From an uncultured delta proteobacterium (GTDB lineage Bacteria > Desulfobacterota > Binatia > UBA9968), in assembly GCA_963804165.1 (NCBI GenBank), contig CAWDPO010000004.1, positions 96,001 to 160,000 on the forward strand: DNA of 64,000 nt. Reading direction: 5' to 3'. This document shows, piece after piece, positions 1 through 64,000 of the stretch. Within the stretch, counting starts at the first letter, position 1. Each line of letters begins with the position of its first letter. The notes under the pieces were generated by a model, which was not told the DNA's origin, ran no database searches, and saw nothing but the letters and a program-made list of their open reading frames with translations. The position numbers and the translations under genes are program-made.

Positions 1-1388
1 TGCAGCAGCAAAAAATTGCCGGCGGACGTCTCGGCGACAACCTTGTGGCGCTCGGATTCATCGCTCGCGGCGATCTCGAAGCGATTCTTCAAGAGCCGCC
101 GCCCGTGGCAAAAAGCGTCGAGGACACGGGACTCGACGCCAATTTCCTGTTAAATTGCCTGCTCCGCACGATGTACATTTCGGCGTTGCAAACGATCCCG
201 GAACTTTCGGAGCAGATCAAGCTCACGCGCTGGGTCGTCGAAGAGCTTTTGAACTTCGCCAAAAAGGAAGCCCTGGTGGAAATTCGCGGCCCTTCGGAAA
301 AGAACTACAACATCATGCGCTATGCGCTCACCAACGCCGGCAAAGAGCGCGCCAGTGAGGCGCTGCGTCGTTGCGAATATATCGGCCCGGTCCCCATACC
401 ATTGGAAACTTATCAGACTCAAGTGCAAAAACAGACGATCACCAATGAAGTCATCAGCATTGAAAAACTCAAGAAAGCGCTGTCGCACTTGGTCCTGTCG
501 GAAGACGTCGTCCGCCGCCTCGGTCCGGCGTCGAACTCGGGACGTGCGATCCTCATTTATGGCTCTGCGGGCAACGGCAAAACATCCATCGCCGAGGCGC
601 TCGTGAGCGCCTTCGAGCAGCCCGTATACATACCCTACGCAATCGAAGCGGATGGTCAGATTATCAAGATTTACGACCCATCGGTCCACGTCGCGTTTGC
701 CACGGGCAACGGAGCGAACGGAAGTGACAACCCAATTTTTTTGCCGCATCTCGAACACGATCCCCGATGGGTGCGCTGTAGACGGCCCTACATCATCTCC
801 GGCGGTGAGTTGACCCTCGAGATGTTGGATTTAGATTTTGACCCCCATTCAAAATACTACGAAGCGCCCTTGCAAATGAAGGCTATTGGCGGCATCTTCG
901 TCATCGACGACTTCGGCCGTCAGCGGGTACGGCCGCACGAGCTGCTAAACCGGTGGATCTTCCCTCTCGAGCGCAAAATTGACTATCTGACGCTTCATAC
1001 CGGTAAGAAGTTTGCGTTACTGTTCGATCAACTGGTAATATTCGCGACGAACTTTCCGCCTGAGGAGCTCATGGACCCGGCGCAGCTGAGGCGTGTTCAC
1101 TATAAGATGAAGATCAATCCGCCGACGGTGGACGAATTTAAGGAGATTTTCCAGCGTATATGCGCCTCCTACGGACTGGATTTCTCCGAGGAGACCATGA
1201 CCTATTTGCTCAACACGTTTTACATCAAACACAAGATTCCCTTCGCCGGGTTTCACCCAAAGTTCATCGCCGAACATGTCATTGCCGCTTGTAACTATCT
1301 TGGCACTCCGGCGCAGATTTCGCGCCAGCTCCTGGCGGACTCCCTTGAGAATATGGTGATTCTCCCAACGTCTCCGACTCCAGAGTGA
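1..1388 (+). CDS. AAA+ ATPase with N-terminal MshEN-type c-di-GMP-binding motif (5' end outside window)
   Basis: Frame is open from base 3: QQQKIAGG-RLGDNLVALGFIARGDLEAILQ. Walker A GSAGNGKT, Walker B IFVIDDFGRQ, and a YEAPLQMKA motif. The ORF-track start at 45 is internal. Confidence 0.85.
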   Translation, partial: QQQKIAGGRLGDNLVALGFIARGDLEAILQEPPPVAKSVEDTGLDANFLLNCLLRTMYISALQTIPELSEQIKLTRWVVEELLNFAKKEALVEIRGPSEKNYNIMRYALTNAGKERASEALRRCEYIGPVPIPLETYQTQVQKQTITNEVISIEKLKKALSHLVLSEDVVRRLGPASNSGRAILIYGSAGNGKTSIAEALVSAFEQPVYIPYAIEADGQIIKIYDPSVHVAFATGNGANGSDNPIFLPHLEHDPRWVRCRRPYIISGGELTLEMLDLDFDPHSKYYEAPLQMKAIGGIFVIDDFGRQRVRPHELLNRWIFPLERKIDYLTLHTGKKFALLFDQLVIFATNFPPEELMDPAQLRRVHYKMKINPPTVDEFKEIFQRICASYGLDFSEETMTYLLNTFYIKHKIPFAGFHPKFIAEHVIAACNYLGTPAQISRQLLADSLENMVILPTSPTPE

Positions 1389-1394
1389 ACGCAA

Positions 1395-2675
1395 ATGGTG
1401 AAACCCCTTGCGCTTATTATTCACTCCACAGAAGCGCCGGTCACGGGAATTTCTAGACTCGTCGAAGCGCGCGACTGTTCAGTCCACTTGAGCCGAACGA
1501 TCGAGGAAGCAGAGCGTGTGCTTACGGCGTTTCCCGACGATCAACAGAAGTTTATCTTCGCCGATCTCGCTGTGTGTCAGGGAAACACCTGGAGCAATTT
1601 TACCGCGCGCCTGAAAGATCGTTGCACCAACCTGGCACTCATCTGCTACGACCCACATCATCTGCAAGGGCTTTACGGTTTATTCGGTCATGTCAACCAA
1701 ACGCCGGCCGACCCTGGTAATCCTCACGCGATCAAAGCGCCGACGATGATCGGCGACACCCCGCAGTTCCATGAAGTGTTAAATCTCGCCAATCGTTACG
1801 CCATGCATGACATTACTATCCTGATCACTGGGGAGACCGGTACCGGAAAAGAAGTAATGGCGCAATACATTCATTCCCATGGACCGCGCGGCGACAAACC
1901 CTTTGTCGGATGCAACATGACCGCGATTCCAGAGACTCTGGTTGAGAGCGAATTGTTCGGTTACGTCAAGGGCGCATTCACCGGAGCGGACCGCAACAAG
2001 AAAGGTTTCATCGAGGCTGCCGAAGGCGGGACTTTGTTTTTGGACGAGATCGGTGATCTGGCGCCGTCGATTCAGCTCAAACTTCTGCGTTTTCTCGAAA
2101 CTCGTCAATATTACAGAGTCGGCGAATCAACACCGAAAACCAGCGACGTTCGAATCGTCGCCGCCACCAATAAGGAACTCGAAGAAGCCATTCAAGGTAA
2201 CGGCTTTCGCAAGGACCTTTATTTTCGGGTCAACAGCGCACGCATAATTCTTCCTGCGCTTCGTGAACGCCGAGAGGACATGATCCTGTTAATTGCAAAT
2301 TTCGTCTATCAAGGCTGCAACCAATTTCAAAAGCCGCTCAAGAAGTTGACGAGTTCCGCCAAGGCGCTGTTTCTCGACTATCCTTGGCCAGGCAACATTA
2401 GGGAGCTTAAGAGCGTGATTGAGAGCGCCGTCATGGTATCCGACGGCGAATATATCACCATCAGCGACCTACCCATGAACTTGCAGCACTACGCCACCGG
2501 CCGGCGAGAGGAAATCGGCACGAAAGCCATTCGCAACATCGAAGAAGGCGAGCGCAGCGTGATCGAGGAGGCCTTGCGCCAAACCAATGGAAACAAAGCC
2601 AAGGCGGCGGAGGCGCTCGGCATTTCGACTCGCACGCTATACCGCAAGCTCGAAAAATTTGCTCTGGTCGGCTAG
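1395..2675 (+). CDS. Sigma-54-dependent transcriptional activator (bEBP) with degenerate receiver-like N-terminus and Fis-type HTH
   Basis: GETGTGKE, ESELFGYVKGAFTGA, LFLDEIG, WPGNIREL and C-terminal KAAEALGISTRTLYRKL. Confidence 0.95.
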   Translation: MVKPLALIIHSTEAPVTGISRLVEARDCSVHLSRTIEEAERVLTAFPDDQQKFIFADLAVCQGNTWSNFTARLKDRCTNLALICYDPHHLQGLYGLFGHVNQTPADPGNPHAIKAPTMIGDTPQFHEVLNLANRYAMHDITILITGETGTGKEVMAQYIHSHGPRGDKPFVGCNMTAIPETLVESELFGYVKGAFTGADRNKKGFIEAAEGGTLFLDEIGDLAPSIQLKLLRFLETRQYYRVGESTPKTSDVRIVAATNKELEEAIQGNGFRKDLYFRVNSARIILPALRERREDMILLIANFVYQGCNQFQKPLKKLTSSAKALFLDYPWPGNIRELKSVIESAVMVSDGEYITISDLPMNLQHYATGRREEIGTKAIRNIEEGERSVIEEALRQTNGNKAKAAEALGISTRTLYRKLEKFALVG

Positions 2676-2694
2676 TGATCTCGGCAAGTCGCGC

Positions 2695-3450
2695 ATGGCG
2701 TTTCTCATAACTACCGCGCTTGTCATCCTATCGTCCCTATTGCCGCTTTCGCTTATGTCGGGGCAATCCGGGAGCGCGTCTCAAGCAACACAGCAATCCG
2801 CAGAAATCCAAGTCTACGCCTCCGCCGACGAAACATCCCAACAGGTCGGCCTACTTTTACCCGGCGAGAACGTCACTCCAATAGGCGAAACCCAAGGCGG
2901 CAGCGGCGTCAAATGGTATCTCGTCAAGACCAAAGGTGGGGTCATCGGTTGGATCAAACAAGGCGATAATGATAACGCGAAGAAGATCGACACTTTTTTC
3001 AAGTCTTTGCCGCAAGATGCCGCCGCAACCACAGTCGCGATTCCCAACGTTTCTTCAGCCGTAGCGCCGCGAGGTGCGATCACAATTCCAGTGCTAGCGG
3101 CGGGCCGTTCAACCATTGTCTCGGTTATATTCAACCAAACTGTCACCGGCAATCTGACGTTGGATACCGGCGCGCCTAACACGGTTATTTCGCGTCGGCT
3201 CGCCGGACTGTTGTCGTTACGCACAATTGGAAACGCCGCTGTACAGACGGTGGGTGGGGTAATTCCGGTCGCGATTGCAAGGCTTCGCTCGCTAAGCGTC
3301 GGTTCAGCCGAAGTGACAGATCTGCATGTCGTTGTCCACGATTTCTCCCGTGATCCTCGTGTTGAAGGCTTGCTCGGAATGGACTTTCTTGGCCGCTTCC
3401 GGTTCGGTCTGGACGCCCAACACCAGGTCCTAGTGCTTTGGCCACGATAG
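2695..3450 (+). CDS. Exported SH3-like domain plus retropepsin-like (clan AA) aspartic protease
   Basis: Hydrophobic signal-like N-terminus from ATG 2695; SH3b-like WYLVKT..G.IGWI; LDTGA catalytic motif and GLLGMDFL. Confidence 0.85.
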   Translation: MAFLITTALVILSSLLPLSLMSGQSGSASQATQQSAEIQVYASADETSQQVGLLLPGENVTPIGETQGGSGVKWYLVKTKGGVIGWIKQGDNDNAKKIDTFFKSLPQDAAATTVAIPNVSSAVAPRGAITIPVLAAGRSTIVSVIFNQTVTGNLTLDTGAPNTVISRRLAGLLSLRTIGNAAVQTVGGVIPVAIARLRSLSVGSAEVTDLHVVVHDFSRDPRVEGLLGMDFLGRFRFGLDAQHQVLVLWPR

Positions 3451-3607
3451 CTAAGCCGAGATTTTCGTAAGAAAACCAAAAACATAGCTGGATTGGGCCA
3501 CGTACAATTTTGTTCGCCCTGAACAGAATTCGTGGCATTATCTAGGATTTTTGCGACAAGCTCTGTTTAGATTGCTGAAAATGCAGCCGTTTCAGAAAGG
3601 GTATTCG

Positions 3608-3623
3608 TGGCAACTGTTTTGCT
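3608..3623 (+). promoter_or_regulatory. Sigma-54 (-24/-12) promoter
   Basis: TGGCAACTGTTTTGCT (GG-N10-GC), intergenic, 57 bp before ATG 3681. Confidence 0.7.
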
Positions 3624-3680
3624 TAGATGACAAGTGTTCCAGTCTCGAAATCATCGTTCAGCATGTAACTGGATAACTCC

Positions 3681-5129
3681 ATGCTTCCAGCTCAGACACA
3701 AGAATTACAGCCCGAGATGGTACCTGTGCAGCAAACTCCTACCCCGACGGTCTACGGCTTTGGCAAAGTGCTCTCGTCCATCCAGGGCTTGCAGCAACGG
3801 CTTGAGGATTTCTCCGTCGAGGACGTCAGCCGCGCCGAAACTGACGCCAAGAACCTGATTCAGCAGCTTTCCGTGCTGCGATCGAAACTCCAATGCCTAG
3901 CGGAACTACAGGAATTCGTCGTCTCCGCCAATTCGCGAATCAGCGAGATTCCCGCAGAGAATTTCGAGCAAGCCGCTCCGGATGGGTTGGAAAATCATCC
4001 CCAGCTGCATGCAATTGTTCAAGCCAGCAAGCTAATCCGCTTTCACAGAATCATGAAGGCCGCCAAGGCTGGCGCAGAATCAATTTCCTTCGACCCAGAG
4101 GCTGGCGTGCTAAATATCGCGACTTCAGCTGTGCAGGATCGATTAACAGAACCTTTGGCGGAGATATCACTGCCACCCCCTGAACCGGAATTCTCACATC
4201 TATTCGACTCTCCGCCCGAGGCCCGTTCCGAGTTAACCCCCACAGAGACCGGTAGCGCGTCAAGTGAGCCTATATACGCGGTCGAGGACCACGAATGGTT
4301 GTTCTCAACTGAAACTGAATCACAATCGTCCCACGAAGCAGTTACAGACCAGCTTTTCGAACTCGCCCCGGCCGACTTGCAGGCACCCGCGGACCCCGAC
4401 CCAATTGGAAAATCACCGAGCGACAAGCCGGCTGTGAGAAGTGACACCCAAGGCATTGAAACGAAAGTATCACCCGCATCGGCAGCCGATTTTGACCAGC
4501 GGTTCCTAAGCGACCTGATCGAAACATATGGAGAGTTCACGGTAACACCAAATTTACCTGCGACGATCGAAGCGACGCAAGCGGCCAAGTCCGAGACCCA
4601 CGAGTTCCAAATGGTCGACGCGCCAGTACAGCTACGGAGACCCGCAAAGAAACAGTCGCCCAAGCTTCAGGCGCTTTCCACACCGGTCACCGAACAACCG
4701 AAATCGGAGGAACACCAAACTCTCCCTGTGCCGCTTACCTCGCCAAAGCCCGCGGAAAGCAAGGCCCCCGAACTGTTAGCGATCCCTGCACCGAGGACTA
4801 GCGAGTCGGAGCCGATCGAGAAAGAACAAAGGATTCCAACCGTAAGCAAGCATGGCGAGCTCGACCGGCAGTTAAAAAGCATCATCAAAGATTACGGCGA
4901 GTACGACTTGTACTCCCATCGAAGCGCGATCAATTTTAAGACTGCGGCGATCGCGGCATTCGCCGTCTTAGGTTTGGTATTGGGCGGTTTCTACTTTTTC
5001 AAAGTCCCCGCTGTCCCCACACCCGCTGCCGTTAGCACAATCGAGCAGCCGAGCAGCCTACCCGATACAGCCAAAACTAATGCGGGCGCACGGTCCGCAA
5101 ACACTTCAAACAGCAATAAAAGTAAATGA
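3681..5129 (+). CDS. Hypothetical membrane-anchored protein: N-terminal coiled coil, long Pro/Glu/Ser-rich disordered region, C-terminal TM helix
   Basis: 482-aa ORF with heptad-like N-terminus, low-complexity middle and TM segment AAIAAFAVLGLVLGGFYFF. Confidence 0.8.
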   Translation: MLPAQTQELQPEMVPVQQTPTPTVYGFGKVLSSIQGLQQRLEDFSVEDVSRAETDAKNLIQQLSVLRSKLQCLAELQEFVVSANSRISEIPAENFEQAAPDGLENHPQLHAIVQASKLIRFHRIMKAAKAGAESISFDPEAGVLNIATSAVQDRLTEPLAEISLPPPEPEFSHLFDSPPEARSELTPTETGSASSEPIYAVEDHEWLFSTETESQSSHEAVTDQLFELAPADLQAPADPDPIGKSPSDKPAVRSDTQGIETKVSPASAADFDQRFLSDLIETYGEFTVTPNLPATIEATQAAKSETHEFQMVDAPVQLRRPAKKQSPKLQALSTPVTEQPKSEEHQTLPVPLTSPKPAESKAPELLAIPAPRTSESEPIEKEQRIPTVSKHGELDRQLKSIIKDYGEYDLYSHRSAINFKTAAIAAFAVLGLVLGGFYFFKVPAVPTPAAVSTIEQPSSLPDTAKTNAGARSANTSNSNKSK

Positions 5130-5153
5130 GATAGGAGAGGGTTGGAAAAGACG

Positions 5154-5480
5154 ATGAAAAACGATCTACAGAATCTGACGGAAGACATTTCGCGGCTCTA
5201 TGAAGACATCACCCAGAAGGCTGAATCGCTCGGACAGATCGACAGCATCACCCGTCTTTATGACGAGCTCCAAGCGCAATTGCAGGGAATTTCTACCGAG
5301 GAAGTCGATCTGCTTCAGAGTCAGATCAAATCGACGCTCGAGCAAATGGTGGGGATAAGCAAGAGTCTCGCGGTGATCAAGACTTTGAAAATGACGCTCA
5401 ACGGCCACGATGAACTGGCCGATCTGACGAAAAAAGCCCAGGGTGGGAAAGACCCAAGGCGCTCGATCGAGGATCGATAA
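5154..5480 (+). CDS. Small coiled-coil hypothetical protein
   Basis: Helical Leu/Gln/Glu-rich ORF tightly packed in the operon. Start may be TTG 5142 after GGAGAGG. Confidence 0.75.
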   Translation: MKNDLQNLTEDISRLYEDITQKAESLGQIDSITRLYDELQAQLQGISTEEVDLLQSQIKSTLEQMVGISKSLAVIKTLKMTLNGHDELADLTKKAQGGKDPRRSIEDR

Positions 5481-5508
5481 GAACCCAGCGCGGTGACGCA
5501 TCCGAGCC

Positions 5509-6303
5509 ATGCAAGGTAATCTTTCTCAAATTAGTTTGACCGATCTCCTGTCGCTGACGACCAGTGGAAAAAAATCCGGAGTGCTGAAGCTCGTCCGGGG
5601 CAAGGAATCGGTGGAAGTTTTCCTAACCGACGGAAATATTGTCCACGCGACGTGCCCCATCGGCGATGGCGAGAAGGCGGTGCTCTATCCGGTAACCTGG
5701 GGGGAAGGAACTTTTAGCCTGCAACCCAACGGCACCGCACCCGCGACAACGGTCACCAAGAACTCGGCGGAGATTCTCGATGAGGTCAGAGCGATGACGC
5801 GCGAGTGGGAAACCATTCTCCAGGTGATTCCGTCGGGCAAGGCCGTTTTTCGGCTCGCTGATCTGCCGCCCGATCATACGGGACCGATCACTGTGCCAAA
5901 CGTGGGTTGGCGGGTCTTGAGCAAACTCGACGGCGTTCGAACCGTGCAAGAAACTACCGAGCTCTTACGCATTCCCTTCGCCTACGCGGCGAAAGTTATT
6001 TATAGCCTTTACAAAGCGAACCTCGTCGAGGCAGCGGCGCCATTCGTAAAGCCCGTCGTTGAACTCGTGCCTCCTGCGTTATTGAAACGAGTGACCCTCA
6101 TCCTCACGGAAGTCATGGGACCGATGGCGCCACTAGTCTTGCGCGATCAAATCGAAGCCCTCGGCGAATCGCCCGAGAGCTTTCCTGAAGCAAAACTCGA
6201 TGAACTGATTATGCTCATCGGCCGTGAAATCCCCGACGGCAAGCTTAAAACCAAGTTCGAGGAATCGATGTTTCAAGAGACCTCGAACTTTAAACGATTC
6301 TGA
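5509..6303 (+). CDS. DUF4388 (PATAN-like) protein with central wHTH-like segment and C-terminal 'MGPMA' helical domain
   Basis: N-terminal QGNLSQISLTDLL...KKSGVL...GNIVHA...W.EGTF is the typical DUF4388 pattern. Confidence 0.85.
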   Translation: MQGNLSQISLTDLLSLTTSGKKSGVLKLVRGKESVEVFLTDGNIVHATCPIGDGEKAVLYPVTWGEGTFSLQPNGTAPATTVTKNSAEILDEVRAMTREWETILQVIPSGKAVFRLADLPPDHTGPITVPNVGWRVLSKLDGVRTVQETTELLRIPFAYAAKVIYSLYKANLVEAAAPFVKPVVELVPPALLKRVTLILTEVMGPMAPLVLRDQIEALGESPESFPEAKLDELIMLIGREIPDGKLKTKFEESMFQETSNFKRF

Positions 6304-6337
6304 TCTCACCCAAACATCGCTTTGGAGGAAATAATCG

Positions 6338-7111
6338 ATGCCTCAGGAAACTGTGTCCGTGGAAAGCTCTAAACTCGCTAAGCCTATCAGTATCGATTGG
6401 CAGCGCGGGGGTCTGAGATGGAAAATCAGCACAACCTTTGGCGGGCTGATCCTGGTCTTGGGACTGCTTGTCATTGGAATTGTTTACTACTTTACCAGCG
6501 AAGCGCTGCAAAAGCAGGTGGATTTAAGATCGTCCGCAATAGCTACGAATCTTGCCGATGCCTCCGCCGGTCTAGTTTCCCGCAAGAGCGCTCTGGAACT
6601 CGACGCCCTGGTCGCCAAATACGGCCGCCTTGATGGAGTCGCTTACGCCTTCATTCAAGACCCCAAAGGCGAGGTCATCGTAAGCAGTATGCAGCCCTTT
6701 CCCGCCGAGCTGAAGGACGCGGGTGGGACCTCGGCATCATCCCGGGTGACCCGCGTACGCGGTAAATCTGTCTATGAAACTCGCTCCCCGTTGCTCGATG
6801 GACAACTGGGGGTTGTCCGTGTCGGTTTATGGGCAGAAACGATCCAGGACGATGTGCGCTCGACGTTGTTGCCGATTATCGGGCTGATCATCGGTTGCCT
6901 GGTGCTCGGCATCGTCTTGTCCATCATGCTAGCCAGCAAAACGATCCGCCCTATTTTAGATCTAAAGGCTATCGCTGATGACATCAGCCGCGGGCGGCTA
7001 GACACCTCGGTTTCGATTCAATCGAACGACGAGGTCGGCGAATTGGGACGGTCGCTCGAAAGGATGAGAGCGAGTCTGAAGGCGGCAATGGTTCGGCTAA
7101 ATCGCGAATAA
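6338..7111 (+). CDS. Two-TM membrane sensor with HAMP domain and no output domain
   Basis: Two hydrophobic helices flank an extracytoplasmic domain. HAMP IRPI..L..IADDISRG.L.......SNDEVGELGRSLERM is followed only by a short tail. Confidence 0.9.
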   Translation: MPQETVSVESSKLAKPISIDWQRGGLRWKISTTFGGLILVLGLLVIGIVYYFTSEALQKQVDLRSSAIATNLADASAGLVSRKSALELDALVAKYGRLDGVAYAFIQDPKGEVIVSSMQPFPAELKDAGGTSASSRVTRVRGKSVYETRSPLLDGQLGVVRVGLWAETIQDDVRSTLLPIIGLIIGCLVLGIVLSIMLASKTIRPILDLKAIADDISRGRLDTSVSIQSNDEVGELGRSLERMRASLKAAMVRLNRE

Positions 7112-7150
7112 GAAACTGCGCGCCCTTAGCGCTAAAAAAGGAGAAAGTCG

Positions 7151-8524
7151 ATGGGATGCAGCATTAAGAACTTCATCGGGCGAATCGCTCTCGCGGTCAT
7201 CGGGATAATCAGTACCGTCACGCTTCCGCGGGTTTCCGGATCGTTGGCGGCGGAACGCCCGTTACAGAAAATCAACGTCGCCTACAGCTCGATCTCGGGC
7301 AACGTTTCTCCGCTTTGGATTACCCAGGACAGGGGCTTCTTCCGCAAATATGGCCTCGACGTTCAAGCAATTTTGATAGAGTCCGGCACGACCACAGCAC
7401 AAGCATTGGTCGCGGGCGATATTAGCTTTGCCTCGGTAGCAGGACCGGCCGCGATTCAAAGCAATCTGCGCGGCGCGGACGTTGTCATGATCGCCGGGAT
7501 AATCAACACCCTGACGTTTCAACTTTATACCGAAAGAGGCATCACCCGTCCGGATCATTTTAAGGGCAAATCGGTCGGCGTGACACGCTATGGGTCTGCC
7601 ACCGATTTCGCGATGCGCTATGCTCTCGACAAGTACGGGTTGGACGCCAACAAGGAGGTCGCAATCCTTCAATTAGGTAATCAACCCGCACAGCTGGCGG
7701 CCCTTGAAGCCGGTAAGGTCCAAGGGGTAATGCTTTCGGCACCGACATCGCTCCGGGCAAAAAAAATGGGATTCCCCATGCTCGCCGATTTGCAAATGCT
7801 GGGATTGGAATACCAGCACACTAGCATCGCAACGACCAAGGCGTTGCTGAAATCGAAACCCGATTTGGCGCGGGACTTTCTGCGAGCCTATATCGAAGGG
7901 ATTCAATACGCCAAGACCCATCGAAAAGAAACAATGGAAATTCTCGCAAAGTATCTACGCACGGATGACAAGGAAATTCTGGATGACACCTATGAATCGA
8001 TCATTATGACGCTGGTGCCCGAAAAACCCTACCCGACCATGAAGGGATACAGATCATCCTGCGCGAGTTCGGCGCTAAAGATGCCGTCGCTCGATCGGCT
8101 CGTCCGGAGCAGTTTGTTGATATCAGCGTAATGAAGGAGTTGGACAGCTCGGGATTTATCGATCGGCTTTATAAATCACCGGCCGTCGCCAAAGTGGCGC
8201 CGAAAGGCGAACCGGTAGCCGCACCAGCAGTGGATAAGCCGGCAAATCGTGGAGGCCAAGACCAAGCCGATAGCGACTGAAGAAAAACCCAAGCCGGTCG
8301 CAAAACTAATCCCCGCCGGCCAGCGAAAAGGCCGGCCACCGTCCCCGCTGCAAAGTCCGCGGGCAGCAATACACTGTCAAACCCGGCGACACGCTCAGCA
8401 AAATAGCGGAACAATTCTACAATCCACCGGCCAAGTGGGACAAATTTATGAGGCCAAAAGCGACGTACTCAAAAATCCTAATTACATCTACGTCGGCATG
8501 AAACTAGTGATTCCGGACCGATAG
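7151..8524 (+). CDS. NitT/TauT (SsuA/NMT1-like) substrate-binding protein fused via a Pro/Ala/Lys linker to C-terminal LysM (apparent frameshifts)
   Basis: SBP motifs GFFRKYGLDV and GVTRYGSATD. After an indel near 8045 the frame continues IQIILREF...ELDSSGFIDRLYK, then linker, then YTVKPGDTLSKIAEQFY...IYEA..DVLKNPNYIYVGMKLVIP (8370-8524). Confidence 0.8.
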
Positions 8525-8542
8525 GCAATCGTAACATAGCGG

Positions 8543-8581
8543 AAAAGCGCCGGGCGGGTAAGGCCCTCCGGCGCTTTTTTT
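8543..8581. terminator. Intrinsic terminator between convergent operons
   Basis: AAAAGCGCCGG-loop-CCGGCGCTTTTTT. Confidence 0.8.
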
Positions 8582-8605
8582 GCGTTTTGCAGCTCGATAA
8601 AATTT

Positions 8606-9698
8606 TCAACACAAAGGACCCAAAGAGCACGAAGTCGGCGCCTCAATCGTCCAAACCCTCGTGTCCTTCGGCTCTTGTGTGAAGTCAATTTTCTCGCCCG
8701 GGCAGTACTCGATCAGCTTTTTAAGATAGGCGAACTGCTCGATGACACGAAAATCTTGTTGATATCGCTCGAGATTTTCGCCGAGCTGTTCGATCTGTTC
8801 GTAACCAAGGTTGCCGAGAAAATCCCCCGCTAACGTCAGGTACTTCACCTTGACGTGGTTCAATGGTCATAAGCCGTGCGGTCGGTAGCGTCGACAGCGA
8901 CAAGGTCGTCGCCCATGACCAGTACTCCGCTATTTTTCGTCTCGTCCCTGTAACGGCCCATTGCCTTCCATCCCAACGATCCCATCGACGATCGCGAACC
9001 GAGGAATCGGCAGTGAGCTATTGATATCGACAATGCTGCCGTTGATACCAGCCCAATGCAGCGCATTCTTTGGCCAGCCATAGACCGAACCCGGCACGAC
9101 GCCAAACATATTTTTCAGAGAAGCGTCACCCCGGCCCAATGGTGGGTTTTGAGCTTCGGCATCGACACCAGCAAATCCGCGTCATAGAGGGTCTGCGGAA
9201 AGTATAACTGCCTCAAGTGGGTAAAACTGCTCTTCAGCTTGGTTAGCCGGACATCATCGGTATTAAGATCAACGTAGCGAACCCGATGCTCTCTAATAAC
9301 ATCGTAAAGGCCGGAAGCGCCTAGCAGATATTCGTTGTCGCGTCGATGACCTGGCCCTTCAGCGACGATGACCTCACGCGCGCCGAGAGTCTTAAACGCA
9401 TCGATCGCGGCCTCAATCACCGCCGGATGGGTATTGATCACACCTTTAGGATCGAACTCCACAAGGTTGGGTTTCAACAGCACCCGCTTACCGTCGAGAT
9501 CCAAGCGAAACAGCCGGATACCCCGAATCATTGTGTCGCGAAGCCCATTGCCGTATCGTCCGCCGCCAAAATCGCGACACGGGAAGCCTTGGCTTTGATA
9601 TAAGCCGCCTTTTCCCATCGATCTGTTTGTTCGCAGCCACCAAGGAGTGGGTACAGGGAAGCGGCAGCGGACGCTTTTAGAAATTCCCGTCGATTCAA
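8606..9698 (-). CDS. DUF362-family protein with Tat signal and lipobox (apparent frameshifts; 3' end uncertain)
   Basis: TTG 9698 gives MNRREFLKASAAA...LLGGC. Fragments VLLKPNLV, NTHPAVIEA, SMPKLKTHHWAGVTL, LKNMFG and IVDGIVGMEGNGP lie across four track ORFs. Confidence 0.8.
8609..8681. repeat. Degenerate palindromic extragenic repeat (CACRAAG-type arms)
   Basis: Left arm ACACAAAGGACCCAAAGAGCACGAAG is imperfectly complementary to right arm CTCGTGTCCTTCGGCTCTTGTGTG. Confidence 0.5.
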
Positions 9699-9707
9699 AT
9701 TCTTCCC

Positions 9708-10615
9708 CTAGACATGAAAATACCGCGCGCCATCTTCGCCGGCCAAGATGCCGAGTGCGACTGCTTTAGTCTCGCCGAGGAATTTCGTCTTGGCAAATCT
9801 TTGTTCCAAGCGCTGCTTCAGCGCTAAATCATCTTGGCCGTAAAGAGACAAACAGATCGGCTCCAGCCAAGCGCCAGACCGGAATCCGTGTTTCGTACCA
9901 TCTCGCTCAGGGCACGAAGGCTCAATTGATTTTCCTTCCTGTTCCGTTGATCTTGCAATGCGATCAGCGCAATGGCAGTGACGTCTGGATAGGGCCATAG
10001 TGTTTCACCGTAAACCGCAGCGTTGCCGTAATTCCAGCCGCCCTGGTGGCACATCCGGTCGTAAATCATGAGCTCGCCTTGCTCGACACGCTCTTGAACG
10101 GTTTTGGAGGGAAGCCGACTCTTAGTTTTTTTTAACGCGAGGAGAAAATAGCTTGTAGGCTCCACCCAACTAAAGGTGTTCGGCGTCCATGACCAACCGA
10201 TTAAGTCCTGGTTCAAATGAACGACTTTCTTTTGAAACGACAGAGCTCGAATCAGATTAGCCAGTAACCCCGGCTTGCTGCCTTCCTGTTCCAGTGCCCA
10301 ATTGCCGGCTTTAATGACTCGCTCCTGTTGATCGGTCGAGTCACTGAGCGCGATCATCGCCAGCGCTGTGCTCCACGACGACCCTTTGGTAGCACCGCTG
10401 AGCGGCCAGCTGCCGTCCGGGTTCTGGCGCTCCACAAGCCATTGCTTGGCCTTGCGAATCGCCGGTCCGTCGCCGCCCACGGCTCTAGATTGCAACGCCA
10501 AATACGCAAGTGCCGTAGCCTCCGTGTTGCTATGCTTGCCAGCCACCGCACCCCATCCGCCGTCGGGGTTTTGGCCGTTCAGCAGCAGGCTTGCCGCTTC
10601 TTCTATCATGCCCAT
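9708..10615 (-). CDS. Prenyltransferase/squalene-cyclase (QW) repeat protein (one apparent frameshift near 9860)
   Basis: Repeats LLNGQNPDGGWG, LVERQNPDGSW and GGWNYGN. C-terminus continues in ORF 9708..9998 (...FLGETKAVALGILA). Confidence 0.85.
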
Positions 10616-10621
10616 TTGGAT

Positions 10622-12205
10622 TTAGTCTCGCGCCAACTCGTAAATCTTATGTTTACCATCTCCGCTGGTAAAAACCCGTCTCGCCTTGTCGCCATAAGAC
10701 TTTAACAGGTCATCCAATAATTGGAGCGTCGCCTTCCCTTCGGCATAGCCGTTCATCGGATCGACGATCAAGTAGTCGACCTTCAATTCCTCCAGCTGCG
10801 GCTTGATCTCGTCCACCGATCCGACATCAGCTTGTGCTGCTCCATACGGATAAAAATAGGTCGCCGATCGATGCAGCGCAGGCCGGATCGCTTGGCGGCC
10901 AGTGTATAAATAATACATCGGATCATAAGCCGTGGCCAGCAAAGCGTTCGCGGGTGCATTCCGGCGAATCCACTCGAAGCTTTCCTCAAACCCGTGCCAG
11001 CTGTAAGGCATACGGCTGCCAGAGCCTCCCCGAGTGGTCTGATCGTCCTGTATCAATAAATAACTCGACAACCACACGCCGTTGACGATTAGAATCAGCG
11101 CCACCGGTAACCAGGTGATCGTTGCCAGCAATCGTCGGATCAAAGGCACTTCTCCCGTCGGCGCTATCCAATCCTTTACCGCCCCCATGCCGCGAAAAAG
11201 AAGCAGGACGAGAATGGGAACGACCGGAGCCAGGTAGCGTCCAGGATGAAAAGGCCAGATTAAAAGCAATCCGACCGACGATAAAAAAAAACTCCAGTGA
11301 ACCAGATCTTCGCGACACAGAGACTTGCTCGCCCCGATGACCGTAAAGGCAATCAAAAGCAGGTAGAGTCCCGGCATGAGTGGCGTCAAATAAAGTAGCT
11401 CGACGGTACCGGCTAAGTAGCGCGCATTCCCAGCGGCAATAATCATCTGTTGATTTACCCACGCGCTGCTCCCAACCGCCTTCGCCGCACCAAAGTCATA
11501 AGCAGCGTAATACGCGAAAAGTGAATCGCTCGATGGCAGCGACGCGCGAGATACCCACAAAAGCCACGGCGCGACAAAAAGCAACAAAATACCGCTAAAA
11601 TGTCCAACGCCGCGCCAGCCACGACTCATAAAAGAGTAAACGCATCCCGCCACGACCAACGGCGCCGCCGCCAATCGCGTCAGGCAAGCCAGTCCGGTAA
11701 CGAGCGCCAGAAACGGGATGACAAACCGTGACCTAGTAAAATCTGACCCAGACGCACAAATCGTCAGCGCGATGAGCGCAAACAAGACGAACAAGAGATC
11801 ACTGATCACATAGTCGGTAAAGGTAAAAATAATCGGGTTCGTGCAAACAATGATGGCGAAAATGATCGCGGCAAATTTCGACTCAGGAAAATAGCGCCGA
11901 TAAAAAACAATGCTGACGAAGAAAATCGCGACGAGGACCGCGATATTGAGGCTTTTCAAAACGATGATGTTCTCAGGAAAACTATGATCTAACGACCATA
12001 TCCAGGAAAGAAGGTATGAATACAAGAACGGATATTTTGTTTGAGAAGGCGACGTAGGGAGGCTGATAATTCGATAGCCGTCGCCTTGGGAGAGCGATTT
12101 GGCGACGACGGTATAAATACCGTCGTCATGGAATAATCCCAGCGCTTGCTTGTTCGCGCCCCAGAATGCAGCCCCAGCGAGCATCAGCCCAACGGCAACC
12201 ACCAA
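10622..12205 (-). CDS. Polytopic GT-C fold (PMT/ArnT-like) glycosyltransferase
   Basis: Many TM helices; acidic pair HDDGIY in the first outer loop; TKYPFLY; soluble C-terminal domain. Confidence 0.75.
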   Translation of the reverse strand: MVVAVGLMLAGAAFWGANKQALGLFHDDGIYTVVAKSLSQGDGYRIISLPTSPSQTKYPFLYSYLLSWIWSLDHSFPENIIVLKSLNIAVLVAIFFVSIVFYRRYFPESKFAAIIFAIIVCTNPIIFTFTDYVISDLLFVLFALIALTICASGSDFTRSRFVIPFLALVTGLACLTRLAAAPLVVAGCVYSFMSRGWRGVGHFSGILLLFVAPWLLWVSRASLPSSDSLFAYYAAYDFGAAKAVGSSAWVNQQMIIAAGNARYLAGTVELLYLTPLMPGLYLLLIAFTVIGASKSLCREDLVHWSFFLSSVGLLLIWPFHPGRYLAPVVPILVLLLFRGMGAVKDWIAPTGEVPLIRRLLATITWLPVALILIVNGVWLSSYLLIQDDQTTRGGSGSRMPYSWHGFEESFEWIRRNAPANALLATAYDPMYYLYTGRQAIRPALHRSATYFYPYGAAQADVGSVDEIKPQLEELKVDYLIVDPMNGYAEGKATLQLLDDLLKSYGDKARRVFTSGDGKHKIYELARD

Positions 12206-12299
12206 AACCCAGAAACGTTGTGAGACGTGATGATTGGCTTTGACCGTCGGATGCTCCTTTGCGAGCGGAGCCTAACAGAACGCTGAAAACACCGTCATG

Positions 12300-12373
12300 C
12301 TTCGAACGGCTCGCACGAACGGATAACACTCAACTATTTTAACGTCCTTCCGTTCGTCCTGAAGCGCTCGAAG
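12300..12373. repeat. REP-like palindromic element
   Basis: CTTCGAACGGCTCGCACGAACGG and CCGTTCGTCCTGAAGCGCTCGAAG form an imperfect inverted repeat around an AT-rich spacer. Confidence 0.65.
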
Positions 12374-12389
12374 GGGTGAAATTACGCGC

Positions 12390-13406
12390 CTACTTCGCCT
12401 GACCGAGCTCCTCGTCGATAATCGCCGAAAACGCCTCTACCGGCTGCGCCCCGGAAATCTCGCGGCCGTTGATGAAAAACGTCGGCGTGCCCGTGATCCC
12501 CAATTGAGCGCCTTCGGAAAGATCTTTTTGGACGAGAGCCTTATATTTGCCACTCGTCAAGCACTGGTCGAATTTCGTCGTATCCAGAGACATTTCCTTG
12601 GCGTAAGCGTTTAAGTCGGGCGCAGCCAGCTTCGGCGCCTTCGCATAAAGCGTATCGTGATACTCCCAAAATTTTGCCTGATCGCCAGCGCATCGCGCCG
12701 CCTCCGCCGCAAGTTGGGCCCGGGGATGTATCGCTTCAAGCGGTAAATCCTTATGGACAACACGGACTTTGCCGTTGTACCGCTTCAACACCGTCGCGAG
12801 CGTGGGCTGGACATTTTTGCAGAAGGGGCACTCGAAGTCTTCGAATTTTATGATCGTGACCTGCGCCTTTTCAGAGCCCTTGAACGGCGCGCCATTGATC
12901 GACATTTGCGCTCGTTGAATTGCTGGAGGCTTTAAATACGTTGTAACCTTTGCCTTGGAACGGAGAATCTTGAAATAGTCCATCTTCCGTGCCGCAATCT
13001 TCTGTTCCCGCAGATAATCGCGAATCTGATCATGGACCTTGTCCAACTCCACCCCTATGCGGCTCTTATTGGTCTCGTAAAACGCTCGAATTTCCTCCTC
13101 CGAAACCGGAGAAGCTTTGGCAGTCACCTCCTGCTCCATAAGCGTAGAGACCGAAACACTCCGCTCCTTCGCTTCGCGCGATAGGAGGGTCGCTCCAATG
13201 TGTTCGTTCAGTTTTTGCCGCTCTAACTGGTAGAGTTGCTGACGTAAGGTTTGAAGTTGTTTTCCGCCCGAACGATCGATTTCAGCTCGCGTGATTACAG
13301 TGCCGTCGACCTCCGCGAGCTTTTCCGAATCTTTCGAGGGGCCACAATTCCAACCCGCCCCAAGAGATAAGCCGAGTAGAAGAAAAAACCGACAAAATTT
13401 TTGCAT
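12390..13406 (-). CDS. DsbA/thioredoxin-family oxidoreductase with N-terminal SurA-like helical domain
   Basis: FEDFECPFC active site; GITGTPTFFING cis-Pro loop; signal peptide with Cys. Confidence 0.9.
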   Translation of the reverse strand: MQKFCRFFLLLGLSLGAGWNCGPSKDSEKLAEVDGTVITRAEIDRSGGKQLQTLRQQLYQLERQKLNEHIGATLLSREAKERSVSVSTLMEQEVTAKASPVSEEEIRAFYETNKSRIGVELDKVHDQIRDYLREQKIAARKMDYFKILRSKAKVTTYLKPPAIQRAQMSINGAPFKGSEKAQVTIIKFEDFECPFCKNVQPTLATVLKRYNGKVRVVHKDLPLEAIHPRAQLAAEAARCAGDQAKFWEYHDTLYAKAPKLAAPDLNAYAKEMSLDTTKFDQCLTSGKYKALVQKDLSEGAQLGITGTPTFFINGREISGAQPVEAFSAIIDEELGQAK

Positions 13407-13429
13407 GAATTAGCTACGAAGCGCCCAAG

Positions 13430-13465
13430 GGAGTGGCCGCCGTCTCTCAAAGTGTCGGCCACTCC
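13430..13465. terminator. Stem-loop downstream of tadG (possible weak terminator)
   Basis: GGAGTGGCCG ... CGGCCACTCC, a 10-bp inverted repeat with a poor U-tract. Confidence 0.4.
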
Positions 13466-13519
13466 AAATACCGTTTAAGGTAGAAATTGATCGTTGAAGC
13501 TGCGGCTTTACCGAACTGC

Positions 13520-14557
13520 TCAATATCCCTTGCCAGCCTCCCGCACCAGTCTATGAGAAAAACAAAGACTAAGCTCGGCGTCGTTTATGAGTTCTGGACC
13601 GCAAACTACCTTCGCTTGTATGTACTTGGGATTGCCTGTGGTCTCGAAGGCTGTCGGATAGATTTTAGCAAAGTTCGTGATTCCCGTCGGGTTATCTGGA
13701 GCACAATTGCCGCCACCCCCTAGAACCGGAATGATCCACCAGCGGTTTGGGTTTGCAGTGAAGAATTTTTCAGCCGCTTGCAAAACACTGTTTACCTGCC
13801 CTCTGTTTTGGCAAATCATACTGCCGAGAGCGAGATTCCCGGCTAGTGTGGCGCCCGAGCAGCTTCCCGCAGTCGTGAACCCCGCTTTAATGTCTGGCGC
13901 ACCCGAAGAACAATCGAAAAAAGTTGTCCAACAAGCATTCTCGCCAGCGGGGTTCTCGCCATCACTGCTCGGGTGTTGCATCTGTATTTTGACGTCATAC
14001 TCAACCCCGTTTTGTGCGCACTGAGTTGACCACAAAGCGATTGGAATCGACGGCTTCGATTGTATGACCGAAACCGCGCTAACGTTTACATTGTTGGCTC
14101 CGGGAGCCGAGCCCCCAAACAGGTTAAACAGCGGAGTGAGAAAAGCCGGAGTCGCTATCGCGCTGTTTGTCGCTTGCTCCAACGCGACACGCACCCCATT
14201 GGCGGTTGCGATCGGTGCGGAATAATTGGTGATCTGGTTCGTAGTAAAATCGTACTGAATATAGCTGACATTGGCGCTGTGGATCGGATTATTGGGACTG
14301 TTGACGTAGTTATTGTTCGAAGCAAACGCGGCGGCTCGGGTTTTGACGTCTGCATCAATGCGGCTCGGCAGCGCGGAAACCGCCGACAGAGCGGCGGCGT
14401 CAACGGCCGCTTGCCCCGTAGCTCGGCTGTAGGTGAGTTGACCGGTATCCAGCCCCATTCCTACCATGATCATCAACAACACGATCATGAGAGTCATAAA
14501 CACGAGCACTGAGCCTTTGTCATTGCTTACGGAAAACATCTCAAACCTCCTTAACAA
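13520..14557 (-). CDS. tadG: TadG-like pilus-associated protein, Cys-rich C-terminal domain
   Basis: KGSVLVFMTLM...GMGLDTG....R...QAAVDAAALSA Tad N-terminal motif. Confidence 0.85.
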   Translation of the reverse strand: MLRRFEMFSVSNDKGSVLVFMTLMIVLLMIMVGMGLDTGQLTYSRATGQAAVDAAALSAVSALPSRIDADVKTRAAAFASNNNYVNSPNNPIHSANVSYIQYDFTTNQITNYSAPIATANGVRVALEQATNSAIATPAFLTPLFNLFGGSAPGANNVNVSAVSVIQSKPSIPIALWSTQCAQNGVEYDVKIQMQHPSSDGENPAGENACWTTFFDCSSGAPDIKAGFTTAGSCSGATLAGNLALGSMICQNRGQVNSVLQAAEKFFTANPNRWWIIPVLGGGGNCAPDNPTGITNFAKIYPTAFETTGNPKYIQAKVVCGPELINDAELSLCFSHRLVREAGKGY

Positions 14558-14563
14558 CTCCGC

Positions 14564-15055
14564 TTAAGGTGAGGTGATTGTCGGAGTCTCATCACAGGGT
14601 GCATGGTATGTAGCCGGCTGAGCCGCATGACGCATACGCGCTGTACGTGTAATTGGCTGATTGTTCGGAGCAGAAAAACCAAAAAGCCTGATGACCTGAT
14701 AAAGAAAGTAATTGTAGGTTCCTCCCCCACTGACTTGGACAAACCGGGCGCAATCCGTCGCTCCCTCTGCGTGAAAAGTAACCGTCGCGGTTTTCGATCC
14801 TAACCAAGCGGGAATTCTACTAAGAGCATCATTCTTGATGGCTGTACTGGCTGCCGTATCAAAAGGATCAGTAGATGCTGCTATCCGAGCCGATTCTCGC
14901 ACGGCGTTTTGGGTTAGGTGTGCAACCGAAAAGGCTACACCGAAATCGGCCGGGACGTACAAAGCAACCAATAGTAGAGGAGTGATTAATGCAATCTCTA
15001 CAATGCTCTGTCCCTTCCGATTCAAGACTTTCGGTAGAAGACCCGTTCTTAACAT
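14564..15055 (-). CDS. tadE: TadE-like pseudopilin
   Basis: KGQSIVEIALITPLLL...AVRESARIAA. Confidence 0.9.
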   Translation of the reverse strand: MLRTGLLPKVLNRKGQSIVEIALITPLLLVALYVPADFGVAFSVAHLTQNAVRESARIAASTDPFDTAASTAIKNDALSRIPAWLGSKTATVTFHAEGATDCARFVQVSGGGTYNYFLYQVIRLFGFSAPNNQPITRTARMRHAAQPATYHAPCDETPTITSP

Positions 15056-15579
15056 TGATGCTCCCAGCGCATAGTGGCAGAGCGCTGAATAGTGACTGGA
15101 TTCACCGTAGCACCCATGAGACGAAGCAGTTGGTAGAAAAAATATGGATACTGACCAGATGCGGTAACTTGTACCAGCTGATTACAACCAGCCGACCCAG
15201 GAGCTGGGTATGACACAGTGATAGACGTAGTCGCACCCATCAGAGCCGACGGTAGACGCACCGCGGTTTCGTTATAAATGTTGCCGAAACTAAAGCACGA
15301 AGACAGCGGTGGGCCACAAGTAGCACTAACCGCTGTAAGCGTCGGATCGGCCGCCGCGATCCTTGCCCCCTCACGCACAGCATTCTGAGCTATTTGTCCC
15401 GTATAAAATGCCAGGCCAAAGTCGGCGGGAATCCAAGCAATCACCACAAGTAGAAGGAAGACAAGCGTGAACTCGACCAGCGCTTGGCCTCTATTGTCGC
15501 AACAGACGCGTATAGTAGTAGATGATGCCGGACGCAAGCGGGGATGAACCGTACTCGTTAAGATGCTCCGTCTTCCCAT
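15049..15579 (-). CDS. tadE: TadE-like pseudopilin
   Basis: RGQALVEFTLVF...AVREGARIAA. Confidence 0.9.
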   Translation of the reverse strand: MGRRSILTSTVHPRLRPASSTTIRVCCDNRGQALVEFTLVFLLLVVIAWIPADFGLAFYTGQIAQNAVREGARIAAADPTLTAVSATCGPPLSSCFSFGNIYNETAVRLPSALMGATTSITVSYPAPGSAGCNQLVQVTASGQYPYFFYQLLRLMGATVNPVTIQRSATMRWEHQC

Positions 15580-15800
15580 TGTCCCTATGCCCTTTCACGA
15601 ATTGTGCCGGGCGCTATGAAACCTATTTGTCTCGGTCCGCGCTGGTTTGTCTTGCTCTGGCAGCCATTTGGCTCAGGCACGCTTCCACCAAAGAAGCCCT
15701 TCGCATTTGATCTGGGCAATAGTGCCCAATTTCGGATTGGTAGAAATCGAACGAGCAGCCCATTGTCCGCAGTAATATAGAAGTTCGCGGCCCGTATTTT

Positions 15801-16199
15801 TTAACCAATCTGGCTAAGACGCGTATCCCTCAAATCGTCCATCTCCGAAGTTTCCGCTAGGGAGATCTCGAATTGGTCGCCGATCTCCGAGTGTGATTTT
15901 CGTATCGTGCCGCTCGGCAGTTCGAGCACGCTGTAGCCTCGAAAGTGGACCGCGCTGATTCGATACGGCGCAAGACCGGACATCAGGCCCACCACGTGAT
16001 TGCCCCTGTTTAGAAAAACCACATCAATGGGAAATTTCATCCCGATGGTATGAATTCCTTTGCTCGGCATCAGCCACAATGCTTCCTCCGGCCCGAGATT
16101 GGTCCTTTTCAGCAGCCCGACCAACCGCGTGAGAAAGTTGTCGGCTTTCCGTACTTTGGTTGCAAGCCAGGTCTTTTTCGTTAAGTTGATTACCGGCAC
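15801..16199 (-). CDS. DUF192-family protein
   Basis: ADNFLTRLVGLL, IHTIGMKFPIDVVFL and VLELPSG. Confidence 0.9.
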   Translation of the reverse strand: MPVINLTKKTWLATKVRKADNFLTRLVGLLKRTNLGPEEALWLMPSKGIHTIGMKFPIDVVFLNRGNHVVGLMSGLAPYRISAVHFRGYSVLELPSGTIRKSHSEIGDQFEISLAETSEMDDLRDTRLSQIG

Positions 16200-16213
16200 C
16201 TAAACATTCCTCT

Positions 16214-17146
16214 TCACCTGCCAACGGATCCGAAAGCATCTCCATGATCCCGAGCCCCGGAGGTCCGAGCAAGAATAATGAAAATCGCCGGGAGAATAAA
16301 AAACACCAGTGGAAAAATCAGTTTAATAACAGTTTTGCGCGCCGCTTCTTCGGCGGCCTGGCTGCGTTTGTCTCGCATGGTTTCGGCGTAAACCCGCAGC
16401 GAACGGGCGATGCTACCACCCATTTCTTCGGTTTGCGTGAGAAATGTAACAAGGCCTTGAAATTCGTCGATGCCGACTCGTTCCGCCAGACGGAGCAAGG
16501 CCTCTTTACGCACCGCTCCGGCCTGCATCTCTTGAGTGGCGAGCATAAGCTCTTCACCCAGAGCGAGATTCTTGCGAATTTTGTTCTCGCCCAACCGCGT
16601 TAGACGCCGCATCGACGCCCATGCCGGCTTCGACGCAGACGACGATCAAATCAAGAGTGTCTGGTAGAGTCTCCCGCATTTCCCGGACCCGGGCGCGAGA
16701 TTTACGAAAAACAGTGAGAAACGGCAGCATATAGCCGGTTGCCGCACCTGCCCGCGAGCATCAAGAAGTCGGGCATCGATGCGCTCGAACTGCAACGCCA
16801 CAAACCATCCCACCGAACGCGAAAGCGACGCAAAAAAGATTCTGAGACCCCAGAAAATCCGTACCGCTCGATTGCCACGATAACCCGCTTGGTGTAACCG
16901 CCGGCTGATCATGATTGAAGCGATCCGGCAATTCTTTGTCGCCAAAAAAGAAATTGGCGATCCGCTCCCAAAAAGTCATTTCATCGTTGTCATGCAGCCG
17001 AATCTGCGCTCGCGCCTCGCTCCTGAGTCCGATATTGTCCAGGCGCCGTTGAATGGCCTCTTCAGCGATCGGGGCCGGGAGGCGAAGATAAAGTAGACGA
17101 CCGCCGATACCAATCCAAAGAATCCGACGGCGATTAGTAGTTCCAT
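16214..17146 (-). CDS. tadC: TadC (T2SS-F family) platform protein, apparent frameshifts
   Basis: Fragments LHQAGYRG, PDTLDLIV, EALLRLAER, EEMGGSIARSLR and AEEAARK...LIFPLVFFILPA. ATG at 17146. Confidence 0.85.
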
Positions 17147-17156
17147 AAAATCACCC

Positions 17157-18139
17157 CTAGATATGAATCTTAATAATCTTGCGGAACACTAGGATTCCGC
17201 ATATTTCCAACACTAGAGCCGCGGCCAACATGCCTCGACCGATAGGATTGGGCATCATTTTGTTCATCATTTCCGTTTCACGCATAAACATAAACACCGC
17301 CAGAAACGGCGGCACGGAACATACCGTCCAGGCGCTGACGCGGTTTTGCGCGGTCAAACTTTTGATCAACCGCTCGATTCGGAAGCGGTCGCGAATGATA
17401 TTGGCCAAGCTTGTTGAGCAACTCGGCCAAGCTGCCACCGACTTCTCGCTGCACCATAAGCGCGGTGTTAAACAGCCGAACTTCGGGTAGAGTTCATCCG
17501 CTCTTCGAATTTCCGTAATGCATCGGCGAGCGGCAGTCCTAGATTCACCTCTTCGATAAATACGGAGAATTCGGTTCCCATCGGATCAGGCATCTCCTTC
17601 GCGACGAAAACCATCGGCTTGGGTCAAGCCCAAACCGGCTTGAAGGCTCTGGCCGATCATATCGAGCCCGTCCGGGAATTGTTCAAGAAACTTGCTCAAC
17701 CGTTTCCAAATGACTAACTGCACATAGACAGAAGGGGCAGAACAACGCGATCAGAGCAAAAACAAGGCTCAGCAGGTCGCTTGGCCCAAATCGATGCCAG
17801 CAAAAAAGTCAACGCCGCCAGCGCCGACGGAGCAGAGCAGAAATAATGCCCGGCGTCATATCGACGTTCGCTCTCTCCAGCAAGAGATCAATGCGGTGCA
17901 TGAATCTTTATTCGTGACAAAAAGTCATTAACCCAAGGGAACTTCGCTGTAGATCGAGGTTTTGAGTAGGCTCTGAATTTCTGCCTTGGATGCATAGTCG
18001 AGCCTGCCGATCGCCGTCAGTCGACGCTTGATTCGCGCCTGCGCCGTATCCTGCACCGCCATTGGCAACATGAAAAGAATAACGATCAGCGAGACCGCCG
18101 CAAAGAAACGAAAATATACGTGATAAGGAGCAGGCTCAT
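17157..18139 (-). CDS. tadB: TadB (T2SS-F family) platform protein, apparent frameshifts
   Basis: Fragments EQFPDGLDMI, KEMPDPMGTEF and IRDRFRIERLIKSLTAQNR. ATG overlaps the tadA stop (ATGA). Confidence 0.85.
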
Positions 18140-19527
18140 AACGCCCTTCTTTTCGCCCCCATCGAGACGGGCAAGAAATGAGTGTTCGGAATCCTAAAAC
18201 CATACCGTTCCAATCGGTCCATGAAGGATGGCATAACGCCGGTCGCAACGAACTCGCCGACAACTTTGCCGTTTTCCACACCTCGCTGTTCAAACTTGAA
18301 GATCGTCTGAGTAGTTATGGTATTGCCTTCCATACCGGTGACTTCAGAAAACTCGATCACCTTTCTGCTGCCGTCACTCAACCGGGTCAGCTGCACGATC
18401 ACATCGATCGCGGAAGCGACTGCTCACGCAACGCTCTTTCCGGCAAATCGATTCCCGCCATGAGCATCATGGTTTCCAAGCGAGACAGCGCATCGCGTGC
18501 ACTATTGGCATGGACTGTACTGATCGAACCATCGTGACCGGTATTCATCGCCTGCATCATGTCGAGCGCCTCGCCACCGCGGACCTCGCCGACGACGATG
18601 CGGTCAGGTCTCATTCGCAACGCGTTACGGACCAGGTCGCTGGCCGTCACCGCGCCCTGGCCCTCGATATTCGGCGGCCGGGTTTCAAGTCGCACTACAT
18701 GTTCCTGCTGGAGCTTTAGTTCGGCCGAGTCTTCGATGGTCACAATGCGTTCATTTTCCGGAATGTAATTCGACAAGCAATTCAGAAGCGTTGTTTTGCC
18801 CGCGCCGGTACCTCCGGAAACGATCATATTGAGCCGCGACTTGACGCAGGCCGCTGCGACTTCCGCCATTTGCGGCGGGATCGAATTGAACTGAATCAAA
18901 TCATTGATCGTCAGTCGTTCCGCGCCGAATCGCCGGATCGAGAGCACCGGACCATCCAGTGCCAGGGGCGGAATAATCGCGTTCACGCGCGAGCCGTCGG
19001 CCAATCGAGCATCCACCATTGGCGAACTCTCATCGACGCGTCGGCCGACCCGCGTGACAATTCGCTCGATAATCTGCATCAGATGGGCATCGTCGCGGAA
19101 CCGCACATCGGTTTTTTCAAGCTTGCCATAACGCTCGACGTAGATTTGACTGACGAATTGACAAAGATATCGGAAATCTCCGGATCCTTCATGAAAGTTT
19201 CCAGAGGGCCTAAGCCAAAGACTTCATGCTGGACTTCCATCACCAACCGATCGCGATCGGCACGACTGAGCGGGATGGCTTCCGCCATGACCATGTCTTC
19301 GAGAATGCGCCGAATTTCCACGCGCACCCGTTCCATCTCCAGATTGGAAAGCTTGGACAGATCCAAGGTATCGATGAGCTTGCGATGGATGCGTAGTCGC
19401 AAATCTTGCAAAATGACATCCGGGCTCGTCGTCTGCAGGGATCTGAATGGCGAACGGCCGCCCATCCGCCGCCAGTTCGATCAGCGTCCCAACGATCTTT
19501 ATCCGATTCGAACGATGGATTCTTCAT
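18136..19527 (-). CDS. tadA: TadA/CpaF pilus assembly ATPase, apparent frameshifts
   Basis: [47 protein letters not shown] and AMNTGHDGS. Confidence 0.95.
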
Positions 19528-19546
19528 TGACTTGCCCCTTACTTAA

Positions 19547-20765
19547 TTAATCCACGCACCGGCGGTAATAACCGACCGAAGCAAGACCCGATCTTTTGTC
19601 GTTCTTCGATCTCCGCTCGAGACGATCCCAGAAAACGGAAACGTATTGAGCCACAGCATCGGTTAGCCCGGAGTAACTCTTGGCGATATCGGACCTAGGG
19701 TCGCATTCCTGAATCGATAACCCTTGATTGACCGCGGCAATCGCGACGGGATAGTTATTAGGAAGCGTCCAAAAAACTTTCACACCAAGCGCTTTTTCGA
19801 CCGACTCCAAAGTCATCAGCTTGCTCTTGACGTAGCGATTAAGAATCAAGCGAATCTTCTTGTCGTAAATACCCATGCGCTCGAAAAGCTCCAGTGCGCG
19901 ATGGGCACTCTTAAGCGAAGGGACATCCATCTCAGTTATGAACAGGATCAAATTCGCTTTATCGAGCACCAGTGCGAGCATGTCGTCAAATTCCTTTGGA
20001 GTATCGACGACGACATAATCAAAGGACTGCGCCAATACATCCAAGATTTCGTCGATGTCCGCCGGCGTGATACGCCGCGCATCCTCGGCATAAAAAGGCT
20101 CGGCCAGAACTCGGATTCCCGACGCGTGTTTTACCAGGGAGCCATCGAGAAAAAGCGGATCGATTCGTTTCAGATTCTTGACTAAATCAAGAATCGTGTA
20201 GGAGGCGTCGATATTAAGAAAGCTCGTCACCGAACCAAACTGCAGCACGAGATCGACCAAACAAACCGATTTCTTTTGCGCCACTAGACATGCCGCCAAG
20301 TTGGTCGCCGCCGTAGTCGAACCCACGCCGCCTTTGTTCGAGGAAATGGCTATAATGTGCCCGCGTTCCGCCGCTTTTTGCGCGTGAACATCGATTTTTT
20401 TACGAATCGTATCGAACGATTTAAGAACTTCAGTCCAATTAAAAGGTTGCGTGAGAAATTCTTCAGCGCCCGAGCGCATCGCGCGCAGAATCGCGTCTGG
20501 CGCACCGGTCGGCGAAGTCATCACAAGACGAACGTTGGCGAGGCGTAATTTAATTTGCTCGGCTACAGTAAAAGCCCGTTCCGGGTCCACGATTGATGTC
20601 GACCACGGCAACGATTGGGCCACTGCGGGTTTTGAGCGCGTCAAAAGCCTCGCCATAGCCATAAATCCGCGGGTCAACCGATACCGATACTTCTTTTTCA
20701 AGCTGTTGCTTCAACGAAGCTAGAGCCAGGCTATCTTCGCCGATGAGACAAATTGGTAACTTCAT
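19547..20765 (-). CDS. cpaE: CpaE/TadZ (receiver-like plus MinD-type ATPase), apparent frameshift
   Basis: AMRSGAEEFL, KGGVGST, LVDL.LQFG and DYVVVDTP. N-terminus lies in ORF 20550..20765. Confidence 0.9.
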
Positions 20766-20818
20766 TGCCGGTTGCTATTTATCGTTGATGCCACATCATT
20801 TCAATTCTGTATGGCCGA

Positions 20819-22358
20819 CTATCTCATGGGATCGACGCGCCGCGGTGTCGCCGGCTTCTTTTCTTCCGAACCACCCGGCACCGGAACCTGTCGAATATCC
20901 GGATCGTCGTATTTTTCAAGGATCGGGAGCTGCGGACTTTCGCCCGGCTTCATCGTGCGCACAATCCGCGGCGTAATCACGAAAACGAGCTCGGACTCCT
21001 TGTTACTGAATTTTGTACTTCTAAACAGAGCGCCCAAAATCGGAACATCGCCCAAAAACGGAAATTTCGTCAGATCCTTTACCACTCTTTGATCTAACAG
21101 GCCTCCGATAATCAGGCTCTCACCTTCTTTCATCTCGACTCGGCTCACGGTCCGACGAACGACAAAACTAGGAGTATCGTACCGGCGCCAGCCGCTATAT
21201 CGCTGACTTCGGGAAACACCCTAAGATCAATTCGATCCGACAATGTAATTGTGGGAATAAAATCAAGCCGCACACCAAACGGTTTGAATATCACGCCAAA
21301 TGTATTCGCCGTGGATGTGACAATCGGGACTTCGCCGCCAGCCAAAAAGCCCCCGCTTCTGCCATTTTTTACGACCAGCCGCGGTTGCGCTAAAATTTGA
21401 GCGATGTCTTTGTTTTGCAACATTCGATACAGTGTCGAAAGCGCATATGCGCCGTTGACCCAACGGAAGGCTACCGGTTGCGGACGAGTAAAGGGGATCG
21501 CATCTGCTGCACGCTCACGGTGATTGCCGGTTCGGAAGTGAGCCAAAAGCTGGGCTCCCGATTGTGGACAGCTGCTGACATTCGGCCAGCATTTTGAGCA
21601 AAATCAAATCCAATGTCTCTGAATTTGCTCATCGAAACATCGGCCACGACGACATCCAGTTCGATTTGCCGGATCTCCCTGATCACAAGCAAATCGATCA
21701 CTCCCTCGATCGTCTTTTTGTCACCCCACCTGTAAGGATCCGTTATTGAAGACTCTTCCTCAAAGGCCAAGCTACCGCCACCGGCAAATCCCACGCCCGA
21801 CGATTTGATTTGCGCCTGGGGAGTCGCGCCAAACTGGACTGACTGCGACGTTGATGGACTCACCGTATGCTGGAGGCTTCGGGGGCAGGTACGTTGCTAC
21901 AATTTCGAAAACTCGATCATAGACGACTTCGTTTGATACCTCTCCTCGCAAAACTAAAGAAGCACCTGAAGTCGAAATATCGACCTTTTCGTTCGGGAAA
22001 ACCGATCGTCAATTGTCCCCGCAACGCAGCAATATCTGGCGCAACGACCAAGATCGTAGTTCGATCACATCGCCTTTTTCATCAAAAATGATCAGCGACG
22101 TAGTCCCAACGTCCTTGCCGTTGATCAAAAGTTGGCTCGGCGCCACGACGAGAACATCCGCCACCTGCGGTTGCGAAACGGATACCCGCTTCGCTCTTTC
22201 GGCAAGACGAAATACCATCGATTTGTTAACCGTCACCGTGATCGTCGGCGCCGACTTGCGGCTGCGCCGACTACTTCCTGTCGCCGCTGACGCCAACAAG
22301 AAGAACACAGCGCCAACGCAATTCTATTTAGCCGCCCCCGGACTAAACAACTGTTCAT
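20819..22358 (-). CDS. cpaC: CpaC/RcpA secretin, apparent frameshifts
   Basis: Pilus-N domain RVSVSQPQVADV...LING...GTTSL; ILAQPRL, FLAGGEVP, KPFGVRL.F.P, GESLIIGGLL, PFLGDVPILGALFRS and ELVFVITP. Confidence 0.9.
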
Positions 22359-22380
22359 CATGAACTCCTCCCCTTCCCAG

Positions 22381-23208
22381 TTAGAATTCCACCACATTTC
22401 GATTACTACCATGGATCACTTCGACTCGATATTTATCAGGCGGCGGAGCGACAGTGCCGCCGCCACCTTGCGCGGTGCCGCCGCGAGCGCCAACAAATCG
22501 CGCTTGTTGCTGCCAATAGTTGTCGTAGCAGCGTCATCGCCAAGACCGCGCAGATGCCATGGCAATCTGGCCCTCTTGGAGGCTAACGACAGCTTTTCTG
22601 CTTCTTCAGGAGTAACTTCCAGCGTGATCGAACGTGCGAGTTGCGGTTTTCCATCTTTCTGCTCGGTACTTTGCGCAACCGACAAGGACTCGCTTATTCT
22701 GCAACACAATTTTCGAAATTTTGGTATCCGCGTCTGCCGCCCATGTGGGGTCGTGGTCAAAATGATATCAACCCGGTCATCGGGACAATAAATCCGCTGA
22801 CACCGATAATTTCATCGACCCGGAGCGCCAAGGCTCGCTTGCCAGCCTCCAGCCGAACAGTAAGCCCGGCGCCTTCGCCGGCTAGACGTGATTCCAATAT
22901 TGGCTCATTGGCTAAGAATCTTTACGCGATTCACTTTGCCAACAACTTGCTGCGGCGATGAAAATGCGCCAGCCGGCATCGAAGTCTTTGGCCAAGGCGT
23001 GGTCTTGATCAGTCCCTTCTTGATCGCCTCGTCATTGAGAGTCGTACCGGCGAGGAATATCCTGGGCCGCCACGACAATCTCTTGGTTCGCCGCTTTCGC
23101 ATCCTCCCTCTTTTTGTCTGATCACTGAGAAAATTGTAAATTCCATACGCCGCGATGAGCCCGAAAAATACCGCGACCACTAGAGCAATCTTTAAGCCTA
23201 TTCTGCAT
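22381..23208 (-). CDS. cpaB: CpaB/RcpC pilus assembly protein, apparent frameshifts
   Basis: ATG 23208; SAF-like segment; VDEIIGVSGF, DRVDII, ITLEVTPEEAEKLSLA; ends VEVIHGSNRNVVEF*. Confidence 0.9.
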
Positions 23209-23291
23209 AGCAGCTCCTCATCAAACGGTCAATTATTTGCCAAGAACTTACCATCCACACTCGAGAATCTCCGGTTCAGACCAACATTGGC

Positions 23292-23864
23292 TCAGTGAAT
23301 CTTAGAATCCAGCCCATTGGCCGTCGGGTCAACATAATATGCGATCATTGTTCCAGCTGCAAACGCCACTCCCCACGGAACCGAATCGCCCCGCTCGCTG
23401 AGTCTGTTATGCGCACAGGCTTCGGGCAATACCTCCCCAAACTCAGGATGGCGAATTTTAAAATCTAACCAAAATTGTTTAAACGAGAGAAACTGAACTA
23501 GCCCGAAAGACCAAATAGCCAATGGCGATCACTCCCGCGACAAGCGCGGAATAGAAAAACACCCGCGGCAGCCAGGAAACTCCCAAAAGTGCGCCCACCA
23601 CTCCGAAAAATTTAACATCGCCGGCACCAATCCATCCCAGCGCAAACGGAAGAATCAGCACTGCGATACCAACCACAATACCCAAGAATACTTTGAAGCA
23701 AATAGCTGGCATCCCTGAAAAGCGTTCAAAACGACACCGCAAAACTAGGCCAATTACGATAAGCCAATTCGGGATTCTTCGGATCTTCAAATCGAAAGAA
23801 AGCCGAAAGACAGCTCACACAAAATATGACCGCATCTGAAAGTGCCAAATGTTTAAAACACCAT
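23292..23864 (-). CDS. cpaA: Prepilin peptidase CpaA/TadV (A24), apparent frameshifts
   Basis: D.KIRRIPNWL, GWIGAGDVKF and VPWGVAFAAG. Confidence 0.9.
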
Positions 23865-24014
23865 TATTAACTTGTCAAAGCGTACACGTCATATCAAAAA
23901 GCTTGTCAATGAAATTTCGCGGCATACTCACCGCAAGTCATGCACGTGGCTCGAAAACAGACTGATAGCGGCCTCCGAGCCACGCTGTTAGTATGTAACA
24001 ATAGAACCCGAGTC

Positions 24015-24207
24015 TTACGAGCCGAATCGCAATCCTGCGGGTACCAACGCAAGCCGTAACCTTACTCCAGCCACTGGCCAACTGATTGCCGATATTCGTA
24101 TTCTTAATCGCTACCCAGAAAACCAGGGCCACCAGAACAACGATCAAAGTATATTCAACCAAACCTTGACCATCCTCCTCGACTAACAAACGTTTTAGAA
24201 GCTCCAT
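24015..24207 (-). CDS. flp: Flp/Fap type IVb pilin (3' end uncertain)
   Basis: ATG 24207 after AAGGGGGTGA; MELLKRLLVEEDG|QGLVEYTLIVVLVALV Flp motif. The true stop is probably near 24015, obscured by indels. Confidence 0.9.
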
Positions 24208-24286
24208 TAAATCGTTCACCCCCTTTCTTATTTTATCGTGACTTCGAATTCTTTGATAACTCTGTGTCAACGAACATGAGCGGTAA

Positions 24287-24303
24287 AGCAGAATACATGC
24301 CAA
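24287..24303 (-). promoter_or_regulatory. Sigma-54 promoter for flp/tad
   Basis: Minus strand TTGGCATGTATTCTGCT (GG-N10-GC), 80 bp upstream of the flp ATG. Confidence 0.7.
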
Positions 24304-24577
24304 TACTAGAAGCATTCTAGAATTTCAGCTAATTGCTCCTGCCCCGGCCTCAGGGCGGTCTATGCTTGACAAATATGACATCGGTTTGAATCTAGTGTCA
24401 CAAAATGTGCAGGAGTGAATCTATTCCTTTGGAACAGTAACGCGGGAGACCAGAAAGCGACGAGCGTCAGACCGAAGATATACAAAGATCGTATGAACCC
24501 CGCATAATCGTGATTGTTGTTTTATCAGCGACATACTTGCAAGTCAAATGTTGCTTACTTAAGGACGCCATTAGCAA

Positions 24578-24593
24578 AGGTATGCATTTTGCT
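24578..24593 (+). promoter_or_regulatory. Sigma-54 promoter for diguanylate cyclase
   Basis: AGGTATGCATTTTGCT (GG-N10-GC), about 105 bp upstream of ATG 24699. Confidence 0.55.
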
Positions 24594-24698
24594 AATCACC
24601 GAGTGAGTCGAAATTTATCGATTCGCGCGATTACGACAAATACTTTAATCAGGTTAGTGCCACGATCGACCAGATCGAATTCGAAGGAAAATACGAAA

Positions 24699-25628
24699 AT
24701 GAACAACGACCAAAAAGATAATGCTCCGCTAACCGTCTTGGTCATTGAAGATCATCCTGATCAGCGAGACCTGTTAGCTATCGTACTGCAACGGGAAGGC
24801 TATCGGGTAATCACTGCAGCAAACGGCGTCGAAGCACTGGAAAAACTCGAGACAGAAAATATTCAAATCGCTCTTTCAGATATCATGATGCCGAAGATGG
24901 ATGGGTTTGAGCTGATCAAACGGATTCGCGGCAACGCCGCGTTCAAAAGTATCTACCTCATTTTAATCACCGCGAGAATCCAAGAAGGTGACCGGGTTCG
25001 AGGACTAGATCTCGGCGCCGACGACTACATTACTAAACCATTTTCGTTCTCCGAATTGCTCGCGCGGATGCGAGTCGGGTCGCGAGTCGTCCAGTACCAG
25101 CAACATCTCGAATATCAGACTCAAGTCGACTCGCTCACCGGGCTTTTTAATCGCCGTGCCTTCGAGAAGAAAATCCACGAAGAGTTCGAACGCTCCAAAC
25201 GCTATCACAACCCTTTGTCACTGCTGATTTTGGATATCGACAATTTCAAGATGATCAACGACACCTATGGCCATCATGGTGGCGACGCCGCGCTGGTAAA
25301 AATTTCCGAAACTTTTCGCGAAAAAACACGTCAAAGCGATTTTCCCTCTAGATATGGCGGCGAAGAGTTCGTTCTCGTGTTGCCGGAGACGGACCAGGAC
25401 AGCGCGTTCAAGTGGCAGGAAAGATTCACGAGTGCGATTCGTTCGTGCGCGTTCGGCACCACCGCCCGTCCCTTTACTCTAACGGTTAGCATTGGAGTGA
25501 GCTCAACGTCGGCAAGATTGTACTCGGATTGGCGAGAAATGCTTAACGACGCCGATCGCGCTCTATATCTCGCAAAGAATTCCGGTAAAGACCGCATCGA
25601 AAATTGGGAGTCCGGAAAAAAAAACTAG
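24699..25628 (+). CDS. Response-regulator diguanylate cyclase (REC-GGDEF)
   Basis: REC (VIEDH, SDIMMP, DDYITKPF); DSLTGLFNRR; I-site RQSD five residues before GGEEF. Confidence 0.95.
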   Translation: MNNDQKDNAPLTVLVIEDHPDQRDLLAIVLQREGYRVITAANGVEALEKLETENIQIALSDIMMPKMDGFELIKRIRGNAAFKSIYLILITARIQEGDRVRGLDLGADDYITKPFSFSELLARMRVGSRVVQYQQHLEYQTQVDSLTGLFNRRAFEKKIHEEFERSKRYHNPLSLLILDIDNFKMINDTYGHHGGDAALVKISETFREKTRQSDFPSRYGGEEFVLVLPETDQDSAFKWQERFTSAIRSCAFGTTARPFTLTVSIGVSSTSARLYSDWREMLNDADRALYLAKNSGKDRIENWESGKKN

Positions 25629-25660
25629 CCAGATTCAGACTTCCGCGCATCCCTGATCAA

Positions 25661-26873
25661 ATGCCAGCGCGACGTAATCAGTGTGACTATCGTTCCACGC
25701 CGATTAGCCGTATGGCCACCCTGTCGCCGACGGAATTCCATCTAGTGGGCAACGAGTTTTCGTTGCGGATTTGCACAGTTCCGTGAACCCAGTTCATTCA
25801 GCGCCAGGGAACAAAGTCCTCGCGAAGAGACAAATGACGGCGGGCCAGTCTCGAATCATCTGGCGAATGGCTGCGGAAGGAACAGAGAGCTAATAGTCTA
25901 CGGCGCAATTAGTTTTTTTGGAATACTAATGATGGGTTTGGCCATCGGCAGCGCTCGTCAAATTCAAAAAGCAAAACAGCGGAACAATTGCGCGACTGCT
26001 TAAGCAAGAAAAAGAGAAAGCGGAAAATCTTGCCAAGCTGAAGTCGGAATTTCTCAATCAAGTTTCCCACGAACTTCGCACGCCATTGGCGGTTATCATA
26101 GGTTATATCGAGTGTATCACGGACGGACTCTATGGGGAAATGGAATCGAAACATCACGAAATTCTCCAAGTCGTCGCCAAACAATCAACACATCTGAAAA
26201 ACATGATCGATCAGATTCTGATCTACTCGCGATTGGAGGCGGGCAAGCAGCCGGTCCGAATATGAAGAAATACAACTGACCAAGGTCGTAAGTGACGTGA
26301 GAGAAACTTTCGAATTTCTTTGCCGGCAGAAAGGGATCGAATCTACGATTGGGAGCTTGCGAGAGATCCCTTGCTGATCCGCAGCGACGCGATTCGTTTA
26401 AAGGAAGTTATAAGCAATCTCTTGCAAAATGCGGTGAAATACACCGACCGTGGTTCGATCACCGTACGCTCGAAGAAACTCCCAACAACAGATTTCGTCA
26501 TCGGTCGAAGTCAAAGACACAGGCATGGGAATTTCTGAACATCATTTAACAAGCATCTTCGAACCTTTCATGCAGGCTCACAAAACATCCACCGAAAATT
26601 CGCGCGGCGGCATAGGATTGGGGCTAAGTATCGTAAAAAAACATCTTGAGCAAATGGAGCGGAACCATTAATGTCGACAGTGAACTCGGAAAGGGGTCCG
26701 CCTTTCGAATTGTTCTTCCGCGAAACTATGAGAAGCAGAAATCACGAACGAGCCGGCTCATAGACTTCGTTAAACGTCGCTCTTCAAATTCTCACCGCGA
26801 GCACCCCACCTTAGCTCCACACATGGAGACACAGGAGCGTAAGGCAGCAAACACTGGCCACAATATCGCTTAG
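25661..26873 (+). CDS. Sensor histidine kinase (HisKA-HATPase), apparent frameshifts; start uncertain
   Basis: KSEFLNQVSHELRTPL near 26040-26090, NLLQNAVKYT, VKDTGMGI, GIGLGLSIV and DSELGKGS in successive frames. Confidence 0.85.
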
Positions 26874-26943
26874 TTTTGAATCCCGCTGACAAGCACGCTT
26901 TTTTAAGACCGACGCGCGCGTAGTTTTACCGCTGAGATCCGTG

Positions 26944-28522
26944 ATGGTTAGAGACACCCATATCGCGCCGCTCAAGACGAATTCAATTTCCGCTGATCCT
27001 GCTACCATCAATCGGAAATATAGTTTTTGTCTCAGTGCTTTTTGTTTTGATTTTCGGTTCGGGGAATGGTCTGCTCGGTGACGGTGATACGGGTTACCAT
27101 ATCCGAACCGGCGAAGCGATCCTGCAGACCTGGCGTGTTCCAAGTCAAGACCCCTATTCGTTCCACTATCCTCCTCTAAAATGGACGGCTCACGAATGGT
27201 TGTCCGAGCTTGTGATGGCGGCTTTTTTCAAATTGTACGGCCTCACGGGGGTTGTGATCTTTTTTACGTTGCTGCTCGCTGTCACGCATTGGTTGCTTTA
27301 TAAGGTTCTTACAAACCGCTCCGATGATGTCCTGTTGTGTATCGTTATCACCTTGCTCGCAACCGCCACATCCGCAACTCATTGGTTTGCACGCCCACAC
27401 GCTTTTTCACTGCTGTTAACTCTTCTTTGGTGTCACTTTTTGAATCAATTTCAGTTTGGAGACCGACGTTCCCTAGTTTATCTTCCCTTTTTCATGTTAC
27501 TTTGGGTGAACCTCCACGGCGGCTATATCATCGGGCTTATTCTCATCGTGATGTATTTGGCTGGCGCCATTTTCTATTTTTTCACTAAACCCACGGTGGA
27601 ATCACAGCACTTCCTGCATAAAGCGCAGGTCCTTTTTTGTACGTTGATAGCGTGCATCGCGGTTTGCTCGATTAATCCGTATGGATTCGAAATTTTGTGG
27701 TTTCCCATTCGGGTCACCTCCGACCGTTTTGTCATGGATCGGGTCTCGGAATTTCTGTCACCCAATTTTCACGAAGCGTTGCCATTTAAGTATATGCTCT
27801 TAGTTCTGATTGGCGCCCTCGCGCTCTCTCGATCATCGCTTAACGTCATCGATCTTTCGCTTGTTATATTGATGACTTACATGTCACTTTATTCTGCACG
27901 GCATGTCTCACTTTTTGCGATAATCCTAGCCCCAGTGTTGCTCAAAACATGTGCCGGCATTATCAGTAGCGCGCCAGAACCCTTTTTGCGGTTTTACCGA
28001 AAACGCAACTCGAATTTGAAGTCCATCGAGACCGTTGTAAATGGATACATTTGGCCAATTGCGAGTGTAGTTCTGATTGTTACTATCGCAGCGGCGGGAA
28101 GCCTAAACTATCGCTTTAACGACAAAATATTTCCCGTAGCGGCAGTAGAGTTTTTGCAACGAGAAGCCATAACCGGCAACATGTTCAATAATGATGAGTT
28201 CGGTGACTACATGATCTTCACAGCTTGGCCACGGTACCGCGTATTTATGGATGGCCGCTCGGATATGTACGGTGAAAAATACGGGAGCGATTACCTCAAA
28301 GTCGCTAACCTTCAGCCTGGATGGAGGGAAATTCTTAGTAAATACAATATTACTTGGGTTATTTTTGACACGGCATCAGCACTCACGGCGGCCCTGCAGG
28401 ATCAAAATGACTGGCAACCAGTTTATTCTGACGCCGTAGCGACCATTTTTGTAAAAAAGGACATTGAGCATGCTTCGCTGTTAGCTAAGTATCCTTCGGT
28501 CAAACTAGCAAACAAGCGATGA
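26944..28522 (+). CDS. Polytopic membrane protein, putative GT-C fold glycosyltransferase
   Basis: DGDTGYHIRTG in the first loop, HEWLSE, LWVNLHGG, INPYG, FNNDEFGDY and FMDGRSDMYG, with many TMs. The frame is open upstream of 27035 (LLPSIGNIVF), with a likely indel near 26990. Confidence 0.75.
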
Positions 28523-28610
28523 AGCGTTCTTTGGAGTTTTCTCTGCTAGCTCCGACACCCTCCCATTTCGGGGACCAGGTTTAAACACCGGAGGCCGGGC
28601 GGGTCAAATA

Positions 28611-28667
28611 ATTCGAACCGGAGACCTCTAGTTCGTATTAGGTGCTCTCTGAGGGAAATTGGGGCGC
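28611..28667 (-). pseudogene. Possible decayed tRNA-Arg(ACG) fragment
   Basis: Minus strand GCGCCC...AGAGCACCTAATACGAACTAGAGGTCTCCGGTTCGAAT follows tRNA element order. The D-arm and 3' stems are not intact. Confidence 0.3.
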
Positions 28668-28843
28668 CTTCGAGGTCAGCAGTTCTATTCGAAGCAAATC
28701 TGGTGACATGATTACCGCGCAAAGATTTTTGGCCATGACAAATCTGTCGACTTCGCTGTCGCTTTTGCCACTCGGTGCGCAACGTCTCGAACTTACATTT
28801 GACCAACGGTCCATTAACTGCCTGCGATCTCAAATATTTTCGC

Positions 28844-28859
28844 TGGCACAACCATTGCT
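28844..28859 (+). promoter_or_regulatory. Sigma-54 promoter for EAL gene
   Basis: TGGCACAACCATTGCT, near-consensus, 110 bp before ATG 28970. Confidence 0.8.
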
Positions 28860-28969
28860 GCCGCATAGTTCCGATCATCCAAGCGGTCATGAAATTTCAA
28901 TAATGATCTACAGTTCACGTCAGGTGAGGATGGCCTGTTTCGGATAACATCAATGCGCGATGCTTGTAA

Positions 28970-30376
28970 ATGAGCGAGATAATGGATAACAGCTCCGCCT
29001 CCGCGAGCGGTAACGCCGAATTCGAATTGCGCATTCGCCAAGCCTTGCTCTCGGCGAAGCACAGCATTCCCCAGGTCGCCGTTTTACTCTTTTCGTTTAA
29101 GCATTCTTTCAACTGCACTAATCCCGGACAAAGGGCTATCGCCCTAAATAACTCCGTCTTGATCCGATTGAGAGGTGGATTGCGCGATTCTGATACGGTC
29201 GCATTGCTGAGTAGCGGGCACATCGCAGTACTCTTACACTCAGTGCAAGGTCCTCAGGATCTCGATTTGGTTATAAATCGTTTATTGACCAGATTAGCGG
29301 AACCTCTTCTCATCGATGGTCACACCATCGTGCTCCAGCCACGAATAGGAGCGGCACTATTTCCTGAACACGGGGATAGCGTAAGAAGTCTGATCGAGCA
29401 TGCGGAAAACGAACTCACTCTGGCGAAAAGCAATACAAACTCCTACACAGCTTATTCGTCGAACCCACGGAGCCTATTTACTCCTCGACAATGGATGAGT
29501 GAGCTTCGCCAGGCAATCGTCACGGATCAATTATTTCTCACCTTTCAGCCAAAAGTGAGTTTCTCGGAAGGACGCGTAACCGGCGTCGAGGTACTGCTTC
29601 GTTGGCAACATCCTCAGCACGGAATCATCGTTCCCGATCAGTTTATACCGGTTGCCGAGCGGACGGGATTAATCATTCCATTAACTCTCTGGGTTCTCCA
29701 GCAGTCGCTTATTCAGTGTCGCCGGTGGAATGATATGGGCCTGGATATCAGCATAGCGGTTAATCTAACAATGTGGAACTTGGAGGCGCAAGAGCTTCCC
29801 GAACAAATTGAAAAGCTGCTTCGCGACACGGGGGTGCCACCAAAAAACTTGGAACTGGAAATTACAGAGACTAGCATCATGAGTGATCCCCAAAGGGTGA
29901 TCCAAACTCTGAACCAGATTCGCCGACTGGGCGCACGCGTCGCGATCGATGACTTTGGTACCGGATATTCCTCGTTCGCTTATCTCACCAAACTGCCGGT
30001 CTCATGTATCAAAATCGATAAATCTTTCGTACAGAACATCGAAACCGATCGAGATAACTCGGTCATTGTCAAATCGATCATCGACCTCGGGCATAATCTT
30101 GGATTGAAAGTTGTCGCTGAAGGCGTAGAAACAGTCCACGCAAAAAAACTCCTTCGGGTATTTCAATGCGACGAGGGTCAAGGGTTTTATTACTGCCGTC
30201 CGATTCCCGCCGATGCGATGACTAAGTTCTTGTTACAGCCGCCGCTTGCGATCAAGGAACGTCTGTTCGTAGCGGACGCACCAGAAACGGCCCCCGTGAA
30301 GCTCACGGAGGACTTTAGTCCCAAAGTATCAAACTTAACGCTCGCCACGAGCGAAAAACCCAACTCCGTCGCTTGA
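28970..30376 (+). CDS. Degenerate GGDEF plus EAL c-di-GMP phosphodiesterase
   Basis: LRDSDTVALLSSGHI (GGDEF replaced); FQPK, EVLLRW, ELEITE, DDFGTGYSS, IKIDKSF and AEGVE. Confidence 0.92.
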   Translation: MSEIMDNSSASASGNAEFELRIRQALLSAKHSIPQVAVLLFSFKHSFNCTNPGQRAIALNNSVLIRLRGGLRDSDTVALLSSGHIAVLLHSVQGPQDLDLVINRLLTRLAEPLLIDGHTIVLQPRIGAALFPEHGDSVRSLIEHAENELTLAKSNTNSYTAYSSNPRSLFTPRQWMSELRQAIVTDQLFLTFQPKVSFSEGRVTGVEVLLRWQHPQHGIIVPDQFIPVAERTGLIIPLTLWVLQQSLIQCRRWNDMGLDISIAVNLTMWNLEAQELPEQIEKLLRDTGVPPKNLELEITETSIMSDPQRVIQTLNQIRRLGARVAIDDFGTGYSSFAYLTKLPVSCIKIDKSFVQNIETDRDNSVIVKSIIDLGHNLGLKVVAEGVETVHAKKLLRVFQCDEGQGFYYCRPIPADAMTKFLLQPPLAIKERLFVADAPETAPVKLTEDFSPKVSNLTLATSEKPNSVA

Positions 30377-30672
30377 CTTGTCGACCGTTACCAAGCAAAA
30401 TAGCAGATAATTTTGATAAGAGTCCAAAAGACGAAAGGGGTCAAGATTATGAAAAAGACAACTCTGGACTGACCTCCCGAGCAATTAATTTGTGTTTGCC
30501 CGCCTTGTCATCGGGTTAAGCCAAAGCTCGCCAACGCCAAGTAACTCTGCGAAAATGTTTTTGGAGACTAAATTACTCTTCGAGCGACGGTCGAATACTT
30601 GTTTGTGCTTGACATTAAGTTGTTGATGGGCCCAAAATTCTGCATTCAGAGACAGCGAAAGGGGGCGTACTC

Positions 30673-31029
30673 ATGAAACGGTCGTTATTTTTGGTTATTG
30701 GCACTACCGTCTTATCGTTTAGTTTGTTGACTCCGGCGAGTCGCGGCTTCGCTGAACAAGCAGTCGAGGATGGAGCCCAGCAAAGAAGACCAGGCTTCTT
30801 TCATATTCTTGGAAGCATCGTGTTTACTACGCTACATTTGCCCGCTAAGTTAGTAACATGCGTTGGAACACAAGCGACTGCTGCGGTAGCCTACACAGCG
30901 ACGTTCGGTGTTGAAGGTAACTACGACGGCGGAACCAACGGGAGAGATATCGGCGAAACGGCGCGGCGTTCCTGCACTGGGTCCTGGATTGTGCGGCCAT
31001 CTCAGGTGGTGCGAGATTATGGTGAATGA
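30673..31029 (+). CDS. Small exported hypothetical protein
   Basis: RBS AAGGGGG; signal peptide; two Cys. Confidence 0.75.
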   Translation: MKRSLFLVIGTTVLSFSLLTPASRGFAEQAVEDGAQQRRPGFFHILGSIVFTTLHLPAKLVTCVGTQATAAVAYTATFGVEGNYDGGTNGRDIGETARRSCTGSWIVRPSQVVRDYGE

Positions 31030-31153
31030 TTAACCTAACGCAGTTACCTGAATGCGCAACTCGTCAGTAATGACCAGCTCGATCGAGAAGTTCCCTTATT
31101 TTCAATGGATCGAAGGTTTTCTGTTTAAGAAAATACTGGGCGTTAACAATACT

Positions 31154-31666
31154 CTAATATAGTGATTCCACGTATTGATTGACTGGCTCCGGCAGTAGGT
31201 CTTGTGGGTGATCGCCACCCATGGTTGTCCATTTACTTTTTCCAACTATAACTGCGGAAGCGATCTCGGCTCCTAAAGCAACATCGTATATAGAGATCTT
31301 GAGTTCAATTCTATCTGGTATGCCGGACCATTCAGTGGCTCGGTCTTCCCAATGCAAAATGTCTGGCTCAGCAAAATATGCGTACTTCTCGGTTGGTATG
31401 ATCTTTAAAGATTCGAGTCCTAAGCAGTCCTCTGATATGTAGATATTATTCGAAAACCGAGAGAATGCGGCCTTTAACGTATTTGCCGTCATTTTCCCAG
31501 AGTTTTTGTATTCAATTTTACCATACCACCCGTTCTTTGAAGTCGAAATAAAAACACCTTTGGCGCGTTCAAGCTTTGATAAAGGGCTTTTTAGAATCTG
31601 CTGATTATAGCTTGCTGCACACCCCGAAAGAAAAATACCTATCGAAACGATAAGTAGCACGTTCAT
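31154..31666 (-). CDS. Lipoprotein, DUF4823-like
   Basis: Lipobox LSGC; ILHWEDRATEWSGIPD and GGDHPQDLL; AT-rich codons. Confidence 0.8.
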   Translation of the reverse strand: MNVLLIVSIGIFLSGCAASYNQQILKSPLSKLERAKGVFISTSKNGWYGKIEYKNSGKMTANTLKAAFSRFSNNIYISEDCLGLESLKIIPTEKYAYFAEPDILHWEDRATEWSGIPDRIELKISIYDVALGAEIASAVIVGKSKWTTMGGDHPQDLLPEPVNQYVESLY

Positions 31667-32059
31667 TATATATCCTCTTTGACTTAGTCTATTCGACTCT
31701 ACAATTGTGCACTTTTAGTGCTGTTAGCAAAATTCGTAATAGTAACGGCGTTCATGTGTCAACAAAGTCTAATCGGAAATAAATGGTGGCTGGCGACTAA
31801 AGTGATCCGCTCGAACTCACTTGACTCACTGGTCAACTTTCGATTTTTACCTACGCTAAGTGCCGAACGAGACATTGTCAATTAAAATTAGCGTTATGCC
31901 GAGACGTTCGGAAATAGTGACGGACGGGACGCAATTAGGCGAACCGCATTGCAATGCCAAGGTCTGTTTGTTGCGCACGACCCTAGAGGATTTCACTTAT
32001 TCTCCAATTAATCTGCATGCCTCTCATACGTTGGAGCGCGGCTACGAACTGGGGCCATA

Positions 32060-32200
32060 CCGGTACGTTTCCAGATGACGCCGTCCTCGTGGTGAGTCCT
32101 GAGCGGTTCGCGGTTCGGAGGCTTCCTCTCGACTCCCGTAGTAAATGTCAAACTTTGCGAGGCCCCCAGCAGAGCTGGGGGGTTTACCCACAATTAATTA
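32060..32200 (-). mobile_element. Remnant left end of an IS200/IS605-family element (no transposase)
   Basis: Minus strand TAATTA..GGTAAACCCCCCAGCTCTGCTGGGGGCCTCGCAAAGTTTGACATTTAC..GGAAGCCTCC..GAACCGCTCAGG: a GC hairpin and leader recalled from IS200-type ends. No TnpA ORF follows. Confidence 0.55.
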
Positions 32201-32303
32201 GATATCAAGCTTATCCGGAGCGTGTCTCGGCGAGTCGAGCTGACGACTTTATAGGTGTCGTCTCTAACAAAACGAAAGCGCAAACGAAATTGATGCTTCG
32301 AAT

Positions 32304-33248
32304 TTAAGTTCCGATCATCGCCGTCATCGCTTCCACGGTTTTCTTCAGTCCCTGCTCCACCCCTACCTTCGGGGCATAGCCGAGAATGCTTCGAGCTAGC
32401 TGAAGATCGGCCAGAGAATGCCGGACATCACCACTCCTAGCGGTCTCGTATCTAACCACGGCTTTAACGCCGAGTATCCGCTCCAGGGTCTGGATCAGAG
32501 TATTTAAGCTCGTACGTTCACCATACGCCACATTGAAAACTTTTCCGGCGGCTCCCACAGCATGGAGCGCGGATAAATTGACCTGGACGACGTTGTCGAC
32601 ATAGGTAAAGTCCCGCGACTGTTCACCATCACCGAACACAGTCAGTGGTTGACGCGCAAGAATGCGGCTGATGAATTTTGGGATAACTGCGGAATATTCG
32701 GAATCGGGGTCCTGGCCCGGTCCAAACACATTAAAATAGCGGAGGCAGATTGTCTCCAACCCATACAGATCGTTGTACAGCTGGCAGTAGCGCTCGCCGA
32801 CTAGTTTTTGCAGAGCATAAGGTGAGAGTGGATTGGGTGGCATATCTTCCCTCTTGGGTAGAATCTCTGTATCACCGTATGCGGAGGATGAAGCGGCGTA
32901 AACCAATCTTCGAACGCTGAACTTGCGGCAACTTTCGAGAAGATTCAAAGTCGCTGTAATATTAGCGCGATTGCTCGTAACGGGGTCTAGGATAGAGCGC
33001 TGAACGGACGGAATAGCGGCTTGGTGAATTACAAAATCGACGCCGGCAACGACACGGTCGCAAACGAGTGGCTCGGCAATATCAGCCTCGACAAATTCGA
33101 TCGCCGAAATGACATCCGCCACACGCTGGAGATTGCCGGTGGAAAGATTATCAACGACACGTACTCGATCGCCGTCTTGGACTAAACGTCGAACAATGTG
33201 CGCCCCTATAAAGCCGGCTCCCCCGGTTACTAGAACATGACCAGACAT
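32304..33248 (-). CDS. NAD-dependent UDP-sugar 4-epimerase (WbpP/GalE-like SDR)
   Basis: TGGAGFIG, AASSSAYG, SPYALQK, RYFNVFGP and GDGEQSRDF. Confidence 0.93.
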   Translation of the reverse strand: MSGHVLVTGGAGFIGAHIVRRLVQDGDRVRVVDNLSTGNLQRVADVISAIEFVEADIAEPLVCDRVVAGVDFVIHQAAIPSVQRSILDPVTSNRANITATLNLLESCRKFSVRRLVYAASSSAYGDTEILPKREDMPPNPLSPYALQKLVGERYCQLYNDLYGLETICLRYFNVFGPGQDPDSEYSAVIPKFISRILARQPLTVFGDGEQSRDFTYVDNVVQVNLSALHAVGAAGKVFNVAYGERTSLNTLIQTLERILGVKAVVRYETARSGDVRHSLADLQLARSILGYAPKVGVEQGLKKTVEAMTAMIGT

Positions 33249-33709
33249 TGTTCACACACGTACATTCAAATAAGTCTCACAGAGATCACGTTAGTATGAT
33301 TACAAATCGGGATATTTTTTGTGTCAAATTTGGTATGCTCACTTCTCACAACCCGTTCTCGTTACCGAGAGAAATTTCGGCGCCACTGGAGGGATATATA
33401 CTCCCGTCGGAAGTTGTCACAATACAACATCACGCTTGCAATTCCAACGGTACGCGCTACGCGTTTTGGTTTTCAATTTGAAGGTTGATACCAATCAGAA
33501 ATTAGGACTTCGATTCCCGACCCAACAACGAGCTAGGACTCCTCTGCGCAACCTACACAGCTATTCCAGATCGCTGAGCCACTCAACCTGCCCGATTGCG
33601 TCCGGGTAAGCGCAAATAAACCACCAAAGTCTAGCCGTTGAGCTTCAATGAATTGTTCAACCCCTACGACAGTTGCCATTTTTATTAGTCTCGACCTAGT
33701 CACCGCCGC

Positions 33710-34639
33710 TTAGTTCTTGGCGGGTTGGTATTCTTTAACGAAATAAAGCGGCCGGTGTTTGGTTTCATCGAACATTCTGCCCAAATATTCGCCTAACACG
33801 CCGATGGTCGTCAGTTGGATGCCACCGAGAAACAAAATCACGACCATCAGCGAAGGATAACCGGCGACCGGGTCGCCATGCGCCAAGGTTTTGTAGATCA
33901 CCCACACCGCGTATACAAAAGCCGCAAAAGCAGTCGTAATCCCTAAGTACGTAGCAACTTTCAATGGAGCAATGGTAAACGATGTGAAACCTTCGAGCGC
34001 AAAGTTCCAAAGTCTCCAATAATTCCACTTGCTCTGGCCCGCTTGACGCGGGTCGCGCTGATAGGGTACTGCCTTTTGCGGAAACCCGATCCAGGCGTAA
34101 AGTCCTTTCATGAATCGGTGTTGCTCACGCAACTCTTTAAGTGCATCCAGAGCGCGCCGACTCAGCAAACGAAAGTCCCCGGTGTCGACCGGTATTTTGA
34201 TGCGCGTCGCCCCCTGTATCAGACGATAAAACAAAAAGGCACTCGTCTTCTTGAACGCCCCCTCTCCGGCTCGGCTGACGCGCTGGGCGTAAACGACGTC
34301 AAAGCCTTCGCGGTAGTGCTTGATAAATTCCGGTATCAGTTCAGGCGGATCCTGCAAATCAGCATCAATCACGATGACCGCGTCGCCTTCCGCATAGTCG
34401 AATCCGGCGGTCATGGCAATTTCCTTGCCGAAGTTCCGACTAAGATCGACGATGGCAACCCGGGTATCACCTTGGCGGAAAGTGTTTATGATCCCGAGAG
34501 TACGATCCAGGCTGCCATCGTTGACGTAAATAATTTTGGTCTCACAGTCGAGCTTGTCGAGCACCCTGCTCAAACGAGAGTGAAAGTCCGGCAAGACCTC
34601 TTCTTCGTTGTAGGTGGGCACGATAATTGAGAGAAGCAT
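33710..34639 (-). CDS. GT2 polyprenol-phosphate glycosyltransferase (GtrB/DPM1-like)
   Basis: VPTYNEE, VNDGSLD, SRNFGKE, IDADLQDPPE, two C-terminal TMs and GEYLGR. Confidence 0.92.
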   Translation of the reverse strand: MLLSIIVPTYNEEEVLPDFHSRLSRVLDKLDCETKIIYVNDGSLDRTLGIINTFRQGDTRVAIVDLSRNFGKEIAMTAGFDYAEGDAVIVIDADLQDPPELIPEFIKHYREGFDVVYAQRVSRAGEGAFKKTSAFLFYRLIQGATRIKIPVDTGDFRLLSRRALDALKELREQHRFMKGLYAWIGFPQKAVPYQRDPRQAGQSKWNYWRLWNFALEGFTSFTIAPLKVATYLGITTAFAAFVYAVWVIYKTLAHGDPVAGYPSLMVVILFLGGIQLTTIGVLGEYLGRMFDETKHRPLYFVKEYQPAKN

Positions 34640-34684
34640 GCTAATCTCGTCTATTGACGACTTCCTTACTTCTTTCGCTGCACA

Positions 34685-35614
34685 CTAAAACCGAATATGT
34701 CCTTTTTTCTCCAAGTAATCTTTGAGCGCTTGTTGCCAGGTGGGTGGCGGTTTATGAAACAACTCCGGAGTCCTCTGGCTGATCAACGATGAATTAGCGG
34801 GACGGCGCGCTTTGGTGGGATATTCGTTGCCAAGAATGGGTTCCAAGCTCGCCTTAATACCGGTGAGCTTGAGAATCTGCCGGGCGAATTCACACCAGGT
34901 GCAAGCACCCCCGTTTGCCGCGTGTACTATGCCCGTCACATCGTCTTGAAGTAGCTGGCGCAAGACTTTGGCCGCGTCCCGTGTGTACGTCGGCGATATT
35001 CGGATATCGTCGACGATCTTAAGCGGATCTCCCATTTTTGCCTTCGTCAGTATCGTTTCAATAAAGTTTCCGCCTTTGCCACGCGATCCGGTTATGCCAA
35101 ACAGGCTCGCGACTCTGACGATCAACCAGCGCGGCGCGGTTTGGTGTACCAAGTTTTCACCGGCGAGTTTCGATGCTCCGTAAACGTTGATCGGATTCGT
35201 TTGATCCGACTCGACATAGGCACTTTCCTTCATTCCGTCGAATACGTAATCCGTACTAATATACACGCAGCGGGCATCAATTGTCGCACACGCACGCGCC
35301 ACATTGAATGCGCCAATAGCATTGACCTCAAATGCAAGGTTCGCTTGTTCTTCACAATCATCGACGCGAACAAAGGCTGCGCAATTGATGACGGTGTGGG
35401 GACGCAATTTCAGGACGACCCGACTTACCGCATCCGCTTTCGTGCAATCGGCGTCTTCGTGACTCAGAGGCACGACGTCAAAATTGGCCTCTTGCCGTAG
35501 GACTTCGACCAGGTCAGTTCCGAACTGGCCGGTGCTACCGAAAATCACGATTTTACGCTTCCTCCTTGCTGGCAAAATTCCGCCTCGTTCTCCATGCTGC
35601 AGGTTGCATGGCAT
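34685..35614 (-). CDS. rfbD: dTDP-4-dehydrorhamnose reductase
   Basis: GSTGQFG, NCAA, YISTDYVFDG, YGASKLAGE and RRPANS. Confidence 0.93.
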   Translation of the reverse strand: MPCNLQHGERGGILPARRKRKIVIFGSTGQFGTDLVEVLRQEANFDVVPLSHEDADCTKADAVSRVVLKLRPHTVINCAAFVRVDDCEEQANLAFEVNAIGAFNVARACATIDARCVYISTDYVFDGMKESAYVESDQTNPINVYGASKLAGENLVHQTAPRWLIVRVASLFGITGSRGKGGNFIETILTKAKMGDPLKIVDDIRISPTYTRDAAKVLRQLLQDDVTGIVHAANGGACTWCEFARQILKLTGIKASLEPILGNEYPTKARRPANSSLISQRTPELFHKPPPTWQQALKDYLEKKGHIRF

Positions 35615-35644
35615 CGCGCGCCAAGCGCTTCGAGTTCGTGCTTT

Positions 35645-36688
35645 CTAACCTCGTGCCCAATCCCGGGAATACACGGAATCATAGTACGTTCGATACTCGC
35701 CAGAGATCACATGATCCATCCAGTCCGCGTGATCCAGATACCAGTCCACGGTTTGTTTCAACGCAGCGGAAAAAACCATGCGTGGCTTCCAGCCAGTCTC
35801 AGAGGAAATCTTAGACGTGTCGATGGCGTAACGGCGATCGTGTCCCGGACGATCGGTGACGAAGCGGATGCGCTGCTTAAGCGTATTCAAGTCCATGCTC
35901 TTTCGTTCGGCTATAGCAGCACAGATCGATTCGACGACATCCAATTGGTACGCTCTTCGGCCGGTCCCAATGTTGTAAATCGAACCCACTTGTCCTTTTT
36001 CCAACACTGTAAGAATACCGCGGCAATTATCCTCAACGAAAAGCCAGTCGCGAACTTGTTTCCCGTCGCCATATACCGGAAATTCCAAGCCATTGAGACC
36101 GTTGCGCATGAGTAACGGGATGAGTTTTTCCGGAAACTGATACGGTCCATAGTTATTGGAGCTGCGGGTCACTAGGATCGGTAAACCATATGTGCGGCGA
36201 TATGAAGAACAGAGCAGGTCGGCAGCCGCCTTGGTCGCCGCGTAGGGACTGCTTGGACATAACTGTGAATCTTCCGTCGCCGGCTCCTTTCCCTCCTTAT
36301 CACCATAGACCTCGTCGGTGGAAATTTGCAGAAACCGCTCAACAGAGTGGGTCCGAATCGCATCGAGAAGCGATTGCACCCCGCCGATATTGGTTTGTAC
36401 GAAAGGAGAGGCGTCGAGAATGCTTCTATCGACGTGCGACTCGGCGGCGAAATTGACGATAGCCCAAGGTTTTTCCTTTTGGAGAATCCCTTCGACAAGC
36501 ATCCGGTCACAGATGTCTCCGTGCACGAAACGATGACGTTCAACGTCAATAGCAGCGACGTTTTCTAAGTTTCCCGCGTAAGTAAGTTTATCAAGATTGA
36601 TGACCCGCCAGTCCCTTTCGGCGTTCAGAAGCCTGACAAAGTTACTCCCGATAAATCCACAACCGCCCGTCACTAACAGGGTTTTCAT
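35645..36688 (-). CDS. rfbB: dTDP-glucose 4,6-dehydratase
   Basis: TGGCGFIGSNF, DKLTYAGN, AAESHVDRSI, STDEVYG and DRPGHDRRYA. Confidence 0.97.
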   Translation of the reverse strand: MKTLLVTGGCGFIGSNFVRLLNAERDWRVINLDKLTYAGNLENVAAIDVERHRFVHGDICDRMLVEGILQKEKPWAIVNFAAESHVDRSILDASPFVQTNIGGVQSLLDAIRTHSVERFLQISTDEVYGDKEGKEPATEDSQLCPSSPYAATKAAADLLCSSYRRTYGLPILVTRSSNNYGPYQFPEKLIPLLMRNGLNGLEFPVYGDGKQVRDWLFVEDNCRGILTVLEKGQVGSIYNIGTGRRAYQLDVVESICAAIAERKSMDLNTLKQRIRFVTDRPGHDRRYAIDTSKISSETGWKPRMVFSAALKQTVDWYLDHADWMDHVISGEYRTYYDSVYSRDWARG

Positions 36689-36856
36689 CTAACGGTTACC
36701 TCTTCAGAAAGCCTTTCAAAGCCCGCCCCGATAGCTCCGGGCGCTTAAAGTACCGCCGAGTGGGAGCCGCATATCATATAATCCGTTCACCGCTCGAATT
36801 TCAGGTTTAGGATACCGTCACGCGGATCACGGCTTTCAAACTCCCAACGGACTGCG

Positions 36857-37423
36857 TTAGGTTGTGCCATCGTAACGAAAGTTATTGTCTGCCCATTTTA
36901 GCGGTGGCCATGCAAGGTCTCGCGGTGCTAGCTGTGGCTCTGCCAACGGCCACTCAATGCCTAATTCAGGATCGTTCCACAGCACCCCCGCTTCATGTTT
37001 TGGTGCGTATTCCTCCGTCGACATGTACAAGATCTCCGCTTCCTCACTGGTTACGCAAAATCCATGCGCGAAACCCGCAGGTACGTACAGCATTCTCTTG
37101 TTTTTCTCCGAAAGCATTACCGCAATCCATTTCCCGTAGGTGGGCCCGCCCTGCCGCAAGTCGACGACAACATCGTAGATCTCACCCGAAAGCGCCCGCA
37201 CGAGCTTGCATTGGGCTTTCGGATGTTTCTGATAGTGCAATCCACGGAGGATTCCTTTTGAAGATTTCGAATGGTTGCTTTGCACGAACGTCCCCGAGAC
37301 CCCGTGCGCCGCAAATTCGGAACGCTTGTAAGTTTCCATGAAAAAACCTCGCTGGTCTGGAAAAACCCGAGGATCAATCACGATGACTTCAGGGATCTCG
37401 GTGGGACTGAAGCAGAAAGGCAT
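36857..37423 (-). CDS. rfbC: dTDP-4-dehydrorhamnose 3,5-epimerase
   Basis: DQRGFFMETY, LRGLHYQ and PAGFAHGF. Confidence 0.97.
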   Translation of the reverse strand: MPFCFSPTEIPEVIVIDPRVFPDQRGFFMETYKRSEFAAHGVSGTFVQSNHSKSSKGILRGLHYQKHPKAQCKLVRALSGEIYDVVVDLRQGGPTYGKWIAVMLSEKNKRMLYVPAGFAHGFCVTSEEAEILYMSTEEYAPKHEAGVLWNDPELGIEWPLAEPQLAPRDLAWPPLKWADNNFRYDGTT

Positions 37424-38502
37424 TACAGTAAGACTTCGGAATCGTCGCCGATCATAAGCCGATAGGCTTGATGAATTGCGTGATTTCTGAGGACGACAGA
37501 ATTTTTCCCGATTAGACTGTCTTCCAGGCGATCGACCTGCTCAATTCGTGCATTTTCCAGTAAGACGCAATGCTCCAGGACAGACGACATGATTTGGCAA
37601 CCGTTTCCAATCGATGTAAATGGTCCTACAAAGGAATTTTCAACGAGCACGTTTTCGCCGATCACGGCGGGACCGCGAACCGTGCTATTAACAACGCGGC
37701 TACCGCGCCCCAACTGCACACGGCCCGTGACTTGACTTTGCGCGTCGACTTCTCCGTCAATGCGCCTTTTTACCCATTCGTCCAGTACCACGGTGTTGGC
37801 GGTAAGCAAATCGTCTTTCTTTCCTGTATCCAACCACCAAGCATCAATGCGGTCGCTCAAGACTTTACCCCCGGCGTCGAGCAGCGCTTGAATCGCGTCC
37901 GTGATTTCGAGCTCGCCGCGCCATGAGGGCGAGATTACGTTAATCGCCTTATGAATCTGGCCAGTGAAAAAGTAAATACCGACCAAGGCTAAGTTGGATT
38001 TTGGCTCTTTAGGTTTTTCAACTAAACGAACGACCCTTTGGTCGTGATCAACCTCCGCGATTCCGAAACTCGAAGGATTCTCGACTTCCTTGAGCAAGAT
38101 CGAAGCGTCGGCTCCGGATAATTCGAATTTCTCCCGATATCGTCTGATCCCGGACCCTATTAGATTGTCACCGAGATACATGACAAAGGAATCAGATTCC
38201 AGGTACGGCTGTGCAACCTTGACCGCGTGAGCGAGACCAAGAGGTTCGTTTTGGAGTATGTAATCAACCCTCAATCCCCAGAGCCGACCTACACCCACAG
38301 CCTCCCGCACGGCGTTGCCTGTCTCCGGCGAGATCACGATTCCCACTTCTTCAATGCCGGCATTTTTGAGGTTGTCCAATACGTGAAATAAAATAGGGCG
38401 ATTCCCCACTGGCACAAGCTGCTTCGCGGCGGTGTGGGTAAGAGGTCGCAGCCTTGTGCCTCGACCTCCGCTTAAGATCAGTCCTTTCATTTTCACGTCC
38501 AT
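37423..38502 (-). CDS. rfbA: Glucose-1-phosphate thymidylyltransferase (long form)
   Basis: LSGGRGTRLRPLT, KQLVPV, PLGLAHAV, RGELEITDAIQ and WWLDTGK. Confidence 0.96.
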   Translation of the reverse strand: MDVKMKGLILSGGRGTRLRPLTHTAAKQLVPVGNRPILFHVLDNLKNAGIEEVGIVISPETGNAVREAVGVGRLWGLRVDYILQNEPLGLAHAVKVAQPYLESDSFVMYLGDNLIGSGIRRYREKFELSGADASILLKEVENPSSFGIAEVDHDQRVVRLVEKPKEPKSNLALVGIYFFTGQIHKAINVISPSWRGELEITDAIQALLDAGGKVLSDRIDAWWLDTGKKDDLLTANTVVLDEWVKRRIDGEVDAQSQVTGRVQLGRGSRVVNSTVRGPAVIGENVLVENSFVGPFTSIGNGCQIMSSVLEHCVLLENARIEQVDRLEDSLIGKNSVVLRNHAIHQAYRLMIGDDSEVLL

Positions 38503-39141
38503 AAACGCAGAGCTCAGTAAGAGCTGGACAAGGCCGTTCCTAAAGAATCGCCGATTGGAGACCGATGGTGTGAGGCAAATTTCATAGGTGCAGGACCCGC
38601 CATACCAGTCTCACTCGCCCAGTAAACCTACGGGCATGATAGCCGTATCAAGTTGAATTGCGCAATGGTTATCACTCGTGGATTTGGCTATTATTTGCGT
38701 CAGCGGCGGAAGAACATCACGACGGGAGTCAAGCGAAAGCGTATCGGGATTAGGAGCGATTTGAGATCCTCCGATTTACCAGATCAGAACCGTCCACCAA
38801 TACACAAGAAGTTTCTGACTTAGCGCGGCAAAGTTTCAATGGACGAAGCACGCCATAAAATTGCATTACGGTGGCGGGATCAATATTGTTCACAGTGATG
38901 TACGCTGGTTGGCAAAAACAACACGATCCATAGCGAGGCGAGGATTATACACCACGAATGAGACGGAGTGACACTAGATACCTACGCTCAAATTAGCAGG
39001 GACGGCCGCTCAAAAGCCGGGGCATTGTTGGTCTCAATTCAAACACTCCAAATAACGCAAGATGATCGAAGGTCCTAAGGTAGTACGGAGCTCACCGAGA
39101 ACCAAGGACCGTCGAATCCGGCAAAATTCGAAACATAATTC

Positions 39142-40086
39142 CTAATGACGCTCCGGGCTTGAATAATAGTAGTAATCCTTTGAACCGAGATCGACGTCGG
39201 CTCCGTTTAAAACGATTCCCAAAATTTTGTTAGAATTTAGAGATCTCAACGCCTTAGCAACATAGTCTTTCGGAGTCTTGCCGGCACGGATGACCATAAT
39301 AACACCATCCACTTGCTTACTCAGAAGCAAAGGATCGGGAGCCGCGAGAACGGGTGGTGAATCAATGAGAATCATATCCCCTGGCATGTTCTTCCGAATA
39401 TCGTCAATCATCCGCCGGATTCGTTCTTTCCCGAGCAATCCCGAAGTGGAACGCGACGGTTTCCCGGCGGGAATAATTCGCAAGCCAGCAAGATGCGTCT
39501 CCCGGATCAGACTCTCAATTCCTATTGGCGATTTTGCACCAAGGTAGTCTGCAAGTCCTGGAGATAGACTTTCATTGAAGTATCGATGGACAATCGGCGC
39601 CCGTAAATCGGTATCGATCAGGAGAACTTTCTCCTCGTCCTCCATGGCAATTGCTGCGGCCAAGTTCACAGCGACCGTGGTTTTCCCGTCACGTTTACCC
39701 GGGCTGGTAATGGCAATCGTCCGAATACCCGATTCGGTGCGTAGCCGTTTGAGCTGTTTTCGGAGAATCATGTACTGTTCTAAAGCCGGCGACTCCTCGT
39801 CCAAAGCGACAATCGGATGTGTTGTATATCGCCGTAAATCCCAACCAGAAACCAATTCTGTTAACCTGTCTCGCCATGACTTGCGGGTGAATGTTGGCCT
39901 TAGTAAGGGCGCCGAAATCTCATGATTTGCGCCATGACGACCCGTGGAGGGCTTTGGGTTAGACGACACACCACCTATTAGCGCAACATCCTCCCCGACT
40001 TTGTAATCCTGATCTTTTGTGAATTTCTCCGGCTGCCGTTCGCGTTCTTGATTAGCTTTAGTTAATGCTTCAAACACTCTGCTCAT
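39142..40086 (-). CDS. CpsD/CapB-family bacterial tyrosine (BY) kinase
   Basis: MSRVFEAL N-terminus, TSPGKRDGKTT, LLIDTDLR, ILIDSPP and C-terminal YYYY cluster. Confidence 0.92.
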   Translation of the reverse strand: MSRVFEALTKANQERERQPEKFTKDQDYKVGEDVALIGGVSSNPKPSTGRHGANHEISAPLLRPTFTRKSWRDRLTELVSGWDLRRYTTHPIVALDEESPALEQYMILRKQLKRLRTESGIRTIAITSPGKRDGKTTVAVNLAAAIAMEDEEKVLLIDTDLRAPIVHRYFNESLSPGLADYLGAKSPIGIESLIRETHLAGLRIIPAGKPSRSTSGLLGKERIRRMIDDIRKNMPGDMILIDSPPVLAAPDPLLLSKQVDGVIMVIRAGKTPKDYVAKALRSLNSNKILGIVLNGADVDLGSKDYYYYSSPERH

Positions 40087-40264
40087 GCGTCGATCTCCAC
40101 ACCATCTAAACCTTCAACCTCTAGAATCACGACGTCAGTCGATGCACTTCGCATTTCTTGAAAGGAATGACGACGGGGTGACGAACCGCCCGCAAAACAC
40201 CATCTTGCATCAGCCTCACCTCTCGAGCCAAAGTGACATTCAGTGAGTAATAATATCAAGCCCT

Positions 40265-41479
40265 TTATTGACCCCTTATCCGTTCGGACATGCTGTGGCG
40301 AAATCGTTCCCTGATCGATTCATCGAAAATTTCGTGGCTTACGGATTCGATTAATCCACCAATTTTCTCTCGAGGGAAACGGTCCAAGGTATATCCCAGA
40401 AGCTTCGTATGCTCCGACAAAACGATGTGGGCCATAGGACCCATCGCGTCGACGAGCGCTTCACGCAAAGTGGCGAGAAATTTTTCGGAAATAACGCCGA
40501 AATTGAGTATTCCGTTGGCATGATCGGCGACCGCCATACTGCGATTACCCTTGACCAATTGCACCGCCTGCGGCTTAACTATTTCAGTTCGCGTCGAACC
40601 GCGGGGTTCAACCCGTGATGCACTGTCTCGTCGAATTGCTGGTAATCGAGTTACCGTCCCGGATAGGCTGAGATCATCGGCCACTTCTTGAACGAGTGCC
40701 AATTCAATCTCTTTTTTGTCTAGCGCATAGGCATTAATCATCGCATTGTCGCAAATCACATTAATCAGACGCGGAATCCCGCCGGAATATTGATGAATTC
40801 CTTCAATCGCTTTCGCTCCGAACAGAATCGGATTTCCGCCGGCATGTTTCAAGCGATTGGTGATATATTCTTGGCATTCGCTAAGCGCAAGGGGGCGGAG
40901 ATGGTGCCGCAGCGTGACCCGCTGCTTTAATTGCCGCAGTTGCGGAGCATTCAATCGCTCGTTTAGTTCCGGCTGTCCAACAAGCAAAATCTGCAAAAGC
41001 TTGTCTTTCGTGGTTTCAAAATTTGAAAGCTGTCGAATACTCTCCAAGACTTCAGCCGACAGGTTCTGCGCCTCATCGATAATGAGCGCCGCATTCTCCC
41101 CGTCACGATACTTCACCAATAAGAACTCATTCAGCAGGCAAATATAATCGTGCAATTCTTTTACTTCTTGCAGGGGTTCAATGAGTTTGAACTCTTCACA
41201 AACATATCGAAGGAGATCGAGCGGGCTCGTGATGGCGCTGAAAATCAATGCTGATTGAGTGCCCTCGCCGAGACGACTGAGTAGCGTTTGGATCAGGGTC
41301 GTCTTTCCTGTCCCAACCTCGCCTGTCAACACGATAAAGCCGCGGCGTGCGTTGATGCCGTAGGTTAGCTGCGCTAGGCCCTCCTGATGGCTTGCGCTAA
41401 GGTAGAGGAAACTGGGATCTGGAGTGATATTGAAAGGCGCTTCGCTAAGGCCGAAATATGAATTGTAGATAGGGACCAT
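40265..41479 (-). CDS. ExeA/GspA-family AAA ATPase with C-terminal 'MGPMA' domain
   Basis: YFGLSEAPFNITPDP, GEVGTGKTT, IIDEAQNL, LVGQPEL and SGGIPRLINVICD. Confidence 0.92.
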   Translation of the reverse strand: MVPIYNSYFGLSEAPFNITPDPSFLYLSASHQEGLAQLTYGINARRGFIVLTGEVGTGKTTLIQTLLSRLGEGTQSALIFSAITSPLDLLRYVCEEFKLIEPLQEVKELHDYICLLNEFLLVKYRDGENAALIIDEAQNLSAEVLESIRQLSNFETTKDKLLQILLVGQPELNERLNAPQLRQLKQRVTLRHHLRPLALSECQEYITNRLKHAGGNPILFGAKAIEGIHQYSGGIPRLINVICDNAMINAYALDKKEIELALVQEVADDLSLSGTVTRLPAIRRDSASRVEPRGSTRTEIVKPQAVQLVKGNRSMAVADHANGILNFGVISEKFLATLREALVDAMGPMAHIVLSEHTKLLGYTLDRFPREKIGGLIESVSHEIFDESIRERFRHSMSERIRGQ

Positions 41480-41977
41480 GTATGCTCTCTTAAAACAACC
41501 GCGCCACAAACAAGCGATCAACTAGTGCACTCCGAGACGATGTCCCGCGTATTGCTCGATCGCGACGACGTTCAAGTACCGTTCCCCTGAAAACAATTGA
41601 GGCTAGATTCAAGAAGACAGCCATAAACAACGCTCACCGCATCCCGCCTGTATTTGAAACCAAGTCAAAAACCCGAAGGGAAAGCCGCCGCAAGACCTAC
41701 AACGAATCGGGCAATCAATCCCGAGAAAGCATGAACCGCGGATTTCGTATGCCCTGCAAAAGAAATCGGTTCGCCCGATTCATTGCCTAAGACGGCTCCC
41801 CATTCGGTATTCATTTCCACTTCTCCGAGCATTGGCATGTCAAGGCCCTTGCTGACAGATCCTGGCATTCATTGTACATTATGCATAACTTTCCGAGACT
41901 TAAACCCGTGCTCTAGGGTATTCACGACCCGACTTTGAGGAAACGGCGAAGCTTCCGTGACCCGACCTTAGAGGGAA

Positions 41978-41994
41978 CGCAAAACTAATACCAG
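41978..41994 (-). promoter_or_regulatory. Sigma-54 promoter candidate upstream of exeA/BY-kinase
   Basis: Minus strand CTGGTATTAGTTTTGCG (GG-N10-GC), about 500 bp before the exeA ATG. Confidence 0.5.
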
Positions 41995-42013
41995 TGCAAC
42001 GCGGCGGGTGTAC

Positions 42014-43396
42014 CTATCCCAAATCTTTGAAGGATTCCTTGTGCAGTCCATGCCTCCTCATCTTTCTGTAGAGCGTCTTGTTATCAACCTTCGCTTCAAC
42101 GGCCGTCAAGGAAATAGCGCCCTTATGTTTTATCAAGAGGCTTCTGAGATATTCTTTTTCGCTGCGCAACAGCCACTGCTTAAGGGACAAGTCACCATCG
42201 CCATTGCTGACATAGAGCCGATCAAGGACCCTTTGGGGTGGCGCTGGCAGATCAACGTCTTCAATCAATTCACCTTGGCATTTGACTATAGCGCGCTCGA
42301 GAATATTCTCAAGTTCTCGTATATTTCCGGGCCACCGATACGCGAGCATACAATCGAGGACTTGAGCGCCGACTTGTTTAATTTTTTTCTCTTGCGCGAC
42401 CGGATGTTTACCCAAAATGTGGTTTATTAGAACCGGAAGATCTTCCAATCGTTCACGTAACGGCGGCAGTTGCAGCGGGATTACGTTGATTCGATAGTAA
42501 AAATCTTCGCGCAGCGTTCCGCGAGCTAAACAGATCTTTAAATCCACGTTAGTCGCCGCAACTACTCTCATGTCGACTTTTATCTTACGATTCCCACCCA
42601 GACGCTCAACCTCTCGTTCCTGCAGCACTCTCAAAAGTTTAACTTGCATCGGCGGAGCCATCGTCTCAATTTCGTCGAGGAAAAGAGTTCCCCCGTCAGC
42701 AATTTCGATTTTCCCGGCGCGGCTCTGTACGGCTCCAGTAAATGCACCCTTTTCGTACCCAAACAACTCGCTCTCAAGTAACGTGTCTGGAAACGCCCCG
42801 CAATTGATCGCGACAAATTGTTTTGACTGGCGTCGACTGAGATTATGGATGGCGCGGGCCACCAATTCCTTCCCGGTTCCAGTCTCACCCGTAATCATCA
42901 CTCCGGAATCGGTTTCAGCCAGTGATCTGATGAGGTCGAACACTTTCAGCATCTTCGGGCTCTTGCTGAGAATGTTTTCTAGATGATGTTCCTCATGAAC
43001 CTTTTGGCGAAGCTCCCGAACTTCGTCCAGCAAACGTCGTTTTTCGATGAGTTTTTCGCTTACCAGACGAATCGCCTCAGGTTGAAACGGCTTGGTAATA
43101 TAGTCACTTGCTCCCAGTTTCATCGCTTCCACTGCCTGCTTAATGTTTCCAAAAGCGGTGATTAGGATGACGTCGGTATCGGGGCACTTTTCACGAACGT
43201 GACGCGCCAACTGGAACCCATCCATTCCCGGCATTTTAACGTCGGAAACGACAATCGCAAATTTGTCTTCGGACAGCATCTTTACGCCGTCCTCACCACA
43301 GGACGCAGTCGTAACTCGGAAGCCTTCCTGTTCGTAAAACTGACCCAGCTGTTCCCTCAACCGATCATGGTCTTCGACGATCAAGACATTATACAT
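42014..43396 (-). CDS. NtrC-family sigma-54 response regulator (REC-AAA-HTH)
   Basis: IVEDH, SDVKMP, GETGTGKE, GAFTGA, WPGNIREL and TLYRKM. Confidence 0.96.
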   Translation of the reverse strand: MYNVLIVEDHDRLREQLGQFYEQEGFRVTTASCGEDGVKMLSEDKFAIVVSDVKMPGMDGFQLARHVREKCPDTDVILITAFGNIKQAVEAMKLGASDYITKPFQPEAIRLVSEKLIEKRRLLDEVRELRQKVHEEHHLENILSKSPKMLKVFDLIRSLAETDSGVMITGETGTGKELVARAIHNLSRRQSKQFVAINCGAFPDTLLESELFGYEKGAFTGAVQSRAGKIEIADGGTLFLDEIETMAPPMQVKLLRVLQEREVERLGGNRKIKVDMRVVAATNVDLKICLARGTLREDFYYRINVIPLQLPPLRERLEDLPVLINHILGKHPVAQEKKIKQVGAQVLDCMLAYRWPGNIRELENILERAIVKCQGELIEDVDLPAPPQRVLDRLYVSNGDGDLSLKQWLLRSEKEYLRSLLIKHKGAISLTAVEAKVDNKTLYRKMRRHGLHKESFKDLG

Positions 43397-43438
43397 AACG
43401 GACGATGTTCACCCTCTGAATTTGATCTCTCGCTGGGA

Positions 43439-44551
43439 TCACTTAACCGATTCACTCACGGGGAGCGCTATTTCGACTCGTGTCCCGCAGCCCTCGTTAC
43501 TCGAAATATTCAAGAGTCCCCCGTGTATTTCCAAGATGCGAATTGCCATGCTGAGCCCAAGTCCATTCCTATCTCGTTTGGAGCTGAAAAAAGGCGCCGA
43601 GGCCTTAGCTAACGTCTCTTTTCCCATACCGATTCCGGTATCCACAATGCAGACCCGGACAATCGATTGTGACGTCGCAGCAAATCTCTCCTTTCGGGCG
43701 TCGATGATCACTTGATCGGCGCTTCTTGTCGCATCGAGGGCGTTTTGGATGAGCGAACTCAATGCAAGTTCGAGGAGAAACGGATCTCCCGAAACCCCCG
43801 CTCCGTCAAGCGATTCGTCGACGAGGGCTTTAAACGACACTTTTTTTTCCAAAAATAGTGGGCGCGCGGATTCGGTGACTGAACGAAGTATTTCACCAAT
43901 TTCCACAGCCGATAAGTAAACTGGAGCTTGGGTGTAGTGTGAAAAAGAACGTGTGAATTCGACGGCCCTGTCAACCGTGTCTTGGAGCGACTGTATCTCA
44001 TCGCTCGATGCTCCACTCCGTCTGAGGGAGCCAATCAGAAGATTAATCAACTGGAAATGATTTCCGATTTTGTGAATGAATTGGGAAATAACAGCGGTAT
44101 CGAGAGATCGGACCCGAGCGTCCCGCAGGAGCGGCGTAATAGAACCATGGATGCGAACGTCGTCGTTTATTTCCACCTTTCGAAAACTATGCGATACCCA
44201 TACGGGGAACCCCTGATCGTCAAGGAGTCTGTGATCCTCCGACGCTACCTCCCCTCCATGGAGTTGCTCCAGTCGCGCTATTAGCCGCTGACGATCTTCT
44301 TGACTAAGCCGGTTTTCCCAAAGCGAGCGGTTATCCTGTAAAGATTCCGGCTGAATGCCGATGAGGTCGAAAACGTTTGGCGAGATGACTCTGATCGTGA
44401 AGTCCGAGGTAGACTCATAGGTTACGCAAGGAAGGGAGGCCAAGAACTCGCTCATTTTACTGTACGCGCCTCGGAGGGATGACCCCATCAGTTGTTTCTT
44501 TTGGCTCCTCGGCCCTGAAGCACGAGCAAATGGTATCTTCAACCGCAGCAC
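43439..44551 (-). CDS. Cytoplasmic PAS-histidine kinase
   Basis: PAS_3-like segment, atypical H-box FIHKIGN, QNALDA, DTGIGM, PFFSSK and GLGLS. Start may be later. Confidence 0.85.
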   Translation of the reverse strand: MLRLKIPFARASGPRSQKKQLMGSSLRGAYSKMSEFLASLPCVTYESTSDFTIRVISPNVFDLIGIQPESLQDNRSLWENRLSQEDRQRLIARLEQLHGGEVASEDHRLLDDQGFPVWVSHSFRKVEINDDVRIHGSITPLLRDARVRSLDTAVISQFIHKIGNHFQLINLLIGSLRRSGASSDEIQSLQDTVDRAVEFTRSFSHYTQAPVYLSAVEIGEILRSVTESARPLFLEKKVSFKALVDESLDGAGVSGDPFLLELALSSLIQNALDATRSADQVIIDARKERFAATSQSIVRVCIVDTGIGMGKETLAKASAPFFSSKRDRNGLGLSMAIRILEIHGGLLNISSNEGCGTRVEIALPVSESVK

Positions 44552-45258
44552 ACGATAGGATTTCGGTCAATCCGATCCCCCATTGCAGAAAAATCTTTTA
44601 ATTACAATTCACCTGGCATTTTTGCCATATTATGCGGTGCATTTCAAGAAATTTGTTACCGGCCGTTGAGTTTCATGCGCTCAGATCGACACGTGACTGC
44701 CATCGGTAAGTAACGAAAATAACTTATTTTACTCTAACTGCTTCCAAAAGACTCCTTGACGCCTCAAAGACTTCGGCAAACGAGTTTATATATTCGTACC
44801 GTTTCGGTTTGAGGTTTACCAAATGACCCCATAATGGTCCCGTATTAGATAAGGCTCCGTCGTTCTCCAAAGTCACTGCGGACCAAGGACCAGTCAAACT
44901 ATCCGGAATTGCACGGGTTATATATCCTGAACAGCCTCGGGACATTCTCGTGAGACTCGTAGGGCACAAGTGACCTTGAGCTTGTCAATCGTTCGTGAAA
45001 TCATCTCATCACCGGGTGTATTGTATTCGTTCAGCAACTAGAGAATCCGCCATTTGCGCCTCGACAAGCGTCCTCAATAAGCTCTCCTGCATTGAACGCC
45101 TAAGCCGTTATTTATTCGTTGAGTTCCCGTTATTCTTTCAATTAGAAAAATTAACTAGATAAGATACCGTGTTTGGAATATGGCCAACGAAATCAACTTC
45201 GCAAATAAACAAAAAGCGATCAACAGTATTAATTTTAGCAATGGGGGGAATAAACACC

Positions 45259-45275
45259 TTGGCACGTGACTTGCG
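45259..45275 (+). promoter_or_regulatory. Sigma-54 promoter
   Basis: TTGGCACGTGACTTGCG, matching consensus TGGCACG-N4-TTGC, 40 bp before ATG 45315. Confidence 0.85.
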
Positions 45276-45314
45276 CAATCCGAAGGGAAATTTAACTATT
45301 TTCCACGTATCACC

Positions 45315-45827
45315 ATGACAGAGACTCCTGAGTTAGTACGCTCCCCCGCAGGGAACTTGGTTCCCTCAGGTTCTTTCCAACTTTACCGGGCGACTAAGAT
45401 CAGACGCCATCTGAGCGTGGATGACCTCGTCTCAAGCATGCCACTGGTGATCCGACGAAACTTTTTGGCCGGCGGTATTATTAAATCGTTGACCGGCATG
45501 CTTGGGCGCTCCGTAGTCATAATTGCAGAAAGCCGGGGGTTATTTTTTTCTCGACATATCTGCCCCAATGATGATGGCGCTGGGGAAGTCGCCGTGCCGC
45601 GGCTTGATCACTCGAAAACAATCGCATCCCTAAGCAATCTCGGATGCGGCATCCGTCCTGAGCGATCGGGCAGCCACTTCGCTCCTTCAGACTGCCAAGG
45701 AATGAGGCTTGGGGCGCACGGCCTGTGCCTGACTCGATCGGTCATCAAAGTCCACGCAGGACGGGTTCATATTGAAACTCATTTCAATGCCGACATCAAA
45801 TTATACTCTTGTCTTCCCATTCTCTAA
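45315..45827 (+). CDS. Hypothetical protein resembling a degenerate HATPase_c domain
   Basis: SNLGCGI and HGLCLTRSVIKVHAGRVHIE...LP echo the G1 and G2 boxes and the HGG motif, but key residues are lost. Confidence 0.5.
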   Translation: MTETPELVRSPAGNLVPSGSFQLYRATKIRRHLSVDDLVSSMPLVIRRNFLAGGIIKSLTGMLGRSVVIIAESRGLFFSRHICPNDDGAGEVAVPRLDHSKTIASLSNLGCGIRPERSGSHFAPSDCQGMRLGAHGLCLTRSVIKVHAGRVHIETHFNADIKLYSCLPIL

Positions 45828-45844
45828 TCGAAAAGGAAAGCAAA

Positions 45845-47251
45845 ATGGTGAATCACAAAATTCTTCTCGTCGATGACGAAGAGAACATTCTGAAACACAT
45901 GCGTTCGGCACTGGAACCGGACTACCAAGTGCTCACGAGTTCGATGGAAGGCGAGGCCAGGTGCATGTTCGAAGCGGAAAAACCGGCGGTCGTTACATTG
46001 GACCTTGCGTTGGATCCGCACAATCCGGCTGATCTCGGCGGGATGCGTCTGCTCGAACACTTTCTTTTCAAAGAACCGTCGACGCGCGCTATTGTCGTCA
46101 CCGGCAATGACAATGATCAAAATGCCCTCCGTGCGGTACGACTAGGCGCGTTCGATTACTACGCTAAGCCCGTTCGGCTCGAAGAACTCAAAGTCATGAT
46201 CAAACGCGCATGTTACATCCATGAATTGCACCGGCGCGCGCACCAAGACGTTCAAACCGTTGGGGATGGATTTCTCGGCATGGTTGGAAGATCAAAGAAA
46301 ATGAAAGACATCTTTCGTTTTACCGAGCGTGTTGCCGCGTCGGATATCTCTGTTTTGATCTGCGGGGAAAGCGGAACCGGCAAAGAAGTTGTCGCCCGCG
46401 CGATTCATTTTCAAAGTCAACGAAAGAACAATCCCTTTGTCGTCGTCAATTGCGGCGCCATTCCCGAAAACCTCTTAGAAAGTGAATTGTTCGGTTACGA
46501 AAAAGGCGCCTTCACGGGCGCCCATGCACAGAAACTGGGGAAATTTGAACTTGCGCACAGCGGCACGTTGTTTCTCGATGAAGTTGGCGAACTTGCCCGA
46601 CCGCTTCAAGTCAAACTTCTTCGCTTTCTGCAAGATAGAAAGATCGAGAGAGTTGGCGGAACGCGGTCCATCGACCTCGATGTCCGAATTATTGCAGCGA
46701 CCAATCGCGATCTCAAAAAGGACATGGAAAACCATTTATTCCGTGAGGATCTTTACTATCGATTGAAAGTCGTACCGCTCGATATGCCGCCGCTTCGGGA
46801 ACGCAAGGAAGATATCATTCCCCTGGCAAAACATTTTCTAAGACAATTATGCAAAGATCACCGCAAGCCTCCCATCACCCTTTCGCCTGAAGCGGAAGGT
46901 GGGCTATTGGCGTATGCGTGGCCTGGCAACGTTCGCGAGCTCGAAAATCTGATTAGCCGCGCGGTCGTTCTGAGTCCTCGTTCCGTTCTCAAGCCGACCG
47001 ACTTGGGGTTTGCGTTGGATCAAACTCCGACGGACGTTAACCTAAAGTTTGCAAAAAGAGCCATCGAGATGGATTTCGTGAAAAAAGCCCTCCGGCGACA
47101 CGGTGGTGTCATTAGCCGTGCGGCGCGCGAACTAGGCATCAGCCGCATGAACCTCTACGAACTCATGGAGAGATACGACATTCGGGTTCAGGAATTCAAA
47201 ATGATAAAAGCGGGAACGCAACCCTCCATCGGGACACGGGAGGTTTCGTAA
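45845..47251 (+). CDS. prsR: PEP-CTERM-box-type sigma-54 response regulator (PrsR-like)
   Basis: PAVVTLDLAL.P, IVVTGND...NALRAV.LGAFDYYAKP, GESGTGKE, GAFTGA and HTH. Confidence 0.8.
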   Translation: MVNHKILLVDDEENILKHMRSALEPDYQVLTSSMEGEARCMFEAEKPAVVTLDLALDPHNPADLGGMRLLEHFLFKEPSTRAIVVTGNDNDQNALRAVRLGAFDYYAKPVRLEELKVMIKRACYIHELHRRAHQDVQTVGDGFLGMVGRSKKMKDIFRFTERVAASDISVLICGESGTGKEVVARAIHFQSQRKNNPFVVVNCGAIPENLLESELFGYEKGAFTGAHAQKLGKFELAHSGTLFLDEVGELARPLQVKLLRFLQDRKIERVGGTRSIDLDVRIIAATNRDLKKDMENHLFREDLYYRLKVVPLDMPPLRERKEDIIPLAKHFLRQLCKDHRKPPITLSPEAEGGLLAYAWPGNVRELENLISRAVVLSPRSVLKPTDLGFALDQTPTDVNLKFAKRAIEMDFVKKALRRHGGVISRAARELGISRMNLYELMERYDIRVQEFKMIKAGTQPSIGTREVS

Positions 47252-47252
47252 C

Positions 47253-47592
47253 TTGAACGGGTTAAAAACCAAGCTCGAAGCTCAAGAGGCGACGGCGGTG
47301 GTGATCGGACTCGGTTATGTCGGATTGCCCCTGGCCATGGAGATCGCAGCAGCTGGTTTTAGAGTGATCGGGATCGATCCGACGCCACTAAAATGACCAC
47401 ACTCAAACAAGGCAAATCTTATATTTTAGACGTCCCCCGAGAGCCGCATCGTCGAGGCCGTTCAAACCCAGCAATTTAGGCCGACTTCGGTTTTTGGCGC
47501 ACTCGCCAACGCCGACACCGTTAGCATTTGTGTACCCACGCCGTTAAGCAAGAGCCGCGATCCGGATATTTCATTCATCCTTTCCGCCACTG
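47253..47592 (+). pseudogene. Truncated nucleotide-sugar dehydrogenase (WecC/WbpA/Ugd family), N-terminal part only
   Basis: TTG 47253 gives VVIGLGYVGLPLA..IAAAGFRVIGID, GKSYILDVP and ICVPTPLSKSRDPDISFI. Homology then stops, less than 200 bp from the convergent secA stop. Confidence 0.85.
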
Positions 47593-47784
47593 CTGGAGCG
47601 CGGCACAAGGATAGCCGAACGCATCCGAACTGCGGCTCTGATTTCGCTCGAGGAAAAGAACATTTTGCAAACTATTTGCGGCGTTGCCGCATGGCTGACG
47701 ACGCGGTGGGAGGAAGGTACCCGAGAGCTCAGTGTCCCTACGTTAGATCCACCGCTTTGGGAGGTTAACCGACTGTAAGGGTTT

Positions 47785-50700
47785 TCACTTGCCGTGACAC
47801 CGTTTGTATTTCTTGCCACTGCCGCACGGGCAGGGATCGTTGCGACCGACCTTCTCACCGTCGCGTTTGGCTGGGCCGCTCGGGCGTTCAGGCACCGCCT
47901 CTTCGCCGTGGCTCAATACCATGCGTTGTGGTCGAGGCTGCTCGATCTCGATTTCCCGCGCAACGCTTTCTCGTGCTAGTTCCACCGTGAACAATTTTTG
48001 TACGACGTCTTCTTCTTTTCGGCGTACCATCTCTTCGAACATGTCGAATCCCTCTTTCTGATACTCCTGGAGCGGATTCTTTTGCCCGTAGCCGCGCAAA
48101 CCAATGCCCTCTTTGAGATGATCCATGTTTAGAAGATGATCTTTCCACAGACTGTCGATGGTTTGCAGCATAATGATTTTTTCCAATTGCCGGAGCATCG
48201 GCTCGCCAAAACGTTTTTCCTTATCTTCGTAAGTTTGCAGCACCCGCTGGTGTGCCGTTTCCGATAGACCTTCCGTCGACAATGACTCTTCTTCTCCGGC
48301 TTTAAACTCCAAACGAAGATTAAACTGATGATAAAACGCTTCGCCTAAACCTGCGAGATCCCATTCGGACGGATGAAGCTCTTTGTCCGAGTATCGTCCA
48401 ACAATATCCTCAACAAGATCCTCGGCCATTTCGAGCACCTGCTCTTTCGAGGCCTCGCCTTTCAACACATCCCGCCTTTGGTTGTAGACAACCTCCCGTT
48501 GCTTGTTGAGCACGTCATCGTACTCCAAAAGATGTTTACGAATATCGAAGTTGTGTCCTTCAACCTTCTTTTGAGCATTTTCGATGGCACGAGTTACCAA
48601 TCCATGCTCGATGGGTACACCTTCCTCCATGCCGAGCCGGCTCATAATACCCTGAATCCGATCCGCGCCAAAAATTCGCATCAGATCGTCTTCCAAAGAC
48701 AGATAAAAACGCGACGAGCCGGGATCGCCCTGCCGGCCTGCGCGGCCGCGCAGCTGATTATCGATGCGCCGGCTTTCGTGACGCTCCGTGCCTAGAATAT
48801 GCAATCCCCCAGCGGCGATAACGCGATCCTTTTCCTCACTGCACACCTTGTTGTAGTTTTCCAAGATTTCACTAAATCGCTGGCGATTTTGGTCCGGGGC
48901 TTTATCCAACTCTTCTCGAACCTGTTCGACCATGCGAAGATATTCCTGCCGTTTCGCTTCGTAGTATTGCTGCGCGGCCTGTATCGACTCCTCGTACGGC
49001 ACTCGGATTTCTTCGCAGCGGGCTTCAGCTTCCTCAAAAGCACGATGAGCCTCATCGTATTCTGTAATGACGGCGGCGTGTTCCCCGTCGGCAAGCGCGG
49101 CGCGGGCGTTTTCAAACTCCAGATCAATCAGGCGCTGCTCGTAAATTCGGCGTTTCTCATCGAGCGCTTCGATCAGAGCTTCGCGCTCACCGTTGTTTTG
49201 TTGCCAGCGTTCCAATGCCGCAGTAAATCCGTCCCTTGCTTCGTCGAATTCGCCGGCGGTCTCGGCATCGGTGCCGCGAGATGCATTGAGAACCGCGGCT
49301 TCGAGCGCCTCTTTACTGCGCAGATATCCTTCAGGAATCGGACGCATATTATGAAGTGCTTCGATCAGTTGCGTCGCTGAAAGATCCTCGTAACGCTCGC
49401 GCGCCTCGCGAAAAGGTGAAATCCCGCGGATCTCACGCTGAAGTTCCGTGGTTCGCTTTAACGCTTCGCCGCGTTTTTGATCGAAAACCTCTCCATCCTT
49501 CAGATACTTTTGTTCCGCGCGCTGCACCTCTTCTTCGTATTTTTCTCTAAGTTCGCGCAGGGCGTCTTCGTAGCGCGCTGCGCCTTGAATCGGCAGTTTT
49601 GCCGCGCGGCTGATCCATTCGTTTTCCATATCCGAGCGCGCAAGAAATTCCGGATTGCCGCCGAGCAAGATATCCGTGCCCCGTCCCGCCATGTTGGTCG
49701 CGATGGTCACCGCGGCGAACCTGCCCGCCTGAGCGATTATGCTCGCCTCGGCTTCATGGTTCACCGCATTCAAAACGTTGTGCTTGATGCCTTTCTTTTT
49801 GAGCATGCGTGAGATCCGCTCGGATTTGGCCACCGAAGTCGTGCCGACCAATATGGGTTGTCCCTTCTTGCTTCGCTCTTCGATTTCCTGGACGACCGCG
49901 TCGTATTTTTCATTGTCGGTGCGATAGACCACGTCCGGAAGATCCTGACGCACCATCGCGCGATGAGTCGGGATGACAACAACATCCAGTTTATAGATTT
50001 TTTTGAACTCGGGAGCCTCCGTGTCCGCGGTCCCAGTCATGCCGGCCAGCTTCTTGTACATGCGAAAATAATTTTGAATCGTGATCGTTGCCAGCGTCTG
50101 GTTTTCTTCCCGAATATGCACGCGCTCCTTGGCTTCGACCGCCTGATGCAATCCGTCCGACCAGCGCCGCCCCGGCATCAATCTACCGGTGAATTCGTCG
50201 ACAATGATCACCTCTCCGTCCTTCACCACATAGTCGACGTCACGCTTGAAAATCGCGTGCGCCTTGAGCGCCTGCTGCACGTGGTGCAAGGTATCAATCT
50301 GGCGCGGATCGTAGAGATTGTGTACGCCGAGCAAACGCTCCACCTTCGCCACGCCACCTTCCGTCAACGTGACCGCGCGGCTTTTTTCGTCAACCGTATA
50401 ATCGCCCTTGGCGTCGATCGCAGCGCGGTCCTCCTGGGATGGGTCGCCCTGGATTACCGCACCCCTTTGCAGTTTCGGAATGATACGATCGATGACGTAG
50501 TACTTATCCGTGGATTCCTCCGCTGGCCCGGAAATGATCAGCGGGGTTCGCGCTTCATCGATGAGGATATTATCGACCTCGTCCACCACGGCGTAATTGA
50601 GTTCCCGTTGGACATACTCTTCCAGCGAGAACTTCATGTTGTCGCGCAGATAATCAAAGCCAAATTCGTTATTGGTGCCGTAGGTGATATCTGCGAGGTA

Positions 50701-51381
50701 CGCTTCCTGGCGGCTGATCGGGCGCAAGTTGAGATAACGATAATCCTGAGTAATAAATGTCGGGTCGAAAAGATAACTCGCTTCGTGCACGATGGACGCG
50801 GTCGACAACCCCAACTTGTGGAATATCGGCCCCATCCACTGGACGTCACGCCGAGCTAGATAGTCGTTCACGGTGATCAGGTGAACGCCGCGACCCGTTA
50901 AAGCATTCAAGTAAAGCGCCAGAGTCGCCACGAGAGTTTTGCCTTCGCCGGTTTTCATCTCGGCGATCTTGCCCTCGTGAAGCACGACCCCGCCGATCAT
51001 TTGCACGTCGAAATGGCGCAGTCCGATCGTGCGCCGCGAAGCCTCGCGCACAGCCGCGAACGCTTCCGCGAGAAGGTCTTCGAGAACCTCAGCCTCTTTC
51101 TCGCGTAATTGCTTATCGATCTCTTCGATCTGTGTTTTGATCTCGTCGCGGCGATCCGGTTCCGCGTTTACGCCTTCGACACGCGCTTCCTCGAGATCCC
51201 TTTTCAAGTTCGCGGTAGCTTCGGAAAGACGCGCCTTAAACTGGTCCGTTCTTGCCTTCAGTTCTGCATCGGTGAACCGCTGACAATCAGACTCCCACTT
51301 GTTGATGTTTTCGACGTAAGGACGAATCCGCTTGATTTCTCGGTCGTTCTTGGTGCCGATGATTTTTTTTATCCAATCCAT
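47785..51381 (-). CDS. secA: Protein translocase ATPase SecA with large helical insertion
   Basis: [59 protein letters not shown] and [18 protein letters not shown]. Confidence 0.99.
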
Positions 51382-51505
51382 AAAGCGCTGAATGTTCTCC
51401 TGCTTGCTTTGCGACGGAGAAGGAATCGATTTAGCTAGAGAATATCAAAATACATGATTCCGCCATGCACTTAAAGGCATTCTTGAGGAACGAAATTCAA
51501 CGCCG

Positions 51506-52306
51506 TCAACGTTCAATGCGCACCGCCGACTCGACTTTCTCGCCGAGAAAGCGCCGGCCGACTTTAATGAAGCGGTCGGGTGCGTCGGTGACAAAAAAGC
51601 TATGTGTCCCTTTGCCGTTTTTTCTCAAGATCGATTTCCTTTTTAGAACCGACTCCACCACTTTGGCGGTTTCCTCGGCAGAATCGACCAGGCGCACGCC
51701 GCTGCCCATGAACTTTCGAATCGCTTTCTTCAATAACGGATAATGCGTGCAGCCCAGTATCAGCGTGTCGATCCCGCTTTGCTTAAAACTCTGCAGGTAG
51801 GCCTTGGCCGTCATCTCGACCACGTCGTTGTCTGTCCAACCTTCCTCGACTAACGGCACGAATAGCGGACAGGCTCGACTGTAGACTTCAATGGCCGGAT
51901 TCACCGCTTTGAGGGCATGCGTGTAAGCTCCGCTTTGAATCGTCGCTTCCGTACCGATGACGCCGATCTTTTTATTTTTCGTGCTTCTGACCGCACGCCG
52001 CACTCCCGGCTCGATCACGCCGATCACTGGAACCGCCAAGCGCTCTATTAATCGATTCAACGCGATGGCCGTTGATGTGTTGCACGCAATGACGACAACC
52101 TTGACGCCCTTTTCAACGAGGAATTCGCTATTTTCGAAAGAATAGCGCAACACCGTTTCCACTGATTTCGTACCGTACGGCGCCCGTGCGGTATCCCCCA
52201 AATAGACTGTGTTTTCCCGTGGCAAAGCTTCGATGATCTGGTGCAACACCGTGAGACCGCCGATTCCCGAGTCAAAGACACCGATCGCGCTGTCCTTGTT
52301 CAGCAT
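51506..52306 (-). CDS. murI: Glutamate racemase
   Basis: FDSGIGGLTV, PYGTKS, IACNTS and LGCTHYP. Confidence 0.98.
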   Translation of the reverse strand: MLNKDSAIGVFDSGIGGLTVLHQIIEALPRENTVYLGDTARAPYGTKSVETVLRYSFENSEFLVEKGVKVVVIACNTSTAIALNRLIERLAVPVIGVIEPGVRRAVRSTKNKKIGVIGTEATIQSGAYTHALKAVNPAIEVYSRACPLFVPLVEEGWTDNDVVEMTAKAYLQSFKQSGIDTLILGCTHYPLLKKAIRKFMGSGVRLVDSAEETAKVVESVLKRKSILRKNGKGTHSFFVTDAPDRFIKVGRRFLGEKVESAVRIER

Positions 52307-52316
52307 TTTTTGACTA

Positions 52317-53411
52317 TCAATCGACCGGCGCCATTTGATTGCCGAGTTCCTTCTCGCAGGCCGGAGCGAAACCGAACACCTGTTGCCATACGTCTCGCGA
52401 TTCCATGCAGAGATAAATCTTGACCGTCGGCGCGGCGCGGCGAATCCAACTGACCATCTTGCGGTACATCTCGACGCGCAATGGCTGAAAGTAGCGCATC
52501 TTGCCGTCGGGACAAAGCACTTGCTCCCCGGTTACGAGCCGAGTGTGCGGAAATCGCTCGCGCATCATCCGCTTAAGCACGGGCGTCTCCCGCAATACGC
52601 CGAGACTCAACCACGAAAGCTGGTGCCAATCGATGGTCGCAAAAATCTGTTCGAGCATCGTTTGGTAGCCCACTTCCCATCCGCGATATTCGATTATCGG
52701 ATCGAAGTGAAAGCCTATACGGTAGCCGGCGTCCTGACAACGACGCGCCGCAGCAAGCCGATCATCGAATGACGCTGTGCCATGCTCGTCGAGATCGATC
52801 ACCGGCTGGGGATTCATAGACCACGCGACCACGACGCGGCCTTTAGAATCGAGATCGAGTAAGCTGTCGACGCAGTCGCTTTTGGTCTTGAGCTCTAGGA
52901 GCACGTTAGGTTGGTCGGCAAAGTACGGGATCAGCTCTTTCACCATGCCGGTGTACGGCTCGAGCGCCAGGCTATCGGTTATCTCTCCGGTGCCGATGCG
53001 GAAAAAGACACCGCGATGCTTTTGCAAAGTACGATCGGCTTCGTCGATCAAATCGTCGACATTGCTAAAAACCTTAAGCGATGGGTTATCGAGCAAATAG
53101 TCTTGCAGGTAGCAGTAGCTGCAATCCATCGGGCAGTTACTGGCGAAGTTGATCACGAAATAGTTGCAACATACCTGGCCGTCGCTGCCCGGACATTTTT
53201 TTAAGAAATCCCCCTTGTAGCGGCTCAAGTAAAGTTTCTTTTTCGCCGCGCCAAAGCGATCGCCACGGGCGAAATCGGTAGTCGCATCCGATCCAAGACC
53301 GTCGACGAATTTTACGGGAACTTGCGGCAACGTGCGCCGCAAATTGGCGTAGATTCGACTCGACACTGAGCCGTGTTCGACGATCAGTTCTTCGGGGAGG
53401 AAATCTTCCAT
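52317..53411 (-). CDS. Spore photoproduct lyase-like radical SAM protein
   Basis: CPMDCSYCYLQ, ELKTKS, WSMNP, E.GTAS...RL.AA and GFHFDPII. Confidence 0.88.
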   Translation of the reverse strand: MEDFLPEELIVEHGSVSSRIYANLRRTLPQVPVKFVDGLGSDATTDFARGDRFGAAKKKLYLSRYKGDFLKKCPGSDGQVCCNYFVINFASNCPMDCSYCYLQDYLLDNPSLKVFSNVDDLIDEADRTLQKHRGVFFRIGTGEITDSLALEPYTGMVKELIPYFADQPNVLLELKTKSDCVDSLLDLDSKGRVVVAWSMNPQPVIDLDEHGTASFDDRLAAARRCQDAGYRIGFHFDPIIEYRGWEVGYQTMLEQIFATIDWHQLSWLSLGVLRETPVLKRMMRERFPHTRLVTGEQVLCPDGKMRYFQPLRVEMYRKMVSWIRRAAPTVKIYLCMESRDVWQQVFGFAPACEKELGNQMAPVD

Positions 53412-53426
53412 GCGGCAATTACTGTC

Positions 53427-53978
53427 CTATTCGTGCTCGTTCTCGGGACTGCGTCCGGCCAAAAGGTCGAAGATCTCCGGCGCCAAACTCGTTGCCGCAG
53501 CTTCGCGAAGTTTCCCTGCAAGCGCCAGCAGCTCCGAGGCGCTCGTGGCAGTGAATTCGATGTGGAGCCGTCCGCCTTCTAATCCCGGCGGCACGCTCAC
53601 GCGAATCTCCGGATGGAGCTTCAAACTCTTAATCCTATTCCGAATCTCGTCTTCGGTTATCGCCAAACGCGGAAATCTCCACCGCCTGAGTTGCTCTTTG
53701 ATTCGCTTAACTTTATCGGCGCGACCCAATCGCGGGTCGGTGCTGACATCGCTAATTGCTTTTGTTGCCAAGATTTGGTTGATCTTCGCGTGATCGCGCA
53801 GGGCGATTTCCTCGAGCCAATCCATGATATCTCTTAAGTGATTTTCGCCAATTTTAAGCGTGATAGCGAGATCTCCAAGCGCGTCCCTATCCGTCTCTTC
53901 CCACCCGAGCCAGCGCGCCAGGGTTTGCGAATGAAAACTTTTCTCGTGCGCGTAAACGCGCATCTCGCTCTCCGACAT
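53427..53978 (-). CDS. Hypothetical helical protein
   Basis: ORF packed between GT2 and the SPL-like gene; LRRWRFPRL and PPGLEGG.L.IEF. Confidence 0.75.
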   Translation of the reverse strand: MSESEMRVYAHEKSFHSQTLARWLGWEETDRDALGDLAITLKIGENHLRDIMDWLEEIALRDHAKINQILATKAISDVSTDPRLGRADKVKRIKEQLRRWRFPRLAITEDEIRNRIKSLKLHPEIRVSVPPGLEGGRLHIEFTATSASELLALAGKLREAAATSLAPEIFDLLAGRSPENEHE

Positions 53979-54843
53979 CCCTTTTCTCCTCTGTAAATTC
54001 TGTGAAGACGGCCTCGTAGGCCCCCGCTTCCTGCTCTTTTCCCCTCTTGCGCGCGCCTCGCGCGAGGATCATGACTTTGCGCCGCAGCGCTTCGAGCGCC
54101 GCCGTCCTGCGTGCGCCATCAAGACCCGAGCACAATATTTTTTGCAATGCCAAAATTCGATAACGATCCATGCCCCACAGGGAACGCGACAACTGATCGG
54201 CGTGACCACCCCGCTTTACGACGAGAGCCTCAGGAATCAACGGCACCGAATATGCCGAGGCGACGCGCAACCAAAGGTCGTAGTCTTCGCATACGGGAAA
54301 AGACTCATCGAAGCCACCGACCCGCTGGAAAAGGTCGCTTGTCATCATCACCGCGGACGGACTTACCAAACAGAGATCCAAGCTACGCACAAAGACGTCA
54401 CCGGAAGGCTTTCGATGAACCGCTTTAGCGTTGACCCTGACACCATTGCGAATCCAAATCTCCTCGGTCTGGCAAATTTGAATCTCCAGGTGCCGGTCCA
54501 GAAAGGCTATTTGGATCTCCAGTTTACGCGGCAGCCAAAGATCGTCGGAATCTAGAAAAGCAACGTAACGACCCTGGGCCTGGCTGACGCCGAAATTGCG
54601 CGCCGCGGCGACGCCCCGTCTCGTTGTCTTAAACAATCGTAAACGCCCACCGAATTTTGCCAATCGATTGACCGTGTCGTCCGTCGAACCGTCATCGACG
54701 ACGATGAGCTCAAAATCTCGAAAACTCTGCGCAAGCACAGAGTCGACGGCTTCGGCAATTAGAGGCCATCGGTTATAGGTTGGAATAACGACGCTGGTTA
54801 TCGGCGACACGACGGACTCGAGTCTTTGGATCTGACTGACCAA
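53887..54843 (-). CDS. Family 2 glycosyltransferase
   Basis: VIPTYNR, VDDGSTD, AARNFG, FLDSDDLW and CEDYDLWLR. Confidence 0.93.
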   Translation of the reverse strand: MVSQIQRLESVVSPITSVVIPTYNRWPLIAEAVDSVLAQSFRDFELIVVDDGSTDDTVNRLAKFGGRLRLFKTTRRGVAAARNFGVSQAQGRYVAFLDSDDLWLPRKLEIQIAFLDRHLEIQICQTEEIWIRNGVRVNAKAVHRKPSGDVFVRSLDLCLVSPSAVMMTSDLFQRVGGFDESFPVCEDYDLWLRVASAYSVPLIPEALVVKRGGHADQLSRSLWGMDRYRILALQKILCSGLDGARRTAALEALRRKVMILARGARKRGKEQEAGAYEAVFTEFTEEKRDVGERDARLRAREKFSFANPGALARVGRDG

Positions 54844-54883
54844 CCTCGCGGCCGGACGATCAACAGAGGGTTTTTCACGTACG

Positions 54884-55315
54884 CTAAATAAACGTCTCCA
54901 TTTTCTTGAAAAACTGGTCGACCATCATTTTGGCGACCCCGCTCATCATTCGTTGGCCGACGCTCGCGATCAGTCCGCCGACCTTGGCATCCGTGCTGTA
55001 TTTGAGCACGGTTTGTCCATCGCGTTCTTCTAAATCAATCGCCACATCGCCCTGCATAAAACCCGGACCGCCCGACCCTTGACCGCTCAAAACATAATGG
55101 GACGGGGCTTGTTTGTCTTTGATCGCAACCTTACCTTTGTACGTTCCTTTCACCGACGCAACTCCGACTTTCATCACGGCTTCAAATTGATCCGGCGCCA
55201 CTTCGTTCATGCTTTCGCAGCCCGGCATGCACTGCGCCATGACTTTCGGATCGAGCAAGACTTGCCAAACCCGGTCTCGTGACGCGTTAAAAGTGTAACT
55301 TCCTTCGATCTTCAA
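54884..55315 (-). CDS. CoxG/SRPBCC-family protein
   Basis: VWQVLLDP...AQCMPGCE and VGGLIASVGQRMM. Confidence 0.9.
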   Translation of the reverse strand: MKIEGSYTFNASRDRVWQVLLDPKVMAQCMPGCESMNEVAPDQFEAVMKVGVASVKGTYKGKVAIKDKQAPSHYVLSGQGSGGPGFMQGDVAIDLEERDGQTVLKYSTDAKVGGLIASVGQRMMSGVAKMMVDQFFKKMETFI

Positions 55316-55495
55316 AAACCTTTTCCTCTATGTTTATTTTGCGCTAGCTCTGCTGAGCCCGGTCGATTGCCGAATCCCTGATCGACCGCAAAAAACCATA
55401 ACTTCCATCGGTGTAAAAAACAACACTGGAGTCGAATCACAACTTGAGCCTAGAAGAGTTGACGACCACGATAAATAGCGACTGTGAGTTCTTGA

Positions 55496-57580
55496 TTGAA
55501 TCGCCGGCTAAGCTTCGCTAAACTTTCCCATCAGATGGCACAGCGAATACCCGCACTATTGCTGATTGTGGCGCTCGGGGTGTTGCCAGATCCGGTTTGT
55601 TCGCAGACCAACGATCCGAGCGACATGTTCGCAAGAGCATACGCTCTTTACACCAACGGCAAATCCGCCGACGCCAAGGAACTCTTCGAGAAGTTAATCG
55701 ATCCCAAGTTCCGTCTGGCGGACTATAGCTTATATTACCTCGCAGCAATTAACTTTAGCCAGTCGAATTGGGATCAGGCACGCCAGCTGCTCGCTCAATT
55801 GAAACAGCGATTTCCCCAGAGTATCTGGATTCAGTCAGCTGCGCTGCTCCAGGCCAAAATCGACATCGCCGAAAAAAAATACGGGCCGGCCACAGAAGCC
55901 CTGCGCCAGCTGCGCGCGGAAAAAGTGGCGCAACGCGACATCGCCGACGAAGCGCTCTATCTTCAAGCGCAGATCCAAGAAGCTCAGGGCGAGCCGCGCC
56001 GCGGTCATGCGCTTTACAATGAGTTGCGCGACCAATCGCCCAATTCGCGTTGGTCGACGGCCGCCAGAAAAGCGCTGGCTAAGTTACGCGACTCCTTTCC
56101 CGAGATTTTCGCGTTCCGCACGATCGAATCCCTTGCCGACGAGGCCGACCGCTTGGTGCGGGAGCGTCAAATTAATGAAGCTGAAGTCCTTTACAAGAAG
56201 CTTTTGAATAACGCGACAGACGCCGACGCCCGGCTGCGCTATTTGGTCAAGCTCGCGAACCTCTATCTCTCGGCCCGGAGCAGAAGCGAATCCATGCCCC
56301 TACTTGAGCTGATCGCCCGGGAATTCCCAGGGAGCCCTGAAGCGCCGAAGGCGCTCTATCAAATCGGTCAAATCTACTGGAATCGGCACGATAATGCCCA
56401 GGCATTCGAATATTTCAAACTGATCCTGGATAAATACCCGACCAGCGAGTATGTGGACCTCGCCCGCTTCGCCGTCGCGGACATCCATGAACACTTCGGC
56501 AGAAAAGAGGAAGCGATTCAGTTCTATAACGACATCATCCAGCCTTTTCCCAAGAGCCGGCTGCGCGACGACGCCGCCTGGCGCCTTGCCTGGCTGTACT
56601 ACCGAAACGCCGACCTTGCCGCCGCAGCGGCGACGCTGAAGCTTCTCGCGAGCCAGTCAGGCAACGGCCCACTCGCCACTGCAGCACTTTACTGGCAAGC
56701 GCGTGTTGCCGAGAAATCCGGCGACATCGACGGCGCCCGACAGCTTTACCGCCATCTGGTCAACGCGGCGATTGAATCCTATTACCAAACCCTGTCGCTC
56801 CGCAGTCTCCAACGCATCGGCGGTATCGCCGACGATCCCAAGATTGTCAAACCGTACGCCGCGCAGGAATCAGATCCTCCGATGCCGGCCGATCTGCTAT
56901 TTCACGTCACGCGCGCTCGCGCGCTCTCGTCGCTTTCTCTGCGCCAACTCGCTGTGGCCGAGCTCGACGAGGTCAACCGCAGGACAAAATCCGCCGGTCA
57001 CGTGCGCGCGCTCCTCATGCGCGAATATTTTCAGAACGGCGCCTACGGCCGGAGCCTGCAACTCGCCAACCAGCTCCCGAGCTCGCGCAGCGAGCGCGAC
57101 CTTTACCGCTATCCGCTGGCATTCTGGGATATGATTCAACAAAAGGCGCAAGACCGCGGTCTCGATCCCTATCTCGTCATCGCACTGATCCGCCAGGAGA
57201 GTTTGTTCGACACCCGCGCCCGCTCGCCGGCAGCTGCGATGGGACTCATGCAATTGATCGCACCGACCGCGGCGCGGGTCGCCAAGCAACTCGGCCTGCC
57301 GGCGCCCTCTCAAGAAACCCTCTTCGAGCCGGAAGTAAATCTCACTCTTGGCACGCAATACTTGAAAGATTTGCTGCAACGCTATTCGAACAACTGGTAC
57401 AAAGCCATCGCTGCGTACAACGCCGGCGAAGCCGCGGTTGATCGTTGGGAAAAGGAAATCGTCACCGACGATATCGAAGAGTTCGTCGAGCGTATACCCT
57501 ATGTCGAAACTCGGGGGTATGTTAAGCTTGTTTTACGAAATCACCAAATTTACAAACGGCTGTACGACACGCAAAAATGA
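55496..57580 (+). CDS. Slt-type lytic transglycosylase with TPR repeats
   Basis: TPR-like repeats; IRQESLF, AMGLMQL, AAYNAG and IPYVETRGYVK. Confidence 0.95.
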   Translation: MNRRLSFAKLSHQMAQRIPALLLIVALGVLPDPVCSQTNDPSDMFARAYALYTNGKSADAKELFEKLIDPKFRLADYSLYYLAAINFSQSNWDQARQLLAQLKQRFPQSIWIQSAALLQAKIDIAEKKYGPATEALRQLRAEKVAQRDIADEALYLQAQIQEAQGEPRRGHALYNELRDQSPNSRWSTAARKALAKLRDSFPEIFAFRTIESLADEADRLVRERQINEAEVLYKKLLNNATDADARLRYLVKLANLYLSARSRSESMPLLELIAREFPGSPEAPKALYQIGQIYWNRHDNAQAFEYFKLILDKYPTSEYVDLARFAVADIHEHFGRKEEAIQFYNDIIQPFPKSRLRDDAAWRLAWLYYRNADLAAAAATLKLLASQSGNGPLATAALYWQARVAEKSGDIDGARQLYRHLVNAAIESYYQTLSLRSLQRIGGIADDPKIVKPYAAQESDPPMPADLLFHVTRARALSSLSLRQLAVAELDEVNRRTKSAGHVRALLMREYFQNGAYGRSLQLANQLPSSRSERDLYRYPLAFWDMIQQKAQDRGLDPYLVIALIRQESLFDTRARSPAAAMGLMQLIAPTAARVAKQLGLPAPSQETLFEPEVNLTLGTQYLKDLLQRYSNNWYKAIAAYNAGEAAVDRWEKEIVTDDIEEFVERIPYVETRGYVKLVLRNHQIYKRLYDTQK

Positions 57581-58329
57581 CGAGAGACGCGCGCCCGTTA
57601 ATCGGTGTCACCGCAGATCTTTCCGAAGCTTCCGGCAGGCTCAAAAACCATCGAGAATCGACCTTAATCGTACCGCAAAGGTATCTGAGCGCCATCGAGC
57701 GTGCCGGTGCGATCCCGCTCGTCTTACCAGCAAGTAGCTCCGACTCCGCTTTGCGCCGAGTGGTAAGCCTCGTGGACGGTCTGGTCATTACCGGGGGAAA
57801 CTTTGACATCCACCCACAGTATTACGGCGAAACCCCGCGCAAAGAGCTCGGCGTGATCAAAGCGCAGCGTACCGAATTTGAGCTGGGAATGACCGCCGCG
57901 GCATTGGCGCAAGACCTTCCCGTGTTAGGTATTTGCGGTGGAGCGCAAGCAATCAACGTCGCTTTAGGCGGCTCGTTGTACCAAGACATCGAAGCGCAGT
58001 GCGCCGGCGCCGGCGCACACCAACAAAGCGAAAAAAAATATAGCGGCGGACATCGCATAACGGTGCAAAACGGCACACAGCTTCACGCCATTGTCCGACA
58101 GCGAAGCTTGGAGGTGAACACGACCCATCACCAGGCCGTCAAAAAGCTGGGGCGTGGTCTGGTCGTGAGCGCGTTTGCCGACGATGGTGTTATCGAGGCG
58201 ATAGAAAGCACGCGGCACCGATTCGTTCTCGGCGTCCAGTGGCACCCTGAAGTCTTGGCGCGACGAAAGGCGCAACAAAGCATATTCGCCGCCTTCGTCA
58301 AATGCTGCGCGCGGTGTCGCCGCGGTTGA
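57577..58329 (+). CDS. Gamma-glutamyl-GABA hydrolase-like class I glutamine amidotransferase (peptidase C26)
   Basis: LGICGGAQAINVALGGSLYQD, HHQAV and GVQWHPE. Confidence 0.93.
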   Translation: MTRDARPLIGVTADLSEASGRLKNHRESTLIVPQRYLSAIERAGAIPLVLPASSSDSALRRVVSLVDGLVITGGNFDIHPQYYGETPRKELGVIKAQRTEFELGMTAAALAQDLPVLGICGGAQAINVALGGSLYQDIEAQCAGAGAHQQSEKKYSGGHRITVQNGTQLHAIVRQRSLEVNTTHHQAVKKLGRGLVVSAFADDGVIEAIESTRHRFVLGVQWHPEVLARRKAQQSIFAAFVKCCARCRRG

Positions 58330-58347
58330 CAACTCACTCGGCCGCTT

Positions 58348-60666
58348 ATGACTATCGAGATTCTTAATCCCGATAACTATCGAACTTCTTTGTTCGCCCT
58401 CCCAACCCTGCTTACCGCGAGCACGATGTTGGCACTCGGGCTCATGGTTCTTATCCGCGAACGCCAGTCCCATGTCAGTATTTCTTTCTTCGTTATGACT
58501 GCGACGGCAGCACTCTGGTTATCGGGCTATTCATTCATGTACTGCGCAACCACCGAGCGCGTGGCGGCAACCTGGAGCACAATCGGCCACATCGGGATCG
58601 TTTTCATTCCTGCGTCGATACACCACTTCACGTTGACGGCGGTGGGGAGCTACCATCGCTACAAACGACGAGTCTGGTTGATCTGGGAAGTTTCCGGCGG
58701 CTTCTTGCTTTCCGTTATATCCACTGACGCGTTTTTCAGCGGCGTGCGCTCTTATACGTGGGGTTATTACCCGATATATCGCTGGATGGGAACCCTTTTC
58801 GTATGCTTTTTTCTCTGCCTCGTGGTCATGAGTTTGCGCCAATATTGGACCTCTTATCGTGCTGCGCCGTCAGGGGCTGGCAAATCGCGGAACCAGGGTT
58901 TGTTGCGTGCCTTTTGCATCGCGTATCTGGGATCTTTCGACTTCCTGGCCGCCTACGGCATCCCGCTTTATCCATTCGGATATATTCCCGTCCTGGGCTT
59001 CATCATCCTCGCCGACCGGACGATTCGACGATACCATCTGGTGAACATCACCCCCGAGTTCGCCGCCAAACAAATCATCAACGCGATGGACGATGCGCTG
59101 CTAATTTTGGACAGCGACGGCATCGTCCGCGTCGCAAATCACAACGCTTGCGAAATCTTCACCCGACCCGAAACCGAGATCGAAGGCTCACCTTTGTCGA
59201 CGCTGGCGATGGGTTTTACCCCAGTCACCGACACCCTCGCGCGCGAGATTCTCGAAGGAAAGTTGCGCAACCACGAATTACTGGCTCACAGCGGCGATAC
59301 CGCTATCAGCCTCTCGTCCTTCGTCATGCGCGACGCCGAGCACAACCCTATCGCCACGGTCTGCATGATCCGGGACGTCACTAAAGAGAAATCGGCCCAG
59401 CGCGAAATTCAGCGCCACACCGAACGACAAGCCGCACTTTACGAGCTCAACCTTGCGGCGACGTCGACGCTCGAGCTGCGCGCTGTATTAGATGTTTTGT
59501 TGGAATGGCTTGCCGGATTGGTTCCGGGGACCGCGACAACTGTCATGCTCTGCGGTGAAACCGACGAGCCGCTGCGACGGGTGGCCTGCCGCGGTATCGA
59601 TGAAGTCGCGTGGAAGTCGGAATCGTCCCTCCAAATCACACCGCTTCACCCGGTGCTGCGCTCAAAAGATGCCATTCTGGTATCCAATATTCAGATCGCC
59701 AACGAAGGACTGGATTCGGCATCTTTTGTCTCCCGGGGATTTCACTCCTATCTCGGCTTACCCCTTTTCGCGAAAGACCACGTCATCGGGATACTTTCGC
59801 TCTATTCTGAGCAGGAACGCCATTACAGCGATGAAGAAATAAACTTTCTACGCAGCCTCGCGGGTCAAGTGGCTGTGGCGATCCACAACTCTCAGCTCTA
59901 CGAGCAAACCCGCCAACAGGCTTCGGCGCTGGAAAAAGCCAACCTCGTTCGAGAGGATTTCTTGGGAGTGATGTCGCACGAACTAAGGACTCCGCTGAAC
60001 GTCATCTCCGGCTACGCGAGACTCGTGCACGAGGGCGTCATGGGCGACGTGAATGCGGAGCAAAAAAAGGCCTTGGATAAAGTCGGCCACCACGCCGACG
60101 AGCTCCTATTCATGGTGAACAGCATCATGAACGCAACCAAAATCGAAGCGGGCGCCTTGTCGGTGGATCCCGAACACTTTCCGTTAGCGAGTCTCTTGGA
60201 CGAGCTTAGAGTGCTTTATGATTATCCGTTTGGAAAGGATATCAGCGTGGATTGGGGCTATTCGGCGGATCTTCCTTCGTTGTATACCGACCGCGACAAG
60301 CTTAAACATATTTTACAAAACCTCATCAACAACGCGCTCAAATTCACCGACGAGGGCTCCGTGAGCATATTTGTCCGCCATCTTCCCGACAAAGACCGTG
60401 TCGAAGTGATGGTTAGGGATACTGGGGTCGGCATTCCACCGGAAGAATTACCGCTCGTCTTCGATCGTTTCCGGCAAATTGACAATTCAAGAACGCGCAC
60501 CTACGGCGGAGTCGGATTGGGGTTGCATATCGTCAAGACCTTCACTGAACTTCTCGACGGTCAGGTGACGGTCGCCAGCACTCCCGGCCAGGGCTCAAGC
60601 TTCACAATCACGCTTCCTTGCATCGGTCAGCAATCCAACACCACCAATCTTTCGCCGGGTCGCTGA
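58348..60666 (+). CDS. Membrane histidine kinase (7TM-PAS-GAF-HisKA-HATPase)
   Basis: About 7 N-terminal TMs; PAS; GAF (YLGLPL, AVAIHNSQLY); SHELRTPL, NNALKFT, DTGVGI and GLGL. Confidence 0.95.
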   Translation: MTIEILNPDNYRTSLFALPTLLTASTMLALGLMVLIRERQSHVSISFFVMTATAALWLSGYSFMYCATTERVAATWSTIGHIGIVFIPASIHHFTLTAVGSYHRYKRRVWLIWEVSGGFLLSVISTDAFFSGVRSYTWGYYPIYRWMGTLFVCFFLCLVVMSLRQYWTSYRAAPSGAGKSRNQGLLRAFCIAYLGSFDFLAAYGIPLYPFGYIPVLGFIILADRTIRRYHLVNITPEFAAKQIINAMDDALLILDSDGIVRVANHNACEIFTRPETEIEGSPLSTLAMGFTPVTDTLAREILEGKLRNHELLAHSGDTAISLSSFVMRDAEHNPIATVCMIRDVTKEKSAQREIQRHTERQAALYELNLAATSTLELRAVLDVLLEWLAGLVPGTATTVMLCGETDEPLRRVACRGIDEVAWKSESSLQITPLHPVLRSKDAILVSNIQIANEGLDSASFVSRGFHSYLGLPLFAKDHVIGILSLYSEQERHYSDEEINFLRSLAGQVAVAIHNSQLYEQTRQQASALEKANLVREDFLGVMSHELRTPLNVISGYARLVHEGVMGDVNAEQKKALDKVGHHADELLFMVNSIMNATKIEAGALSVDPEHFPLASLLDELRVLYDYPFGKDISVDWGYSADLPSLYTDRDKLKHILQNLINNALKFTDEGSVSIFVRHLPDKDRVEVMVRDTGVGIPPEELPLVFDRFRQIDNSRTRTYGGVGLGLHIVKTFTELLDGQVTVASTPGQGSSFTITLPCIGQQSNTTNLSPGR

Positions 60667-60821
60667 CCCCGCTTCGCTCCAAGCACCAAGGTTTGTCGAT
60701 CCCAAAGGCTCACGCCGACCGCCGCCGCATCGAGTAGCCGGCATGTTGTTGCAATCTAAGCTCGCCTGGGGCAAACAGGAGAGCGGAAACGATTTTTTTG
60801 AGCTCGAAAGGAGTACCGATC

Positions 60822-61958
60822 ATGGCGCATAAGTCCGGGGGAGATGTATTTGACAGAGCAGAAGCCGAAAAACTTCTTTACCCTGCTAGCCGTTTACCCG
60901 GCGGCGGGCAACTGGAAGTGCGCATGGAAATCTCACCGGACCATCCCGATCCAGACATCCGCGGCGTGGCGCGCCGAGTAAAATTTTTCAACCTTGAGAG
61001 TTGGCATAAGGAATGGACTGAAGTCGCTAAAAAGAACGAAGAGCTGGCCGCTGGCTTCGATCAGGAAAACCGCAAGCAAACGGCGCACGAGTTTTACCTG
61101 CGTGCCGCCGATTTCTACCGCCGCGCAGTCGTCTACATGGCCGAATCCGACCCGCGCATGCTGCCAACTTATAAGAAGCTCGAGGAAAACTTTAACAACG
61201 CTTGGACCATGGTCCCACCGCCCTTCGAACAAGTGGAGATCCCTTACGAAGGTCACAAGCTGCCGGCGTTGTTCTGGCCCGGCCGCGCCAAGTCGGGGAC
61301 TACATTACCGGTAGTTTATAACTACGGCGGCGCCGACGGCATTCTGCTGCGCGGCGAAGACGGCGGCGCGGGTCAGTATACGCGCCGCGGCATGTCGTTC
61401 CTCGACGTTGACGGCCCTGGACATGGCGGCACACTGCGCTATCACAAGCTCTATGCGCCGCCCGATTCTGAACGCGTCGCCAAGGCGGTGATCGATTATC
61501 TGGTCACTCGTGCGGACGTCGACTCCGATCGTATCGGCCTACACGGTTCTAGCATGGGCGGCTACTCGGGACCTCGCTCCGCGTCGGTCGAGAAAAGAAT
61601 CAAAGCCGTCGCCGTTTGGAGCGGCGCGTACAATCTCGTCGACGATATATTTGATTATTACCCGCCGATCCAGGAGCGTCTGCGTTGGCTGATGGGCGCT
61701 AAAGATATCAAAGACGCCCGTGAAAAGATCAAAGAGTTTACGCTTGTCGGTAGAGCGAATAAGATTGAATGTCCGCTGCTCGTCGGTTACAGCATCGACG
61801 ACCGCGTCATGGACCCGCGCGGCGCGCTCAAGCTCTATGAGAACACCGTCAACTCGCCCGATCGCTCCATGCTCGACGGTGTCGGCCACGGCCAGAAGAG
61901 ATTTGACCGCAGAACCTACATCGCCGACTGGTTCATGAAGCAGCTAAAAGCCGCTTAA
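60822..61958 (+). CDS. Alpha/beta hydrolase (FrsA / pseudooxynicotine-hydrolase-like)
   Basis: EIPYEG, DGPGHG and nucleophile elbow GSSMGG; RBS AAAGGAG. Confidence 0.88.
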   Translation: MAHKSGGDVFDRAEAEKLLYPASRLPGGGQLEVRMEISPDHPDPDIRGVARRVKFFNLESWHKEWTEVAKKNEELAAGFDQENRKQTAHEFYLRAADFYRRAVVYMAESDPRMLPTYKKLEENFNNAWTMVPPPFEQVEIPYEGHKLPALFWPGRAKSGTTLPVVYNYGGADGILLRGEDGGAGQYTRRGMSFLDVDGPGHGGTLRYHKLYAPPDSERVAKAVIDYLVTRADVDSDRIGLHGSSMGGYSGPRSASVEKRIKAVAVWSGAYNLVDDIFDYYPPIQERLRWLMGAKDIKDAREKIKEFTLVGRANKIECPLLVGYSIDDRVMDPRGALKLYENTVNSPDRSMLDGVGHGQKRFDRRTYIADWFMKQLKAA

Positions 61959-61988
61959 ACCGCTCGAAGGAAAATCGCAAAGGCACCT

Positions 61989-62828
61989 ATGTCAACTTTT
62001 AATCTCGCTCAATCCCTCGATCATTTCGTCGTTCCGGTAGACGACCTCGTCGCCGCCGAAGAATTTTACGTTCGTGTCTTCGGCGGCGTGATTACCAAGC
62101 GTAACGGTTTAAACGTCCGCCAACGTAAGCGGGGCGCGGTGCCACACACGTTCATCCAGATCGGTGGTAAACGCATGGGCGTCTATCTTCAAAGCGAGGA
62201 GCGCGCGCAGCCGACTGGCGCGCGCGGTTTGCCGACCTATTCGTTTACGACGACGGCAAAAGGTCTCGAAGCGGTCATGAAGGATATCGAACAGCTAGGC
62301 GTGCGTTTCGATACTCCCGTCAAGAACCCGTACCCTTTCGCCGACCAATGCCTATTCTTTACCGATCCGGCGGCAAATCACTACGCGGTTTATACGCCGA
62401 GGGATCCGGCTGAGACTGCGAATGGCGCCAACGGCCGTATAACGGCGGTCGGTTATATCGAATTGGAAGCGCCGGATGTAGATGCGTCGATCGAATTTTA
62501 CAAAACCGTCCTCGGCTTTGAGTTACAGAGCCGAAGCGAAACTGGCAAGCAGGCGATGCTCAAGATGGCAAGCGGCCAAACGTTGATCCTGACCGAAGCG
62601 CCTTTCTCGCCGAAGGGACTGGTAATGAGCCGCAAGGTGCCGGGACCTCACATAGCCTTTTACGTGCCCGCGCAAAAATGGAGTTCGGCGATGGCGCAGC
62701 TCGATCAGCTGGGCATTGCCAACGGCGATCGCGGCGCAGCCAAGGAACGCCACGACGGTCAAGGCGGCACATACATGGACGATCCGGCAGGCTACGTCAT
62801 CCAATTCATCACCGCTGGAATGGAGTGA
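61989..62828 (+). CDS. Two-domain VOC/glyoxalase-family protein
   Basis: LDHFVVPVDDL..AEEFY, FFTDPA.N, second domain SIEFYKTVLGF, PHIAF and DDPAGY. Confidence 0.9.
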   Translation: MSTFNLAQSLDHFVVPVDDLVAAEEFYVRVFGGVITKRNGLNVRQRKRGAVPHTFIQIGGKRMGVYLQSEERAQPTGARGLPTYSFTTTAKGLEAVMKDIEQLGVRFDTPVKNPYPFADQCLFFTDPAANHYAVYTPRDPAETANGANGRITAVGYIELEAPDVDASIEFYKTVLGFELQSRSETGKQAMLKMASGQTLILTEAPFSPKGLVMSRKVPGPHIAFYVPAQKWSSAMAQLDQLGIANGDRGAAKERHDGQGGTYMDDPAGYVIQFITAGME

Positions 62829-63682
62829 AAGTTTTGATAACCACCGATCAAGAGAAGCGTGCGCGGCTGCGCGCCATTCTCGCCGACCCGAAAGGCGCTA
62901 TCGCGCCCGGAGTCACCGACGCGCTGTTCGCGCGCCTCGCGCAAGACTGCGGCTATGGCGCCGTGCATCTCTCAGGCAATGCGATCCATAAGAACTTTTG
63001 CCTGCCGGACCGCAATCTCCTGACCATCACGCAAATCGCCCAGCGTGTCGGACAGATCTCGGAAATAAGCGATATCCCGCTGATCGTCGATGGCGGTACC
63101 ATTTGCCTCGAGAGCGCGGCGCTGAGGCGAACGGTAAAATCGTACGAGCGAGCGGGCGCCGCCGCGATTCGTTTCGAGGACAGCTTGGTCAACGAGTACG
63201 GCGCCCCCGCTGGGGATCTCACCATCGCACCGCTGCCCGTGATCGTCGAGCGCATCAAGGCCGCCGCTGACGCCCGTACCGACCCGTCTCTGGTTCTGAT
63301 TGCGCGATGTGATTCCAGGCCGAAAGAATCTCTCGATCAGGTTTGCCAACGGCTGGCGGCATACGCCGAAGCCGGCGCCGATGCCGTCGGCGTACAGCTT
63401 ACCGACGCCAATGACTTCCGCCACGTTGGCTCCCATGCGCCGGCGCCGCTGGTCGGCTTATGGCCCAGGGCGCAGATGAACGCGTTTCAGTTCTTGCAAA
63501 TGGGATTTCGCATCGCGCTCATGCCCTCCAGTCTCCCGCTTGCCGCCTTAGGCGGCGCGAGGGAGATGCTTCTCGCACTCAAGCGATCCGGCAGTGATCG
63601 CGATTATTTCGATAAGCGAAATGGTTCTGCCGAAACCGAAGTTTGGTATAAGAATCTGGGTTCGACTCGAAAGTTAATCTAA
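62825..63682 (+). CDS. Isocitrate lyase/PEP mutase superfamily protein with divergent active site
   Basis: APGVTDALFARL, LPD, IPLIVD, IRFED, LIARCD and AYAEAGAD. GTG overlaps the upstream stop. Confidence 0.88.
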   Translation: MKVLITTDQEKRARLRAILADPKGAIAPGVTDALFARLAQDCGYGAVHLSGNAIHKNFCLPDRNLLTITQIAQRVGQISEISDIPLIVDGGTICLESAALRRTVKSYERAGAAAIRFEDSLVNEYGAPAGDLTIAPLPVIVERIKAAADARTDPSLVLIARCDSRPKESLDQVCQRLAAYAEAGADAVGVQLTDANDFRHVGSHAPAPLVGLWPRAQMNAFQFLQMGFRIALMPSSLPLAALGGAREMLLALKRSGSDRDYFDKRNGSAETEVWYKNLGSTRKLI

Positions 63683-63694
63683 CTGGAAGATTGC

Positions 63695-64000
63695 ATGCTC
63701 AAAGAGCTCCCACTGCCGCAGGCCTATCGGGCCACGCCCACCGGACTGTATCTCATTTCCACCGCGCACCAAGGCAAACGCAACGTCCAGTTTGCCTTCC
63801 GCGCCCTAGGTCTCTCCGATGAGCCTCCCCTGCTCATGATCGGTATCCAGGACAAAAATTTCAGCCGCGAGATGATCCAGAAAAGCGGTGAGTTCGTGTT
63901 GAATGTCTGCTCGCAAAGTCAGCTTCGCGCCGTGGACAAAAGTCGTGATCTCACCGGTCGCACGACCGACGACAAATTTCTTGCCCTGGGCTTAGACACA
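63695..64000 (+). CDS. Flavin reductase-like protein (partial, runs off window)
   Basis: MLKELPLPQAYRATPTGLYLIST...LSDEPPLLMIGI....SREMIQKSGEFVLNV...TGR..DKF. Confidence 0.85.
   Translation, partial: MLKELPLPQAYRATPTGLYLISTAHQGKRNVQFAFRALGLSDEPPLLMIGIQDKNFSREMIQKSGEFVLNVCSQSQLRAVDKSRDLTGRTTDDKFLALGLDT

What the first reader, a model, noticed from the sequence alone, without database searches (positions are those of the whole stretch)
8606..13406. Tad-linked tail cluster: DsbA, GT-C, QW-repeat protein and Tat-lipoprotein DUF362
Seen: four genes co-directional with and directly after tadG, the last three separated by 10 bp or less. DUF362 has RREFLK plus LLGGC, a Tat lipoprotein signal. The QW-repeat protein has no obvious signal peptide and no DXDD cyclase motif. 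Known: GT-C enzymes use lipid-linked sugars outside the cytoplasm, Tat exports folded, often cofactor-loaded proteins, and DUF362 function is unknown. Inference: an uncharacterised envelope or pilin modification pathway, with the QW protein possibly co-exported.
Basis: partly seen in the sequence, partly recalled or inferred. Interest (0 to 1): 0.7.

Follow-up and report, generated by a model that had tools for sequence, protein, structure and literature searches.

The report
Tad-linked periplasmic modification gene set
Behind the genes for a Tad adhesion pilus lie four genes for exported proteins: a disulfide-forming enzyme, a membrane sugar-transferase of an undescribed family, and a conserved pair of unknown function that probably leaves the cell interior as one folded complex.

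Summary
The four genes are real. They lie on the minus strand after tadG, with gaps of 113, 184, 6 and 9 nt. In this assembly the QW gene carries one frameshift and the DUF362 gene at least five. Two short-read contigs from public runs (0 and 1 mismatches) lack two of these shifts, and a 94%-alike contig lacks two more. Orthologues in short-read MAGs are intact. The breaks are therefore most likely assembly errors. The 527-aa protein matches no Pfam model but folds as a GT-C glycosyltransferase with an invariant HDD after TM1.

The set is two separable modules:
- **DsbA-like + GT-C:** follows tadG in 8 of 9 close relatives.
- **QW + DUF362:** present in 4 of 12 close relatives. The two genes are adjacent in 18 of 18 further loci from two phyla, 9 of them within 10 kb of tad genes.

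DUF362 has a LarA (lactate racemase) fold (Z 15-17) and a conserved twin-arginine signal. QW never has a signal. The two are predicted to bind (0.87 against 0.00 in controls) and occur as natural fusions.

Best reading: a Tat-exported heterodimer working with GT-C enzymes on a Tad-linked glycan. The function is unproven. The scan had noted the same pair beside tadG in another genome.

The parts
13520..14557 (-). TadG-like pseudopilin, last Tad gene before the set
   Evidence: Pfam Tad 3.1e-7. It has 8 Cys. Orthologues have 8, 10 and 6 Cys, always an even number.
13430..13465 (-). inverted repeat (10-bp stem) in the 113-nt gap between tadG and the DsbA-like gene
   Evidence: RNA fold -23.8 kcal/mol, z -1.61, no U-run. 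Not listed by the terminator scan.
12390..13406 (-). secreted SurA_N + DsbA-like thiol oxidoreductase (CPFC), intact, 338 aa
   Evidence: Thioredoxin_4 5.5e-36, DSBA 5.7e-22, SurA_N_3 1.2e-6. Lies directly upstream of the GT-C gene in 9 of 9 close relatives that have an upstream flank.
10622..12205 (-). GT-C-fold membrane glycosyltransferase of a family without a Pfam model, intact, 527 aa (start uncertain; orthologues have 538-547 aa)
   Evidence: AF2 model pLDDT 79.6, pTM 0.83. Every Foldseek match with probability 1.00 is a GT-C enzyme, among them STT3, AglB, PglB, ArnT, DPY19, AftA/B/D and ALG9 (E from 1.6e-7, TM 0.5-0.62). H26 D27 D28 are invariant in 22 sequences. No Pfam or NCBIfam hit.
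9708..10615 (-). QW-repeat alpha/alpha-toroid protein (about 300 aa), no signal peptide, one frameshift near 9858 in this assembly
   Evidence: SQHop_cyclase_C/N. Squalene-hopene cyclase chains match at 3e-17. A 151-base short-read contig with 0 mismatches carries one extra base behind 9858. With that base the frame is open for 304 codons. Orthologues have 299-301 aa.
9633..9698 (-). twin-arginine lipoprotein signal of DUF362 (NRREFLK ... LLGGC)
   Evidence: R3 and R4 are at least 90% conserved in 42 family members. Pfam TAT_signal matches 12 of 42. TatC is present twice in the genome.
8606..9698 (-). DUF362 protein with LarA-like fold (about 330 aa in orthologues); at least five frameshifts here (near 9558, 9112, 8939, 8885, 8862); the true stop is probably near 8705
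   Evidence: PF04015. Intact 330-aa orthologues exist in L004 and L009. Read contigs contradict the shifts at 9558, 8939 and 8885. The ortholog model has pLDDT 91.2. VIA-align Z is 15.0-16.9 to 12 LarA-family entries; the next best is 6.9.
8543..8578 (.). terminator-like hairpin between the convergent DUF362 and NMT1/LysM genes
   Evidence: RNA fold -26.8 kcal/mol, z -2.97, 0 of 200 shuffles fold as well.
14564..16199 (-). context: two TadE-like pseudopilin genes (14564-15055, 15049-15579) and a DUF192 gene (15801-16199)
   Evidence: Pfam TadE 1.6e-9 and 1.1e-11, DUF192 3.4e-14. DUF192 lies next to QW-DUF362 in L014 and L060.

Best explanation
The end of this Tad pilus operon carries two separable accessory modules that act outside the cytoplasm.

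**Module A.** This is a secreted SurA_N/DsbA-like oxidoreductase plus a GT-C-fold glycosyltransferase with an HDD motif in its first periplasmic loop. I infer that the oxidoreductase handles the cysteine-rich pseudopilin TadG. I also infer that the GT-C enzyme moves a sugar from a polyprenyl-phosphate donor onto a Tad component or a nearby envelope molecule.

**Module B.** This is a signal-less QW toroid protein plus a LarA-fold DUF362 protein with a twin-arginine (here lipoprotein) signal. I infer that the two fold and bind in the cytoplasm. Tat then exports them together, with QW as hitchhiker. They sit on the outer face of the inner membrane, where their conserved faces form a joint site. 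That site acts on a lipid-linked sugar or a glycan used by GT-C-type enzymes.

**Shown here:** gene order, folds, motifs, conservation and the natural fusions.
**Predicted:** the complex.
**Inferred:** co-export, the substrate and the link to pilus modification.

The broken frames in the window are most likely assembly errors, so the real organism probably has all four genes intact.
For: **Assembly errors**
- Contig X3 record 16 (9744-9893, 0 mismatches) has an extra base behind 9858. Contig X4 record 20 (9505-9654, 1 mismatch) has an extra base behind 9558.
- Contig X1 record 2 (8858-9019, 10 mismatches) lacks one base at 8885 and one at 8939.
- Applying the four changes opens QW to 304 codons and joins the DUF362 signal to its domain.
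- Orthologues are intact in L004 and L009.
- Genome completeness is 80.9% at 7.5 Mb.
- The neighbouring tad genes and the NMT1/LysM gene are fragmented too.

**GT-C**
- Fold matches and the invariant HDD.

**DsbA and TadG**
- DsbA lies upstream of GT-C in 9 of 9 close relatives with an upstream flank, and TadG lies upstream of DsbA in 8 of those 9.
- TadG has even Cys counts of 8, 8, 10 and 6.

**The QW-DUF362 pair**
- DUF362 is adjacent to QW in 11 of 11 loci of the window's phylum and in 7 of 7 loci from the phylum of L014, labelled Acidobacteriota.
- ipSAE is 0.86, 0.87 and 0.87 against a best control of 0.00. The runs share at least 91% of contacts, and the partner pLDDT is at least 84. 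That mark was reached by 116 of 157 solved complexes and 2 of 215 mismatched pairs.
- No solved structure matches DUF362 by sequence, so the score is not recalled from a known complex.
- Conserved residues lie in the interface. On DUF362 they are D121, D144, G204, Y207, G208, W209, P210 and N212. On QW they are W141, W148, E150, N193 and Y194.
- 4 of 150 listed representatives are 630-662-aa fusions. The N-terminal halves of two of them match the QW profile at 1.8e-34 and 5.4e-28.

**Tat**
- An RR motif is found in 39 of 42 by pattern, plus one RREW variant.
- TatC is present.

**Tad and glycosylation context of the pair**
- tad genes lie within 10 kb in 5 of 11 loci and in 4 of 7 loci.
- Neighbours include PMT_2 and TMEM260-like GT-C proteins, GtrA, GT2, GT4, GT9, GT87, PAP2 and DegT.
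- Unannotated proteins of 7-14 TM lie next to the pair in L014, L018, L034, L036 and L039.
Against: - No experiment or RNA data exists. Co-transcription across the 113-nt and 184-nt gaps and the 13430 hairpin is untested.
- The read evidence rests on single contigs of depth 2-2.4. The shifts near 9112 and 8862 are not covered.
- The modules are separable. QW-DUF362 is missing downstream of GT-C in 8 of 12 close relatives.
- This GT-C family was not found by tblastn next to the pair in 18 of 18 further loci.
- GT-C homologues of 35-50% identity in L015, L016, L017 and L019 have no tad gene or pair in view.
- Half of the further pair loci (9 of 18) show no tad gene within reach. Six of those nine are short or cut contigs.
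- The four fusion proteins have no N-terminal signal. In those lineages the pair probably works in the cytoplasm.
- Outside the window's relatives most DUF362 signals lack a lipobox. Only 11 of 42 have one.
- Profile comparison of the GT-C family with three neighbouring polytopic proteins was not significant.
- The Caulobacter Tad pilus structure showed no density for glycosylation (one passage of PMC10710030).
Confidence: 0.5

Rival explanations
1. The genes are neighbours of tad by descent only. The GT-C enzyme and its DsbA-like partner modify a general envelope molecule, as ArnT does with lipid A or as a glycan or lipoprotein glycosylation system would. QW-DUF362 serves some unrelated periplasmic chemistry.
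For: - JGI names 9 of the 120 listed GT-C homologues 'ArnT-like'.
- ArnT 5f15 is among the fold matches.
- GT-C homologues in L015-L017 lie beside lysine-synthesis or other unrelated genes.
- 9 of 18 pair loci show no tad gene in view.
- The gaps of 113 nt and 184 nt allow separate promoters.
Against: - The pair lies near tad genes in at least three families of the window's phylum (f17, f36, f52), in the window's own lineage, and in six loci from Acidobacteriota-labelled genomes. Gene orders differ between them.
- By my own rough estimate, a random gene should lie within 10 kb of a tad locus in about 1% of cases.
- TadG is followed by DsbA in 8 of 9 close relatives.
Confidence: 0.25
2. QW and DUF362 form a cytoplasmic or inner-face enzyme. 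The RR-containing N-terminus is only a membrane anchor or a relic, and nothing is co-exported.
For: - The fusion proteins have no signal peptide, and their linkers keep a decayed RR-hydrophobic remnant.
- Many family members lack a cleavage or lipobox motif after the hydrophobic stretch: 31 of 42.
Against: - The RR motif is at least 90% conserved across 42 diverse members.
- Pfam TAT_signal is recognised in 12 of 42, with a best E-value of 2.3e-7.
- A lipobox cysteine follows the signal in the window and in its relatives L001, L004, L005, L009 and L013. In L014 it does too.
Confidence: 0.2
3. QW and DUF362, and much of the tad locus, are true pseudogenes in this organism. The locus is decaying.
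For: - There are six or more frameshifts in 1.9 kb, and many more between 16.2 and 23 kb.
- Frameshift-poor and frameshift-rich stretches alternate along the contig.
Against: - Near-identical short-read contigs carry the intact frame at two sites, and a 94%-alike contig does so at two more.
- The pieces are still 82-89% identical to the intact Binatia orthologues in L001, L004, L005 and L009.
- No in-frame stop is seen apart from those that the shifts create.
- Related long-read MAG loci show frameshifts of their own in other genes (L002, L005, L010).
Confidence: 0.1
4. The pair is not an enzyme. It is a periplasmic structural or assembly factor of the Tad machine, for example a scaffold or a pilin chaperone.
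For: - QW lacks the DxDD motif (0 of 25). One family member has no cysteine at all, so the Zn site of prenyltransferases (recalled) cannot be general.
- The R75 and His200 equivalents of LarA are not kept in DUF362.
Against: - DUF362 keeps residues aligned with the two catalytic histidines and the cofactor lysine of LarA (residue roles from passages of PMC11770544).
- The most conserved residues of both proteins face each other, as they would at an active site.
- The pair also occurs away from tad and beside glycosyltransferases.
Confidence: 0.15

Closest known systems
TfpW (with TfpX, DprE1/DprE2 and a GtrA-like protein) of Pseudomonas aeruginosa group IV pilins
   Same: TfpW is a GT-C-family membrane glycosyltransferase with a DDX motif. 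It is encoded right behind a type IV filament gene and uses lipid-linked sugar made by an epimerase pair (passages of bioRxiv 10.1101/2020.04.19.049825). Here a GT-C-fold enzyme with HDD follows pseudopilin genes. GtrA and other glycosyltransferase genes accompany the pair elsewhere.
   Different: - The filament is a Tad (type IVc) pilus, and the GT-C gene follows pseudopilin genes, not the major pilin gene.
- TfpW itself was not compared here. The GT-C family here matches no Pfam model.
- No DprE1/E2 homologue was sought or seen.
- The partners are a DsbA-like protein and a LarA-fold/toroid pair.
- No glycan has been shown.
ArnT / PMT_2-type and STT3/AglB/PglB GT-C glycosyltransferases
   Same: - The fold matches: TM 0.5-0.62, E down to 1.6e-7.
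- About 10 or more TM helices.
- An acidic motif right after TM1.
- A small C-terminal periplasmic domain.
   Different: - The sequence is outside the Pfam models. PMT_2 matches 2 of 22 members and Glyco_transf_22 matches 1 of 22, all below the cut-offs.
- No WWDYG-type motif is among the invariant columns (the motif is recalled).
- Donor and acceptor are unknown.
LarA lactate racemase superfamily (nickel-pincer nucleotide enzymes; Pfam clan CL0471)
   Same: - DUF362 and DUF2088/LarA share a Pfam clan (passage of PMC11770544).
- The model aligns to 12 LarA-family entries at Z 15.0-16.9, rmsd about 3 A, over about 210 residues.
- H118, H186 and K196 align with the invariant LarA His, His and Lys. 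These correspond to His108, His174 and K184 of LarA1.
   Different: - The profile match is weak: E 7.7e-4, probability 25%.
- The equivalents of R75 and His200 are not kept.
- DUF362 is shorter (330 against about 430 aa), carries a Tat signal and has a toroid partner.
- No LarA (Lar_N) gene was found in G000 or in 40 relatives.
- The cofactor is unknown.
Tat 'hitchhiker' export of signal-less partners (hydrogenase large subunits with HybO-type small subunits, DmsB with DmsA; recalled, not checked here)
   Same: One subunit has the twin-arginine signal. The partner is signal-less, is encoded next to it and is predicted to bind it.
   Different: - Neither subunit belongs to a known Tat-hitchhiker family.
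- No metal-cluster motif is present. DUF362 of L009 has no cysteine besides the lipobox one.
- Export is untested.
Squalene-hopene cyclase / protein prenyltransferase beta-subunit toroids
   Same: QW repeats are found by Pfam. Squalene-hopene cyclase chains match at 3e-17, and farnesyltransferase beta chains match at about 1e-5.
   Different: - It is a single 300-aa toroid, whereas the cyclases have about 630 aa.
- DxDD is found in 0 of 25.
- No conserved cysteine is present.
- It partners a LarA-fold protein.
STT3 with the thioredoxin-like Ost3/Ost6 subunits of eukaryotic oligosaccharyltransferase (recalled)
   Same: A CxxC thioredoxin-fold protein is paired with a GT-C enzyme. STT3 in OST complexes is the top fold match. 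The likely client TadG is cysteine-rich.
   Different: The pairing rests only on gene adjacency. The protein is DsbA-type with a SurA_N domain and is not a membrane subunit. No interaction was tested.

Membership tests
GT-C glycosyltransferase superfamily | polytopic membrane protein with the GT-C fold | tested here: met
   AF2 model pLDDT 79.6, pTM 0.83. All Foldseek matches with probability 1.00 are GT-C enzymes. A crude hydropathy count gives about 10 TM.
GT-C glycosyltransferase superfamily | conserved acidic (DxD/DDx) motif in the first extracytoplasmic loop | tested here: met
   H26 D27 D28 are invariant in 22 sequences, directly after the first helix. The DDX motif is called characteristic of GT-C in a passage of 10.1101/2020.04.19.049825.
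GT-C glycosyltransferase superfamily | membership of a curated GT-C sequence family (PMT_2, ArnT-like, STT3 and others) | tested here: not met
   The window protein has no hit. Among 22 family members, PMT_2 matches 2 (best 1.4e-4) and Glyco_transf_22 matches 1 (0.034), all below the cut-offs.
GT-C glycosyltransferase superfamily | polyprenyl-phosphate-linked sugar donor | not testable with these tools
   Needs biochemistry.
DsbA-like thiol:disulfide oxidoreductases | thioredoxin fold with a CxxC active site | tested here: met
   Thioredoxin_4 5.5e-36, DSBA 5.7e-22. CPFC is in the translation.
DsbA-like thiol:disulfide oxidoreductases | export to the periplasm | tested here: inconclusive
   A hydrophobic N-terminus is visible. 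It has no canonical lipobox, and no signal-peptide predictor was available.
DUF362 (PF04015) | match to the Pfam model above its cut-off | tested here: met
   The window piece scores 92.7 bits against a cut-off of 24. 42 of 42 aligned family members match.
LarA superfamily (nickel-pincer nucleotide racemases/epimerases) | LarA fold | tested here: met
   VIA-align Z 15.0-16.9 to 12 entries; the next unrelated entry scores 6.9. The Foldseek top 13 are all LarA family.
LarA superfamily (nickel-pincer nucleotide racemases/epimerases) | catalytic His108/His174 and the NPN-binding residues K184, R75 and His200 (LarA1 numbering, PMC11770544 passages) | tested here: inconclusive
   In hhalign of A3 against 10 LarA homologues (E 7.7e-4, probability 25%), H118, H186 and K196 align with the invariant His, His and Lys. 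The R75 column holds F82, and the His200 column falls in a gap.
LarA superfamily (nickel-pincer nucleotide racemases/epimerases) | match to the Lar_N Pfam model | tested here: not met
   1 of 42 members matches, at E 0.0071.
LarA superfamily (nickel-pincer nucleotide racemases/epimerases) | cofactor synthesis genes present | tested here: inconclusive
   LarC (PF01969) is present in G000. It is also present in 358 of 401 genomes of the phylum, so it says little. LarB and LarE were not searched.
Tat-exported lipoprotein | twin-arginine motif, moderately hydrophobic stretch and lipobox cysteine | tested here: met
   NRREFLK...LLGGC in the window. RR is at least 90% conserved. TAT_signal matches 12 of 42. 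A lipobox-like Cys is found in 11 of 42, among them the window's relatives L001, L004, L005, L009 and L013.
Tat-exported lipoprotein | Tat machinery in the genome | tested here: met
   Two TatC matches, 1.1e-70 and 2.3e-67.
Class II terpene cyclases (squalene-hopene cyclase type) | DxDD catalytic motif and a two-domain, roughly 630-aa architecture | tested here: not met
   DxDD in 0 of 25. Lengths are 286-325 aa. Only the QW repeats match.
Tad (Flp) pilus locus | CpaF/TadA ATPase, TadB/C, RcpA secretin, RcpC, TadZ, prepilin peptidase, Flp, TadE/F/G | tested here: met
   Pieces of all of these lie upstream in the window. The intact set is in L013. TadE, TadE and TadG are in the window. An Flp-like ORF is at 23938-24315.

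The most novel reading that the evidence does not exclude
QW-DUF362 would be the first extracytoplasmic member of the LarA world. In this reading it is a Tat-exported enzyme loaded with a cofactor (nickel-pincer-like or metal). Its toroid subunit holds the polyprenyl tail of a lipid-linked sugar, and its LarA-fold subunit epimerises or oxidises the sugar by hydride transfer. It would then be a functional counterpart of DprE1/DprE2 that feeds GT-C enzymes decorating Tad pili. In parallel, the DsbA-like protein would serve the GT-C enzyme as Ost3/6 serves STT3, holding the cysteine-rich TadG open for glycosylation.
Probability: 0.12. Interest if true: 0.85.

Novelty: new variant of a known kind. 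Interest (0 to 1): 0.6.

Why it matters
- **Tad pili.** Tad pili mediate adhesion and biofilm formation in many phyla, yet no dedicated modification enzymes are described for them. The full-text searches turned up only the statement that the Caulobacter pilus shows no glycan density (listing, passage).
- **A testable partner set.** A conserved, Tad-linked pair of unknown function, now with a predicted heterodimer, an export route and a fold, gives a concrete set of experiments.
- **DUF362.** The family is large: 8158 representatives at E up to 0.001. No paper on its function turned up. A search for 'DUF362' found 14 papers and one for 'PF04015' found 9. None deals with its function, judged from the listings and from passages of two papers.
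- **LarA chemistry.** Evidence that DUF362 keeps the LarA fold and three of five key residues bears on an open question: which enzymes besides LarA use the nickel-pincer cofactor. That question is recalled, not checked here. G000 and 40 relatives have no LarA, and G000 has LarC.
- **Annotation.** The case also shows that long-read MAG indels can hide such genes from annotation.

Tried and rejected
- **Earlier notes by place or words:** nothing found.
- **Public runs:** only small shares of the stretch were found (0.05-0.08). The contigs cover parts only. Uncovered parts, including the shifts near 9112 and 8862, say nothing.
- **PDB by sequence:** no match for DUF362 as a single sequence or as a profile. 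The weak polymerase kappa rows at E 0.25 are chance. No match for the GT-C profile either.
- **LarC co-occurrence as a test of an NPN link:** useless, because LarC is in 358 of 401 genomes.
- **hhalign of the GT-C profile against three polytopic neighbours of the pair (L039 623 aa, L036 757 aa, L014 616 aa):** not significant, probability below 2%. Two local alignments do fall on an H-D-D/A motif after the first helix.
- **Wrong-frame query:** one query piece (DUF362_b) was cut in the wrong frame. Its hits are ignored.
- **Wrong ORFs:** three ORFs (L067, L068, L072) were not the LarA gene. They were left out of alignment A4, which uses 10 of 13 candidates.
passages of PMC8460266 mention no DUF362, prenyl- or glycosyl- term. 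Not followed further.
- **Promoter and terminator scan:** counts are near the shuffled expectation (8 against 5.6, and 14 against 10.1). It gives no operon boundary.
- **Rejected readings:** QW is not a terpene cyclase, because it has no DxDD. DUF362 here is not an iron-sulfur protein, because it has no cysteines beyond the lipobox, although other DUF362 proteins carry Fe-S domains (passage of PMC5742341).

Full report
**Anatomy.** The finding lies on the minus strand. Reading 5' to 3' on that strand, the genes are as follows.
- Two TadE-like genes lie at 15049-15579 and 14564-15055.
- A TadG-like gene lies at 13520-14557.
- A gene for a 338-aa protein with SurA_N and DsbA/Thioredoxin_4 domains and a CPFC motif lies at 12390-13406.
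- A gene for a 527-aa polytopic membrane protein lies at 10622-12205.
- A QW-repeat gene starts at 10615.
- A DUF362 gene starts with TTG at 9698.

The intergenic gaps are 113, 184, 6 and 9 nt. The 113-nt gap holds a 10-bp inverted repeat (13430-13465) without a U-run, and 13 of 200 shuffles fold as well. A stronger terminator-like hairpin (8543-8578; 0 of 200 shuffles) closes the set against a convergent NMT1/LysM gene. The DUF362 N-terminus reads NRREFLKASAAASLYPLLGGC.

**Broken frames.**
- The DUF362 gene changes frame near 9558, 9112, 8939, 8885 and 8862, and perhaps once more at its end.
- The convergent NMT1/LysM gene is split too, and so are most tad genes between 16.2 and 23 kb. CpaF is in three pieces and the secretin in four.
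- Genome-wide, most 5-kb bins are well covered by long frames (median 0.88), but some stretches are not. The genome scores only 80.9% complete at 7.5 Mb.

Public runs hold small parts of the stretch. Laid on the window, they show the following.
- A 151-base contig with 0 mismatches over 9744-9893 has one extra base behind 9858.
- A contig with 1 mismatch over 9505-9654 has one extra base behind 9558.
- A contig with 10 mismatches over 8858-9019 lacks one base at 8885 and one at 8939.

With these four changes the QW frame is open for 304 codons, and the DUF362 signal joins its domain. Orthologues in short-read MAGs are intact: QW has 299-300 aa and DUF362 has 330 aa in L004 and L009. Related long-read MAG loci have frameshifts of their own in other genes. 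I therefore take the breaks as assembly errors, at about 85%. The caveats are that each contig has depth of about 2 and that two shift sites are uncovered.

**Module A: DsbA-like protein and GT-C enzyme.**
- The 527-aa protein matches no Pfam or NCBIfam model.
- Among 22 family members, only 2 touch PMT_2 and 1 touches Glyco_transf_22, all below the cut-offs.
- The family is well conserved: 331 proteins at E up to 0.001 among 8000 scored candidates. The listed ones have 500-579 aa. JGI names 9 of the 120 listed 'ArnT-like'.
- An AlphaFold2 model (pLDDT 79.6, pTM 0.83) finds only GT-C enzymes at probability 1.00. Among them are STT3, AglB, PglB, ArnT, DPY19, AftA/B/D and ALG9 (E from 1.6e-7, TM 0.5-0.62).
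- H26-D27-D28, right after the first helix, are invariant. This is the place of the GT-C acidic motif.

The search for related loci gave 19 loci for this family.
- 12 loci are at 52-72% identity. Of these, 9 have an upstream flank. All 9 have the DsbA-like gene directly upstream of the GT-C gene. In 8 of them TadG lies before it, and the ninth contig ends 262 bases upstream of the DsbA-like gene.
- TadG has 8 cysteines here, and 8, 10 and 6 in three orthologues. An adjacent oxidoreductase therefore makes sense as its folding helper. That is an inference.
- More distant homologues (35-50%) in L015, L016, L017 and L019 show no tad gene in view. The family is thus not bound to tad everywhere.

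**Module B: QW and DUF362.**

*Distribution.*
- Downstream of the GT-C gene, QW-DUF362 is present in only 4 of the 12 close loci (L001, L004, L005, L009), plus the window and the more distant L013. In the other 8 the convergent gene follows the GT-C gene directly.
- The two genes themselves stay together. A QW search of 401 genomes of the window's phylum found 12 genomes including G000. In all 11 other loci DUF362 lies next to QW.
- A DUF362 search of 301 genomes of the phylum of L014 (record title Acidobacteriota) found 8 including G441. In all 7 other loci QW lies next to it.

*Signals.*
- DUF362 keeps a twin-arginine motif. R3 and R4 are at least 90% conserved in 42 sequences. 39 of 42 match by pattern, plus one RREW variant, and 2 do not match. 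Pfam TAT_signal matches 12 of 42.
- A lipobox-like cysteine follows the signal in 11 of 42, among them the window's relatives L001, L004, L005, L009 and L013.
- QW has no N-terminal hydrophobic stretch in 24 of 25 sequences. The one flagged stretch is the first repeat helix.
- TatC is present twice in the genome.

*Predicted complex.*
- The pair from L009 was folded with my own alignments. It scores ipSAE 0.86, 0.87 and 0.87 against 0.00 in three controls. At least 91% of contacts are shared between runs, and the partner pLDDT is at least 84.
- That mark was reached by 116 of 157 solved complexes and 2 of 215 mismatched pairs, counts that hold only roughly with own alignments.
- No solved relative of DUF362 exists by sequence, so memory of a known complex is unlikely.
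- The interface holds the most conserved residues of both proteins.

*Fusions.* Four of the 150 listed representatives are 630-662-aa proteins with DUF362 in the C-terminal half. The N-terminal halves of two of them match the QW profile at 1.8e-34 and 5.4e-28. These fusions have no N-terminal signal.

**What DUF362 is.**
- DUF362 shares Pfam clan CL0471 with DUF2088/LarA (passage of PMC11770544).
- The model of the L009 protein (pLDDT 91.2) has LarA-family enzymes as its 13 best Foldseek matches.
- By VIA-align, 12 LarA-family entries score Z 15.0-16.9 (rmsd about 3 A, about 210 residues), and the next entry scores 6.9.
- I aligned 10 LarA homologues taken from genomes of the phylum and compared the profiles. 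The match is weak but collinear over 267 columns (E 7.7e-4, probability 25%).
- In that comparison H118, H186 and K196 lie on the invariant LarA His, His and Lys. The columns of R75 and His200 are not matched. Passages of PMC11770544 name His108 and His174 as catalytic, and K184, R75 and His200 as cofactor-binding.
- G000 has LarC but no Lar_N match. None was found in 40 relatives either.
- LarC is in 358 of 401 genomes of the phylum, so it does not discriminate.
- Whether DUF362 binds a nickel-pincer cofactor stays open.

**Link to Tad and to glycosylation.**
- tad genes lie within 10 kb of the pair in 5 of 11 loci (L034, L037, L038, L039, L040) and in 4 of 7 loci (L056, L057, L060, L061).
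- Of the 9 loci without tad genes, 6 are short or cut contigs.
- The tad-linked cases come from at least three families of the phylum (f17, f36, f52), from the window's own lineage, and from six loci from Acidobacteriota-labelled genomes (L014, L018, L056, L057, L060, L061). Gene orders differ between them.
- Other neighbours are glycosylation genes:
  - a PMT_2 GT-C protein directly downstream of the pair (L040);
  - a TMEM260-like GT-C protein (L042);
  - GtrA (L036);
  - GT2, GT4 and GT9;
  - in L014 and L018, GT87, PAP2 and DegT.
- Unannotated proteins of 7-14 predicted TM helices also lie nearby. Their relation to GT-C is not shown.
- Sigma-54 activators recur beside the pair.
My data agree on the Tad link and disagree on the location for the signal-bearing forms.

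**Mechanism and rivals.**
- The best-supported reading is two periplasm-directed modules, as set out under Best explanation.
- The heterodimer and its Tat route are predicted, not shown. The substrate is inferred from the neighbours.
- The signal-less fusions show that the pair can also work in the cytoplasm. That would fit a substrate present on both faces of the membrane, such as a lipid-linked sugar. This is speculation.
- The rivals are inherited adjacency without function in Tad, a cytoplasmic pair, true pseudogenes and a non-enzymatic assembly factor.

**Comparison with what is known.**
- The closest system is TfpW of P. aeruginosa. It is a GT-C enzyme with a DDX motif encoded behind pilA, and it depends on DprE1/DprE2 and a GtrA-like protein (passages of bioRxiv 10.1101/2020.04.19.049825).
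- Pilin glycosylation there protects against pilus-specific phages (start of the abstract of 10.1101/150227 in the listing).
- The present set differs in four ways: the filament type, the GT-C family, the DsbA-like partner and the LarA-fold/toroid pair.
- Searches for 'DUF362' (14 papers) and 'PF04015' (9 papers) gave no paper on its function, judged from the listings and from passages of two papers.
- The supplements of the papers were not read.

**Verdict.**
- It is a new variant of pilus-linked modification gene sets. Its one truly uncharacterised component, the QW-DUF362 heterodimer, now has a fold, a partner and a probable export route.

Noticed in passing
window 16200-23200 (minus strand): Most tad genes are in pieces. 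CpaF is split at 18136-18402, 18399-19106 and 19079-19465. The secretin is in four pieces across 20819-22308. TadB/C are fragmented. The pieces are 97-99% identical to intact genes in related MAGs (CpaF piece), which looks like the same assembly-error problem.
   Followed up: partly
window 7151-8524 (plus strand): The convergent NMT1/LysM-type gene (455-473 aa in L004, L009 and L013) is split into 7151-8131 and 8249-8524.
   Followed up: partly
window 15801-16199; L014 5499-5957; L060 9090-9461: A DUF192 gene sits between tadC and tadE here. It lies directly beside QW-DUF362 in two loci from Acidobacteriota-labelled genomes, and directly before GT-C-QW-DUF362 in L013. It may be a third conserved partner.
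   Followed up: no
L008 2806-13245: The block DsbA-like, GT-C, NMT1/LysM and the next gene occurs twice in tandem in one long-read MAG. This is either a duplication or an assembly artefact.
   Followed up: no
G000:C8:10265-11383 (L044): The genome has a LarC (nickel insertion) gene but no LarA. No LarA was found in 40 relatives, while 59 of 121 other genomes of the phylum have LarA. The user of the cofactor in this lineage is unknown.
   Followed up: partly
   Followed up: no
L014 12105-15373; L018 2414-6710 and 17488-18771: The Tad-linked loci from Acidobacteriota-labelled genomes carry GT87 mannosyltransferase-like genes (one in L014, two in L018). L014 also has a PAP2 phosphatase and L018 a DegT aminotransferase. 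Together these look like a lipid-linked sugar pathway.
   Followed up: no
P0367, P0375, P0395, P0444: In the fused QW-DUF362 proteins the linker keeps a decayed remnant of the RR and hydrophobic signal (for example an SFRRW...GLGG stretch in P0395). This suggests the fusions arose from the two-gene form.
   Followed up: partly
window 23938-24315 (minus strand): An Flp-type pilin ORF with a G/LVEY processing motif. Its 3' part runs on oddly long, possibly because of another indel.
   Followed up: no
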